A stretch of DNA of 64,000 nucleotides. Source: Nemertoderma westbladi. Its lineage: Eukaryota; Animalia; Xenacoelomorpha. This document shows, in pieces, positions 1-64,000 of this stretch (the first letter of the stretch is position 1; each line of letters begins with the position of its first letter). The notes below the pieces were generated by a model. That model did no database searches and was not told the DNA's origin. It was given only the letters and a program-made list of their open reading frames with translations. Where the stretch lies: NCBI GenBank assembly GCA_032718475.1, contig JAUCBJ010006792.1, positions 1 through 64,000 of the forward strand, read 5' to 3'. The translations under genes were made by a program, and so were the position numbers.

Positions 1-2688
1 ACCAAGACACTCGGCTTGAAATGGGACACAGAGAGAGATATCCTGTTTTTCCAACTAAAACAGCGAGATAATCCTGTTCGGACTAAACGGATTTGTTTAA
101 GTATCCTGAGCACTTATTTCGATCCATTGGGATTTATTAGCCCAGTTATATTGATTGCTCGAAGTTTGGTACAACAAATGTGGCTTGAAAACCACTCATG
201 GGACGATCCACTTAAGGGGGAATTACTGAAGCAGTGGATGAAATGGGAAGATTCTCTACCGGCTATCGAGGAGTTTATAATTTCCCGTTCATATTTTGGT
301 CATGTTCTCCCTACGTATTCCTATCAACTCCATGTGTTTGGAGACGCCAGCGATATGGGAATCGGTATAGTAGCCTACCTAAGAGTGGAAACTCCGGATG
401 GAATCAAAGTCGCCTTGGTTACTTCTAAGGCATTAATCAACAACAAGTTGAAAGTTCCTCGAGCGGAGTTAAAAGCGGCTCTATACGCTACAGCCATCGG
501 CCGGAATGTAACCGAACAGATTGACTATACATTAGAGAAAACTGTCTATTGGACCGACGCTTTACTCGTGTTAGAGTATATAACCAATGAAGTCTGTCAG
601 TTCAGCGTCTTCGTTACCAACAGGGTAGCCATCATACTTAGTCGCACGACGATGGACCAATGGAGACATTGCCCCGGAACGATTAACCCAGCAGACATCG
701 CGTCCCGAGGAGCGACTCCAAAGGAATTGGTAAATACTCCCGAATGGTTAGGAGGACCTGACTTTCTCTACAGGGAAGAAGAAGAATGGCCTCCCCATCT
801 CACAACAGCAGAGATCAGACAGGCCAAGGGAGCGGAGAAAGTTAAACCCAAAACTCGAGCGAGTAAATCGAAGTTGTTTAAACCTGCGGTTGATCAATCT
901 GTATTATTTACTTCCGGAGATGATGCTTTGGATCAGAAACCCACCGCCACGACCAAAGTAGTCTTGGAAATCCGTGACAAGGATTGGAAATCTGGAATAC
1001 CAGATATCTCGCAAGGACTCTCACCTCTCTTGCAGAGAGCGATACGTCACTACAGTTCCTGGAATCGGCTCTGTAAAGCTGTTACCTATTTGAAACGATG
1101 TTTTCATCATCGTTACTCCGGAACAAAGACCAATAGTGATGATGCTCCATCAACATCTGCACGAGTCCATGTTGTTAAAGATCTTCCCCAATACAAGGTA
1201 TCCAACAGGTTTCTAAAGGAGAAGATCAGTTACCAGGAGCATGATGAAACCAACAAACAGATGCTGAGACTCCTACAATGCTATGAGGATTCCGATAAGT
1301 ATTTCCTGTTGTTAAGAAATCCGCAGATGCGCTTAAGGGATCGCTTCTCTAGTACCATGATAGATGGGTTAATACGTGTTGGAGGTAGGCTGACCAACGC
1401 CCCATTATCCTTTGACACTAAGTTTCCCATACTCATTAGAAATCTTGATATACAAATCAAGATGATTGTAGATGTTCATAGCAAACTGTACCATGCTGGA
1501 AGAGAACGAGTTCTGAGCGAAATTCGAACTCGCTACTATTTTTATAAACCCCGTAGGGCTCTGAACCAAGTTCTTAGGAACTGCATACCCTGTAGGAAAG
1601 CATTCAGTAGGCCTTTAACGCAGCGAGAGGCAGAATTACCTAGGGAAAGAGTAAGCTTCTATGAACCACCCTTTACTAATACCGGTGTGGATTTATTTGG
1701 CCCTATTGAAGTATATCGTGCCCGGACTATAGTCAAGAGATGGTGTGTCATCTTCGTTTGTATGACTTGTAGAGCTATCCATCTCGATATGGTAAACGAT
1801 CTATCCACCAACAGCTTCGTGTTGAGTTTACGACGACAGATCGCTCGCTTCGGAACCAGTAACACGATGAGATCGGATAAGGGAACGAACTTCATTGGCG
1901 CCAACAACGAAATTCAAGCTTACGTAAAGGACTGGAATAAAAGACAGGTGGACGATCAGCTAAGGATAACAGCGTCTAGCTGGACCTTCAACGCCGCCGA
2001 CGCCCCTTGGTGGGGAGGAAGTTGGGAGAGATTGATTAGGAGCGTGAAGACTGCGTTCCACTTTATTGTGCCTTGTCGCGCTTATCTCACCGACGAACTA
2101 TTGCGGACGTTAATGGAGGAAATCGCCGCCTATCTCAACGAAAGACCGCTTATGCCAGTCTCTTCAAATCCTGATTCCCTGGAAGCGCTAACACCCGCGC
2201 ACTTTCTACTGAAGAAACCCGTAGCCATGCTCCCGCAATCGGAGATCACAGACGGAGACGAGTACTGCCGTCGAACCTGGCAACTTATGCAGTTGCTATC
2301 CCGTCGTTTCGCTGACCATTTTGAGAAACATTACCTGCCCACTCTACAACTTCGAACTAAGTGGTTTGCGCAGCAAGAAAACGTCAGCGCTGGAGACATG
2401 GTGCTTATTGTGGACCCCGATCTCCCACGTAAGCGATGGCAAACAGGACGTATCATCGAGACTTATATCTCGAGCGATGGTTTGGTGCGATCAGTAGAGC
2501 TCGTCGTCATGCGGCGGAACTTTAAGAAACCAGGGATAGTCTTTGAGACTCAACAGCTCAATCGCCCAGTGGGACGTTTATGTTTACTGGAAAGAGACAG
2601 AGAGCTCTCCGGAAACTATGGAAGGCAAGAAACTCTTCCCACGACCACTTCCCTAATCCAACCGACATCTAGGGACTCCCCAACTTAA
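1..2688 (+). CDS. pol: BEL/Pao Pol polyprotein, C-terminal part (RT end, Pao RNase H, H2C2 zinc finger, DDE integrase, DUF5641-like tail); 5'-partial
   Basis: Frame is open from base 1 (TKTLGLKWD). Motifs: FDPLGFISP, LHVFGDAS, PRAEL, WTD, NPADIASRG, H-x3-H...CxxC, GVDLFGP, SDKGTNF, PWWGGSWERLIRSVK, LTPAHFL, DGLVRSV. Confidence 0.95.
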   Translation, partial: TKTLGLKWDTERDILFFQLKQRDNPVRTKRICLSILSTYFDPLGFISPVILIARSLVQQMWLENHSWDDPLKGELLKQWMKWEDSLPAIEEFIISRSYFGHVLPTYSYQLHVFGDASDMGIGIVAYLRVETPDGIKVALVTSKALINNKLKVPRAELKAALYATAIGRNVTEQIDYTLEKTVYWTDALLVLEYITNEVCQFSVFVTNRVAIILSRTTMDQWRHCPGTINPADIASRGATPKELVNTPEWLGGPDFLYREEEEWPPHLTTAEIRQAKGAEKVKPKTRASKSKLFKPAVDQSVLFTSGDDALDQKPTATTKVVLEIRDKDWKSGIPDISQGLSPLLQRAIRHYSSWNRLCKAVTYLKRCFHHRYSGTKTNSDDAPSTSARVHVVKDLPQYKVSNRFLKEKISYQEHDETNKQMLRLLQCYEDSDKYFLLLRNPQMRLRDRFSSTMIDGLIRVGGRLTNAPLSFDTKFPILIRNLDIQIKMIVDVHSKLYHAGRERVLSEIRTRYYFYKPRRALNQVLRNCIPCRKAFSRPLTQREAELPRERVSFYEPPFTNTGVDLFGPIEVYRARTIVKRWCVIFVCMTCRAIHLDMVNDLSTNSFVLSLRRQIARFGTSNTMRSDKGTNFIGANNEIQAYVKDWNKRQVDDQLRITASSWTFNAADAPWWGGSWERLIRSVKTAFHFIVPCRAYLTDELLRTLMEEIAAYLNERPLMPVSSNPDSLEALTPAHFLLKKPVAMLPQSEITDGDEYCRRTWQLMQLLSRRFADHFEKHYLPTLQLRTKWFAQQENVSAGDMVLIVDPDLPRKRWQTGRIIETYISSDGLVRSVELVVMRRNFKKPGIVFETQQLNRPVGRLCLLERDRELSGNYGRQETLPTTTSLIQPTSRDSPT

Positions 2689-3231
2689 TATCGTTCGGAG
2701 TGGGCGTGTGACTCTATTATTTTATATTATTTTATCATTTTTATATTTATGTATGTATTACTATGTAATTTTATTATAATCGTTTTATTTAATTTAGTAG
2801 AATATTATTTAGCGATTATTTTGTAGAATAGTGCAATATATTCGTGTTTATTACGTACGTAATTACTTATATTATATTTAGTGCGACGGCGAGAAATAAT
2901 TATTTTTCTCTTTCCTTACTGCTCGTATTCTATTATAAATACGTAACTACAGTAAGATGAAATGTCCGTACTTATTAAAGTACAATAAAGCCACTACTAT
3001 ATTTAAGTATTATTGGTAGGCAGAGTATTAGGAATGCAAAGTTCAGATCCTCGTGTCTCAGCTAAATCAAGCTCTGGGTAGACCTTGGAAACGACTTGCC
3101 TCTTCACACTGACATTGCTTCGTGCGATATTGCTCTCATACCGTATATTAAATAATACATATAGTAGCGTGATGTCCCTTTAACAGTAGCGTATAACGCA
3201 AAATAAATCTGTTAAACCCTTTGACCATCTG

Positions 3232-3510
3232 TAATTCTAGTCGATTAAGATATCGTGGCACCCACCGATATACTTGAAAGACAAATTATAGAATCAGTGG
3301 TTAACGTCCCCAGACAAGTTCTGGAATAAATCGGTGCCCATCTCAAATATTAATTATTTAATATTTGCAAATCTAATAAGTCAAAATCTGTAAAATTCAG
3401 ATCCTTCAACAATTCTAGTCAATTAAGATATCGTAGCATTTACCAATATTCTTAAAAAGACAATTGTCATAGAATTAAGGATCTTGTGTCCCCAGACATG
3501 TTCTGGAATC
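3232..3510 (+). repeat. Duplicated (~180-bp period) stem-loop-forming segment in the pol-ORF3 spacer
   Basis: AATTCTAGTC(G/A)ATTAAGATATCG...CCAGACA(A/T)GTTCTGGAAT occurs at ~3232 and ~3411. Also duplicated in copy 2 (~18405-18668, minus). Confidence 0.75.
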
Positions 3511-4312
3511 CAAATATGTCCATTTAATTATCAAATAATAAAATTTCAGGGAATCAATTTAAATTCATGCCTTTTAATGAATTTAATAAATTGCCATTTT
3601 ACGCAATTTATAAAGTTCCCAAAATTCCATTAATTAATCAATCAAGGGAGCGGAGATTTATCTTATCATGCGTACGAGTGTACGAAAGTCTCCCAAACAT
3701 AGTTAATAGCCGATAAAATTCCTAAAGTCATGTATAAAACAGGACATTGACTATTAAAGAATTACTATTAAATAACATCCCAGATCTGTATGCATTGGAA
3801 TCACCCTAATTCTACCGCTAGCTTTGCATAATGTCACCATAGCAACAACCACGCTAGAATTAGAATTGAGTTAAACGAACAATAGAAAGCTTGTCCCATT
3901 GAATAGCATAGGGAATAAATAGCGCACTACTAGTATCCAAGGATACATAATAATACAGTGACATTCTGGAAGGCATTGACTAACGGACAAATGGCCCGAA
4001 TGTGTGTAATTTGTGACAAGTTGTGTGTGTGGTATTTGTGAGTTTATAGGTGAATGTTACTGCTAAGGTGTGTTTACAGTAGCTAGTCGCAATCGTAAAA
4101 GTAACCTAACTCTCCAAGGAAAACCTGAAGTACATCTAAGTCTTTGGGACGGACAGTCGAGTGACTTGAGTCGGTTGTCGTTGTCGTTGTGCGGCTACGT
4201 CGTTGGCGAAAGTACAGCGGCGACGACACATCGGCGCTGAGGATCTCGTACTGTCCGGGGGTTAATTGGAGTAGGCAGCGACGCTCGCTAGCCTGAATAT
4301 AAACTCCTTATA

Positions 4313-5858
4313 ATGTGGATAAACTCATATATAGCAGACATGACGGAGTTGATGGAAGATGTTCTTGGTATCGGGGAGCGATATACTCTACTTTTGCAAG
4401 CGTTTGTTGATAGCTTAATACGCGGCGACGTTAGTCCAACTGCTGCGGAGGACGATGGTCGTTATATCGAACCGCCAATGTCCCAAGAGCAGCTCGCGCG
4501 CGAGTTGGACTATAGAAAATTCGCTGCTCGATATACGCAGCGTAATGGTACGTATATTGACTTCTTAACTACTGGTCATCCTATCGATTTACACGATATG
4601 GACAATGTCGACACCAAAAGGGAAATGGTATGATTGAAATATCCTACCCAGCGGAGGCGGAACGATAAACCGAGAATGGAACACGAGAATTCTATTCGAA
4701 ACAGACTCGAAAGAGAAGACATTGAGGAGCCGGATAAACGCAGCGACTTCAACGATTATCTGGAATTCCTGATAGAAACATATCTCAATATTGCCAGTCA
4801 ACAAAATCTAGAAACTCGATATCCTCAAGGTATACATCATGACCGCATGGTAGAACTCAAACGGCTCGATTCCCCTATGATGTATCTTACCGCCGATCGA
4901 CCGCTACATGTTGTACCGAATAGCTTCGAACGGATGGAGGAATATTGTAAGCTGGAGAAAGATCACTCGCGTTTCCCCTACAAGACGTACGTTTTTGGGT
5001 ATTATTACGGTAAATGCCCTAGACCCAGCAAATAAACTGAAAGACATAAACATCCACGGAAACGTTGTGTTAAACACAGTTGTGTTCGTTATATTTACTG
5101 GAGTTTCGAGCGAAACTTGTTTGACGTATCACCTATGCTCACTCGGCTCTAATGATCCTAGAGTAAACCTACGATCAGAGTCCCGGAATACTCGGTCAAA
5201 CCTCCTCATTCCTTAGTTGGACCTCAGACCTGCGATCCTGGTGGTGTCGCGGATCCTCGCGGACTGTATTCACTGTTCAAAGATCTAGTGCTACCCTAAC
5301 AATTAATCGGTAACACTCCGACAGTGATTTCTAGCTAGCCACCCATCTTACCTAGCCGGACTGTGACGCGGACACCCAATATCACTATCCAACCGTATGG
5401 TCGTCCCCGTTTAACGCGATACAACCCTTCATCAAGGTGAAGGAGAGCATTGTACGAAACGAGTTAAACGCTATTCTATAAAGATCAAAAAAGACACCTG
5501 CGTTTGTTCGGATAAACGTAAGTTATAACAGTAAGTCCAATCGATAAACGAATTGGCCTTATCTCAGTTCGATTGGGAAATCTCGAATCTCTAAGAAGAT
5601 ATCAAGCTTAGAAAACCCTATTCTCTGCGAGAGTTTTGGACGAACGTATCCCATGATAAGCAGAGGAAAATCAGCTCGAGGAGAAGCATATCGAAATGGA
5701 CGAGACACCGACCATAATCCTACACCTTCTGATGCAATCATATTGCACCCTTCACCCAGGATTTATAGCCCTCCTAGTAAAGTGGCTCGCCCCAAAGAGA
5801 AAGGGACTCTTGCTAGCCTCAAAAACTGCGTAAACGCCGTCTGCGCAAGAAAGACTAA
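4313..5858 (+). pseudogene. Decayed ORF3 of copy 1 (stops, frameshifts, ~2.7 kb internal deletion)
   Basis: ORF fragments 4313-4633 and 4634-5035 match the N-terminus of the 1417-aa ORF; 5703-5858 matches its C-terminus. The exonuclease and zinc-knuckle part is absent. Confidence 0.92.
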
Positions 5859-5928
5859 CTGTTTAGAGTATTTTTATATTTTAGAAACTGTGATTTTGTA
5901 TATTTTATAGACTTAAATCCCATTTTCT

Positions 5929-5936
5929 GGGAGCGG
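5929..5936 (+). other. Polypurine tract (short) of copy 1
   Basis: GGGAGCGG directly precedes the LTR TG. The identical context occurs at 13251-13258 on the minus strand and is absent before the 5' LTR at 27311. Confidence 0.8.
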
Positions 5937-7153
5937 TGTAAAAGCTTTTGTGGGATAACTGATTAGTTTGCCTTGTTGGCCAGTTCCCCCCCAGTCGCTA
6001 AGAATACTCTCAAAGTGATCTATAACTAAAAATAGTGCAAGTTACCAGCTTATTGGCTGATTTGCTATACGCAGGCATCTGGGCTCTGTTTAATCGGCCA
6101 ACAAGCCTAGGGAGGTTGCGTCATAGCCTTGTGTTGTATCTCCCAATAGAATTTGAGTTAGCCTTGATTTCGACCTATCACAGAGCACTGAACTGAAAAT
6201 TTCCTATCTCACTGCTCTTTCTCTGTGTTGAACGGGAGCTTCGTGGAATAAGGGAGTTGGTATCCTCGTATAGAGCAGTAGTCACGAGTTTTTCAAAGCC
6301 ACGAAAGAACGGCTTTTAGTGTTTTATGTTTTATGCTTTTTAGCTCAACACTAGTAGGTTTAATTACAAGGACATATATCCTTTAACTGACTGATGATCA
6401 TACGGACTGCCTGGCGACAGCAACTGCTGCCACACGGCTTTTAATAACTGCTGAAACTGCTAAAATTACCTGCTCAATCAATACCGTATACTGCTATTTG
6501 TTGTTGGTTATTCATTATATTGGTTGATGAATTATTATATTGGAATAACGAGAAATAACCCCGACACCCAATATTCTTGATATACCGAAGGTAAGAGAGA
6601 AAGGTTAACAATAACGATTGTGACTTATGTTAAAGTGGTTTGAAGTGAATCTAATGTTATTTGATAGACCCTACATGAGTCAGTCTGTGTTCCTTTTATA
6701 TGTGACTAAAATCAGTGAAGATTGGCAGATTAGTGTGCAGTATTGTGCAGCATTGCGTATGAGCGAGCCTGTTAAAGAAGCAATTCCTAAAGAATGCGCC
6801 ATATATGTGAATTATAATTAAGCCATATCGTTGTGAGTAGTTTAAGTCATAACTCTGTTTATATAGATAAAGCGCCACGTCCTAAAGGAACTGTTAATAT
6901 TCCCGAAGGTAAATAATATTGTCAGAGATTATATAATACTGTCAGTCGAATAATACATTAGGTTTACATAGCAATAAAATTAAACCGTCGAACCCAATCT
7001 CCCAGGAATATCCAGCGGGTGAATGGTCGCGCACGGATTGGTTTCGACTAGTGTAGTGAATCAAATACTTGTCATAGGCTAAAAAGCGATTTAATATCTA
7101 AAAGACATCTTAATTTGGCGGGTTAAACTGCCAAAGGTCTGAAAGCGCGAACA
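5937..7153 (+). repeat. 3' LTR of copy 1 (1217 bp)
   Basis: TGTAAAAGC...GCGCGAACA. Homologous to 12085-13250 (-) and 27311-28585 (+), with shared blocks GCGCCACGTCCTAAAGGAACTGTTAATATT and TCCAGCGGGTGAATG. Confidence 0.9.
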
Positions 7154-9289
7154 GCAAAGTAGATGCTAAGGCTCCTACAACCATAGAATTCTGGTATTCA
7201 TGAGACTTACCTAACCAATCTAGTTGTCTACAGATCTCCTGAATCTCGTCGGAAAACTCTATAATCCCGCTGCTAAGAAACTTTCGGGGCGCCATTAATT
7301 TCGCATATAAATACCTAGCTATGTTAGTCCTATTACCATACCTGATGTTCAGTGTATCCCAAACTTGTCTTAATCCATCTGGATGTCCAATAAACTTTAA
7401 CGCCATTAACTTGGGAGATCCTTCCAAGCACTCGATGAGGAATCTCAGTTTCTCTCCGTTAGATAGCACAGAGTTCTGTATGTTATCTTTGTAATATTCA
7501 TTAAAAGGTAACCATTTCATTTCATCTCCATTGAACTTGACGATCTCTCCCACCTTTACCGCTTGACGGGCTTCGGTTCTAGCCATTTGACGCGTAAAAC
7601 TTTCTTGGGCCATCGTGTTATTTAATATCGAGTTATCGGTATATAAATTTCTCGGATTATTATCAAGTCTATATGGAATATCATTGTCAATAGGTTTATA
7701 ATTACCCTTAATAGGGTTTACTATAGGAGTTTCCACTTCACTAGCAGTATAGATGCGTGTAGGCTCCACACCTTGCGCATGAAATACTTCAGACCTAACA
7801 GGTTGACACATTGTTACAGGGGGTGGTGGTATACCCTTTTGGAGATTTACTAATTTATCGCGTTCTAACGCGATATTTTCCTGCACTTCTTGCAACTCTA
7901 ACCTACTCTCTCTAATTGTTCCCTTTAACTGCTGCACAGTCCCCTCCATCTCCTGGACTTGCTGAGAGGAGCGGGAACGGTGTTCCCTCAGCTGCCCGAG
8001 CAGGAGACCCATCTCCCGTCGTCCCTCATCTACCCACTCGACCGCCGAAGCGGGAGGCGCCAACGTTGTAGCGGGCGGACGAGGGACAACGGGCGACAAA
8101 TCATTAATATTTCGCTCGGAGTCCAGGACATGAACATTTTCAGGGGTGGTTCTGTGGGGCACAGGTAGCTTAGTGCTGTGCAGAGGGAATTTAGAGGTAG
8201 GTTCAGGGAGTACAGGTGTCTCTATCACCGAAGGGGTGGCTTCGAGAACAGGCCTAATTATTTCAGGCTCATCTACTATAGTAGGGAGTTTTTCTATTTT
8301 AATTATTTGGTCTGTGGGTTCTGTACTACCTAAGTCTGTGTTAGTTAGTTGCCTTCTAACAGCTGGGGGCAAATCAGGCAATTTCTGACGGTGGGCATTC
8401 TTCTACGCCTGCTTAGACGAGATCTATTTCCTCCGCCTTCAGGATCAGTGGTATCGCCTTCATCAGATGATGTAAATCCCTGTCGTTTGGGATTAGATCG
8501 ACTTATCATCTGCATTTGACTAGCTGTTAACTGTTTATTTATGCAGTCTTGATTCTCTTGAATATTTTCCAACTCTAGTTGGGTGGTCTCCTCAGACGCT
8601 CTCCGTTCTGCTTCTGCCACTGCCATCTTTCTTTCCGCCTCTGCCGCTGCTACTGCCGCTGCTGCAGTCTTTCTGTCTTCTATTATCCTTTTCTTTAGTT
8701 GCTCTTCTAGGACCCTAGCGATGCGGAGTCTTTCATCAAATTTAGGTTTGTTCGCAGCTAACATTTCCGCATCTAACGAGTCCAACACCAATTTGGTTTC
8801 TTCACTCTTAGGGCGAAGTCCAGCTAGCCGTCTCCTTAACTCTTTGTCACCTATAAATCGTTGATAGTCTGACAGATAGATGTCAATAGCGTCCCTCTCA
8901 TGCGGTTTCTCTGCTGTCGCTTCACTTTCCACTTGGGAAAAGGTAGCTTCTGTTGATTCTCCATGGGTTGAGCGCTCAGCCAGCTGAGATTTCCACTGGG
9001 CTGTTTCTTGAACCTTGAGACCCACCCGCTGGAACCAAGTCTTTACGGCAACTTGCAACGGCGTATCTTGGCTTCTTTTCGAAGCTTCCTCAAAGGCCGA
9101 TAGGATTAGTCTGATTCTTAGAATTCTTTCTCGAACTTGATAAAGCAGCTCTTCCTGCTTTTGAGGTCTTTGCCATTGTTGAAACAGGTGTTCCTCTAAG
9201 CGCTCCAAAGAGCTGAAGAATCCCTGGACATATTCTGCTGCCGACCTCTCCCACACAGCTGGATCACTCGTGTTTCTTGTCACTCTCAT
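7154..9289 (-). pseudogene. gag: BEL/Pao gag (coiled coil + DUF1759-like domain), frameshifted at ~8390 and truncated by the copy 1 insertion
   Basis: ORFs 8345-9289 and 7110-8381 together match the single ORF 31376-33319. Pao gag motif KFNGDEMKWLPF...EKLRFLIECLEG...L..RYG. The last 14 aa of the ORF come from the inserted LTR. Confidence 0.88.
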
Positions 9290-9301
9290 CCTGTGTAAGT
9301 C

Positions 9302-9895
9302 CTATAAGTCTGATAAGTTAAACGGGAGTCCGGGTCCGGGGAAGTTCCATTGCTTCTCGACAATAGACTTCAGTTCCTCCACCGTATATCCCGCATAACT
9401 GACCCCCCTCGTGTATTCCGCACAACCGTCCCCAGTCGATCGCTTACTTCTCGCCCAACCGACTGGATGTTCTTCCACAGCGATCAATACTCTAGCGAGT
9501 ACGTTCCCTGGAAGAATGAGAAGGGGATCCGTATAAACCGCATCTGCCATCTTTGCTCCGCGCTCGGGTGTCAGCTCTACAGTATCGGAACTACTGGAAC
9601 TATCGGGCTGTTGGGAAATAAGTTCTCGTTTCGTGTACTGCTGCCATTTCGCTGCCTCTTGGTCCCGCTTGACTTGAGCCCTAGTGCCTATAATAGACCT
9701 ATGGTGCTCTACCAGTCTAGGGTCTGACACTACTACTGTAGGGATGGCTTTTCTTACAGTAGGAGGGGACTTAGACTTTGGTCTGGGATGTTCTATACTT
9801 TGATCTTGGTCACAGATCTTTTTAAGACACTGTCTAACAGTCATTCTAACACTTTCTATGAGACTATCTGACAGTGTTTGTTGTGAGTCAGACAT
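9302..9895 (-). CDS. ORF0, 197-aa ORF upstream of and in frame with gag; function unknown
   Basis: Open ATG-TAG ORF, homologous to 30819-31363 (HHRSIIGTRAQVKR, WNFPGPGLP). The stop lies 4 codons before the gag ATG. Confidence 0.65.
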   Translation of the reverse strand: MSDSQQTLSDSLIESVRMTVRQCLKKICDQDQSIEHPRPKSKSPPTVRKAIPTVVVSDPRLVEHHRSIIGTRAQVKRDQEAAKWQQYTKRELISQQPDSSSSSDTVELTPERGAKMADAVYTDPLLILPGNVLARVLIAVEEHPVGWARSKRSTGDGCAEYTRGVSYAGYTVEELKSIVEKQWNFPGPGLPFNLSDL

Positions 9896-10033
9896 GTTTG
9901 TTTGTACAGTTGAATGCCTACTGCTATATTACAGTTAAAGCAAGTTTAGTAATTCACTATCACTGTTAGCCTAGTAATTAATTACTGATATCGTCACTCA
10001 GTGCAACTTAATATATATACACCATATATTAGA

Positions 10034-10283
10034 ATACCGGTATACACTTATAGTATATATATAAGTATTATTACTGACTAGATTTGTCACAGAATACCGG
10101 TATGTAATTTCAGCACAAATATATATAAATATATAATAGGCCTATCGTGAATACCGGTATACAGCTTACACTTATAGTATACATAAGTATAATTATGGAC
10201 TAGAATTAATTACAGAATACCGGTATAATTTCAGCCTAAATTTATAGAAATAAATATAATAAGTCTATTGTAAATACCGGTAT
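10034..10283. repeat. Cluster of five ATACCGGTAT palindromes in the 5' UTR (homologous cluster at 30466-30740)
   Basis: Perfect 10-bp palindrome at ~10034, 10074, 10151, 10216 and 10274. Confidence 0.85.
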
Positions 10284-11234
10284 ATCAATTATTTTAGAAT
10301 AATTAAATTTCTGAATTTTAGGGGTTACTTGGTTACTTTAACTTACTTTATTACCGTTATTTAAGCAGTAGTCCAACTGATATTGAGACCTAGTTGTTGT
10401 ATGGCAGGCCTACTATTTATAAATCGTTTGAGTTGATTTATAATATATATACCCGTTTTAATGGGTTTTTGTCAATATTTGAAATAAATGTTATTATTTC
10501 TGGAAAGAGTCACCACACAGAAGCTGTGCGCTCTCAGTGAAGTGCTACTTGTTGGACACTAAAACAAATAATTCTAATTTACCTAAGTTACTTAATACTA
10601 CAAATTACATACAATTCGGGGTGAGATTACAATCTCTAAATAAACACAAAAATTACACGTACGAATTTTTAGGGTAATTTTACAAGAAGTCTACAAACCA
10701 GCCTAACAAAGGGTTAGATTATCTGGTTATTACAACGGACAGAGTACTACGGTATTTGAAAATAATAAGTAGTAGTAAATATACTGCGTTGTCCAGATAG
10801 GAAAAATACCACCGTCTGACGACTTATAGCCGTATCGCTATAAGTACTACGTTATGTATCACGGAGTGTTCCTACCTAGAAGTTAATTACCGCGGTCTAC
10901 CAGAACCAACGTGCCTATTAACCACTTTACAACACAAATATACTGCCTACACGCTAATTACCTTCGGAAAGCACTGTACACTAAACCCTAAATTAGGTAC
11001 AAGTACTTGTACAACAAATAATCAGTAGTTAAAAATACTTGAACAGCTAAAAGAACCACGGCATCTGCTGGAGTGACCGGGGCACAAAATCACCAGTCTT
11101 TACCTACGCCAAGCAGCCCTGATGTAGTACCGGGGTTAATTTAACTATAACGGTATGTATAACAAGCACAATTACTGTAGGAATAAACTTGGGGTTATGA
11201 ATGTTGCGAATAATCGCATAAACTCTGAATAATA

Positions 11235-11810
11235 AATATTACGCTACCCGTACAAACTACTCAAACAAAATGCAGACCAAATACTGACAGACTACTATCA
11301 AGCCTAAACAAACAACGGTATATGCAGACTCCGAAATGGTTAGTTAGTATGCGTTCTAACCGAGTAGTACGACTTATTCTTTCGAGGGGGTTCACCTCAC
11401 AGCACTGGCAGCCCCTACTTTCCTAACTAGTACTTTTTTGGACATATGCTCTACACACACTACAGTCCCTTAAGACCTAACAACAGCCAGACAACAATCT
11501 AGCCTATAAATTATCTGAATGAGAAATATCACGGTACCTGTACAGATTACACAAACAAAGTACAGACCAAACGCTGGCAGACTACTATCAAGCCTAAATA
11601 CACTACAGTATATGCAGACTCTGAAATGGTTAGTTAGTATGCGTTCTAACCGAGTAGTACGACTTATTCTTTCGAGGGGGTTCACCTCACAGCACTGGCT
11701 GCCCCTACTTTCCTAACTAGTACTTTTTCGGACATATGCTCTACACACACTACAGTCCCTTCAGACTTAACAACAGTCAGACAACAGTCCAGCCTACAAA
11801 TTCTCTGTAC
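11235..11810 (-). repeat. ~290-bp tandem duplication in the 5' UTR (homologous duplication at ~28950-29510)
   Basis: TATGCAGACT at 11321 and 11611 with near-identical following sequence; 288-bp period in copy 3. Confidence 0.9.
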
Positions 11811-12072
11811 AATCTGAGCAGGCTTACACGCCTTCTGCTCAATATTAGCCTACAAATAAATAAAACTGACAGAAATAGGCGTAAGTAAAATCCCAATAAA
11901 AACCAGGCGTCCCCGATTAATTATTAAGACCTACTGGTATATAATTATCAAAATCGAATAATACTGCTGTACCTGTACTGCTGTAGGTACCGGTCCGGGT
12001 GGTTAGGTGGTCAGGCCTACTGGGTACCGGTTGCCCGTACTTCAGCTTTATTGCCTACTGCAATACAGAAGC

Positions 12073-12084
12073 TATATCTGTTAT
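12073..12084 (-). promoter_or_regulatory. Non-tRNA primer-binding site candidate of copy 2 (ATAACAGATATA)
   Basis: Abuts the LTR CA with no TGG. 11/12 complementary to the LTR-internal TATATCCGTTAT (12805-12816, minus sense). Confidence 0.6.
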
Positions 12085-13250
12085 TGTTCGCGCTTTCAGA
12101 CCTTTAGCAGTTTAACCTGCCAAATTGGGATGTCTTTTAGATGATAGATCGTCTTTAGCCTATGACAAGTATTTGATACACTACATTAGCTGAAGCCAGT
12201 CTATGCGCGATCATTCACCCGCTGGATATACCCGGGAGACTGGATTCAGAAGCCTAACCGTATTGCGGGGTAGGCCTACTGTATTATTCGACTGGTCGCA
12301 ATATATATAATCTCTGACAAATATTATTCACTTTCGGGAAATATTAACAGTTCCTTTAGGACGTGGCGCTTTAAATATATAAACAGAGTTATGACTTAAA
12401 CTAGACACAACGGGATGGCTATAGATTCACGTATATGGCGCATTCTTTAGGAGATGCTTCGTTATCAATCACAGTCATACACAATACTGCACAATGCTGC
12501 ACACTAATCTGCCGACCTTCACTAATTTTAGTCACATATAAGGAGAACAACAGACAATACGTGTAGGGCCTATAAAATAGCATTAGATTCACTTCAAACC
12601 ACTTAATGTAAGTCGCAATCGTTATATGTATCCGGTCTCTCTAACCTTTAGTATATCAAGAAGATTGGGGTGTCTGATTGTTTATCAGTATTCCAAATAT
12701 AATATTTCATCAACAAATATAATGAATAACCGACAGCAAAAGCAGTAATGTTAAGGTATGAATTATTATGAGTGACTGAGTGAGATATGATCAGTTATGA
12801 TTAGATAACGGATATACGTTCTACAATTAAGCCTACTAATGTTGAACTAAAGACTGAAACACGGAGGTTCCACGCCGGTGTTGTAGGCTGTGGACAAAAA
12901 TCACATACACTGACTCACTTCACTAGTTTCTATATACAATCTCCAACACAGAGGCAAAAAGCGCTCTGATTGGTCGACCGAACAAAGAGAGAACAAAGAA
13001 CAAAGAGATGTTCTACGTGGCAATATCAGCTGTTAGCCGTCATCATGGTATCTATACTGTTTCAAGAGGATCCGGCGTATTGCGTCATAGAATTGCTAAT
13101 CATGTCCGCTAAAGTACACATACAGAAGAAATGGCTTTTATGTCCTCTAAAACAACAGTACAGTAAGGACACGGCCTTTTATGCCTGTTAAACCAACTAC
13201 AGAGTACTTTACGGGGAAAATAACCGGCTAATTACGCAAAAGCCTTTACA
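12085..13250 (-). repeat. LTR of copy 2 (1166 bp), flanked by a PPT upstream and by the 5' UTR downstream
   Basis: Minus strand reads TGTAAAGGC...GCGCGAACA. PPT at 13251-13258; CCAAT box at ~12968. Confidence 0.9.
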
Positions 13251-13328
13251 CCGCTCCCAGAAAATGGGATTTAAGTCTATAAAATATAACAAATTACAGT
13301 TTCTAAAATATAAAAATACTCTAAACAG

Positions 13329-16300
13329 TTAGTCTTTCTTACGCGGACGGCGTTTACGCAGTTTTTTGAGGTTAACAAGAGTCCTTTTCTCTTTGGGGCA
13401 AGCCACTTTACTAGGAGGGCTGTAACTCCTGGGTGAAGGGTGCAATACAATTGCATCAGAAGGTTTAGGATTACGATCGGTGTATCCGCCGGTCGAGGTA
13501 CCTGGTTGATCGATATCAACTTCAGTGGAGCGAGGTCTAACGGCCTTTAGGGCGCGTCTTAGGACAGCAGCTCCTACGGGTCCTTGACGGGTCGTCTGGA
13601 CAATGGCGGTAGGCGGACCGTGAGTGGTAAGAAACTTCCTTGGTTTAATGGTTCTTTCCAGCTCGCGTTCTCGGGCTCGATATTCGTAGGGCCGTCGAGA
13701 TACTTCCTGTAACTCAGGGTGCGAGTTGATAAATAAATCGCCATACTCAGGGTCTTGACGGATGAAATTGATCAAATGATATGAAGTAATATCGTTAGGA
13801 TTGACGTTCCTAAGATATTTTCGAACAAATTTGGTGGAAATACACTCACCAACACGCTTCATTAGTTCGTAACTCGGTGTGCATGTTTTTTGTTCCACAG
13901 ACGCGAATAAATAAGGATGGAATGTGTAAACTCCCTCGTAAGAGCGTCCAGGGTAGTAGCGATGGCGGGCCTCACAATGTAAATCCGCATTCGCTTCCCA
14001 GGCTCGGATGTAGCGCAGGGTAATCATCTCATCTACGCTTTCTAAATCGCGGTTAAAGGGGCAATTATAACTGGCATGTCTTTTAAGTTGACAGTGGTGA
14101 CATTGGGTCATAAATTGGGGGCAGACTGCAAAAATATGCGAGTTATTAAGTCTGCAATACGCACAATAGATCTCCATCATCGGCTGTTCGTGGAAATAGG
14201 AGCAGGGTACGTCTGAGTCCATGGGTGTGAAATGGTCTCTCGATGCGCATAATCGACAACGTTTTCGAGAAACATAGTTGGCGTGTCGATAATCGTATGC
14301 GGTGAGACATTGTGGACCTTGATACCACTCCAAGACGTAATCGTTATCGCTGCTCCGGGGCGCTGTAGGCTGGATCGCGTCAGACTCTAAGCAGATTGGT
14401 TCGTCTTCCAATTGCATAGCTGAGGTAGGTGCGGCTGTCTCTGTAAGCGGACCCACTGTCTGAACTTCCACGACAGAATAACCCGTGGGTATTCGGGGTC
14501 TTTGTATAACAGATGAATGTAAGTTCTGTATACAAACGTCCTGAAAGAGAGCAAATCTCGCGCTGTTTAGCTTCTCCGCAGTTGAGTCTCTTAGGCTGAG
14601 TTTGGTCAGAGCGCGGTCCTTGAACTGACTATCAACGTTACGGAACGGAGTCAGAAAGCGCCTGAAACATTCGAAGCGGATGAATTTATTATGTTCATCT
14701 AACTTGGCGAGTTTGGTTCCAAGTATTAAGGGATGGGCGCGTATGGTACGACTGCACACATCGGCTAGCCAACCGGCAAGTGCTGCGTTTTCAAAGATCG
14801 TGTATATAGCTAAGGAGGGACGAAGTGGAACACTCATAAAGCTATACACGGCGCCAGGTGCGGTCAATGGTCCATCAAAGTATAAACGAGAATAATGATC
14901 TCCATATACTTGTTGGTAATTTATAGGATTTCCAACCTTGAAATTCCATCCGTATTCTTGAAAGGCAAGATGTCCGATGGAGGTTCGTTGTACTTTGGTA
15001 ATGCCGCTGGGTGTATTGGCATACATAGTGCGGAAGAAACCTCGGCCTTCTGCCCAGGGAGCAATCAGCTGAGTATCCACGAAAGGGTATGGGATGTTCT
15101 CCATATTCCGAAAGTCGTTTTGTAGATCGCCATAAACAGCTGAGCCGATTTTAAGGATTCTTTCGTTAAACAACATCTCGAGCACGGGTTGGGGTAACAT
15201 CGATCCATTGATACCCATGGCCAGTTTGCGCTCGGTGTCGGCGACGTAACGCTGCACGAGCTCGAATTGTCCATGTCGGAGTCTCTTTTGTGTCTCAGTA
15301 AGAGTTTCAAAAGAATAATCAATCACATCGGAACACGCTCGAGTAAATACGTGGGTAGAACCAGCGAGTCCTCGCATGTGTATCATCCGCGTAGTTCCCA
15401 GTTCTCCAACCGGAACGCTACCTTCGTTGTCATAGGTGACAACTCCATACATCTCGATAACGTTAAGAGTCTCATTCCACTCTTTAGTGGCGTTTTCGAG
15501 AGTCATTCCCACAGGATGCCATAAGGTAGCGCATTCGCTAGCATTAGGTAGGTCTCTATACTTTAAATATTGTGTGGTATATGTTTCCACATCTCCATAT
15601 CGTTGTATTCTTTCCTCCGCGAATAACACGTCAAGATTCCAGTGTACTAAACGAGTTTTGATGAATCCATCAAGATTATACGGAGGTATTGTTTCTTTCT
15701 CTATTCTGGAAACATTGTATGGTTTTCGAAATGAGTTTATTTTAACCAATTGATCCAGATGTTTATGCAGTTGTTCGAGTTCAACAAGATCGAGAGGATT
15801 TATGAGTGGCAGAAACCTCAGACTATGTGTAGGATCTTCCGGTTTTACCATGTAATATTGTGTTAGGTTAACGTAATAAGGGTGATCTTTGATCCCATAA
15901 AACGAGTCCGGTAAAGGTCTAGCGCGTATGTTTACATCGTGTACCATGCGACAGACAAGATCCGCTCTATTGTCCGGAGGTTCAACGAGTATACCATCTA
16001 CACGAGCGGCTTCGATGGGTGGACGTTGCAACATAGGAGCGTCAGCGATAAGCTCTCTAGATCTTAGGTTGATATCAACCGGTTGGGGTTGTATCGTCGC
16101 AAAGAGTTTGTCTCCAAAATGGGGAACCATCGAGGGATGAAGGATGGTTTTAGAGTAGAGATCCGTCATAAGGATTTGAGCTTTGGGTTGAGCTAAAGCT
16201 GCTTCTTCTCTCTCATCTAGTTTTATATGTCTCTCCTCGAGCTGATTTTCCTCCGCTTGTTGTTGTAGACGCTCATCTAGGAACTCTTGTAAAGAGTAGG

Positions 16301-17582
16301 TTCGTCCACGTTCGATGTCCTCTTCGAGATTTTGTATTTCTCTATCGAACTGGGGTAAAGCTAATTCCTTCACCGCTTGGACTTGTTGTTGCAATTTACG
16401 TTTCTCCAAACAATCGTAAGTTCCCTTTCCGATTTTCTGCCGAATAGCGTCTGACGCGTTTCGTACGACGCTCTCTTTGACTTCCGTAACGGGTTGTATC
16501 GAGGTGAAGCCGGGACGGTTGTGTGGGTTAAACGGCGATATTAGATGACCGCGTCCCAATCCAGCTAGGTAGGGTTGGCGAATATCTAGCGAGCCTACTA
16601 CCGGAGTGCCACCGATCAACTGTTCAGGTAACACTAGATCTTTGAACAGTGAATACAGTTCGGGAGGATCCGTGATACTATTAGGATCAAGAGTCTGAGG
16701 TCTAACTGAGGAATGAGGAGGTATGACCGAGTATTCCGGAACTCTGATCATTGGTTTGTTCAAGGATCGTTTGAGTCGAGCAACCGTAGGGGATACGTCG
16801 AACAGGTTTCGCTCGAAACTCCCATAAGTATATCGTGTAAAACTGTGTTTAGCGCAACGTCTCCGCGGATGTTTATGTCTTTCTGTTTGCTGATTGGGTC
16901 TAGGGCATTCGTCGCAGTAATACCAAAGACGCACGTCCTGCAGGGGAAACGCGGGTGATCGATCTCCAGTTTTACAATATTCCTCCATCTGTTCGAAGCT
17001 ATCTGGGACAACAGGTAGCGGTCGATCGGCGGTAAGATACATCATAGTAAAATAGAGTCGTTTGAGTTCTATCATAGGATCATGATGTATACCTTGGGGA
17101 TATCGAGTTTCGAGATTTTGTTGACTGGCAATATTGAGATATGTCTCTCTCAGGAATTCCAGATAATCGTTGAAGTCGCTGCGTTTATCCGGCTCTTCAA
17201 CGTCTTCCCTTTCGAGTTTGTTTCGAATAGAGTTCTCGTGTTCTATTCTCGGTTTATCGTTCCGACTCCGCTGGGTATGATATTTAAATAAAACCATTTC
17301 CCTTTCGGTATCTACATCGTCCGTATCGTGTAAATCGATAGGATGGCCGGTAGTTAAGAAGTCCATATACGTACCATTACGATGCGTATAGCGAGCGGTG
17401 AACTTTCTATAATCCAATTCACGCGTAAGTTGCTCCTGGGACATTGGCGGTTCGATATAACGACCATCATCCTCCGTAGTAGTTGGGCCAGCGTCGCCGC
17501 GTATCAAGCTATCGACAAACGCTTGTAAAGGTAGAGTATATCGCTCCCTAATACCGAGATCATCTTCTATCAACTCAGTCAT
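13329..17582 (-). CDS. ORF3 (env position), 1417 aa: N-terminal Cys/His motif, coiled coil, DEDDy-like (WRN/EXD/RNase D-type) 3'-5' exonuclease domain, three CCHC zinc knuckles, basic C-terminal tail
   Basis: Intact 4.25-kb ORF between pol and the PPT. ExoI VVTYDNEG (D718, E720); ExoII LPQPVLEMLFNERILKIGSAVYGDL (D819); FVDTQ; SIGHLAFQEYG; ExoIII PLRPSLAIYTIFE (Y927, E931). Knuckles CX2CX4HX9C, CX2CX5HX4C, CX2CX4HX4C at aa 1109-1174. No evident signal peptide or TM anchor. Confidence 0.85.
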   Translation of the reverse strand: MTELIEDDLGIRERYTLPLQAFVDSLIRGDAGPTTTEDDGRYIEPPMSQEQLTRELDYRKFTARYTHRNGTYMDFLTTGHPIDLHDTDDVDTEREMVLFKYHTQRSRNDKPRIEHENSIRNKLEREDVEEPDKRSDFNDYLEFLRETYLNIASQQNLETRYPQGIHHDPMIELKRLYFTMMYLTADRPLPVVPDSFEQMEEYCKTGDRSPAFPLQDVRLWYYCDECPRPNQQTERHKHPRRRCAKHSFTRYTYGSFERNLFDVSPTVARLKRSLNKPMIRVPEYSVIPPHSSVRPQTLDPNSITDPPELYSLFKDLVLPEQLIGGTPVVGSLDIRQPYLAGLGRGHLISPFNPHNRPGFTSIQPVTEVKESVVRNASDAIRQKIGKGTYDCLEKRKLQQQVQAVKELALPQFDREIQNLEEDIERGRTYSLQEFLDERLQQQAEENQLEERHIKLDEREEAALAQPKAQILMTDLYSKTILHPSMVPHFGDKLFATIQPQPVDINLRSRELIADAPMLQRPPIEAARVDGILVEPPDNRADLVCRMVHDVNIRARPLPDSFYGIKDHPYYVNLTQYYMVKPEDPTHSLRFLPLINPLDLVELEQLHKHLDQLVKINSFRKPYNVSRIEKETIPPYNLDGFIKTRLVHWNLDVLFAEERIQRYGDVETYTTQYLKYRDLPNASECATLWHPVGMTLENATKEWNETLNVIEMYGVVTYDNEGSVPVGELGTTRMIHMRGLAGSTHVFTRACSDVIDYSFETLTETQKRLRHGQFELVQRYVADTERKLAMGINGSMLPQPVLEMLFNERILKIGSAVYGDLQNDFRNMENIPYPFVDTQLIAPWAEGRGFFRTMYANTPSGITKVQRTSIGHLAFQEYGWNFKVGNPINYQQVYGDHYSRLYFDGPLTAPGAVYSFMSVPLRPSLAIYTIFENAALAGWLADVCSRTIRAHPLILGTKLAKLDEHNKFIRFECFRRFLTPFRNVDSQFKDRALTKLSLRDSTAEKLNSARFALFQDVCIQNLHSSVIQRPRIPTGYSVVEVQTVGPLTETAAPTSAMQLEDEPICLESDAIQPTAPRSSDNDYVLEWYQGPQCLTAYDYRHANYVSRKRCRLCASRDHFTPMDSDVPCSYFHEQPMMEIYCAYCRLNNSHIFAVCPQFMTQCHHCQLKRHASYNCPFNRDLESVDEMITLRYIRAWEANADLHCEARHRYYPGRSYEGVYTFHPYLFASVEQKTCTPSYELMKRVGECISTKFVRKYLRNVNPNDITSYHLINFIRQDPEYGDLFINSHPELQEVSRRPYEYRARERELERTIKPRKFLTTHGPPTAIVQTTRQGPVGAAVLRRALKAVRPRSTEVDIDQPGTSTGGYTDRNPKPSDAIVLHPSPRSYSPPSKVACPKEKRTLVNLKKLRKRRPRKKD

Positions 17583-19212
17583 ATCTGCTATGAGTTTATC
17601 AATATTATAATGAGTTTATATATTAGGCTAGCGGGCGTCGCTGCTTACCCCTCTTTTGCCCCCGGACAGTGCAAGATCCTCAGCGCCGATGTAACGTCGT
17701 CGCTGTGCTTTCGCCAACGATGTAGCTACACAACGACAACGATAACCGGCACAAGTCACTCCACTGTCCGTCCCAAAGGCTTAGATGTACTTCAGGTTCT
17801 TTCTGGAGAGTTAGGGTTACTTTCACAATTGCGACTAGCTACTGTAAACACACTTTAGCAGTAACATTCACCTATGAACGCACAAATTCAACACAACTGC
17901 CATAAACTGTACACATTCGGGCCATTTGTCCGTTAGTCAGTACCTTCCAGAATGTCACTGTATTTATTATGTATCCTTGGATACTAGCAGTGCGCTGTTT
18001 ATTCCCTATGCTATTCAATGGGGCAAGCTTTCTATTGTTCTTTTAACTCACTTCTAATTCTAGCGTGGTTGTTGCCATGGTGACATTATGGAAAGCTAGC
18101 GGTAGAATTAGGGTAATTCTCATGCATACAGATCTGGGATGCTATTTAATAGTAATTCTTTAATTGTCAATATCCTCTCTATATATGATTTTATAAATTT
18201 TATCGGCTATTGACTATATATTGGAGATTCTCGCACACCAATACACTTAATAGAGTGAATCTCCGCTCCCATGATCTATTAATTAATGGAATTTTGGGAA
18301 TGTTATAAATTGTACAAAATGACAATTTATTAAATTCATTGAAATATATGAATTTAAATTTATTCCCGTAAATTTTATTATTTAATGTTAAATAGACGTA
18401 ATTTTATTCCAGAACGTGTCTGGGGACTGGGATCCTAGATTCTAGGAATTTTGTCTTTTTAAGAGTATCGGTAAGTGCTACGATATCTTAATCGACTAGA
18501 ATTTTAAAGGATCTAAAATTTGACAGATTTTGTAAATATTAATAGTTAATATTTAGGATGAGCACCAGTTTATTCCAGAACTTGTCTGGGGACGTTAACC
18601 ACTGATTCTAGAATTTTGTCTTTCAAGTATATCGGTGGGTGCCGCGATATCTTAATCGACTAGAATTGCAGATGGTCAAAGGGTTTAACAAATTTATTTT
18701 GCGTTATACGCTACTGTTAAAGGGACATCACGCTACTATATGTATTATTTAATATACGGTATGAGAGCAATATCGCACGAAGCAATGTCAGTGTGAAGAG
18801 GCAAGTCGTTTCCAAGGTCTACCCAGAGCTTGGTTTAGCCGAGACACGAGGATCTGAACTTTGCATTCCTAATACTCTGCCTACCAATAATACTTGAATA
18901 TAGTAGTGGCTTTATTGTACTTTAATAAGTATGGACATTTCATCTTACTGTAGTTACGTATTCGTAATGTAATACGGGCAGCAAGGAAAGATAAAAAGAA
19001 TTGTTTCTCGCCGTCGCACTAAATATATAATATAAGTAATTACGTAATAAACGCGAATATATTGCACTAATCTACTAAATAATCGCTAAAATAACATGCT
19101 ACTAAATAAAATTAAATAAAACGATTATAATAAAATTACATAATAATACATACATAAATATAAAATAATAAGAATATAAAATAATATGGTCACACACCCA
19201 CTCCATATGCTA

Positions 19213-20852
19213 CTAAGCTGGGGAGTCCCTAGATGTTTGTTGGATTAGGGAGGTGGTCGTGGGAAGAGTATCTTGCCTCCCATAGTTTCCGGAGAGTTCT
19301 CTGTCTCTTTCCAGTAAACATAAGCGACCAACTGGGCGATAGAGCTTCTGCGTCTCGAAGACAATTCCCGGTTTCTTGAAGTTACGTCGCATGACGACGA
19401 GTTCTACCGATCGCACCAAACCGTCATCCGAGATGTGAGTCTCGATGATACGACCTGTCTGCCACCGCTTACGTGGAAGTTCTACATCCACAATAAGAAC
19501 CATGTCTCCAGCGCTGACGTTTTCTTGCTGCGCAAACCACTTAGTTCGAAGTTGTAGCGTGGGCAGATAATGTTTTTCGAAATGGTCAGCGAAACGACGG
19601 GATAACAACTGCATGAGTTGCCAAGTTTGCCGGCAGTATTCGTCTCCGTCTGTGATTTCCGATTGTGGGAGCATGGCTACAGGTTTCTTTAGTAGGAAAT
19701 GCGCGGGTGTTAGCGCTTCCAGGGAATCGGGACTCGATGAGACTGGCATAAGTGGTCTCTCGTTGAGATAGGCGGCGATTTCCTCCATTAACGTCCGCAA
19801 AAGTTCATTGGTGAGATACGCGCGGCAAGGCACTATAAAGTGAAATGCTGTCTTCACACTTCTTATTAATCTCTCCCAACTTCCTCCCCACCAAGGGGCG
19901 TCGGCGGCGTTGAAGGTCCAGCTAGACGCTGTTACTCGTAGCTGATCGTCCACCTGTCTTTGGTTCCAATCTTTGACGTAAGCTTTGATTTCATTGTTGG
20001 CACCAATGAAGTTTGTTCCCTTATCAGATCTCATCGTGTTACTAGTGCCAAAGCGAGCGATCTGTCGTCGTAAGCTTAATAGAAAGCTGTTGGTAGATAA
20101 ATCGTTCACCATGTCGAGATGGATAGCTCTACAAGTCATACAAACAAAGATGACACACCATCTCTTGACTATAGTCCTAGCACGATATACTTCAATAGGG
20201 CCAAATAAATCCACACCGGTAGTAGTAAAGGGTGGTTCATAGAAGCTTACTCGTTCCCTAGGTAATTCTGCCTCTCGCTGTGTTAAAGGCCTACTGAATG
20301 CTTTCCTACAGGGTATGCAGTTCCTAAGAACTTGGTTCAGAGCTCTACGGGGTTTATAAAAATAATAGCGAGTTCGAATTTCGCTAAGAACTCATTCCCT
20401 ACCAGCATGATAAAGTTTGCTGTGAACGTCTACAATCATCTTGACTTGTATTTCAAGATTTCTAATGAGTATGGGAAACTTAGTGTCAAAGGATAGTGGA
20501 GCATTCGTTAATCTTCCTCCAACACGTATCAACCCATCTATCATTGTGCTAGAGAAACGATCCCTTAAGCGCATCTGTGGATTTCTCAACAACAGGAAAT
20601 ACTTATCGGAATCCTCATAGTATTGCAGGAGTCTCAGCATCTGCTTGTTGGTTTCTTCATGCTCCTGATAACTGATCTTCTCCTTCAGAAACCTGTCGGG
20701 TATCTTATATTTGGGAAGATCTTTAATAACATGGACCTGCACTGATGTTATTGGAGCGGTATCACCTTTGGCCTTCATCCTGGAGTATTGATGGTGAAAA
20801 CATCTCTTTAAATATGTAACGGCCTTACAGAGCCGATTCCAGGAACTGTAGT
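19213..20852 (-). pseudogene. pol: BEL/Pao pol integrase region of copy 2, 5'-truncated, with one premature TGA at 20392-20394
   Basis: ORFs 20392-20862 and 19213-20214 are collinear with copy 1 pol. CGA>TGA at HAGRE*. Homology stops at 20852. Confidence 0.93.
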
Positions 20853-21371
20853 TGATAAACAACCGCGACCTCTATACTAACAGCAGAACTGTTGAACAGA
20901 CCAATACCCGTTAATATCCTTCTGCCAACCTAATAAGTTCTCGTCTAACCAATAAGACACAAAGACTGCTCTACTGTTAAGTAAAGGGGATCAGGAGCGT
21001 GCTATTACTAAATTGTAAGGGTTGCTAAATACAAAACCGCTACTTACCGTTAGATGGCGCTAATCTGCCGTCCACTAATATATTTTACTAATTTTACACT
21101 ACTCCTGCAAAATCGCTTGTTCCTTTCTCTACCGATCGCTCGATAGAGAGCTAACTGTTCGAATCTATGAGCCACGCGGGAATAACCAAAACAATAAACC
21201 CGAGTCGGCTCCCTAAGCTTACTTAAGACGAGTGCGAGAGGCCTTGCACTCAGAGTATTCTTACGCCTAATTTTATCACTATTAAAGCACGCTATTACCT
21301 ACGTCTTTCTAATCGCGAATACTGGAGGTTCCCTAACGTAATGTGTGAATGCGAGAATATTTAAAATATCA
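20853..21371 (+). mobile_element. Possible 5' LTR of an unrelated LTR element inserted in pol (followed by a UTR-like tract to ~22180)
   Basis: Begins exactly at the pol break with TGATA; a matching TATCA at 21367-21371 is followed by AAA-TGG; AATAAA at ~21193. No second copy in the window. Confidence 0.4.
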
Positions 21372-22239
21372 AAATGGTACAGTATCTGTTTCTACGTGGA
21401 TAATACCACTCCGGGTCTAAAACTGCCCGCGACTGGCTTTAGGCCAGCAAAATTACTAGCGTATCGTGCGTACCGAATAGTGCATTCTAGCTGATTGTCC
21501 GCTAATGCAAATAACCGCTCAGCGTGAATAGTTTACAGTACACTAATTATTACCTTAGCTACTCTCCGCTATGCTGCGTACTAATTCTTAATTTTTTACT
21601 AATTAATTACAGTCACAAATATTTAACAGCGTACTAATTACTAAGAGTTCCAGAATACGTAATTCTAATTTATCACGCAACAGGTTTCGCTAGTAATAGC
21701 CTAATTTGCCGTATTACTTTGACCTAATCAGTAACTAATTATTGTAACTAAGAAATAGAAATCAATCAAAGGAAAAGAGCGCCTATCTAAGCATTCGTAA
21801 TCTTAGGCACACTTCAATAACACACCAATCAGCGTTAGAAATCACAGTTTACAATTGTGCAATTCACTACTCGTACTCCACACTCAACGTTGTAATACGC
21901 GCAGGCCTCTCCCGGGTACATCTAGGATTCCTAACTAACCCAATTCCTGCCCCCTAATACTAAATAGAGACAAAACCTGGATCATCAGCCCCCTAATTTG
22001 CTGTACCGGCGATCGGTCTGCGTGCCGCAGTGCAAGTTACCCGCCCGCAACGGTGACCCTAGCCAGCGTTGCCCGCTTTGAATCCTCCGCTCTCTCCTAG
22101 TCGCCCAACCCCCCGATGCGCCCACCGCCCACTGGCACCTTAGCCCTCCATTACGCTAATAGCTACCGTAGCGGCGCATGCAAATCACAAAGTCTGACAG
22201 TTTCAGGAATCCCTTGGGATTATTGCGCAGAAAAGAATC

Positions 22240-24645
22240 ACATAGAATTAGGCATATCAAGAAGGTATTTTTTTTAAAGTTTTGTAAATATATATTTCAA
22301 TTTGGAAGCCCGAATATTTTCGGGAAGGTCATTCCAGATTTTGACGCCCTGAAATTTGAAAGAGCGATGAGCGACAATGAGACGGACATTAGGGAGATAG
22401 TAAAGAGCGATGAGCGACAACGAGACGGACATTAGGGAGATAGTAAAGAGCGATGAGCGACAACGAGACAGACATTAGGGAGATAGTAAAGAGCGATGAG
22501 CGACAACGAGATGGACATTAGGGAGATAGTAAAGAGCGATGAGCGACAACGAGACAGACATTAGGGAGATAGTAAAGAGCGATGAGCGACAACGAGACGG
22601 ACATTAGGGAGATAGTAAAGAGCGATGAGCAGCAACGAGATGGACATTAGGGAGGTAGTAAAGAGCGATGAGCAACAACGAGACGGACATTAGGGAGATA
22701 GTAAAGAGCGATGAGCGACAACGAGACAGACATTCGGGAAATAGTAAGAGAGCGATGAGCGACAACGAGACGGACATTAGGGAGATAGTAAAGAGCGATG
22801 AGCGACAACGAGACGGACATTAGGGAGATAGTAAAGAGCGATGAGCGACAATGAGACGGACATTAGGGAGATAGTAAAGAGCGATGACCGACAACGAGAC
22901 GGACATTAGGGAGATAGTAAAGAGCGATGACCGACAACGAGACGGACATTAGGGAGATAGTAAAGAGTGATGAGCGACAACGAGACGGACATTAGGGAGA
23001 TAGTAAAGAGCGATGAGCGACAACGAGACGGACATTAGGGAGATAGTAAAGAGCGATGAGCAACAACGAGATGGACATTAGGGAGGTAGTAAAGAGCGAT
23101 GAGCAACAACGAGACGGACATTAGGGAGATAGTAAAGAGCGATGAGCGACAACGAGACAGACATTCGGGAAATAGTAAAGAGAGCGATGAGCGACAACGA
23201 GACGGACATTAGGGAGATAGTAAAGAGCGATGAGCGACAACGAGACGGACATTAGGGAGATAGTAAAGAGCAATGAGCGACAATGAGACAGACATTAGGG
23301 AGATAGTAAAGAGCGATGAGCGACAACGAGACAGACATTAGGGAGATAGTAAAGAGCGATGAGCGACAACGAGACGGACATTAGGGAGATAGTAAAGAGC
23401 GATGAGCGACAACGAGACGGACATTAGTGAGATAGTAAAGAGCGATGAGCGACAACGAGACAGACATTCGGGAAATAGTAAAGAGCGATGAGCGACAACG
23501 AGACAGACATTAGGGAGATAGTAAAGAGCGATGAGCGACAACGAGACGGACATTAGGGAGATAGTAAAGAGCGATGAGCGACAACGAGACGGACATTAGG
23601 GAGGTAGTAAAGAGCAATGAGCGACAACGAGACAGACATTAGGGAGATAGTAAAGAGCGATGAGCGACAACGAGACAGACATTCTGGAAATAGTAAAGAG
23701 CGATGAGCGAAAACGAGACGGACATTAGGGAGATAGTAAAGAGCGATGAGCAACAACAAGACGGACATTAGGGAGATAGTAAAGAGCGATGAGCAACAAC
23801 GAAACGGACATTAGGGAGATAGTAAAGAGCGATGAGCAACAACGAGACGGACATTAGGGAGATAGTAAAGAGCGATGAGCGACAACGAGATGGACATTAG
23901 GGAGATAGTAAAGAGCGATGAGTGACAACGAGACGGACATTAGGGAGATAGTAAAGAGCGATGAGCGACAACGAGACGGACATTAGGGAGATAGTAAAGA
24001 GCGATGAGCGACAACGAGACGGACATTAGGGAGATAGTAAAGAGCGATGAGCGACAACGAGACGGACATTAGGGAGATAGTAATTTTTCGATGTTGTCAT
24101 GTCGCTCTCGTATTATATGGGTGAATGTCAGAGACCTTTGAAAATAAATTAGAGAGACTTGAATTGCCGGGATTGTTGGATATATCAAACATTACCGTAG
24201 CTACTTGCTGTATGTATAACTTTTCAATTGGTAGAATCCATAGTTCTTTGTAAAGTTGAGTAGCTGAGGATCGGGAGTCGGAAAATATATCTCTTAGTAC
24301 TTTATTAACACACACCTTGAGTGGGTGAATGAAAGAATGATGTGTTACCCCAAACTATAAGAGCATACAAAAGATGTAAGGATGGATTTAGTAAGTAATA
24401 TACTTATCTGCAGTTTGGTCCTATCTATTCCATAATTAGCTTACTAGGCCCTCATGAGTACCAGCAGTTAATGTAAAGTAAAGCATACGCAATATTTGGC
24501 GCAGAAGGACATAACGTAACTTGTAAAATATTCCAATGGATTTTGATATTTTTTTGTGTATATACTATATAGTTAGTGTGTGTTTTCCAAGACATGTCAG
24601 AATCAATCTAAAGCCCTAAGTATTTAGTCATCAGAGTTTCAGAAA
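22240..24645 (-). mobile_element. 3' fragment of a CR1/L2-group LINE ORF2 (LINE A), split by the minisatellite
   Basis: Minus translation KYLGL..DSDMSWK.H...LYKELWILPIEKLY...HPYNTR..NYYLPNVRLVVAHRSFKFQGVKIWNDLPENIR, the typical LINE C-terminal WN.LP motif. Confidence 0.8.
22359..24083. repeat. Minisatellite, 43-bp unit, ~40 copies
   Basis: Unit AGAGCGATGAGCGACAACGAGACGGACATTAGGGAGATAGTAA, starting at 22361, 22404, 22447 and onward. Confidence 0.97.
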
Positions 24646-25061
24646 TAGGTTTAAGATAAGATAAGATAAGATATATTATTCGGAGATAACTCCAGTTAGA
24701 GTAGCGCACAGACAACATTAAAAATCACAATAAAAGGCACAATGTACCGACCAGGACAAAAGTAAAAAGGTTAACACGGTAAACGAGGCGACTGATTCTC
24801 TAGCTTAAGTAAATATCAATTAATATAAAATATGCAACGCATTGCACAAAGTATTTAAATGAAATAAAAATTTACAACGAAACAAGTTACAAATTCCTAT
24901 CAAAATTGCAGTATTTAGTGAGATCGCATTCAATAAGTTTTAGTTTAAATTGCTCCACAGAAATACTGGTAACAATATCATCGGTGAGGTCATTCCAGAT
25001 ATTTACAACTCGATTAAAGAACATATTCGATATTGGGTTAGTAGCACATTTAATGCCTCGA

Positions 25062-25571
25062 CTACTACTACTAGGATCGGCATGCTGCATTGCAGCTGCA
25101 TTTTTAAGAATGCTGTGCCGGCTTGTCAACAAAATTGCACCGCCACAACTCCCTATCACCCATGACATTTGCTAGATCATCCGCATCTTTAAGGCCAGTG
25201 TCCTTTAAGATGCGTCTCAAGAAAGTCATGGGCTCTCCACCATGCTTATTCACTCCATGAGGCTGCCAAAGTACAAGATTATGCACTGGCTGGTCCTCAC
25301 GGCGAAAGCAATGTCCTGCAAAGCGGAGCCGATTTTGTTCTAGTGACAAGCTTGGGGGAACCAATGAAACACCTCCAATGTTATATAGTGTCTGGTTGGA
25401 GATGTGTGCATTGTACTTGACACAATGAACCCGGCGTAGCATTCTTGTGAATGTGCCATCCAGAGATTTGGTGTCCTCAGCAGTTAGAGCCCAGCATGGA
25501 CTCCCGTAGAGGAGTACTGGAACTACTGCTGCTCTAAATAATCGGACCTTAAGTTTCCGATTAATTCTCGG
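25062..25571 (-). mobile_element. 5'-truncated RTE-clade LINE fragment inserted in LINE B
   Basis: KVRLFRAAVVPVLLYGSPCW...RMLRR...RLRFAGHCFR; (TAG)n tail; 8-bp TSD TGCCTCGA at 25054-25061 and 25572-25579. Removing it restores HSYKLRGIKCATN. Confidence 0.9.
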
Positions 25572-26225
25572 TGCCTCGAAGTTTATATGAGTGGCCACGA
25601 GTAATTGAAAGTGATCGCTGGAAGTATTTTTCAGGATCAAGGTTTAAAAGATTATGCATTATTTTATAAGTGTACACCAAATCAATATGGATCCTACGTA
25701 ATTCCAGCGGTTGCAAATTTAAAAATGAAAGCCTATCTACATAACACATGTCACAATCCAACTTACACCGATAGAATAGTCAACGGGTGAAATAACGTTG
25801 AGTCGCTTCAATTTTGTCCGTAAGGCCGAGAAATGGCGCGCCAGAATAAAATGGGTTCCAGACACAGCTAGCGTACTCTAGAATGGGTCTAACAAACGCT
25901 GTATATGCACATAATAATGCCTGAACTTTAGAAGTTAAAAAGCATCGAAATATTTTATTTATAGACCGATAAGCAGAGGATGTAATAGTCATTACATGTT
26001 CTGTAAATTTAAGATCCTTATCCACAATCACTCCAAGATCGCGATACGAATTAACATTTGCAAGTTGCGTATCATTAATTCTATATGATGAAGGCATAGC
26101 TACATTACCAAGGGTGAGGCTTTTACATTTTGTTTCTTCTAAATTCAACTGCCAATCACTAGACCAACTGGAAAAAATATCAAGATTTTTCTGCAGTAAT
26201 ATACGGTTATCAATATTATCAGCAC

Positions 26226-26429
26226 TCAGGGAACTCAGCACCACTCTACCACATATTATCTTGCCCCTCTAACCGGAAATCAATTTCAACGTGGGCGGAA
26301 GAAGAGTAGGAATCTTGTACATTTAAATTTATTTTAATGTATATTTATAATATATTGCTATATATTTTAAGTATATTGTTATTTGCCAATATCACGGCGT
26401 AATTCATTCATTATTTTAATATTACGAAA
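26226..26429. other. 204-bp unidentified insertion in the LINE B RT domain
   Basis: Flanked by AGCAC (26221-26225, 26430-26434). Removing it restores FADDTKIFCADNIDNRILLQ. Confidence 0.7.
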
Positions 26430-27310
26430 AGCACAAAATATCTTGGTATCGTCAGCAAAGAGCCTAGAATTAATACCGGAAAGGTGCGTAGGCATATCAT
26501 TAATGAAAATAATAAATAATAGGGGACCGACACACGAACCCTGTGCTACACCCGATATAACTTTGTAAAAATTAGAAAAGCTTTCACCTATTTTCACTCG
26601 CTGAACACGATCAGTTAAATAGCTGGCAAACCAGCGATGCAAATTACCTGTAATTCCATAACATTTAAGTTTAAGTAACAATTTACTAGGCACAACAGAG
26701 TCAAATGCCTTGGCATAGTCTGTGTATACTACATCAGTAAAACATTTTGCATTAAGGGCAGTTGCCCAATTATAGGTGCAGTCTAAAAGTTGAGTGGTAG
26801 TGCTACGGCCCTTAATAAATCCGTATTGTTCATCTTTTATTAAATTGTTCCTTTTTAAAAAACGCGACATTTCATGAACTATGATTTGAACTAGAGTCCA
26901 GCTCACCAACAGAGTGCCATCGGATCCGATCTGAACCGATCGGATCCAACAGCTTCAAACACTTTCAGACAAACTCCAACAGTCCAACAACTTCAAACAG
27001 ATTGAGACAGTTTCAAACAGATTCAAACAGTTTCAAACAGAATCAGACAACTTCCAACAACCTGTCAATCACTCCACCCACACTCAACCGCAACCCCAAC
27101 TCAACTCCCATCTTCTTGCGCGCAGATAGAATGAAAGCTTTTGAAACTACTAAAGGAACTCCATTCATAAAGCCACAATAACGACAGAGTGGACTGGCCA
27201 CTGGCGGCGCCCTTGAACATTCACACTGTAACTTAAGCTGACCTGAAGGAACAGCCCATTAGGGAGGTCGGTATTTCTCTTTATTCCTGCCGCTATCTTT
27301 GAATAACACA

Positions 27311-28585
27311 TGTAAAAGCTTCTGTGGGATATAACTGGCCCCTTTTGCTTCGCAATCCAGTTTCCCCCCAAGCGCTGGAATACTCTAAAAATGTTCTCTA
27401 ACTGTATATATATTCCCCTCGCCCGCAAGGTACCGTTACAGGTGTTTTAACGGACATAAAAGTCATTCTTCTATATACGTGCTTTAGCGGACATGGTAAG
27501 GCAAAAAACCTGCAATGCACCAAATACCTTTACACGGCTTGGCCTTGATGATTCAGATTGCGACATCTAGCAGCTGGTTGCTGGCATGGAAACAGCCATT
27601 GGACGCATGGTTCTTTGTTTGGCTTGAGCCAATCAGAGCGATTTTTTCTGTCGACGTGTAGATATTCGGCCGATCATACTAGGAGTGTTTAGTCTTACTG
27701 TTTTTCTTGATATAGTTTTGTTGTAGCTATCTAGGCCAGGAACACCGGCTCTAGAGTCAACTCGTTTTCATACTTTAGAAGAAACATTAGTAGGCTTAAA
27801 TTATAGAGCGTATAACTGTTATCTTAACAACTCATATCAATCAGTGCAGTCTTGTCACATCTTGTCATATCATATGTTAACCTACCGTCTTAATGCTTTT
27901 TACTGTTGTTATATTTTGTATTAGTTGGTTGAATATTATTTGGAGAACATTTATAAAGAACCCAAATTTCCCAATTTTCTTGATACACTACAGGTTAGAG
28001 AGACGGGTTATATATAGCGATTGCGACTTATATTATTGTGTATGTAGTGAATTTAATGCTATTTGATAAGCACTACATTGTTCCGTTGCTGTTCTCTTTA
28101 TATATGATAAAAATCATTGACGGTCGGCAAATTAGTGGGCAGTATTGTGTGTTACCGGTAGTGTGCATGATTGTGACTGATAACTAAGCATTTCCTAAAG
28201 AATGCGCCTCATACGTGAATCATAAGCCTTACCGACTTGCCGTTGTGATTAGTATAAGTCATATCTCTGTTTACCTAGATAGAGCGCCACGTCCTAAAGG
28301 AACTGTTAATATTTTCCCGAAAGTAAATAATATTAGTCAGAAATTTATTAACGATCAATCGAATAATACAATACAGTAAGCTTACACTGCAATAATAATC
28401 TAAGCCCTCAGAATCCAGTCTCCCGGGTATATCCAGCGGGTGAATGGACGCGCACTAGGCTGGCTTCTGCTAATGTTGTGTTTATTGGTATTAAATATTT
28501 GTCATCTTCTAAAGTCTATTTATAAACCAAAAGACATATAAATTTTGGCAGGTTAAACTGCTAAAGGTCTTCAAAAGCGCGTACA
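27311..28585 (+). repeat. 5' LTR of copy 3 (1275 bp)
   Basis: TGTAAAAGC...GCGCGTACA, not preceded by a PPT. CCAAT box at ~27629. Confidence 0.9.
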
Positions 28586-28596
28586 ATAACAGTTAT
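28586..28596 (+). promoter_or_regulatory. Non-tRNA primer-binding site candidate of copy 3 (ATAACAGTTAT)
   Basis: Abuts the LTR end; perfect 11-nt complement of ATAACTGTTAT at 27812-27822 inside the LTR. Confidence 0.6.
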
Positions 28597-28652
28597 TGAC
28601 TTTATTGCAGTAAGCAATAAAGTTGAAAGTACCGGTCGACCGGTAAAACCTG

Positions 28653-28779
28653 AACCGGTACTTCTGTAGGTCAGTAGGCCCAACTGCCAGAACCGGTACT
28701 GCTGTAGGTCCGTAGGTCCAACTGCCAGAACCGGTACTTCTGTAGGTCCGTAGGCCCAACTGTCCTAACCGGTACTTCC
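28653..28779 (+). repeat. 38-bp tandem repeat, ~3.3 copies, in the copy 3 leader
   Basis: AACCGGTACT starts at 28653, 28691, 28729 and 28767. Confidence 0.9.
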
Positions 28780-30818
28780 AGTATAAGTCCATTAGTATTA
28801 TTCGATTTGATTATTGCATACCGGTAGGCTGTTTAAGAGATTAGGGACTGTACACCCCATGTTTCTTTTGGAGCTTACTTATTTCTGTCAGTTTTATTTA
28901 CATGTAAGTTAATATTGAGCTGAAGACGTGTAAGTCTGCTCAGATTGTTCAGATAATTGTAGGCCGGACTGTTGTCGGATTGTTGTTGGGTTTGGAGAGA
29001 TTACTGCGTGTGTAGAGTTTGTCCGATAGAGTGCCAGTTAGTAAGTTGGGGCAGCCATAGCTGTAAGGTCAATCCCCTCTTAAAGAATAAGTCGTACTAC
29101 CGTGTTAGAACGCATACTAACTAACCATTTTGGAATCTGCACATACTGTAGTTTATTTAGGCTTGACAGTATTCTGCCAACGTTTTGGCCTGTGTTTGTT
29201 TGTGTAGTCTGTTCAGGTACCGTAATAGTTATTACTCAGATATTTTGTAGGCTGGATTGTTGTCTAGCTATTATTAGGTCTGAAGAGATTGCTGCTTGTG
29301 TAGAGTTTGTCTGATGAAGTGCCAGTTAGTAAGTTGGGGCAGCCATAGCTGTAAGGTCAATCCCCTCTTAAAGAATAAGTCGTACTACCGTGTTAGAACG
29401 CATACTAACTAACCATTTTGGAATCTGCACATACAGTAGTTTATTTAGGCTTGGTGGTAGTCTGCCAGCGTTTTGGTTTGTATTTGTTTGAGTATTCTGT
29501 ACGGGTAGCGTAATATTTATTATTCAGAGTTTAAGCAATTATTCGCAACATTCATGTCCTCAAGTTTATTCCTACAGTAATTGTGCTTGTTACACATACC
29601 GTTATAGTTAAATTAACCCCGGTACTACACGGGCTGCTTGGCGTAGGAAAAGACTGGTGACTTTGTGCTTCGGTCACTCCAGCAGATGCCGTGGTTCTTT
29701 TAACTGTTCAAGTATATTTAACTACTGATTATTTGTTGTACCAGTACTTGTACCTAATTTAGGGTTTAGTGTACAGTGCTTTCCGAGGTAATTAGTGTGT
29801 AGGCAGTATATTTTGTGTTGTAAAGTGGTTAATAGGCACGCTGGATCTGGTAGTCCGCGGTAATTAACTTCTAGGTAGGAACACTCCGTGATACATAACG
29901 TAGTACCTATAGCGATACGGTTATAGGTCGTCAGGCGGTGGTATTTTCCTATCTGGACAACGCAGTGTATTTACTACTACTTATTATTTTAAAATACCGT
30001 AGTACCCTGTCCGTTGTAATAACCAGAAATCTAACCCTTTGTTAGGCTGGTTTGTAGACTTCCTGTAAAATTACCCTAAAAATTCGTACGTAATATTTTT
30101 GTTGTGTTTAATTAGAGATTTAATCTCACCCGTATCGTAAGTAATTTGTAGTATTAAGTAACTTAGGTAAATTAGAATTATCTGTTTTAGTGTCCCATAA
30201 ATAGCACTTTACTGAGAGCGCCCAGCTTCTGTGTAGTGACCCCCAGAAATAATAACATTTATTTCGAATATTGAAAAAACCCATTTTAAACGGGTATATA
30301 AATATTATAAATCAACTCAAACGATTTATAAATAGTAGGCCTGCCATACAACAACTAGGTCTCAATATCAGTTGGACTACTGCTTAAATAACGGTAATAA
30401 AGTAAGTTAAAGTAACCAAGTAACTCTAAAATATTCAGAAATTCAATTATTCTAAAATAATTGACATACCGGTATTTACCATAGGCTTACTATATTTATT
30501 TCTATAAATTTGAGCTGAAATCATACCGGTATTCTGTAATTAATTCTAGTTCATAATTATACTTATATATACTATAAGTGTAAGCTGCATACCGGTATTC
30601 ACGATAGGCCTATTATATATTTATATATATTTGTGCTAAAATTATATACCGGTACTCTGTGACAAACCTAGTTTACAATACTTATATATACTATAAGTGT
30701 ATACCGGTATTCTAATATACTGTAATAAATTACCGGTACTAGGTCAACGGTCATACTGAACTACTAGACTTGCTTTAACTGTAACTATAGCAGTAAGCAT
30801 TCAACTGTATAGCTAAAT

Positions 30819-31363
30819 ATGTCTGACACCCAGCAAAATCTGTCAGACAGTCTAATCGATACAACCATCTGTGACTCAGATAGGAGTTTGGAGCGATTAA
30901 GAAAGGAGTTCAGCTCACCTCCTACTGAAAGAAAGGTCATCCCTCCAGCAGTAGTATCAGACCCTAAGCTAATCCAACACCATAGGTCTATCATCGGCAC
31001 TCGGGCCCAAGTCAAACGGAACCAGGAAGCAGCTGTCCCACAGCAGCAACAGCCTAGTCAAGAAACTTGTTCCCAGCGATCCGATAGCTCCAGTAATTCG
31101 GATACTGTCGAGCTGACCCCGAACGCGGATTGCAGATGGCGGCTAAAGCCTACTCGGACCCCCTTCTCACCCTTCCTGCCGCAGTGCTAACTACTATATT
31201 GATTGCGATGGAGGAACATCAAGCCGATTGGGCGAGAAATAAGCGAGCGACCCAAGATAATTATGCGGGATACGCCAGGGAAGAATAGATGTCTATTGTC
31301 GAGTCACAATGGAACTTTCCCGGACCCGGACTCCCGTTAGATCTGTCCGAGGCTACTTGGTAA
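30819..31363 (+). pseudogene. ORF0 of copy 3 (frameshifted, with deletions)
   Basis: Homologous to 9302-9895; ends FPGPGLPLDLSEATW* with TAA at 31361-31363. Confidence 0.7.
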
Positions 31364-31375
31364 GATACACACAGG

Positions 31376-33319
31376 ATGGGAGTGGCTAAAGATACGATGG
31401 ATCCAGCTGTTTGGAAGAGGTCGGCAGCAGGATATGTGCAGGGATTCTTCGGCTCCTTAGAGCGATTAGAAGAACAACTGTTTCGACAACCCCAAGGACC
31501 TCAAGAGCAGGAAGAACTGCTATACCAAGTACGCGAAAGAACCCTACGCATTCGACTAATCCTATCAGCTTTTGAGGAAACTTCCAAAAGAAGACAGGAC
31601 ACGTTGCTGCAGGTTGCTGTCAAAACTTGGTTCCAGCGGGTAGGTCTCAAAGTACAAGAAACGGACCAGTGGAAATCCCAGCTGTCTGAGAGACTAACCT
31701 ATGAAGAACCAACCGATGCCACCCTTTCTCAAGTGGAAGGCGAAGAGACCGCAGAGAGACCACGAACGAGAGACGCCATAGACATTTATCTGTCCGACTA
31801 TCAGCGATTCCTAGGAGACAAAGAGTTGAGGAGACGGCTGTCTGGACTTTCCCCTAATAGTGAAGGAACCCAGCGTGTGTTAGACTCAATCGATGCTGAA
31901 ATGTTAGCTGCTAACCAAGCTGAATTTGATGAAAAACTCCGCCTCACTAGAGTCCAAGAAGAACAAGTAAAGAAAAGACGGATTGAGGAACGAAAGGCGG
32001 CAGCAGTAGCAGCGGTAATGGCAGAAGCAGAAGTGGACCGAAAGGCAGCAGCAGCGGCAGCGGCAATGGCAGAAGCAGAAGTGGAAAGAAAGACAGCAGC
32101 AGTAGCAGCGGCAATGGCAGAAGCAGAAGTGGAAAGAAAGGCAGCAAAGGCAGTGGCAGAAGCAGAACGGAGAGCGTCTGAGGAGACTACCCAACTGGAG
32201 TTGGAAAATCTGCAAGAGACGCAAGACAACATAAATAAACAGTTAACTGCTAGTCACATGCAGATGATGAGAAAATCTACTCCCAAACGCCAGGGATACA
32301 CATCATCGGAAGAAAGCGAAACCACCGATCCTGAAGGCGGAGGAAATAGATCTCGTCTAAGCAGGCGTAGAAAAACATCTTACCGTCACAAATTGCCTGA
32401 TTTGCCCCCAGCTGTTAGAAGACAACTAGCTAGCACAGACTTGAGTAGTATAGAACCTACAGACCAAATTATTAAGGTCAAAAGACTCCCTACTATAGTT
32501 GATGAGCCTGAAATAATTAGGCCTGTCGTTCCCAAAGTCACTCCTGTGTTAGAGACCCCTGTACTTCCAGAGCTTAACTCTAAATTCCCTTTACACAGTA
32601 CTACACTGCCTGTGCCCGGTAGAACAGTCCATGAGAATATCCCTGTCCTGGAAGCTGAGAGAGAAATCAAAGATTTGTCTCCCGTCGTCCCACATCAGCC
32701 CGCTACAATGTTGGCGACTCCCGCTTCGGCGGTCGAGTGGGTAGAGGAGGGACGGCGGGGGATGAATCTCCTGCTCGGACAGATGCAGGAGACTGTCTAC
32801 CAACTTAAGGGAACAGTAAGGGAAGGTAGGGCAGAATTGCAAGAAGTGCAGCAAAGTATCGCGCTAGAACGCGACAAATTAGTCAATATACAAAATGGTA
32901 TACCAATACCCCCTGTAAAATTGTGTCAACCTGTTAGGTCTGAAGTATTACATGCGCAAGGTGTGGAGCCTACACGCATCTATACTGCTAGTGAAGTAGA
33001 AACTCCTATAGCAAACCCTATTAAGGGTGATTATAGACCTGTTATTAATGATATCCCCTATAGACCTGACAATGATCCGAGAAATTTATATACCGATAAT
33101 TCGATATTAAATAACACGATGGCCCAAGAAAGCTTTACGCGTCAGATGGCTAGAACAGAAGCCCGCCAAGCGGTCAAAGTGGGAGAGATCGTCAAATTCA
33201 ATGGAGATGAGATGAAATGGTTACCTTTCAACGAATATTACAAAGATAGCATACAAAACTCTGTACTATCTAACGGAGAGAAACTTAGGTTCCTCATCGC
33301 TATTGGACATCGTTTTTGA
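31376..33319 (+). CDS. gag: BEL/Pao Gag N-terminal 641 aa, 3'-truncated (last residues come from flanking DNA)
   Basis: Open ORF with a coiled coil carrying 3 x 16-aa Ala-rich repeats, then the start of the DUF1759-like domain. Confidence 0.85.
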   Translation: MGVAKDTMDPAVWKRSAAGYVQGFFGSLERLEEQLFRQPQGPQEQEELLYQVRERTLRIRLILSAFEETSKRRQDTLLQVAVKTWFQRVGLKVQETDQWKSQLSERLTYEEPTDATLSQVEGEETAERPRTRDAIDIYLSDYQRFLGDKELRRRLSGLSPNSEGTQRVLDSIDAEMLAANQAEFDEKLRLTRVQEEQVKKRRIEERKAAAVAAVMAEAEVDRKAAAAAAAMAEAEVERKTAAVAAAMAEAEVERKAAKAVAEAERRASEETTQLELENLQETQDNINKQLTASHMQMMRKSTPKRQGYTSSEESETTDPEGGGNRSRLSRRRKTSYRHKLPDLPPAVRRQLASTDLSSIEPTDQIIKVKRLPTIVDEPEIIRPVVPKVTPVLETPVLPELNSKFPLHSTTLPVPGRTVHENIPVLEAEREIKDLSPVVPHQPATMLATPASAVEWVEEGRRGMNLLLGQMQETVYQLKGTVREGRAELQEVQQSIALERDKLVNIQNGIPIPPVKLCQPVRSEVLHAQGVEPTRIYTASEVETPIANPIKGDYRPVINDIPYRPDNDPRNLYTDNSILNNTMAQESFTRQMARTEARQAVKVGEIVKFNGDEMKWLPFNEYYKDSIQNSVLSNGEKLRFLIAIGHRF

Positions 33320-36300
33320 AATTTTTGGTCAGAAAAAAAAAACATTGAAAAAGTATATTTTAACAAGATTTGCCTTTGCCTATGGTCAGAGAATGATCCA
33401 ACTCTGTAACTTGGCAATCGCTCAAATCCATTCAGCTGAATGGCACAGTAGAGTAAACTAAAGTAAATTTCCTATACAATGTTCTGAAGGGGAGACTGAC
33501 AGAGAGTATTCCAACCATAAAACATTTTGCAATAATGTTGGCATTAATGTAGCCGATACACTGTATACCTAATAGTCATTCAGCAGGGGGAAGAGTTATT
33601 CAGCTGAGGCGGTAATAGATTGCAAACTAAACAAACCAGTTGGCAGCCTCATCGATTTATACTAAGCCTGTGTAGAACCACAAACTAAATCAACCAGTTA
33701 ATATTTGCTTTGACAGAGAGTGCAGGGCCTAAACAAACAGTATGGGTGTACTAAGTACAATAATCTTGGCAACCTCATCGATTTATACTAAGCCTTGTGT
33801 AGAAATGCATTACAGTACATAAGCCATTTTTCATCAGGACACCAGCTGTCATGGGTGTTATTTTACCATTGCGCCTATGGCGTTTTTTCGTTTATCTCTA
33901 TTTTTCGAGCCCAGAGGCTATGGACGGAGTAGCCGATCATGCCAGGGACCTTAGAATCGCGGTATCTAGATGCTGTGAAAATTTCATCAAAATCGTTAGA
34001 GTAGTTTTGGCTGTAGATCAGCCAGCCAGCCAGCCAGTCAGCCAGCCAGTCAATCAGCAAACAATTCTTACAGTAATGAACCTCTTGGTTCACTAGTGAC
34101 GGGCCTAGCGGCCCGATAAGGAACCGACTTTTTATTTTAAATAAAAGAGACAACGAGAATTAGTATAGAACTAATAATTATGTAAAAATACAATCATATT
34201 TCATACAATAATTATTAATAAATTCGATCTATTATTAGTTGCTCCATTCTAGAACAAAATCGACCTGCAACTAGTGAAGACCTCGTTTTGGAATTTCGAA
34301 ACCACGCTGGTGCGATGCGCGATATCGTGTTTAGTTAATAAATTGATAACTCCATCAATTCATGTGCAACCAGTAATAAGAAATCGCGATAAATGTAATT
34401 AAATAAAAATTATTCTAGAAAAATTTTCCTCAAAAGGTATGAAGTCTTGGCATTGGTGACGCGAAACTAGGCTAGTGAGATTCAGGATATTGCGTTTAAT
34501 ATAAAAATCGAAAACTCTATCGAATTCCGTAAAGGCGTTAATAAAATACTGCAACTTTTTTGAAATTTGTAAAATTCTAGAACGAGAAAAAATTTATTTT
34601 TGAACGGCGGTGTTTGGGGTTTCGAAACATGGATAGGCTGAAAGAGGACATCGAGTTAAGTTGAAAAATGAAAACCCCATCGAATTTGGACAAAGCGTTC
34701 CGGAGTTATAGCGGATCGAAAAAAATTGACCCCCCCCAGTCGCCAAAAATTTACAGTAATTTAAAATTTTGCAAAAAAATTTTTTGGCGTTATTTTTAAT
34801 GGCGAATCGATTGGCAGTACTGGCTACGAAAAATTTTTTTTGAAATTTTTGGTCAGAAAAAAAAACATGGAAAAAGTATATTTTAACAAGATTTGCCTTT
34901 GCCTATGGTCAGAGAATGATCCAACTCTGTAACTTGGCAATCGCTCAAATCCATTCAGCTGAATGGCACAGTAGAGTAAACTAAAGTAAATTTCCTATAC
35001 AATGTTCTGAAGGGGAGACTGACAGAGAGTAATCAAACAATAAAACATTTTGCAATAATGTTGGCATTAATGTAGCCGATACACTGTATACCTAATAGTC
35101 ATTCAGCAGGGGGAAGAGTTATTCAGCTGAGGCGGTAATAGATTGCAAACTAAACCAACCAGTTGGCAGCCTCATCGATTTATACTAAGCCTGTGTAGAA
35201 CCACAAACTAAATCAACCAGTTAATATTTGCTTTGACAGAGAGTGCAGGGCCTAAACAAACAGTATGGGTGTACTAAGTACAATAATCTTGGCAACCTCA
35301 TCGATTTATACTAAGCCTTGTGTAGAAATCCATTACATAAGCCATTTTTCATCAGGACACCAGCTGTAATGGGTGATATTTCACCATTGCGCCTATGGCG
35401 TTTTTTCGTTTATGTCCATTATTCGAGCCCACGGCTCATGGACGAATTAGCGGAACATACCAGGGACCTTAGAATCACGGTATCTAGCCGCTGTGAAAAT
35501 TTCATCAAAATCGTTAGAGTAGTTTTGGCTGTAGATCAGTCAGTCAGCCAGCCAGTCAGTCACGAGCAATTCTTACAGTAATGAACCTCTCGGTTCCTAA
35601 CTAGTGACGGGCCTAGCTGCCCGATAAGGAACCGACTTTTTATTTTAAATAAAAGAGACAACGAGAATTAGTATAGAACTAATAATTATGTAAAAATACA
35701 ATCATATTTCATACAATAATTATTAATAAATTCAATCTATTATAAGTTGTTCAATTCTAGAACAAAAACGACATGCAACTAGTGAAGACCTCGTTTTGGA
35801 ATTTCGAAACCACGCTAGTGCGATGCGCGATATCGTGTTTAGTTAATAAATTGAAAACTCCATCAATTCATGTGCAACCAGTAATAAGAAATCGCGATAA
35901 ATGTAATTAAATAAAAATTATTCTAGAAAAATTTTCCTCTAAAAGTATGAAGTCTTGGCATTGGTGACGTGAAACTAGGCTAGTGAGATTCAGGATATTG
36001 CGTTTAATACAAAAATCGAAAACGCTATCGAATTCCGTAAAGGCGTTAATAAAATACTGCAACTTTTTTGAAATTTGTAAAATTCTAGAACTAGAAAAAA
36101 TTAATTTTTGAACGGTGCTGTTTGGGGTTTCGAAAAATGGATAGGCTGAAAGAGGACGTCGAATTAAGTTGAAAAATAAAAACCCCATCGAATTTGGACA
36201 AAGCGTTCCGGAGTTATAGCGGACCGAAAAAAATTGACCCCCCCCCCCAGTCGCCAAAAATTTACAGTAATTTAAAATTTAGCAAAAAAAATTTTTTGCG

Positions 36301-39300
36301 TTATTTTTGATGGCGAATCGATTGGCAGTACTGGCTACAAAAATTTTTTTTTGAAATTTTTGGTCAGAAAAAAAACATGGAAAAAGTATCTTTTTAAAAA
36401 GATTTGATGTCTTTGCCTATGGTCAGAGAATGATCCAACTCTGTAACTTGGCAATCGCTCAAATCCATTCAGCTGAATGGCACAGTAGAGTAAACTAAAG
36501 TAAATTCCCTTTACAATGTTCTGAAGGGGAGAGTGACAGAGAGTAATCCAACAATAAAACATTTTGCAATAATGTTGGCATTAATGTAGCCAACACACTG
36601 TGTACTTAAGTCATTCAGCTTACATTAGCAGAGTGAGAGACTCCCATAGAATGCATTGGGAAAAGTAATTCAGCTGAGGCGATAATAGATTTCAAACTAA
36701 ACCAACCAGTTAATATTTGCTTTGACAGAGTGTCCTAGGGCCTAAACAAACAGTATGGGTGTACTAAGTACAATAATCTTGGCAACCTCATCGATTTACA
36801 TACTAAGCCTTGTGTAGAAATCCATTACATAAGCCATTTTTCATCACGACACCAGCTGTTATTGGTGTTATTTTACCATTGCGCCTATGGCGTTTTTTCG
36901 TTTATGTCTATTTTTCGAGCCCGCGGCTCATGGACGAAATAGCGGAACATACCAGGGACCTTAGAATCGAGGTATCTAGCCACTGTAAAAATTTCATCAA
37001 AATCGTTAGAGTAGTTTTGGCTGTAGATCAGTCAGCCAGTCAGCCAACAATTCTTACAGTAATGAACCTCTCGGTTCCTAAGTGACGGGCCTAGCAGCCC
37101 GATAAGGAACCGACTTTTTATTTCAAATAATAAAACAACGAGAATTATTATAGAACTAATAATTATGTAAAAATACAATCATATTTCATACAATAATTAT
37201 TAATAAATTCGATCTATTATTAGTTACTCAATTCTAGAACAAAATCGACCTGCAACTAGTGAAGACCTCGTTTTGGAATTTCGAAACCACGCTGGTACGA
37301 TGCGCGATATCGTGTTTAGTTAATAAATTGAAAACTCCATCAATTCATGTGCAACCAGTAATAAGAAATCGCGATAAATGTAATTAAATAAAAATTATTC
37401 TAGAAAAATTTTCCTCAAAAAGTATGAAGTCTTGGCGTTGGTGACGCGAAACTAGGCTAGTGAGATTCAGGATATTGCGTTTAATATAAAAATCGAAAAC
37501 GCTATCGAATTCCGTAAAGGCGTTAATAAAATACTGAAACTTTTTTGAAATTTGTAAAATTCTAGAACTGGAAAAAATTAATTTTTGAACGGCGCTGTTT
37601 GGGGTTTGGAAACATGGATAGGCTGAAAGAGGACATCGAATTAAGTTGAAAAATGAAAACCCCATCGAATTTGGACAAAGTGTTCCGGAGTTATAGCGGA
37701 TCGAAAAAAATTGACCCCCCCCAGTCGCCAAAAATTTACAGTAATTTAAAATTTTGCAAAAAAAATTTTTTGCGTTATTTTTTATGGCGAATCGATTGGC
37801 AGTACTGGCTACGAAAAATTTTTTTTTGAAATTTTTGGTCAGAAAAAAAAACATGGAAAAAGTATATTTTTAAAAAGATTTGATGTCTTTGCCTATGGTC
37901 AGAGAATGATCCAACTCTGTAACTTGGCAATCGCTCAAATCCATTCAGCTGAATGGCAAAGTAGAGTAAACTAAAGTAAATTCCCTATACAATGTTCTGA
38001 AGGGGTGACTGACATGAGTAATCCAACAATAAAACATTTTGCAATAATGTTGGCATTAATGTAGCCAACTCACTGTCTACGTAACTGTCATTCAGCTTAC
38101 ATTAGCAGAGTGAGATATTCCCCATAGATGCATTGGGAAGAGTAATTCAGCTGAGGCGATATTAGATTTCAAACTAAACCAACCAGTTAATAATGTTTGC
38201 TTTGACAGAGAGTGGTGGCCTCGCCTATACAAACAGTATGGGTGTACTGAGTATAATAATCTTGGCAACCTCATCGATTTATTACTAAGCCTTCTGTAGT
38301 AATGCATTACATAACCCATTTTTCAGCACGACACCAGCTGTTATTGGTGTTATTTTACCATTGCGCCTATGGCGTTTTTTCGTTTATGTCTATTTTTCGA
38401 GCCCACGGCTCATGGACGAAATAGCGGAACATACCAGGGACCTTATAATCACGGTATCTAGATGCTGTGAAAATTTCATCAAAATTTGAAATTTTTGGTC
38501 AGAAAAAAAAACATGGAAAAAGTATATTTTTAAAAAGATTTCATGTCTTTGCCTATGGTCAGAGAATGATCCAACTCTGTAACTTGGCAATCGCTCAGAG
38601 TATCACTATAAGGCTGAGTAAACATTCCACCTTATAAGCATACAGCCTCCACAGTATTAATGTTGGCATTAATGTAGCCGATACACTGTATACCTAATAG
38701 TCATTCAGCAGGGGGAAGAGTTATTCAGCTGAGGCGGTAATAGATTGCAAACTAAACCAACCAGTTGGCAGCCTCATCGATTTATACTAAGCCTGTGTAG
38801 AACCACAAACTAAATCAACCAGTTAATATTTGCTTTGACAGGGCCTAAACAAACAGTATGGGTGTACTGAGTACAATAATCTTGGCAACCTCATCGATTT
38901 ATACTAAGCCTTGTGTAGAAATCCATTACATAAGCCATTTTTCATCACGACACCAGCTGTTATTGGTGTTATTTTACCATTGCGCCTAAGGCGTTTTTTC
39001 GTTTATGTCTATTTTTCGAGCCCACGGCTCATGGACGAAATAGCGGAACATACCAGGGACCTTAGAATCGCGGTATCTAGCCGCTGTGAAAATTTCATCA
39101 AAATCGTTAGAGTAGTTTTGGCTATAGATTAACCAGCCAGCCAGCCAGCCTCGAGCAATTCTTACAGTAATGAACCTCTCGGTTCCTAACTAGTGACGGG
39201 CCTAGCGGCCCGATAAGGAACCGACTTTTTATTTCAAATAAAAGAGACAACGAGGTCGGCTCGGTCTTGCACGATTGGGCACGATTAAGTTCGACTTGGC

Positions 39301-42300
39301 TTGATCGGCTCGGTTTGGCTCGATTAGGCTCCTCGTTTTGGAATTTCGAAACCACGCTGGTGCGATGCGCGATATCGTGTTTAGTTAATAAATTGAAAAC
39401 TCCATCAATTCATGTGCAACCAGTAATAAGAAATCGCGATAAATGTAATTTAATAAAAATTATTCTAGAAAAATTTTCCTCAAAAAGTATGAAGTCTTGG
39501 CGTTGGTGACGCGAAACTAGGCTAGTGAGATTCAGGATATTGCGTTTAATATAAAAATCGAAAACGCTATCGAATTCCGTAAAGGCGTTAATAAAATACT
39601 GAAACTTTTTTGAAATTTGTAAAATTCTAGAACTGGAAAAAATTATTTTTTGAACGGCGCTGTTTGGGGTTTGGAAACATGGATAGGCTGAAAGAGGACA
39701 TCTAATTAAGTTGAAAAATGAAAACCCCATCGAATTTGGACAAAGCGTTCCGGATTTATAGCGGATCGAAAAAAATTGACCCCCCCCCCAGTCGCCAAAA
39801 ATTTACAGTAATTTAAAATTTTGCAAAAAAAAATTTTTGCGTTATTTTTGATGGCGAATCGATTGGCAGTACTGGCTACGAAAAATTTTTTTTTGAAATT
39901 TTTGGTCAGAAAAAAAACATGGAAAAAGTATATTTTTAAAAAGATTTGATGTCTTTGCCTATGGTCAGAGAATGATCCAACTCTGTAACTTGGCAATCGC
40001 TCAAATCCATTCAGCTGAATGGCACAGTAGAGTAAACTAAAGTAAATTCCCTATACAATGTTCTGAAGGGGTGACTGACAGAGAGTAATCCAACAATAAA
40101 ACATTTTGCAATAATGTTGGCATTAATGTAGCCAACTCACTGTGTACGTAACAGTCATTCAGCTTACATTAGCAGAGTGAGATATTACCATAGATTGCAT
40201 TGGGAAGAGTAATTCAGCTGAGGCGATATTAGATTTCAAACTAAACCAACCAGTTCATAATGTTTGCTTTGACAGAGAGTGGTGGCCTATACAAACAGTA
40301 TGGGTGTACTGAGTATAATAATCTTGGCAACCTCATCGATTTATTACTAAGCCTTCTGTAGAAATGCATTACATAAGCCATTTTTCATCACGACACCAGC
40401 TGTCATGGGTGTTATTTTACCATTGCGCCTATGGCGTTTTTTCGTTTATGTCTATTTTTCGAGCCCACGGCTCATGGACGAAATAGCGGAACATACCAGG
40501 GACCTTAGAATCGCGGTATCTAGCCGCTGTGAAAATTTCATCAAAATCGTTAGAGTAGTTTTGGCTGTAGATTAGTCAGTCAGTCAGTCAGTCAGCCAGC
40601 CAGCCAGCCAGTCTCGAGCAATTCTTACAGTAATGAACCTCTCGGTTCCTAACTAGTGACGGGCCTAGCGGCCCGATAAGGAACCGACTTTTTATTTTAT
40701 TAAATAAAAGAGACACCGAGAATTAGTATAGAACTAATAATTATCTAAAAATACAATCATATTTCATACAATAATTATTAATAAATTCGATCTATTATTA
40801 GTTTCTCAATTCTAGAACAAAATCGACCTGCAACTAGTGAAGACCTCGTTTTAGAATTTCGAAACCACGCTGGTGCGATGCGCGATATCGTGTTTAGTTA
40901 ATAAATTGAAAACTCCATCAATTCATGTGCAATCAGTAATAAGAAATCGCTATAAATGTAATTAAATAAAAATTATTCTAGAAAAATTTTCCTCAAAAAA
41001 TATGAAATCTTGGCATTGGTGACGCGAAACTAGGCTAGTGAGATTCAGGATATTGCGTTTAATATAAAAATCGAAAACGCTATCGAATTCCGTAAAGGCG
41101 TTAATAAAATACTGCAACTTTTTTGAAATTTGTAAAATTCTAGAACTAGAAAAAAATAATTTTTGGACGGCGCTGTTTGGGGTTTCGAAACATGGATAGG
41201 CTGAAAGAGGACATCGAATTAAGTTGAAAAATGAAAACCCCATCGAATTTGGACAAAGCGTTCCGGAGTTATAGCGGATCGAAAAAAATTGACCCCCCCC
41301 AGTCGCCAAAAATTTACAGTAATTTAAAATTTTGTAAAAAAAATTTTTTGCGTTATTTTTGATGGCGAATCGATTGGCAGTACTGGCTACGAAAAATTTT
41401 TTTTTTAATTTTTGGTCAGAAAAAAAAACATCGAAAAAGTATATTTTTAAAAAGATTTGATGTCTTTGCCTATGGTCAGAGAATGATCCAACTCTGTACT
41501 TGGCAATCGCTCAAATCCATTCAGCTGAATGGCACAGTAGAGTAAACTAAAGTATATTTCATACAATAATTATTAATAAATTATTCTAGAAAAATGTTCC
41601 TCAAAAAGTATGAAGTCTTGGCATTGGTGACGCGAAACTAGGCTAGTGAGATTCAGGATATTGCGTTTAATATAAAAATCGAAAACGCTATCGAATTCCG
41701 TAAAGGCGTTAATAAAATACTGCAACTTTTTTGAAATTTGTAAAATTCTAGAACTAGAAAAAATTAATTTTTGAACGGCGCTGTTTGGGGTTTCGAAACA
41801 TGGATAGGCTGAAAGAGGACATCGAATTAAGTTGAAAAATAAAAACCCCATCGAATTTGGACAAAGCGTTCCGGAGTTATAGCGGATCGAAAAAAATTGA
41901 CCCCCCCCAGTCGCCAAAAATTTACAGTAATTTAAAATTTTGCAAAAAAAATTTTTTGCGTTATTTTTGATGGCAAATCGATTGACAGTACTGGCTATGA
42001 AAAAATCTTTTTGAAATTTTTGGTCAGAAAAAAAACATGGAAAAAGTATCTTTTTAAAAAGATTTGCTGTCTTTGCCTATGGTCAGAGAATGATCCAACT
42101 CTGTTACTTGGCAATCGCTCAAATCCATTCAGCTGAATGGCACAGTAGAGTAAACTAAAGTATATTCCCTATACAATGTTCTGAAGGGGAGACTGACAGA
42201 GAGTCCAACAATAAAACATTTTGCAAAAATGTTGACATTAATGTAGCCAACTCACTGTGTACTTAAGTCATTCAGCTTACATTAGCAGAGGGAGATATTC

Positions 42301-42993
42301 CCATAGAGTGCGCATTGGGAAGAGTAATTCAGCTGAGGCAATAATAGATTTCAAACTAAACCAACCAGTTAACAGAGTGTCCTAAGGCCTAAACAAACAG
42401 TATTGGTGTACTAAGTGAATAATCTTGGCAACCTCATCGATTTATACTAAGCCTTGTGTAGAAATCCATTACGTAAGCCATTTTTCATCACGACACCAGC
42501 TGTTATTGGTGATATTTTACCATTGCGCCTATGGCGTTTTTTCGTTTATGTCTATTTTTCGAGCCCACGGCTCATGGACGAAATAGCGGAACATATCAGG
42601 GACCTTAGAATCGCGGTATCCAGCCGCTGTGAAAATTTCATCAAAATCGTTAGAGTAGTTTTGGCTATAGATTAGCCAGCCAGCCAGTCAATCAATCAGC
42701 CAACAATTCTTACAGTAATGAACCTCTCGGTTCCTAACTAGTGACGGCGTCAAGACGCCGTTAAGCAAGTCGGAAGTCGTCAATCAAAGGTAAGTTCCCT
42801 CAACAATGTTTACCTTTGTTCAGAAGGGAAGTGTTATTTATCTATGGTCAGAGAGAGATCCCACTCTGTAATTTGGCAATTGCTCAAATCCATTCAGCTG
42901 AATGACTCAGTAGAGTAAACTAAAGTAAATTCCCTCAGCCTCAACAATGTTTGCCTATGGTGTGAAGGGAATCTGACAGAGAATAATCTTAGC

Positions 42994-43930
42994 CACTAAA
43001 TGTCATTCACCTAACAAAACATTTTGAATGCCACAGTGATTAACCCAATACAGATAATAAGCAGTTATTTTTATATTTCAAACTATAATGTTAGTGTAAG
43101 CCTTACAGAGTATCAGTATGAGGCTGAGTAAACATTCCGCCTTATAAGCATACAGCCTCCACAGTATTAATGTTGGCCAAAAGATTTATAAATAAAATAC
43201 AGTGCAATAGTACTCTGTAACCTACAGTCATTCAGCTTGCACTAAATGTCAATCACCTATAAAACATTTTGAATGCCACAGTGAATATTAACCCAATACA
43301 GATAATAAGAAGTGATTTTTATATTTCAAACTATAATGTTAGTCTTAGCCTTACAGAGTATCAGTATAAGGCTGTGTAAACATTCCGCCTTATAAGCATA
43401 CAGCCTCCACAGTATTAATGTTGGCCAAAAGATTTAAAAATAAAATACAGTGCAATAGTACTCTGTAACCTACAGTCATTCAGCTTGCACTAAATATCAA
43501 TCACCTATAAAACATTTAAACATTTTGAATGCCACAGTGTATAACCTGATACAGATAGTAAGCAGTGATTTTTATGTTTTAAACTATAACGTTAGTGTTA
43601 GCCTTCTTACAGTGTATCAGTATGAAGCTGAGTAAACATTCGCCTTAGAAGCATACAACCTCCAAAGTATTAATGTTGGACGAAAGATTTAAAAATAAAA
43701 TACAGTACAGTAGTACTCTGTAACTAACAGTCATTCAGCTTGCACTAAATGTCAATCACCTATAAAACATTTTGAATGCCACAGTGATTATTAACCCAAT
43801 ACAGATAATAAGAAGTGATTTTTATATTTCAAACTATAATGTTAGTCTTAGCCTTACAGAGTATCAGTATAAGGCTGTGTAAACATTCCACCTTATAAGC
43901 ATACAGCCTCCACAGTATTAATGTTGGCAT
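42994..43930. repeat. ~250-bp tandem repeat, ~4 copies, inside one monomer
   Basis: CACTAAATGTCA..CACCTA..AAAACATTTTGAATGCCACAGTG at ~42994, 43240, 43488 and 43743. Confidence 0.9.
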
Positions 43931-46435
43931 TAATGTAGCCGATACACTGTATACCTAATAGTCATTCAGCAGGGGGAAGAGTTATTCAGCTGAGGCGGTA
44001 ATAGATTGCAAACTAAACCAACCAGTTGGCAGCCTCATCGATTTATACTAAGCCTGTGTAGAACCACAAACTAAATCAACCAGTTAATATTTGCTTTGAC
44101 AGAGTGTCCTAGGGCCTAAACAAACAGTATGGGTGTACTAAGTACAATAATCTTGGCAACCTCATCGATTTATACTAAGCCTTGTGTAGAAATGCATTAC
44201 ATAAGCCATTTTTCATCAGGACACCAGCTGTCATTGGTGTTATTTTACCATAGCGCCTATGGCGTTTTTTCGTTTATCTCTATTTTTCAAGCCCATAGGC
44301 TATGGACGGAGTAGCCGATCATGCCAGGGACCTTAGAATCGCGGTATCTAGCTGCTGTGAAAATTTCATCAAAATCGTTAGAGTAGTTTTGGCTGTAGGT
44401 CAGTCAGTCAGTCAGTCAGCCAGTCAATCAATCAGCAAACAATTCTTACAGTAATCAAGTCTAACGACTTGCTAACTAGAGACGGCGTCAAGACGCCGTT
44501 AAGCAAGTCGGAAGTCATCATTCAAATGTAAATTCCATCAATAAGCTATCATTGGTGTTATTTTACCATTGCGCCTATGGCGTTTTTTCGTTTATGTCTA
44601 TTTTTCGAGCCCACGGCTCATGGACGAAATAGCGGAACATACCAGGGACCTTAGAATCGCGGTATCTAGCCGCTGTAAAAATTTCATCAAAATCGTTAGA
44701 GTAGTTTTGGCTGTAGATCAGCCAGCCAGCCAGTCAGTCAGCCAGCCAGCCAGCCAGTCAGTCAACAATTCTTATTACAGTAATCAAGTCCTACGACTTG
44801 CTAACTAGTGACGGGCCTAGCGGCCCGATAAGGAACCGACTTTTTATTTTAAATAAAAGAGACAACAAGAATTAGTATAGAACTAATAATTATGTAAAAA
44901 TACAATCATATTTCATACAATAATTATTAATAAATTCGATCTATTATTAGTTGCTCAATTCTAGAACAAAATCGACCTGCAACTAGTGAAGACCACGTTT
45001 TGGAATTTCGAAACCACGCTGGTGCGATGCGCGATATCGTGTTTAATTAATAAATCGAAAACTCCATCAATTCATGTGCAACCAGTAATAAGAAATCGCG
45101 ATAAATGTAATTAAATAAAGATTATTCTAGAAAAATTTTCTTCAAAAAGTATGAAGTCTTGGCGTTGGTGACGCGAAACTAGGCTAGTGAGATTCAGGAT
45201 ATTGCGTTTAATATAAGAATCGAAAACGCTATCGAATTCCGTAAAGGCGTTAATAAAATACTGCAACTTTTTTGAAATTTGTAAAATTCTAGAACTAGAA
45301 AAAATTAAATTTTGAACGGCGCTATTTGGGGTTTCGAAACATGGATAGACTGAAAGAGGACATCGAATTAAGTTGAAAAATAAAAACCCCATCGAATTTG
45401 GACAAAGCGTTCCGGAGTTATAGCGGATCGAAAAAAATTGACCCCCCCCAGTCGCCAAAAATTTACAGTAATTTTAAATTTTGCAAAAAAAAATTTTTGC
45501 GTTATTTTTGATGGTGAATCGATTGGCAGTACTGGCTACGAAAATTTTTTTTTGAAATTTTTGTTCAGAAAAAAAAACATGGAAAAATTATATTTTTAAA
45601 AAGATTTGTCTTTGCCTATGGTCAGAGAATGATCCAACTCTGTAACTTGGCAATCGCTCAAATCCATTCAGCTGAATGGCACAGTAGAGTAAACTAAAGT
45701 AAATTCCCTATACAATGTTCTGAAGGGGAGACTGACAGAGAGTAATCCAACAATAAAACATTTTGCAATATTGTTGGCATTAATGTAGCCAACACACTGT
45801 GTACTTAAAGTCATTCAGCTTACATTAGCAGAGTGAGATATTCTCATAGAATGCATTGGGAAGAGTAATTCAGCTGAGGCGATAATAGATTTCTAACTAA
45901 ACCAACCAGTTAATATTTGCTTTGACAGAGTGTCCTAGGGCCTAAACAAACAGTATGGGTGTACTAAGTAGAATAATCTTGGCAACCTCATCGATTTATA
46001 CTAAGCCTTGTGTAGAAATCCATTACATAAGCCATTTTTCATCACGACACCAGCTGTTATTGGTGTTATTTTACCATTGCGCTTATGGCGTTTTTTCGTT
46101 TATGTCTATTTTTCGAGCCCACGGCTCATGGACGAAATAGCGGAACATACCAGGGACCTTAGAATCGCGGTATCCAGCCGCTGTGAAAATTTCATCAAAA
46201 TCGTTAGAGTAGTTTTTGCTGTAGGTCAGTCAGTCAGTCAGTCAGTCAGCCAGTCAATCAGTCAGCGAATTACAGTAATGAAGAACAATTCTTACAGTAA
46301 TGAACCTCTCGGTTCCTAACTAGTGACGGGCCTAGCGGCCCGATAAGGAACCGACTTTTTATTTCAAATAAAAGAGACAACGAGCTCGGCTCGGTCTTGC
46401 ACGATTGGGCACGATTAAGTTCGACTTGGCTTGAT

Positions 46436-46812
46436 CGGCTCGGCTCGGCTCGGCTCGCCTCGGCTCGGCTCGGCTCGGTTCGGTTCGGCTCGGCTCGGTT
46501 CGGCTCGGCTCGGCTCGGCACGGCTCGGCTCGGCTCGGCTCGGCTCGGCTCGGCTCGGCTCGGCTCGGCTCGGCTCGGCTCGGCTCGGCTCGGCTCGGCT
46601 CGGCTCGGCTCGGCTCGGCTCGGCTCGGCTCGGCTCGGCTCGGCTCGGCTCGGCTCGGCTCGGCTCGGCTCGGCTCGGCTCGGCTCGGCTCGGCTCGGCT
46701 CGGCTCGGCTCGGCTCGGCTCGGCTCGGCTCGGCTCGGCTCGGCTCGGCTCGGCTCGGCTCGGCTCGGCTCGGCTCGGCTCGGCTCGGCTCGGCTCGGCT
46801 CGGCTCGGCTCG
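46436..46812. repeat. (GGCTC)n pentanucleotide array, ~75 units
   Basis: Nearly pure CGGCT repeats. Confidence 0.98.
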
Positions 46813-46828
46813 GTCTGAGTCGACTCCC

Positions 46829-47292
46829 CGTGCTGCTCAAAGGGCGCAAATACATATATCAAAGGGTCAAAGCAAAACTCACGTGCTGCTCGAAGGGTCA
46901 AAGTCAAACAATGTGTCTATTATTTGATGTAATTCGCGTGCTGCTCGAAGGGCGCAAATACATATATCGAAGGGTCAAAGCAAAACTCACGTGCTGCTCG
47001 AAGGGTCAAAGTCAAACAATGTGTCTATTATTTGATGTAATTCACGTGCTGCTCGAAGGGCGCAAATACATATATCGAAGGGTCAAAGCAAAACTCACGT
47101 GCTGCTCGAAGGGTCAAAGTCAAACAATGTGTCTATTATTTGATGTAATTCACGTGCTGCTCGAAGGGCGCAAATACATATATCGAAGGGTCAAAGCAAA
47201 ACTCACGTGCTGCTCGAAGGGACAAAGTCAAACATCGTGTCTATTATTTGATTATCTCACGTGCTGCTAGAAGGGCGCAACTACATATATCG
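46829..47292. repeat. 108-bp tandem repeat, ~4.3 copies (two CACGTGCTGCTCGAAGGG subunits per unit); shorter versions at 49844-50090, 59785-60010 and 61965-62295
   Basis: Units start at 46829, 46937, 47045 and 47153. Confidence 0.93.
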
Positions 47293-48555
47293 AAACAAGC
47301 CCCTGTCTTGTATTTTAATTATATCAGAAATCCTTGCCTTCAGTACAAATATCTAAAAATTCATTCACCTGAAGTATGGGTAACATTATAAATTCGTTTT
47401 TCGCACAGTAGAGTTAACTAAGCAAATACCCTCCAGGTTGACTGAATGATTTTATTAATGTTTGCCATGCATAATGTACTATATTTGGGTCCCATGACCC
47501 ACCCCATTGAACAGCTTTGCTTACATCTGATAGAAAGTAATCCCAAATTAACTTCCCTCTACGAAAATTATTTTAATTAAATACATACAACATAGCAGTC
47601 AACTCTGCAATCAACAGTACACAATAACTAAAATGGCATTCAGCTTACCAGCTATTCGCATTAAGCTAATAGATATTCGATTTCATTGGATTCAGCGAGT
47701 GTGTGAGGGCTATTGGGAGAGCAATCAGCTTATGATGTAATACATTAGAATGCACGGCTTTTGTTTGCTTACTGTCTGAGTTGTAGAGTGAGGATAATAC
47801 TTGGCAGAGAAAGCATTTCCTCGTTAGGTGGCCATTCCTATAGAATAGCATTACTAGGCTATCTCTATCCATTTTTCATGAGAGCCAGCTGGTGTTTTTA
47901 TCATTGCGCCTATGGCGTTTTTTCGTTTATGTCTATTTTTCGAGCCCACGGCTCATGGACGAAATAGCGGAACATACCAGGGACCTTAGAATCGCGGTAT
48001 CCAGCCGCTGTGAAAATTTCATCAAAATCGTTAGAGTAGTTTTGGCTGTAGATCAGCCAGCCAGTCTCGAGCAATTCTTACAGTAATGAACCTCTCGGTT
48101 CCTAACTAGAGACGGCGTCAAGACGCCGTTAAGCAAGTCGGAAGTCATCAATCAAATGTAAATTCCATCAACAAGCTGTCATTGGTGTTATTTTACCATT
48201 GCGCCTATGGCGTTTTTTCGTTTATGTCTATTTTTCGAGCCCACGGCTCATGGACGAAATAGCGGAACATACCAGGGACCTTAGAATCGCGGTATCTAGC
48301 CGCTGTGAAAATTTCATCAAAATCGTTAGAGTAGTTTTGGCTGTAGATCAGCCAGCCAGCCAGCCAGCCAGTCAGCCAGCCAGCCAGCCAGTCAATCAGC
48401 CAACAATTCTTACAGTAATCAAGTCCTACGACTTGCTAACTAGTGACGGGCCTAGCGGCCCGATAAGGAACCGACTTTTTATTTCAAATAAAAGAGACAA
48501 CGAGCTCGGCTCGGTCTTGCACGATTGGGCACGATTAAGTTCGACTTGGCTTGAT

Positions 48556-49827
48556 CGGCTCGGCTCGGCTCGGTTCGGCTCGGCTCGGCTCGGTTCGGTT
48601 CGGCTCGGCTCGGCTCGGCTCGGCTCGGCTCGGCTCGGCTCGGCTCGGCTCGGCTCGGCTCGGCTCGGCTCGGCTCGGCTCGGCTCGGCTCGGCTCGGCT
48701 CGGCTCGGCTCGGCTCGGCTCGGCTCGGCTCGGCTCGGCTCGGCTCGGCTCGGCTCGGCTCGGCTCGGCTCGGCTCGGCTCGGCTCGGCTCGGCTCGGCT
48801 CGGCTCGGCTCGGCTCGGCACGGCTCGGCTCGGCTCGGCTCGGCTCGGCTCGGCTCGGCTCGGCTCGGCTCGGCTCGGCTCGGCTCGGCTCGGCTCGGCT
48901 CGGTTCGCTCGGCTCGGTTCGGCTCGGCTCGGCTCGGCTCGGCTCGGCTCGGCTCGGCTCGGCTCGGCTCGGCTCGGCTCGGCACGGCTCGGCTCGGCTC
49001 GGCTCGGCTCGGCTTCGGCACGGCTCGGCACGGCTCGGCTCGGCTCGGCTCGGCTCGGCTCGGCTCGGCTCGGCTCGGCTCGGCTCGGCTCGGCTCGGCT
49101 CGGCTCGGCTCGGCTCGGCTCGGCTCGGCTCGGCTCGGCTCGGCTCGGCTCGGCTCGGCTCGGCTCGGCTCGGCTCGGCTCGGCTCGGCTCGGCACGGCT
49201 CGGCTCGGCTCGGCTCGGCTCGGCTCGGCTCGGCTCGGCTCGGCTCGGCTCGGCTCGGCTCGGCTCGGCTCGGCTCGGCTCGGCTCGGCTCGGCTCGGCT
49301 CGGCTCGGCTCGGCTCGGCTCGGCTCGGCTCGGCTCGGCTCGGCTCGGCTCGGCTCGGCTCGGCTCGGCTCGGCTCGGCTCGGCTCGGCTCGGCTCGGCT
49401 CGGCTCGGCTCGGCTCGGCTCGGCTCGGCTCGGCTCGGCTCGGCTCGGCTCGGCTCGGCTCGGCTCGGCTCGGCTCGGCTCGGCTCGGCTCGGCTCGGCT
49501 CGGCTCGGCACGGCTCGGCACGGCACGGCTCGGCTCGGCTCGGCTCGGCTCGGCTCGGCTCGGCTCGGCTCGGCTCGGCTCGGCTCGGCTCGGCTCGGCT
49601 CGGCTCGGCTCGGCTCGGCTCGGCTCGGCTCTACTCGGCTCGGCTCGGCTCGGCTCGGCTCGGCTCGGCTCGGCTCGGCTCGGCTCGGCTCGGCTCGGCT
49701 CGGCTCGGCTCGGCTCGGCTCGGCTCGGCTCGGCTCGGCTCGGCTCGGCTCGGCTCGGCTCGGCTCGGCTCGGCTCGGCTCGGCTCGGCTCGGCTCGGCT
49801 CGGCTCGGCTCGGCTCGGCTCGGCTCG
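48556..49827. repeat. (GGCTC)n pentanucleotide array, ~250 units
   Basis: 1.27 kb of nearly pure repeat. Confidence 0.98.
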
Positions 49828-52800
49828 GTCTGAGTCGACTCCCCGTGCTGCTCGAAGGGCGCAAATACATATATCGAAGGGTCAAAGCAAAACTCACGTG
49901 CTGCTCGAAGGGACAAAGTCAAACAATGTGTCTATTATTTGATGTAATTCACGTGCTGCTCGAAGGGCGCAAATACATATATCGAAGGCTCAAAGCAAAA
50001 CTCACGTGCTGCTCGAAGGGACAAAGTCAAACATTGTGTCTATTATTTGATTATCTCACGTGCTGCTAGAAGGGCGCAACTACATATATCGAAACAAGCC
50101 CCTGTCTTGTATTTTAATTATATCAGAAATCCTTGCCTTCAGTACAAATATCTAAAAATTCATTCACCTGAAGTATGGGTAACATTATAAATTCGTTTTT
50201 CGCACAGTAGAGTTAACTAAGCAAATACCCTCCAGGTTGACTGAATGATTTTATTAATGTTTGCCATGCATAATGTACTATATTTGGGTCCCATGACCCA
50301 CCCCCATTGAACAGCTTTGCTTACATCTGATAGAAAGTAATCCCAAATTAACTTCCCTCTACGAAAATTATTTTAATTAAATACATACAACATAGCAGTC
50401 TACTCTACAGTCAACAGTTCACAATAACTAAAATGGCATTCAGCTCTACCAGCTATTCGCATTAAGCTAATAGATATACGATTTCATTCGATTCAGTGAG
50501 TGTGTGAGGGCTATTGGGAGAGCAATCAGCTTATGATGTAATACATTAGAATCCCACGGCTTTTGTTTGCTTACTGTCTGAGTTGTAGAGTGAGGATAAT
50601 ACTTGGCACAGAAAGCATTTCCTTGTTAGGTGGCCATTCCTATAGAATAGCATTACTAGGCCATCTCTATCCATTTTTCATGAGTGCCAGCTGGTGTTTT
50701 TATCATTGCGCCTATGGCGTTTTTTCGTTTATGTCCATTTTTCGAGCCCACGGCTCATGGACGAAATAGCGGAACATACCAGGGACCTTAGAATCGCGGT
50801 ATCTAGCCGCTGTGAAAATTTCATCAAAATCGTTAGAGTAGTTTTGGCTGTAGATCAGTCAGTCAGCCAGTCAGTCACGAGCAATTCTTACAGTAATGAA
50901 CCTCTCGGTTCCTAAAGACTGAATGAGAGTATTCCAACAATAAAACATTTTGCAATAATGTTGGCATTAATGTAGCCAACACACTGTGTACGTAAGTCAT
51001 TCAACTTACATTAGCAGAGTGAGATATATTTCAAACTAAACCAACCAGTTAATATTTGCTTTGACAGAGTGTCCAAGGGCCTAAACAAACAGTATGGGTG
51101 TACTGAGTACAATAATCTTGGCAACCTCACCGATTTATACTAAGCCTTGTGTAGAAATGCATTACATAAGCCATTTTTCATCACGACACCAGCTGTCATT
51201 GGTGTTACTTTACCATTGCGCCTATGGCGTTTTTTCGTTTATGTCTATTTTTCGAGCCCACGGCTCATGGACGAAATAGCGGAACATACCAGGGACCTTA
51301 GAATCGCGGTATCAAGCCGCTGTGAACATTTCATCAAAATCGTTAGAGTAGTTTTGGCTGTAGATTAGCCAGTCAGCCAGCCAGCCACGAGCAATTCTTA
51401 CAGTAATGAACCTCTCGGTTCCTAACTAGTGACGGGCCTAGCGGCCCGATAAGGAACCGACTTTTTATTTTAAATAAAAGAGACAACGAGAATTAGTATA
51501 GAACTAATAATTATGTAAAAATACAATCATATTTCATACAATAATTATTAATAAATTCGATCTATTATTAGTTGCTCAATTCTAGAACAAAATCGACCTG
51601 CAACTAGTGAAGACCTCGTTTTGGAATTTCGAAACCACGCTGGTGCGATGCGCGATATTGTGTTTAGTTAATAAATTGAAAACTCCATCAATTCATGTGC
51701 AACCAGTAATAAGAAATCGCGATAAATGTAATTAAATAAAAATTATTCTAGAAAAATTTTCCTCAAAAAGTATGAAGCCTTGGCGTTGGTGACGCGAAAC
51801 TAGGCAAGTGAGATTCAGGATATTGCGTTTAATATAAAAATCGAAAACGCTATCGAATTCCGTAAAGGCGTTAATAAAATACTGCAACTTTTTTGAAATT
51901 TGTAAAATTCTAGAACTAGAAAAAAATAATTTTTGAACGGCGCTGTTTGGGGTTTCGAAACATGGATAGGCTGAAAGAGGACATCGAATTAAGTTGAAAA
52001 ATGAAAACCCCATCGAATTTGGACGAAGCATTCCGGAGTAATAGCGGATCGAAAAAAATTGACCCCCCCCAGTCGCCAAAAATTTACAGTAGTTTAAAAT
52101 TTTGCAAAAAAAATTTTTTGCGTTATTTTTGATGGCGAATCGATTGGCAGTACTGGCTACGAAAATTTTTTTTTGAAATTTTTGGTCTGAAAAAAAAACA
52201 TGGAAAAAGTATATTTTTAAAAAGATTTGATGTCTTTGCCTATGGTCAGAGAATGATCCAACTCTGTAACTTGGCAATCGCTCAAATCCATTCAGCTGAA
52301 TGGCACAGTAGAGTAAACTAAAGTAAATTCCCTATACAATGTTCTGAAGGGGAGACTGACAGAGAGTAATCCAACAATAAAACATTTTGCAATAATGTTG
52401 GCATTAATGTAGCCAAGACACTGCACTGTGTACTAAACCGTCATTCAGCTTACATTAGCAGAGTGAGATATTCCCATAGGTGGCATTGGGAAGAGTAATT
52501 CAGCTGAGGCGATATTAGATTTCAAACTAAACCAACCAGTTAATATTTGCTTTGACAGAGAGTGCAGGGCCTAAACAAACAGTATGGGTGTACTAAGTAC
52601 AATAATCTTGGCAACCTCATCGATTTATACTAAGCCTTGTGTAGAAATGCATTACATAAGCCATTTTTCATCAGGACACCAGCTGTCATGGGTGTTATTT
52701 TACCATTGCGCCTTTGGCGTTTTTTCGTTTATCTCTATTTTTCGAGCCCAGAGGCTATGGACGGAGTAGCCGATCATGCCAGGGACCTTAGAATCGCGGT

Positions 52801-52989
52801 ATCTAGATGCTGTGAAAATTTCATCAAAATCGTTAGAGTAGTTTTGGCTATAGATTAACCAGCCAGCCAGCCAGTCAATCAGCCAACAATTCTTACAGTA
52901 ATGAACCTCTCGGTTCCTAACTAGTGACGGGCCTAGCGGCCCGATAAGGAACCGACTTTTTATTTCAAATCAAATAAAAGAGACAACGA

Positions 52990-53735
52990 GCTCGGCTCGG
53001 TCTGGCATGATTGGGCCCGATTCAGTTCGAATTGGCTTGATCGGCTCGGTTTGGCTCGATTGGTCTCGACTCAGCTCGGTTGGGCTCGAATCGGCTCGAT
53101 TGGGATTGATTGGGGTTGACTCGGCTCGATTTGGCTCAACTTGGCTCAGTCCGGCTCGACTGGGCTCGGTCCGGCTTAATTGGGCTCGACTAGGCTTGAT
53201 TGGGCTCGACTTGGCTCTATTGGGCTCGACTCGATTCGATTGGGCTTAACTCGGCTCAGTCTGGCTCGACTCGGCTTGATTATGCTCAACTCGGCTCTTT
53301 CCGGCTCGACTCAGCTCGATTGGGCTCGACTCTGCTTGATTGGTCTCGACTCGACTCAGTCCGGCTCAATTTGGCGTGACACGGCTCGACTCGGCTCGAT
53401 TGGGATCTGCTCGGCTCGGTCTGAGTCGACTCAGCTTTATTCGGCTCAATCGGCTCGATTGGGTTCGACTCGGCTCGGTCTGGCTCGACTTGGCTCAATT
53501 GGGCTCGATTCGACTCAATTGATTGGGATTGATTGGGCTTGACTCGGCTCGATTTGGCTCAAATTGGCCCAGTCTGGCACGATTGGGCTCGACTTGGCTC
53601 GGTCCCGCTCAATTGGGCTCGACTAGGATTGATTGGGCTCTACTCGGCTCTTTTGGGCTCGACTTGACTCGATTGGGCTTGACTCGGCTCAGTCTGGCTT
53701 GCTCGGCCTGATTGGGCTCAACTCGGCTCCATTCG
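52990..53735. repeat. Degenerate pentamer array (GGCTC/GACTC/GATTG); related tracts at 55085-55610, 58988-59780 and 60875-61955
   Basis: 5-bp periodic mix of GGCTC, GACTC, GATTG and GGCTT at the same monomer position as the pure arrays. Confidence 0.93.
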
Positions 53736-56700
53736 GGTGAAGACCTCGTTTTGGAATTTCGAAACCACGCTGGTGCGATGCGCGATATCGTGTTTAGTTA
53801 ATAAATTGAAAACTCCATCAGTTCATGTGCAACCAGTAATAAGAAATCGCGATAAATGTAATTAAATAAAAAAATTATTCTAGAAAAATTTTCCTCAAAA
53901 AGTATGAAGTCTTGGCATTGGTGACGCGAAACTAAGCTAGTGAGATTCAGGATATTGCGTTTAATATAAAAATCGAAAACGCTATCGAATTCCGTAAAGG
54001 CGTTAATAAAATACTGCAACTTTTTTGAAATTTGTAAAATTCTAGAACTAGGAAAAATTAATTTTTGAACGGCGCTGTTTGGGGTTTCCAAACATGGATA
54101 GGCTGAAAGAGGACATCGAATTAAGTTGAAAAATGAAAACCCCATCCAATTTGGACAAAGCGTTCCGGAGTTATAGCGGATCGAAAAAAATTGCCCCCCC
54201 CCCCCCCAGTCGCCAAAAATTTACAGTAATTTAAAATTTTGCAAAAAAAATTTTTTGCGTTATTTTTGATGGCGAATCGATTGGCAGTACTGGCTACAAA
54301 AAATTTTTTTTTGAAATTTTTGGTCAGAAAAAAAACATGGAAAAAGTATATTTTTAAAAAGATTTCATGTCTTTGCCTATGGTCAGAGAATGATCCAACT
54401 CTGTAACTTGGCAATCGCTCAGAGTATCAGTATAAGGCTGAGTAAACATTCCACCTTATAAGCATACAGCCTCCACAGTATTAATGTTGGCATTAATGTA
54501 GCCGATACACTGTATACCTAATAGTCATTCAGCAGGGGGAAGAGTTATTCAGCTGAGGCGGTAATAGATTGCAAACTAAACCAACCAGTTGGCAGCCTCA
54601 TCGATTTATACTAAGCCTGTGTAGAACCACAAACTAAATCAACCAGTTAATATTTGCTTTGACAGGGCCTAAACAAACAGTATGGGTGTACTGAGTACAA
54701 TAATCTTGGCAACCTCATCGATTTATACTAAGCCTTGTGTAGAAATCCAATACATAAGCCATTTTTCATCACGACACCAGCTGTTATTGGTGTTATTTTA
54801 CCATTGCGCCTATGGCGTTTTTTCGTTTATGTCTATTTTTCGAGCCCACGGCTCATGGACGAAATAGCGGAACATACCAGGGACCTTAGAATCGCGGTAT
54901 GTAGCCGCTGTGAAAATTTCATCAAAATCGTTAGAGTAGTTTTGGCTGTAGATTAGCCAGCCAGTCAATCAATCAATCAATCAGCCAACAATTCTTACAG
55001 TAATGAACCTCTCGGTTCCTAACTAGTGACGGGCCTAGCGGCCCGATAAGGAACCGACTTTTTATTTCAAATAATAGAGACAACGAGCTTGGGTCAGTCT
55101 GGCACGATTGGGCTCGATTCAGTTCGACTTGGCTTGATCGGCTCGGTTTGGCTCGATTGGGCTCGACTCGGCTTGATTGGGCTCGACTCGACTCAGCTCG
55201 ATTCGTCTCAATCGCTTCATTGGGCTTGACTTAGCTCGGTCCGGCTCGACTCGGCTATTGGTCTCGACTCGGCTCGATTGGGCTCGAATCGGCTCGATTG
55301 GGATTGATTGGGCTTGACTCGGCTCGATTTAGCTCAACTTGGCTCAGTCCGGCTTGACTGGGCTCGGTCCAGTTCAATTGGGCTCGACTAGGCTTGATTA
55401 GGCTCGACTCGGCTCTATTGGGCTCGACTCGATTCGATTAGACTCAACTCGCCTCTGTGCGGCTCGACTTGGCTCGATTGGGCTCGACTCAGCTTGATTG
55501 GTCTCGACTCGACTCAGTCCAGCTCAATTTGGCGTGACACGGCTCGAATCGGCTCGATTGGGCTCGGCTCGGCTCGGTCTGAGTCAACTCAACTCGATTT
55601 GGCTCAATCGAGCCCACGGCTCATGGACGAAATAGCGGAACATACCAGGGACCTTAGAATCGCGGTATCTAGCCGCTGTGAAAATTTCATCAAAATCGTT
55701 AGAGTAGTTTTGGCTGTAGATCAGTCAGTCAGCCAGCCAGCCAGTCAGTCAGTCAGCCACGAGCAATTCTTACAGTAATGAACCTCTCGGTTCCTAACTA
55801 GTGACGGGCCTAGCGGCCCGATAAGGAACCGACTTTTTATTTTAAATAAAAGAGACAACGAGAATTAGTATAGAACTAATAATTATGTAAAAATACAATC
55901 ATATTTCATACAATAATTATTAATAAATTCGATCTATTATTAGTTGCTCAATTCTAGAACAAAATCGACCTGCAACTAGTGAAGACCTCGTTTTGGAATT
56001 TCGAAACCACGCTGGTGCGATGCGCGATATCGTGTTTGGTTAATAAATTGAAAACTCCATCAGTTCATCTGCAACCAGTAATAAGAAATCGCGATAAATG
56101 TAATTAAATAAAAATTAATCTAGAAAAATTTTCCTCAAAAAGTATGAAGTCTTGGCATTGGTGACGCGAAACTAGGCTATTGAGATTCAGGATATTGCGT
56201 TTAATATAAAAATCGAAAACGCTATCGAATTCCGTAAAGGCGTTAATAAAATACTGCAACTTGTTTGAAATTTGTAAAATTCTAGAACTAGAAAAAATTA
56301 ATTTTTGAACGGCGCTGAGAGGACATCGAATTAAGTTGAAAAATGAAAACCCCATCGAATTTGGACAGAGCGTTCCGGAGTTATAGCGGATCGAAAAAAA
56401 TTGACCCCCCCCAGTCGCCAAAAATTTACAGTAATTTAAAATTTTGCAAAAAAAATTTTTTGCGTTATTTTTGATGGCGAATCGATTGGCAGTACTGGCT
56501 ACAAAAATTTTTTTTTGAAATTTTAGGTCAGAAAAAAAAACATGGAAAAAGTATATTTTTAAAAAGATTTCATGTCTTTGCATATGGTCAGAGAATGATC
56601 CAACTCTGTAACTTGGCAATCGCTCAAATCCATTCAGCTGAATGGCACAGTAGAGTAAACTAAAGTAAATTCCCAATACAATGTTCTGAAGGGGAGACTG

Positions 56701-56868
56701 ACAGAGAGTAATCCAACCATAAAACACTTTGCAATAATGTTGGCATTAATGTAGCCAAGAAGTGATTTTTATATTTCAAACTATAATGTTAGTCTTAGCC
56801 TTACAGAGTATCAGTATAAGGCTGAGTAAACATTCCACCTTATAAGCATACAGCCTCCACAGTATTAA

Positions 56869-58422
56869 CCCTATTAAACCCGGGGGGGGGGGTCAATATG
56901 ACCCCTCCCGTGGTTTTTTTATTATAATTCTGAAACAAACGCAGTTGGGAATCTGAAATTTTATGACTTTTCCTAAAAATCTATTGTCTTCCTAGTAGTG
57001 AAAACCGTTTTCAAAAATATTGGGTACTTTTCGAGTTATAGCGCCATTTTTTAACCCTACTTTTGGCACTTTTTTTGAGACGTTTTTTGAAAATTACATT
57101 TCATTAAATATGAATTGTAACATCTCTATTTTTTATTTACACGGGTTTTTTGGTGTTAGAAATTTGATGGAATTCATATAAATTGATTTAGAAATTTTAA
57201 ACTTGTTTTTTTCGGTGGGTGCCAAATTTTGGTGCCAGCACCAAATTTTGAAATAAGTCAATTTTGTAAATTGATCGTTTGAAACTTGTTTTTACGCAAT
57301 TGGGGTTTTTTGGGTTTCTGGATTCGAAGAAATATATACGAGTTGCACCAAGCGTATCAAACTTGTATTTTTCGGTGCTGTGTGCAAATTTTGGTGCTAG
57401 CACGAAATTTTGAAAATCCATTCAATAGATAAAATTGCTTGTGAGAATTTATTTCTTGCGTTTTAGAGGTTTATGGCTGTTCTGAATTCAATGGAAAATA
57501 TAATTATCGAACTAGACATCTCAAACTTGTATTTTTCGGATGTGGGTGCAAAATGTGGTGCTAGCACCAAATTTTGAAAACCATCAAATATATCAATTGA
57601 TTGTGTCACCTTGTTTCTTGCGTTATACAGGTTTGTGATGGTTCTGAATTCAATGGAATCAGTAAAAATTTCATAAGAGTTGTCAAACTTGTATTTTTCG
57701 CCGGTGGGTGAAAATTGTTGTGCCAGCACCAAATTTTGGAAAATATGCAAATTGATAAGTAGATAGTATCACCTTGTTTCTTGCGTTATACGGGTTTATG
57801 AGGGTCCTGAATCCGATGGAATCAATAAAAACTGCACTGGACATCGCAAACTTGTACTTTTTGGTGATGGGTACGAAATTTGGTGCTAGCACCAAAATTT
57901 GCAAAATAACGCCGAAAAATACAAGTAGCAATGATCTAGCATATTAGAAATGTATTCCATTAGAATCAGCGCCCTCGAAAACCTGAAAATGTGAATTTAT
58001 AGCATCGTATAAGTGAATTAAAAATTTTGTGTTCTAACTGAAAAGTGCTGGTTACTTGTTTTTTTCATTTTTTTCCTACGCAGAGAGGACTAAACAGCCA
58101 TTTATAGTAATCATATCATTTTTTAATATTTTCCAATGTATTTTACACCCCAGAAAACCTGTATTGAAAAATAATTAGCCGAAAATGTAACTTTCAAATT
58201 TGGTGAAAATTGTGCACTACTTGTAATTTTGGTGCTGCAATATAACCACCCCAGTACATTTTTTCGAAAATTTTTTTCTTCGGTCGGATCCAGACAAGTG
58301 ATACCTACGTACAAACAAAAAATCCGACGTTTTCGTAAATATTTGTAGATTTTAGAGGGGGGGGGTCAATATGACCCCCTCCCGGTATTTGTACAACATT
58401 TTATAGCCCGGTACTAATAGGG
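56869..58422. mobile_element. Non-autonomous piggyBac-like TIR element (1554 bp)
   Basis: TTAA TSD at 56865-56868 and 58423-58426; termini CCCTATTA...TAATAGGG; subterminal GGGGTCAATATGACCCC at both ends. The empty site CACAGTATTAATGTTGGC is seen at ~38650, 43911 and 54474. No transposase. Confidence 0.92.
57195..57905. repeat. ~163-bp internal tandem repeat, 5 copies, with palindromic core AAATTTGGTGCTAGCACCAAATTT
   Basis: AAACTTGT.TTTTT.GG at ~57199, 57359, 57523, 57686 and 57848. Confidence 0.85.
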
Positions 58423-60035
58423 TTAATGTTGGCATTAATGTAGCCGATACACTGTATACCTAATAGTCATTCAGCAGGGGGAAGAGTTATTCAGCTGAGG
58501 CGGTAATAGATTGCAAACTAAACCAACCACCAGTCAATGTTTGCTTTGATAGAGAGTGCAGGGCCTAAACAAATAGTATGGGTGTACTAAGTACAATAAT
58601 CTTGGCAACCTCATCGATTTATACTAAGCCTTGTGTAGAAATGCATTACATAAGCCATTTTTCATCAGGACACCAGCTGTCATGAGTGTTATTTTACCAT
58701 TGCGCCTATGGCGTTTTTTCGTTTTTCTCTATTTTTCGAGCCCAGAGGCTATGGACGGAGTAGCCAATCATGCCAGGGACCTTAGAATTGCGGTATCTAG
58801 ATGCTGTGAAAATTTCATCAAAATCGTTAGAGAAGATTTGGCTGTAGATCAGTCAGTCAGTCAATCAATCAGTCAGCCACGAGCAATTCTTATTATTACA
58901 GTAATGAACCTCTCGGTTCCTAACTAGTGACGGGCCTAGCGGCCCGATAAGGAACCGACTTTTTATTTCAAATAAAAGAGACAATGAGCTCGGCTCGGTC
59001 TGGCACGATTGGGCTCGATTCAGTTCGACTTGGCTTGATTGGCTCGATTGGGCTCGACTTGACACATCTCGATTCGGCTCAATTGGCTTGATTGGGTTCG
59101 ACTCGGCTCAGTCCGGCTCGACTTGGCTTGAATTGGCTCGACTCGGCTCGACTGGGCTCGAATCGGCTCAATTTGGATTGATTGGGCTTGACTCGGCTCA
59201 ACTTGGCTCAGTCCGGCTCGATTGGGCTCGACTTAGGCTTGATTGGGCTCGAATCAGCTCTATTTGGCTCGACTCGTTTCGATTGGGCTCGACTCGGCTT
59301 GATTGGGCTCGACTTGACTTAGTCCGGCTCAATTTGGCGTGACACGGATCAATTGGGCTTGGCTCGGCTCGGTCTGAGTCGACTCTGCTCGATTCGACTC
59401 AATCGGCTCGATTGGGTTCAAATCGGCTCGGTCTGTCTTGACTTGGCTCAATTGGGCTCAATCCGCTCGACTCAGCTCGATTTGGTTTGATTTGGGCTTG
59501 ACTCGGCTCGATTTGGCTCAACTTGGCACAGTATGGCTCGATTGGGCTCGACTTGGCTCGGTCTGGCTCAATTGGGCTCGACTAGGATTGATTGGGTTCG
59601 ACTCGGCTCTATTGGGCTCGACTCGACTCGATTGGGCTTGTCTCGGCTCAGTCTGGATCGCTCGGCTTGATTGGGCTCAACTCGGCTCCGTTCGGCTTTA
59701 CTCGGCTTGTTTGGGCTCGTCTCGGCTTGATCGCCTCGATTGGTTCCATTCGGCTCGATCGGTATGATTCGGCTCGATTGACACACGCTGCTTGAAGGGT
59801 CAAAGCCAAACTCACGTGCTGCTAGAAGGGATAAAGTCAAACAGTGTGTCTATTATTTGATGCAACTCACGTGCTGCTCGAAGGGCGCAACATCATATAT
59901 CAAGGGTCAAAGCAAAACTCACGTGCTGCTAGAAGGGACAAAGTCAAACATTGTGTCTAATATTTGATTAACTCACGTGCTGCTCGAAGGGCGCAACTAC
60001 ATATATCGAAACAAGCCCCTGTCTTGTATTTTAAT

Positions 60036-60143
60036 AATAATATAATAATATACACTCCCCAACGGGGTAAATGAAATTCGGTAAAATCATATTATTATTT
60101 TATCAATAAAATAGATATAAAATAAAAATAAAAATAAATCAAT
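60036..60143 (-). mobile_element. 108-bp retroposed 3' fragment (LINE/SINE-like)
   Basis: 12-bp TSD TTGTATTTTAAT (60024-60035, 60144-60155); (TTA)n-like tail on minus. Absent from sister monomers at ~47310, 50110 and 62312. Confidence 0.7.
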
Positions 60144-63100
60144 TTGTATTTTAATTATATCAGAAATCGTTGCCATGCATAATGTACTATATTTGGGTCC
60201 CATGACCCACCCCATTGAACAGCTTTGCTTACATCTGATAGAGAGTAATCCCAAATTAACTTCCCTCTACGAAAATTATTTTAATTAAATACATACAACA
60301 TAGCAGTCAACTCTGCAATCAACAGTACACAATAACTAAAATGGCATTCAGCTTACCAGCTATTCGCATTAAGCTAATAGATATTCGATTTCATTGGATT
60401 CAGTGAGTGTGTGAGGGCTATTGGGAGAGCAATCAGCTTATGATGTAATACATTAGAATACCACGGCTTTTGTTTGCTTACTGTCTGAGTTGTAGAGTGA
60501 GGATAATACTTGGCAGAGAAAGCATTTCCTTGTTAGGTGGCCATTCCTATAGAATAGCATTACTAGGCTATCTCTATCCATTTTTCATGAGTGCCAGCTG
60601 GTGTTTTTATCATTGCGCCTATGGCGTTTTTTCGTTTATGTCTATTTTTCGAGCCCACGGCTCATGGACGAAATAGCGGAACATACCAGGGACCTTATAT
60701 TCGCGGTATCTAGATGCTGTGAAAATTTCATCAAAATCGTTAGAGTAGTTTTGGCTGTAGATCAGTCAGCCAGCCAGCCACGAGCAATTCTTACAGTAAT
60801 GAACCTCTCGGTTCCTAACTAGTGACGGGCCTAGCGGCCCGATAAGGAACCGACTTTTTATTTCAAATGGAAGTGGGCTTGATTCAGTTCAACTTGGCTT
60901 CATCGGCTTGGGTTGGCTCGATTGGGCTTGACTCGGCTTGATTGGGCTTGACTCAACTCAGTCCGGCTCGACTCGACTCAGTCCGGCTCAATTTGGCGTG
61001 ACACAGCTCGAATTGGCTCGATTGGGCTCGGCTCGGCTCGGCTCGGCTCGGCTCGGCTCGGCTCGGCTCGGCTCGGCTCGGCTCGGCTCGGCTCGGCTCG
61101 GCTCGGCTCGGCTCGGCTCGGCTCGGCTCGGCTTGGCCTGACTCAACTCAGCTTGATTCGGCTCGATTGGGTTCGATTCGGCTCGGTCCGGCTCAAATTG
61201 GCTCAATTGGGCTCGATTTAGCTCAATCTGCTTGACTCGGCTCGATTGGGATTGATTCGGTTTGATTTGGCTCAACTTGGCTCAGTCCGGCTCTACTTGG
61301 CTCGGTCTGGCTCAATTATTGGGCTCGACTAGGCTTGATTGGACGCGACTAGGCTCTATTGGGCTCGACTCGATTCGATTGGGCTCGACTCGGCTTAGTC
61401 TGGTACAACTCGGCTTGATTGGGCTCAACTTGGCTCCGTCCGGCTCGACTCGGCACAATTGGGCTCGACTTGGCTTGATTGGGCTCGACTCGACTCAGTC
61501 CAGCTCAATTTGGCGTGACACGGCTCGACTCGGCTCGATGAAACTCGGCTCGGCTCGGTCTGACTCGACTCAGCTCGATTCGGCTCAACCGGCTCGATGG
61601 GTTCGACTCGGCTCGGTCCGGCTCGACTTGGCTCAATTGGGCTCGATTCGGCTCAATTGGGCTCTACTCGGCTCGATAGGCCTCGAATCGGCTCGATTGG
61701 GATTGATTGGGCTTGACTCGGCTCGATTTGGCTCAACTTGGCTCAGTCCGGCTCGATTGGGTTCGACTTGGCTCGGTCCGGCTCAATTGGGCTCGACTAG
61801 GCTTGATTGGGCTCGACTCGGCTCTATTGGGCTCGACTCGACTTGATTGGGCTTGACTCGGCTCAGTCTGGCTCAACTCGGCTCCGTTCGGCTCGACTCG
61901 GCTTGATCGCCTCGATTGGTTCTATTCGGCTCGATCAGTATGATTCGGCTCGATTGACACATGCTGTTGGAAGGGTCAGAGCCAAACTCACGTGCTGCTC
62001 GAAGGGACAAAGTCAAACAGTATGTCTATTATTTGATGTAACTCACGTGCTGCTCGAAGGGCGCAACATCACATATAGAAGGGTCAAAGCAAAACTCACG
62101 TGCTGCTCGAAGGGACAAAGTCAAACAATGTGTCTATTATTTGATGTAACTCACGTGCTGCTCGAAGGGCGCAAATGCATATATCGAAGGATCAAAGCCA
62201 AACTCACGTGCTGCTCGAAGGGACAAAGTCAAACATTGTGTCTATTATTTGATTAACTCACGTGCTGCTCGAAGGGCGCAACTACATATAATCGAAACAA
62301 GCCCCTGTCTTGTATTTTAATTATATCAGAAATCGTTGCCTTCAGTACAAAATATCTAAAAATTCATTCACCTGAAGTATGGGTGACATTATAAATTCGT
62401 TTTTCGCACAGTAGAGTTAACTAAAGCTAAATACCCTTCAGGTTGACTGAATGATTTTATTAATGTTTGCCATGCATAATGTACTATATTTGGGTCCCAT
62501 GACCCACCCCATTGAACAGCTTTGCTTACATCAGATAGAGAGTAATCCCAAATTAACTTCCCTCTACGAAAATTATTTTAATTACATACATACAACCTAG
62601 CAGTCAAGTCTACAGTCAACAGTTCACAATAACTAAAATGGCATTCAGCTTACCAGCTATTCGCATTAAGCTAATAGATATTCGATTTCATTCGATTCCG
62701 TGAGTGTGTGAGGGCTATTGGGAGAGCAATCAGCTTATGATGTAATACATTAGAAGCCCACAGCTTATGTTTGCTTACCGTCTGAGTTGTAGAGTGAGGA
62801 TAATACTTGGCACAGAAAGCATTTCCTTGTTAGGTGGCCATTCCTATAGAATAGCATTACTAGGCTATCTCTATCCATTTTTCGTGAGTGCCAGCTGGTG
62901 TTTTTATCATTGGGCCTATGGCGTTTTTTCGTTTATGTCTATTTTTCGAGCCCACGGCTCATGGACGAAATAGCGGAACATACCAGGGACCTTAGAATCG
63001 CGGTATCTAGCCGCTGTGAAAATTTCATCAAAATCGTTAGAGTAGTTTTGGCTGTAGATCAGTCAGTCAGCCAGCCAGCCAGTCAGTCAGTCAGCCACGA

Positions 63101-64000
63101 GCAATTCTTACAGTAATGAACCTCTCGGTTCCTAACTAGTGACGGGCCTAGCGGCCCGATAAGGAACCGACTTTTTATTTTAAATAAAAGAGACAACGAG
63201 AATTAGTATAGAACTAATAATTATGTAAAAATACAATCATATTTCATACAATAATTATTAATAAATTCGATCTATTATTAGTTGCTCAATTCTAGAACAA
63301 AATCGACCTGCAACTAGTGAAGACCTCGTTTTGGAATTTCGAAACCACGCTGGTGCGATGCGCGATATCGTGTTTAGTTAATAAAGTGAAAAACTCCATC
63401 AATTCATGTGCAACCAGTAATAAGAAATCGCGATAAATGTAATTTGAATAAAAATCATTCTAGAAAAATTTTCCTCAAAAAGTATGAAGTCTTGGCATTG
63501 GTGACGCGAAACTAGGCCAGTGAGATTCAGGATATTGCGTTTAATATAAAAATCAAAAACGCTATCGAATTCCGTAAAGGCGTTGATAAAATACTGCAAC
63601 TTTTTTGAAATTTGTAAAATTCTAGAACTAGAAAAAATTAATTTTTGAATGGCGCTGTTTGGGGTTTCGAAACATGGATAGGCTGAAAGAGGACATCGAA
63701 TTAAGTTGAAAAATGAAAACCCCATCGAATTTGGACAAAGCGTTCCGGAGTTATAGCGAATCGAAAAAAATTTACCCCCCCCCAGTCGCCAAAAATTTAC
63801 AGTAATTAAAAATTTTCCAAAAAAATTTTTTTGCGTTATTTTTGATGGCGAATCGATTGGCAGTACTGGCTAAGAAAATTTTTTTTTTGAAATTTTTGGT
63901 CAGAAAAAAAACATGGAAAAAGTATATTTTTAAAAGATTGGATGTCTTTGCCTCTGGTCAGAGAATGATCCAACTCTGTAACTTGGCAATCGCTCAGAGT

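Follow-up and report, generated by a model that had tools for sequence, protein, structure and literature searches.

The ORF3 gene and its BEL/Pao element

The window, the whole 64,000-nucleotide stretch of DNA that was analysed, contains an open reading frame of 1417 aa, here termed ORF3. It is flanked by the 3′ portion of a BEL/Pao pol on one side and by a polypurine tract (PPT) and a TG..CA LTR on the other. We refer to the copy bearing it as copy B and to a second copy in the window as copy A. The features of both and of a neighbouring tandem element are as follows.

178..2688 (+), copy A pol (RNase H, integrase; PF05380, PF17921, PF18701)
4340..5858 (+), copy A ORF3 remnant with an internal 2.7-kb deletion, 7 indels and 12 in-register stops
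5937..6350 (+), copy A LTR
7110..12826 (-), the tandem element that comes next, represented by a long 5′ leader and a broken gag (DUF1759, E 1.6e-12)
12827..12839 (-), conserved non-TGG motif at the primer-binding-site position, an exact match after 3/3 LTRs
12840..13250 (-), LTR, TG..CA, 411 bp
13251..13260 (-), PPT-like sequence, identical in copy A
13329..17582 (-), ORF3, 1417 aa, intact, with an ATG start
17583..19212 (-), 1.6-kb non-coding spacer from pol to ORF3
19213..20865 (-), BEL/Pao pol of ORF3's own copy, 3′ part (integrase, DUF5641), 5′-truncated

The original prediction of an intact large ORF between pol and the PPT/LTR therefore holds. Copy B is without its own gag, RT and 5′ LTR, and its pol match ends at 20865. 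This pol matched DUF5641 and is 93% identical to that of copy A. The BEL/Pao marks present are Pao RNase H (PF05380), an integrase zinc finger and DUF5641, all three of which are found in copy A, together with the DUF1759 gag of the neighbouring tandem element and the TG..CA LTR after a PPT. The same three pol families are carried by 120 listed pol relatives; among the matches listed, the closest reach no more than 43% identity and represent many phyla. No RT core of ORF3's family was located within the 64-kb window. Membership of ORF3 in a BEL/Pao element is supported.

A decayed ORF3 in the second copy had been taken as evidence that the gene belongs to the element. The remnant exists, but it retains only about aa 1-457 and 1366-1417. 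The deletion has removed both nuclease and knuckles, so copy A is no evidence that the nuclease belongs to the element. The evidence tying the two together comes instead from public sequencing runs, each of the four covering ORF3 in 30 of 30 bins.

Common variants among the family copies were mostly synonymous across aa 711-950 (25 of 31, against 32.5% expected; p 5e-8). None fell at codons 718, 720, 819, 836, 927 or 931, and there were no common indels. Between copies A and B in the window, dN/dS over aa 1-457 was 0.23. The DNA runs also contain deletion derivatives without the exonuclease domain. The variant counts indicate that this domain is maintained by purifying selection. The position of ORF3, its intact frame and the selection on it are established, and we read it as an accessory gene of a BEL/Pao family.

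Probable exonuclease domain, zinc knuckles and a homologue

The features within ORF3, all on the reverse strand, are the following.

15423..15431 (-), ExoI D718-x-E720, aligned to D62/E64 of the homologue P0121 and to bacterial DTE
14733..15500 (-), exonuclease domain resembling RNase D/DEDDy, roughly aa 695-950, interrupted by two insertions
15075..15128 (-), ExoII D819 and the downstream DTQ motif (D836), aligning with E. coli RNase D
14790..14804 (-), ExoIII-like Y927-x3-E931 with Glu in the Asp column, matched in the alignment by P0121 Y229/E233
14061..14258 (-), three zinc knuckles of CCHC type, aa 1109-1174 (sub-threshold zf-CCHC_3 match, E 0.013)
13335..13367 (-), basic C-terminal tail KKLRKRRPRKK, aa 1406-1416, probably NLS-like

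A large part of the protein, the N-terminal ~690 aa, precedes the exonuclease domain, which is followed by the CCHC knuckles. The motifs YDNEG (aa 717-721), FVDTQ (834-838) and SIGHLAFQEYG (868-878) and the basic tail were all found where they had been predicted. Three CCHC-type knuckles are also present as claimed, but their spacings are CX2CX4HX9C, CX2CX5HX4C and CX2CX4HX4C, and only the last is canonical.

The proposed DEDDy/RNase D-like identity, with Glu for the last Asp, was supported, though weakly by sequence. No Pfam exonuclease family matched the whole of ORF3 or its sub-regions, and the suggested Pfam check produced only the sub-threshold zf-CCHC_3 hit. The exonuclease lies below every curated family cut-off; the NCBIfam RNase D model, for example, matched aa 798-842 with an E-value of 0.0028 and 17 bits against a cut-off of 299. 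An RNase D HMM nevertheless scored 10.9 bits on ORF3, where 500 shuffles reached at most 1.8, and an ordered-motif chain, which selects D718, D819 and D836, scored 18.9 versus a best of 6.2 in 100 shuffles. Of the four profile subsets, two were uninformative, and ExoIII was missed when only bacterial profiles were used. A language-model search with ORF3 returned PF01612 clusters, among them an Atlas cluster scoring 0.93 on the basis of 173 features in common, and a two-sequence profile matched an RNase D profile with a probability of 93%.

The ExoII and DTQ stretch is the part of the domain best supported by RNase D profiles. For ExoI, the motif chain and two alignments place D718/E720 in the column, while one deeper alignment places D755 there; alignment of the ExoI block to P0121 was equalled by 115 of 300 shuffles and is not significant alone. 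The canonical ExoIII Y-x3-D is absent, and Y927-x3-E931 makes ORF3 a variant rather than a canonical DEDDy member. This ExoIII reading, PL.....Y...E, was part of the original prediction and is backed by P0121. The segment at aa 904-916 (GPLTAPGAVYS) was considered as another ExoIII candidate and discarded, as P0121 aligns with the later PL..Y..EN motif.

P0121 is the single ORF3 homologue among 1.84 billion representatives (30% identical, E 2.7e-6). It has the same layout of exonuclease, knuckles and basic tail in that order, and its D62, E64, D130, Y229 and E233 align with D718, E720, D819, Y927 and E931 of ORF3. P0121, which comes from a 9.4-kb contig, may not itself be an ORF3. No ORF3 homologues were found in two word-indexed protein searches, nor in viral contigs, metagenome contigs, plasmids or PDB sequences, and no relatives of P0121 were found in viral contigs. 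In 80 related BEL/Pao loci, of which 15 extend at least 2 kb downstream, neither ORF3 nor the DEDDy HMM had a match. The big ORFs past the integrase at six metagenome BEL/Pao loci proved to be gag or gag-pol of the following copy and not ORF3.

The absence of a Pfam match, the lone homologue and the deletion derivatives could suggest a gene captured from the host, or motifs assembled by chance, as a passive passenger in the element. The open frame of 4.25 kb and profile scores exceeding all shuffles argue against this, and the strong synonymous excess among copies largely refutes it, leaving such an origin hardly credible.

A model of the domain reached a pLDDT of 58.8 from an input alignment in which 14 of 16 rows were bacterial DEDDy proteins, and is hence partly circular; a single-sequence model of ORF3 reached 29. 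The fold neighbours of the domain model were WRN (Z 10.4, rmsd 3.2, 161 aligned), with Klenow and RNase D tied at 10.4, followed by EXD1 (Z 9.7) and Egalitarian (Z 8.8). Foldseek on the alignment-based model gave a best E-value of 0.023, with none at or below 0.001, and DEDD nucleases occupied the top ranks. We consider a DnaQ-like/RNase D-type fold for the domain very probable.

EXD1 and Egalitarian raise the alternative of a pseudonuclease adaptor like them, which chaperones, exports or packages element RNA or sequesters small RNAs uncut. The replacement of the ExoIII Asp by Glu, the large insertions, the knuckles and the 690-aa N-terminal part without assigned function would suit such a protein. 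Pseudonucleases usually lose acidic active-site positions. In ORF3, by contrast, these four positions and the Tyr have the same residues as in P0121, and no common variant among copies touches them. Since a protein 30% identical to ORF3 has all four, a pseudonuclease is less likely than originally allowed, and we regard it as unlikely. We lean instead towards a predicted active site that uses Glu as fourth ligand.

Candidate functions of ORF3

If the enzyme is active, its substrate could be DNA, with a role in proofreading for reverse transcriptase or trimming cDNA ends before integration. WRN and Klenow equal RNase D in the fold search, ORF3 has a basic tail, and the DEDDy domains of Dada transposons have been proposed to process DNA 3′ ends (PMC3706591). 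Nonetheless, the strongest sequence signal is with RNase D profiles, knuckle searches point to nucleocapsid and Air2 types (a signal contributed by P0121), and ORF3 is separate and not fused to pol. We find a DNA exonuclease improbable and RNA quite probably the substrate.

An active exoribonuclease might serve replication by trimming host RNA into an RT primer or maturing the element RNA 3′ end. The three LTRs in the window are only 54-59% alike, yet an identical motif without TGG follows each, consistent with this role. The TGG of a primer-binding site pairs with the CCA end of a tRNA. The post-LTR motif had no tRNA or Rfam match, and its complement, sought as an element-encoded primer, occurred 9 times in the window versus 7.95 expected, which is at chance. 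Processing of the 3′ ends of structured RNAs is an activity of RNase D-type enzymes, and it has been suggested for the ORF3s of bdelloid elements (PMC5408684). Against it stand both motif results and the related BEL/Pao loci without such an ORF, and we judge a replication role rather unlikely.

ORF3 is likely an RNA 3′-trimming enzyme, and anti-silencing, plausible on grounds of analogy, is the leading reading of its target. ORF3 would be expressed from its own subgenomic RNA. Its knuckles likely bind single-stranded RNA, and the predicted RNase D-type two-metal site would trim RNA 3′ ends. The main target may be host silencing small RNAs; piRNA/siRNA guides or their precursors would be shortened or destroyed, and silencing of the family weakened. 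The whole reading, a selected BEL/Pao ORF3 that binds RNA through knuckles and trims silencing small RNAs with an RNase D-type domain, is one we favour tentatively. More doubtful is the wider proposal of a previously undescribed D-E-D-E family of transposon-borne knuckle exoribonucleases, with ORF3 and P0121 as its first members. An animal LTR retrotransposon would use such an enzyme as enzymatic counter-defence, a piRNA/siRNA 3′-trimmer fold acting on the guide RNAs of the host itself.

ORF3 is of interest for the question of how animal retrotransposons withstand piRNA/siRNA silencing. An intact, selected ORF3 in a BEL/Pao lineage suggests that such an enzyme has repeatedly benefited LTR elements, and the Y-x3-E shared with P0121 bears on whether Glu can act as fourth ligand.

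Comparison with known systems

ORF3 had been described as standing in place of env, and third ORFs of BEL/Pao elements as normally envelope genes. The former goes too far, as few BEL/Pao elements possess env and most are without it (PMC3118150). Env-bearing members (roo F-like; mosquito gB-like) likewise have an extra ORF (PMC13524379). Unlike env, ORF3 has no transmembrane-strength segment (best 19-residue hydropathy 1.19) and no glycoprotein family match.

The PF01612 group (WRN, RNase D, Nibbler/MUT-7, EXD1, Rrp6) provides the top fold matches (Z 9-10.4) and has ExoII, DTQ, the ExoIII Tyr and, putatively, ExoI in common with ORF3. ORF3 differs in having Y-x3-E for Y-x3-D and two insertions, and in scoring under all curated cut-offs. 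Dada elements also carry a DEDDy exonuclease domain, but they are DNA transposons with a canonical DEDD domain inserted in the transposase (PMC3706591).

Among mobile elements, the bdelloid lineages Juno, Vesta, TelKA and Mag are Ty3/gypsy-type. These are the lineages named in the excerpted text of a 2017 bdelloid study, with no BEL/Pao among those listed (PMC5408684). The bdelloid DEDDy extra ORFs named in the original prediction are real: a DEDDy ORF3 occurs in the LTR retrotransposons Juno and Vesta and in Athena/Terminon elements (PMC5408684), and this precedent reduces the novelty of ours. Like ORF3, the bdelloid proteins are encoded by a separate ORF past pol, are RNase D-like and show no env features (PMC5408684). 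The excerpt reports them without assays, already discusses 3′-end processing and a silencing role, and finds no clear link with copy number (PMC5408684). By description, their motif is DEED versus D-E-D-E in ORF3, where ExoII has Asp, and the excerpt describes no knuckles for them, in contrast to ORF3 (PMC5408684).

T. brucei RNase D (TbRND) shares with ORF3 the order of exonuclease, then CCHC knuckles. Its knuckles are required for RNA binding, and it trims small guide RNAs, the levels of which fall upon overexpression (PMC7797062). It was recovered at E 3.1 over the knuckles only in the knuckle search, and in the fold search (PDB 7c42) at Z 8.0 with an rmsd of 4.4 over 181 aligned residues. 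TbRND is a host enzyme with four regular knuckles after a 28-aa linker (PMC7797062), whereas ORF3 has three irregular knuckles about 160 aa from the exonuclease, and the likeness is at the fold level. If ORF3 acts alike, its trimming of small RNAs would depend on the knuckles.

Among the papers listed in literature searches, none described an ORF of this kind in a BEL/Pao element; Repbase, GyDB or paper supplements may already include it. A DEDDy ORF3 was already known from bdelloid LTR elements, and an exonuclease with CCHC knuckles from trypanosome RNase D. What appears new is a probable exonuclease-knuckle third gene in BEL/Pao, a layout that we did not find described for that group.

The BEL/Pao element and its copies

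The original prediction of a large intact ORF with a set of ordered motifs held: ORF3 is an uninterrupted 1417-aa frame with these motifs at the expected positions. On its 5' side a spacer of 1.6 kb separates it from the 3' part of pol; on its 3' side a PPT-like tract precedes a TG..CA LTR of 411 bp. Because pol matches PF05380, PF17921 and PF18701 and the nearby gag contains DUF1759, the element is, by its predicted domains, BEL/Pao (family terms from the available text of PMC3985635). The features are:

5937-6350, LTR of copy A, the divergent second copy
6351-6363, 13-base motif without TGG in the primer-binding-site position
9290-12826 (-), 5' leader
12827-12839, the 13-base motif after the second LTR
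12840-13250, second LTR
13329-17582 (-), ORF3
20865, end of the pol match
22232-24200, 43-bp tandem array
25104-26954 (-), broken RT (PF00078, E 4.5e-17), LINE-like in our reading, adjoining the third element's LTR
27311-27786, third LTR
27787-27799, the 13-base motif after the third LTR
27800-31375 (+), 5' leader
33700-64000, 30-kb array of 1.5-2.1-kb units interrupted by 5/10-bp microsatellites, which terminates the third element's gag region

Both 3' LTRs run straight into the leader of another element (5937-7153 (+) and 12840-7110 (-)), and therefore the elements stand in tandem with one LTR common to both. In six metagenome BEL/Pao loci, too, a further gag begins 0.5-1.1 kb past the integrase. 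The leaders are unusually long (~3.5 kb) and contain an internal 290-bp duplication. Mutual likeness of the three LTRs is only 54-59%, whereas the ORF3 3' ends beside copies A and B are 92% alike and their leaders 83%, which may point to rapid replacement of LTRs or to subfamilies exchanging them.

The ORF had also been expected in a decayed second copy. This stood for roughly aa 1-457 and 1366-1417, which copy A retains with 12 in-register stops and 7 indels, but not for the rest, which is absent. Several ORF3 deletion derivatives exist. A joint nearly identical to the copy A deletion was seen in contigs of three of four public runs; another large internal deletion (14409-17215) was found in contigs of two. 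All 30 bins of 11900-21900 were covered by contigs of each run, and one run alone yielded variant contigs in the tens of thousands; this is compatible with a family of many copies, though it does not measure their number.

The nearest pol relatives in databases are at most 43% identical. Among pol relatives, the fish gene model P0049 contains PF09588 and PF01771 (YqaJ/viral alkaline exonuclease) in addition to pol domains of BEL/Pao type; it may represent a further case of nuclease capture, or two genes fused in annotation.

Evidence on a probable DEDDy exonuclease domain

The key result for this question is P0121, the one ORF3 homologue among 1.84 billion representatives (648 aa, E 2.7e-6, 30% identical), known here from protein alone and derived from a 9.4-kb contig. 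Its layout follows the ORF3 order of exonuclease, low-complexity linker, three knuckles and basic end, and it retains D62, E64, D130, D147 and Y229-x3-E233, the last preceded by a WRN/RNase D-like W..PL...QLY motif. The first 690 aa of ORF3, which include a candidate further zinc site (C223-x2-C226 ... C243-x2-H246, 16845-16916 (-)), have no counterpart in P0121. Of the predicted DEDDy set with Glu for the last Asp, the ExoII-III block, like the knuckle block, scored above all 300 shuffles when compared with P0121; the ExoI block taken alone did not (115/300 shuffles reached its score). At sequence level, ORF3 has acidic residues in common with P0121, plus knuckles.

Pfam gave no match to ORF3. 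NCBIfam RNase D matched aa 798-842 far under the family cut-off (E 0.0028). D819 lines up with the Asp, a catalytic residue, of the E. coli RNase D GSEDL motif. HMMs from 72 bacterial PF01612 domains and from their RNase D subset scored 10.1 and 10.9 bits (best shuffles 2.3, among 500, and 1.8); the scores of those built from the two subsets made up of small stand-alone proteins were uninformative. An ordered-motif chain selected D718, D819 and D836 (18.9 vs 6.2 for the best of 100 shuffles) and did not pick ExoIII. Atlas searches returned PF01612 clusters at 0.92-0.93 and, with PF01612 skipped, mostly other DEDD-type families (0.75-0.78).

The ExoI column held D755 in one deeper alignment and D718/E720 in a trimmed one. 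The model from the latter (pLDDT 58.8, pTM 0.60; aa 722-794 below 50) matched WRN, Klenow and RNase D, all at Z 10.4 (rmsd 3.2-3.4, ~162 aligned). Since 14 of the 16 alignment rows are bacterial DEDDy proteins, this match indicates compatibility with DEDDy rather than independent proof. Foldseek with the model returned nothing at E <= 0.001, and a single-sequence model gave no usable fold.

Selection on ORF3

ORF3 is an intact accessory ORF under selection. Between copies A and B, dN/dS was 0.23 in ORF3 (437 codons compared) and 0.08 in pol (547 codons). Among the 40 variant rows listed first (2320 further rows lie beyond them), 25 fell in ORF3, 16 of them synonymous (34% expected, p 0.002). 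In the full list for aa 711-950 (share >= 35%, two runs), 25 of 31 rows were synonymous, against an expected 32.5% (p 5e-8), with the caveat that the rows depend on one another to some extent. This list held no indels and no variant at codons 718, 720, 819, 836, 927 or 931, although absence from it is not proof of invariance. It is very improbable that ORF3 is passive cargo. A TATA-like stretch ~33 nt ahead of the ATG and a CAG immediately before it (17585-17622 (-)) may mark an internal promoter or a splice acceptor site.

Possible function and known systems

We tentatively favor trimming of host silencing small RNAs by ORF3. Its knuckles would bind ssRNA and pass the 3' end to a predicted two-metal site, with Glu as the fourth ligand. 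Trimming of the element's own primer or RNA, with which the non-TGG motif conserved after all three LTRs is consistent, is rather unlikely. That ORF3 is a pseudonuclease adaptor is unlikely, and trimming of DNA ends or proofreading by it is quite improbable.

ORF3 showed none of the env features looked for. Few BEL/Pao elements carry env, according to the available text of a survey in which a term count found no exonuclease (PMC3118150). Known extra BEL/Pao ORFs are described as fusogens (PMC13524379). No similar ORF followed pol among 80 related loci, only 15 of which had at least 2 kb downstream, and a literature search, within a scope short of Repbase, GyDB and paper supplements, returned no BEL/Pao case.

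The observation of ORF3, with its predicted exonuclease and knuckles, is real. The DEDDy extra ORFs mentioned for bdelloid rotifers are also real: Juno and Vesta carry DEDDy ORF3s after pol, reported without an assay (PMC5408684) and restated in reviews (PMC5718144, PMC6431247, PMC6338049). Among DNA transposons, a DEDDy domain occurs in Dada (PMC3706591). The Juno and Vesta motif is DEED, in contrast to D-E-D-E here. Novel aspects of ORF3 are its occurrence in a BEL/Pao lineage, its D-E-D-E motif, its fusion with knuckles and its size, together with the evidence that selection acts on the domain. The closest working model for the favored small-RNA trimming mechanism is Trypanosoma brucei RNase D (TbRND), for which the accessible text reports that RNA binding requires the CCHC knuckles and that overexpression lowers guide-RNA levels (PMC7797062).

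Follow-up and report, generated by a model that had tools for sequence, protein, structure and literature searches.

By default, LTR retrotransposons prime reverse transcription with a host tRNA, a step that is open to interference by host tRNA fragments. To our knowledge, self-priming has been demonstrated experimentally only in the Tf1 group and has been predicted in some plant lineages. The accessible part of one study (PMC6317226) describes self-priming for Tf1/sushi elements and Tcn1 and, by prediction, for the plant copia lineages TAR, Houba and Osr-1, and takes as the criterion for a plant self-primer a complementarity of at least 10 bp beginning 0-5 bp after the LTR. In the BEL/Pao superfamily, the accessible description of Achilles from the olive fly reports an 18-nt site complementary to tRNA-Tyr (PMC4580426), and the available sections of a BEL/Pao survey (PMC3118150) and of the Sinbad paper (PMC554778) contain no passage on a tRNA or a primer-binding site. 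No report of self-priming in BEL/Pao was found in full-text searches, which covered literature outside subscription journals and Repbase. A nematode BEL element is said to encode its own primer; this report was not found in the literature and is not relied on here.

The DNA analysed here (the window) comprises 64,000 nt, positions 1-64,000 on the forward strand of contig JAUCBJ010006792.1 of Nemertoderma westbladi (assembly GCA_032718475.1). Three pieces belonging to a single LTR retrotransposon family occur within its first 33 kb; their main parts are as follows:

1-2688, forward strand: pol of copy 1, open from the window edge, with Peptidase_A17 (RNase H region), integrase H2C2 and DUF5641
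5937-7153, forward strand: 3' LTR of copy 1, 1217 nt, with a polypurine tract (5929-5936) just before it
7154-9301, reverse strand: gag (DUF1759) of the downstream unit of copy 2, in two frames, broken at 7154 by copy 1
12085-13250, reverse strand: LTR of copy 2, 1166 nt, with a polypurine tract on its 5' side and the primer site on its 3' side
13329-17615, reverse strand: extra open reading frame of 1428 codons, with three CCHC-like knuckles and a weak DEDDy-type 3'-5' exonuclease lead
19213-20865, reverse strand: 3' part of pol of the upstream unit of copy 2, with integrase, DUF5641 and one stop; the 5' part is missing
27311-28585, forward strand: 5' LTR of copy 3, 1275 nt, preceded by a flank that is not a polypurine tract
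31364-33299, forward strand: gag of copy 3, truncated at its 3' end

Copy 1 consists of pol, a deleted extra reading frame, the polypurine tract and the 3' LTR, and is inserted head-on, in the opposite orientation, into the gag of the downstream unit of copy 2 at 7154. The LTR of copy 2 is common to two tandem units: a polypurine tract lies on one side of it, and leader and gag lie on the other. This arrangement points to tandem insertion or to recombination between LTRs. None of the three copies has both of its ends inside the window. The 5' part of pol in the upstream unit is replaced by 1.5 kb (20853-22350) unmatched elsewhere in the window, and a 43-bp tandem repeat (40 copies, 95% matches) occupies 22359-24083. 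In copy 3 the LTR is separated from gag by a leader of about 2.8 kb, and gag ends where a long array with a unit of about 1.5 kb begins (33313-64000; 85-97% identity, interrupted by short-period repeats). In copies 2 and 3 alike the leader contains a tandem duplication of 290 bp (11224-11807 and 28949-29528), and that of copy 3 also has 3.3 copies of a 38-bp repeat (28652-28778).

The element had been assigned to BEL/Pao in an earlier note made from the sequence, and the Pfam domains agree with this: DUF1759 in gag at 7113-8402 (E value 1.6e-12) and, in the pol frame at 1-2685, Peptidase_A17 (1.8e-36), Integrase_H2C2 (1.2e-06) and DUF5641 (2e-19). By this Pao-type domain set and its order the family is classed as BEL/Pao. 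In copy 1 the frame stays open through the RNase H region. Pfam matches were obtained in four of 11 reading frames, one of the four being the RT fragment of an unrelated element, probably of the non-LTR type, that lies in pieces at 25104-26954 on the reverse strand (RVT_1, E value 4.5e-17 at 26382-26954); 10-bp repeats lie at 26945-27070. The RT of the BEL/Pao family itself is absent from the window. The LTR features of BEL/Pao are present, namely TG...CA ends and a polypurine tract ahead of the 3' LTR. A Ty3/gypsy chromovirus-type pol, as expected of a member of Tf1/sushi, was not found, and no chromodomain family is among the Pfam matches. Among the 120 relatives listed of 244 longer ones, the closest are 29-41% identical and have the same families; those named come from sea urchin, tunicates, molluscs, fish and insects. 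With identities no higher than this, the family is a divergent animal one. A PDB relative of pol was not found by sequence, nor a pol locus in viral contigs, and a 28-nt conserved pattern of the LTR gave no match in metagenome contigs. In its host the family is very abundant: in one run 69,061 contigs align to 7.5 kb of it.

All three LTRs run TGT...ACA. The position of the LTR end, which the earlier note had fixed by the insertion junction of copy 1, is borne out by the DUF1759 match of the interrupted gag, which stops at that junction, and by run X4 of the public contigs described below, in which 12085 is the exact starting point of five of the eight listed pieces, their flanks being mixed. 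Pairwise identity of the three LTRs is 48-55% upstream, rises to 60-80% in an island of 45 columns, falls to 49-53% over the next 110 columns and reaches 77-83% in the last 700. The island contains a short LTR-internal site and a 17-nt motif ahead of it. In LTR elements the right end of the LTR is set by the 3' end of the minus-strand primer, which makes any sequence that pairs with the bases immediately behind the LTR a candidate primer. The sites concerned are:

27812-27822, forward strand: LTR-internal site of copy 3, predicted self-primer
28586-28596, forward strand: primer-binding position of copy 3, complementary to 27812-27822 at 11 of 11 bases, with no gap to the LTR end
12805-12816, reverse strand: LTR-internal site of copy 2
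12073-12084, reverse strand: primer-binding position of copy 2, complementary to 12816-12805 at 11 of 12 bases
6375-6386, forward strand: LTR-internal site of copy 1, from which a primer site was predicted

The letters and coordinates of these sites in the earlier note are correct in all three copies. In copy 3, the reverse complement of 28586-28596 is identical to 27812-27822; the pairing sets in with the base that follows the LTR and ends at base 11. In copy 2, 12084-12073 pairs with 12816-12805 at the homologous LTR position, with a single A:C mispair at position 6. The three LTR-internal sites are homologous in the LTR alignment, and primer site and LTR-internal site lie 720-763 nt apart. 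A complementarity of at least 10 bp, as used for Tf1-like self-priming, is present in both copies, with 11 contiguous bases in copy 3 and, in copy 2, 11 paired bases out of 12. A primer-binding site starting with TGG, in turn, was found 0-5 nt after the 5' LTR at neither of the two window junctions, as had been noted earlier; TGG is also absent from the three loose ends that fall at the junction among the 21 listed in the public contigs (36 more exist).

The pairing could be a coincidence, an AT-rich near-palindrome that is present twice, so that a direct repeat reads as a complement; the copy 3 11-mer is in fact one base off its own reverse complement. Upon dinucleotide shuffling of the LTR, an 11/11 match arose in 11 of 5000 shuffles for copy 3 and an 11/12 match in 74 of 5000 for copy 2. 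Within the leader, the background is five of 1989 11-mers with an exact complement in the LTR for copy 3 and one of 1989 for copy 2, and 10-13 of about 1988 12-mers pair with the LTR at 11 of 12 bases, several of them from a second conserved pairing. Against coincidence, the match falls on the first position of the leader in copies 2 and 3 alike, and the LTR sites it involves are homologous. The earlier note had itself cautioned that the motif is AT-rich and quasi-palindromic, a caveat that loses its force with the copy-1-type primer site, which is not palindromic and yet matches its LTR site. The complement letters predicted for that site were found in public contigs, as described next, and coincidence is very improbable.

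Covariation between the two sites had been claimed from the window, where it is weaker than stated. There is one compensatory pair, at position 8, and there is one broken pair in each copy. The copy 2 primer site pairs equally well (11 of 12) with the LTR site of copy 3, and the copy 3 primer site pairs at 9 of 12 with that of copy 2; matched and swapped pairings total 22 and 20 of 24, respectively. The LTR site of copy 1 provides a further prediction, as it differs from the copy 2 primer site at positions 1, 5 and 6, and the primer site of the copy 1 subfamily should carry the corresponding letters; the earlier note had made this prediction in advance.

This prediction was compared with public sequence from seven runs, all in the form of contigs; six contain part of the stretch, and four studies are represented. 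Four runs were aligned to 12040-12132 (80% likeness, 2% share). Only three rows make up the variant table of this region: 12084 (position 1), 12080 (position 5) and 12079 (position 6). At each of them the predicted letter was found. Three changes within eight positions would fall on the predicted places with the predicted letters about once in 1500 per haplotype by simple arithmetic. In run X1, the share of the predicted letter in the summed depth, which is not equal to copy number, is 163391 of 429099 (38%, 39 contigs) at position 1, where variants include the flank letters of 3' and solo LTRs, 108662 of 295343 (37%, 21 contigs) at position 5 and 202903 of 290633 (70%, 45 contigs) at position 6. 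The values in run X3 are 90698 of 265379 (34%, 14 contigs), 87602 of 206500 (42%, nine contigs) and 166941 of 206469 (81%, 19 contigs). Both are DNA runs, and X1 may be the source sample of the window; X4 barely reaches the primer site. In run X5, which carries a second organism label and might be RNA, the three variants share a depth of 16.6, occur in one contig each and have end distances that step with their positions. This fits a single contig, record 25, carrying all three predicted letters together; the record has seven differences, of which these three are listed.

The share at position 6 exceeds that at position 5 by about one third, and at position 6 the more common letter is complementary to the LTR site of copy 2 itself. 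Such an excess is expected if a further class of copies matches the copy 2 LTR site fully. The mismatch of copy 2 looks like a minority state, and a CpG-type transition would produce it. The rows of the table all lie at least 34 letters from a contig end in some run, and the callable stretch appears to be limited to about 12077-12095, with positions 9-12 and the flanks outside it; because only central positions are callable, the table is no proof that the others are invariant. In contigs aligned to 5900-13400, no variant falls at the LTR sites or the primer site among the 40 listed of 1144. The variants at positions 1, 5 and 6 largely refute a coincidental origin of the pairing. Across copies the primer-binding site appears to vary together with the predicted self-primer; no contig spans the 720 nt between the two sites.

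The duplex might instead be an RNA structure, serving packaging, dimerisation or translation control, with the priming done by some host RNA, for instance an internal tRNA fragment, that binds at this place or close to it. The region is indeed structured. Besides the duplex it has two predicted hairpins and a second conserved complementarity of 13 bp between LTR and leader:

28357-28369, forward strand: LTR arm of the second complementarity, with its partner at 28795-28807
28544-28565, forward strand: predicted hairpin close to the LTR's 3' end, formed in all three copies
28599-28623, forward strand: predicted hairpin that immediately follows the primer-binding position, in copies 2 and 3

The second complementarity, which in copy 2 joins 12293-12281 with 11964-11952, is kept in both 5' copies, and its LTR arm is present in copy 1 as well. 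The accessible part of PMC6317226 also records priming by half-tRNAs in Ty1/copia lineages. The pairing described here, however, covers exactly the bases that a primer must occupy, and the primer-site variants at positions 1, 5, 6 and 8 could not be followed by one tRNA. The half-tRNA pattern is absent at the primer sites, judged by the general rules for tRNA anticodon loops. No tRNA was found within the window, and there was no Rfam match over 27200-29000 at E values up to 1. Priming by a host RNA beside a purely structural duplex is quite unlikely.

Some form of priming by the LTR-internal site is, by contrast, very likely. The form that probably applies is Tf1-like, with a primer of 11-12 nt cut from the 5' end of the element's own RNA. 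The RNA would start at the site or no more than about 25 nt from it, and 720-763 nt of R and U5 would loop out as the primer pairs with the 11-12 bases that directly follow the terminal CA of the LTR, the one step that can be read directly in copies 2 and 3. The RNase H of the element would cut on the 3' side of the duplex, as in Tf1, and RT would extend the short primer. Plus-strand synthesis terminates in primer-binding-site sequence, and a self-primer copied in this way in every cycle would therefore re-template that site, making it track the LTR site up to the length of the primer. Such copying would explain both the covariation and the sharp limit at 11-12 nt. The long distance from primer to primer-binding site and the location of RT outside the window weigh against self-priming. 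A primer joined by removal of an intron from the LTR was considered and rejected: the primer sequence is contiguous in the LTR, and no GT/GC-AG junction yields a run of at least 10 bases in copies 2 and 3.

Two further LTR motifs bear on where the RNA starts:

27783-27799, forward strand: motif a short way upstream of the site, kept in each of the three LTRs and possibly a core promoter
27993-27999, forward strand: splice-donor-like motif, found in the three LTRs (near 6591 in copy 1, near 12645 in copy 2)

The site and its upstream motif form an island of conservation, in which 29 of 50 columns are invariant, compared with 9-17 upstream and 3-6 downstream. The island closes a U3-like stretch that aligns poorly. 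A T precedes the first A of the 11-mer at all three sites, giving a pyrimidine-purine start. The CCAAT box that had been put forward as conserved aligns in two of the three LTRs, 183 and 157 nt upstream of the site, and is absent in copy 1, so it is a weak argument for the start site. The donor-like motif lies about 170-200 nt downstream of the LTR-internal site; its use would require a start upstream of it, and splicing from it could yield an RNA for the extra reading frame. Contigs on 5900-13400 show no joint at this motif among the 15 listed of 51. As a splice acceptor, TTTGGCAG near the LTR end was rejected, since copy 1 lacks the AG and still keeps the hairpin. The TATA-like motif at 6860, which the earlier note had named as another possible promoter, is not kept in copy 3.

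Neither AATAAA nor a TATA box is conserved across the LTRs, and R is not fixed by them. The same duplex could prime by another route, in which the primer is a longer fragment from an upstream start or the 3' end of the genomic RNA, from the 3' LTR, trimmed by a nuclease; the sequence and the covariation fit any route that places the 3' hydroxyl of the site on the primer site. In copy 2 two motifs, one resembling a TATA box and one an initiator, lie about 100-120 nt upstream of the site, and the extra reading frame has its exonuclease lead. The pairing, however, ends at 11-12 nt, as expected for a short primer that is copied whole, and the upstream TATA-like motif is not conserved. When the RNA of copy 3 was folded in silico, the duplex had a pair probability of about 0.5-1.0 for starts 0-25 nt upstream of the site and of at most 0.05 for starts 35-150 nt upstream, so that the predicted pairing is gone once at least 35 nt of upstream sequence are added. 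Averaged over the core pairs, the values were 0.51-0.99 for starts 0-25 nt upstream and 0.00-0.05 for starts 35-80 nt upstream. These values depend on the ends chosen: the probability falls from 1.0 to 0.73 to 0 with leaders of 60, 150 and 300 nt, and in copy 2 the mean peaks at 0.35 and half of the pairs never rise above about 0.6. Hairpins are predicted on both sides of the primer site, and folding of the whole R-U5-leader is not robust. Folding is a fragile, weak hint of the duplex. On this evidence, and on that concerning the exonuclease given below, a primer of different origin on the same duplex is unlikely.

The extra reading frame, between pol and the LTR, occupies the position of env and is nearly an orphan. 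It has no Pfam match, and the exonuclease call lies under the Pfam thresholds; exonuclease and CCHC clusters of a protein atlas score at most 0.87, below the thresholds of the atlas. One relative was found in 1.84 billion representatives (E value 2.7e-06, 30% identity over 150 residues), which itself has sub-threshold matches to 3'-5' exonuclease and zinc knuckles; no relative was found in metagenome contigs. A single-sequence structure prediction for part of the protein had a mean pLDDT of 30.6 and was discarded. In copy 1 a remnant remains at 4319-5823 on the forward strand, from which residues of about 500-1375 are missing. According to the accessible part of PMC5408684, the Juno and Vesta LTR elements of bdelloids carry a DEDDy exonuclease as ORF3, and such ORF3s in LTR elements are without a demonstrated role. 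A part for the extra reading frame in priming is speculation. It is very unlikely that, unlike in Tf1, the RNA 3' end or a longer leader is trimmed to the duplex by a 3'-5' exonuclease that the element has captured in this frame.

In its accessible description, the arrangement in Juno and Vesta resembles the present one in having an enzymatic extra reading frame after pol in place of env (PMC5408684); in the Nemertoderma family the exonuclease is a weak lead, the frame is far longer and zinc knuckles are present. Achilles shares the superfamily, the domain set and the TG...CA LTRs with the Nemertoderma family, which, unlike Achilles, is without a tRNA-type site. The closest likeness in priming is to Tf1 and Tf2 of S. 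pombe, Tj1 of S. japonicus and the Tf1/sushi group of Ty3/gypsy, which likewise have no tRNA site. In that group, too, a stretch of about 11 nt immediately following the LTR is complementary to LTR-internal sequence and a stem-loop lies near the LTR end, and as far as the available parts of two reports go (PMC7175516, PMC5341516), the geometry of Tf1 matches that of the Nemertoderma family. The differences are that the latter is a BEL/Pao element, that its primer and primer-binding site are 720-763 nt apart in an LTR of 1.2 kb and that it has the extra reading frame after pol. The start site and the cleavage have been demonstrated in Tf1, whereas here they are predicted. The family is a BEL/Pao lineage outside Tf1/sushi and likely works like Tf1 at the priming step.

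If this is true, self-priming would be found in all three LTR superfamilies, which would suggest that independence from tRNA evolves repeatedly; programs that look for TGG would label such families as having no primer-binding site. That Tf1-like self-priming evolved independently in a third superfamily we consider a good probability. In plant Tcn1 (Ty3/gypsy) and in the Ty1/copia elements TAR, Houba and Osr-1, self-priming was deduced from sequence with a criterion of the same type, which, in the form given in the accessible part of PMC6317226, is satisfied by copy 3. These plant elements belong to superfamilies other than BEL/Pao, and since self-priming had already been predicted for TAR in Ty1/copia in the same source, BEL/Pao would be a further superfamily and not the first exception.
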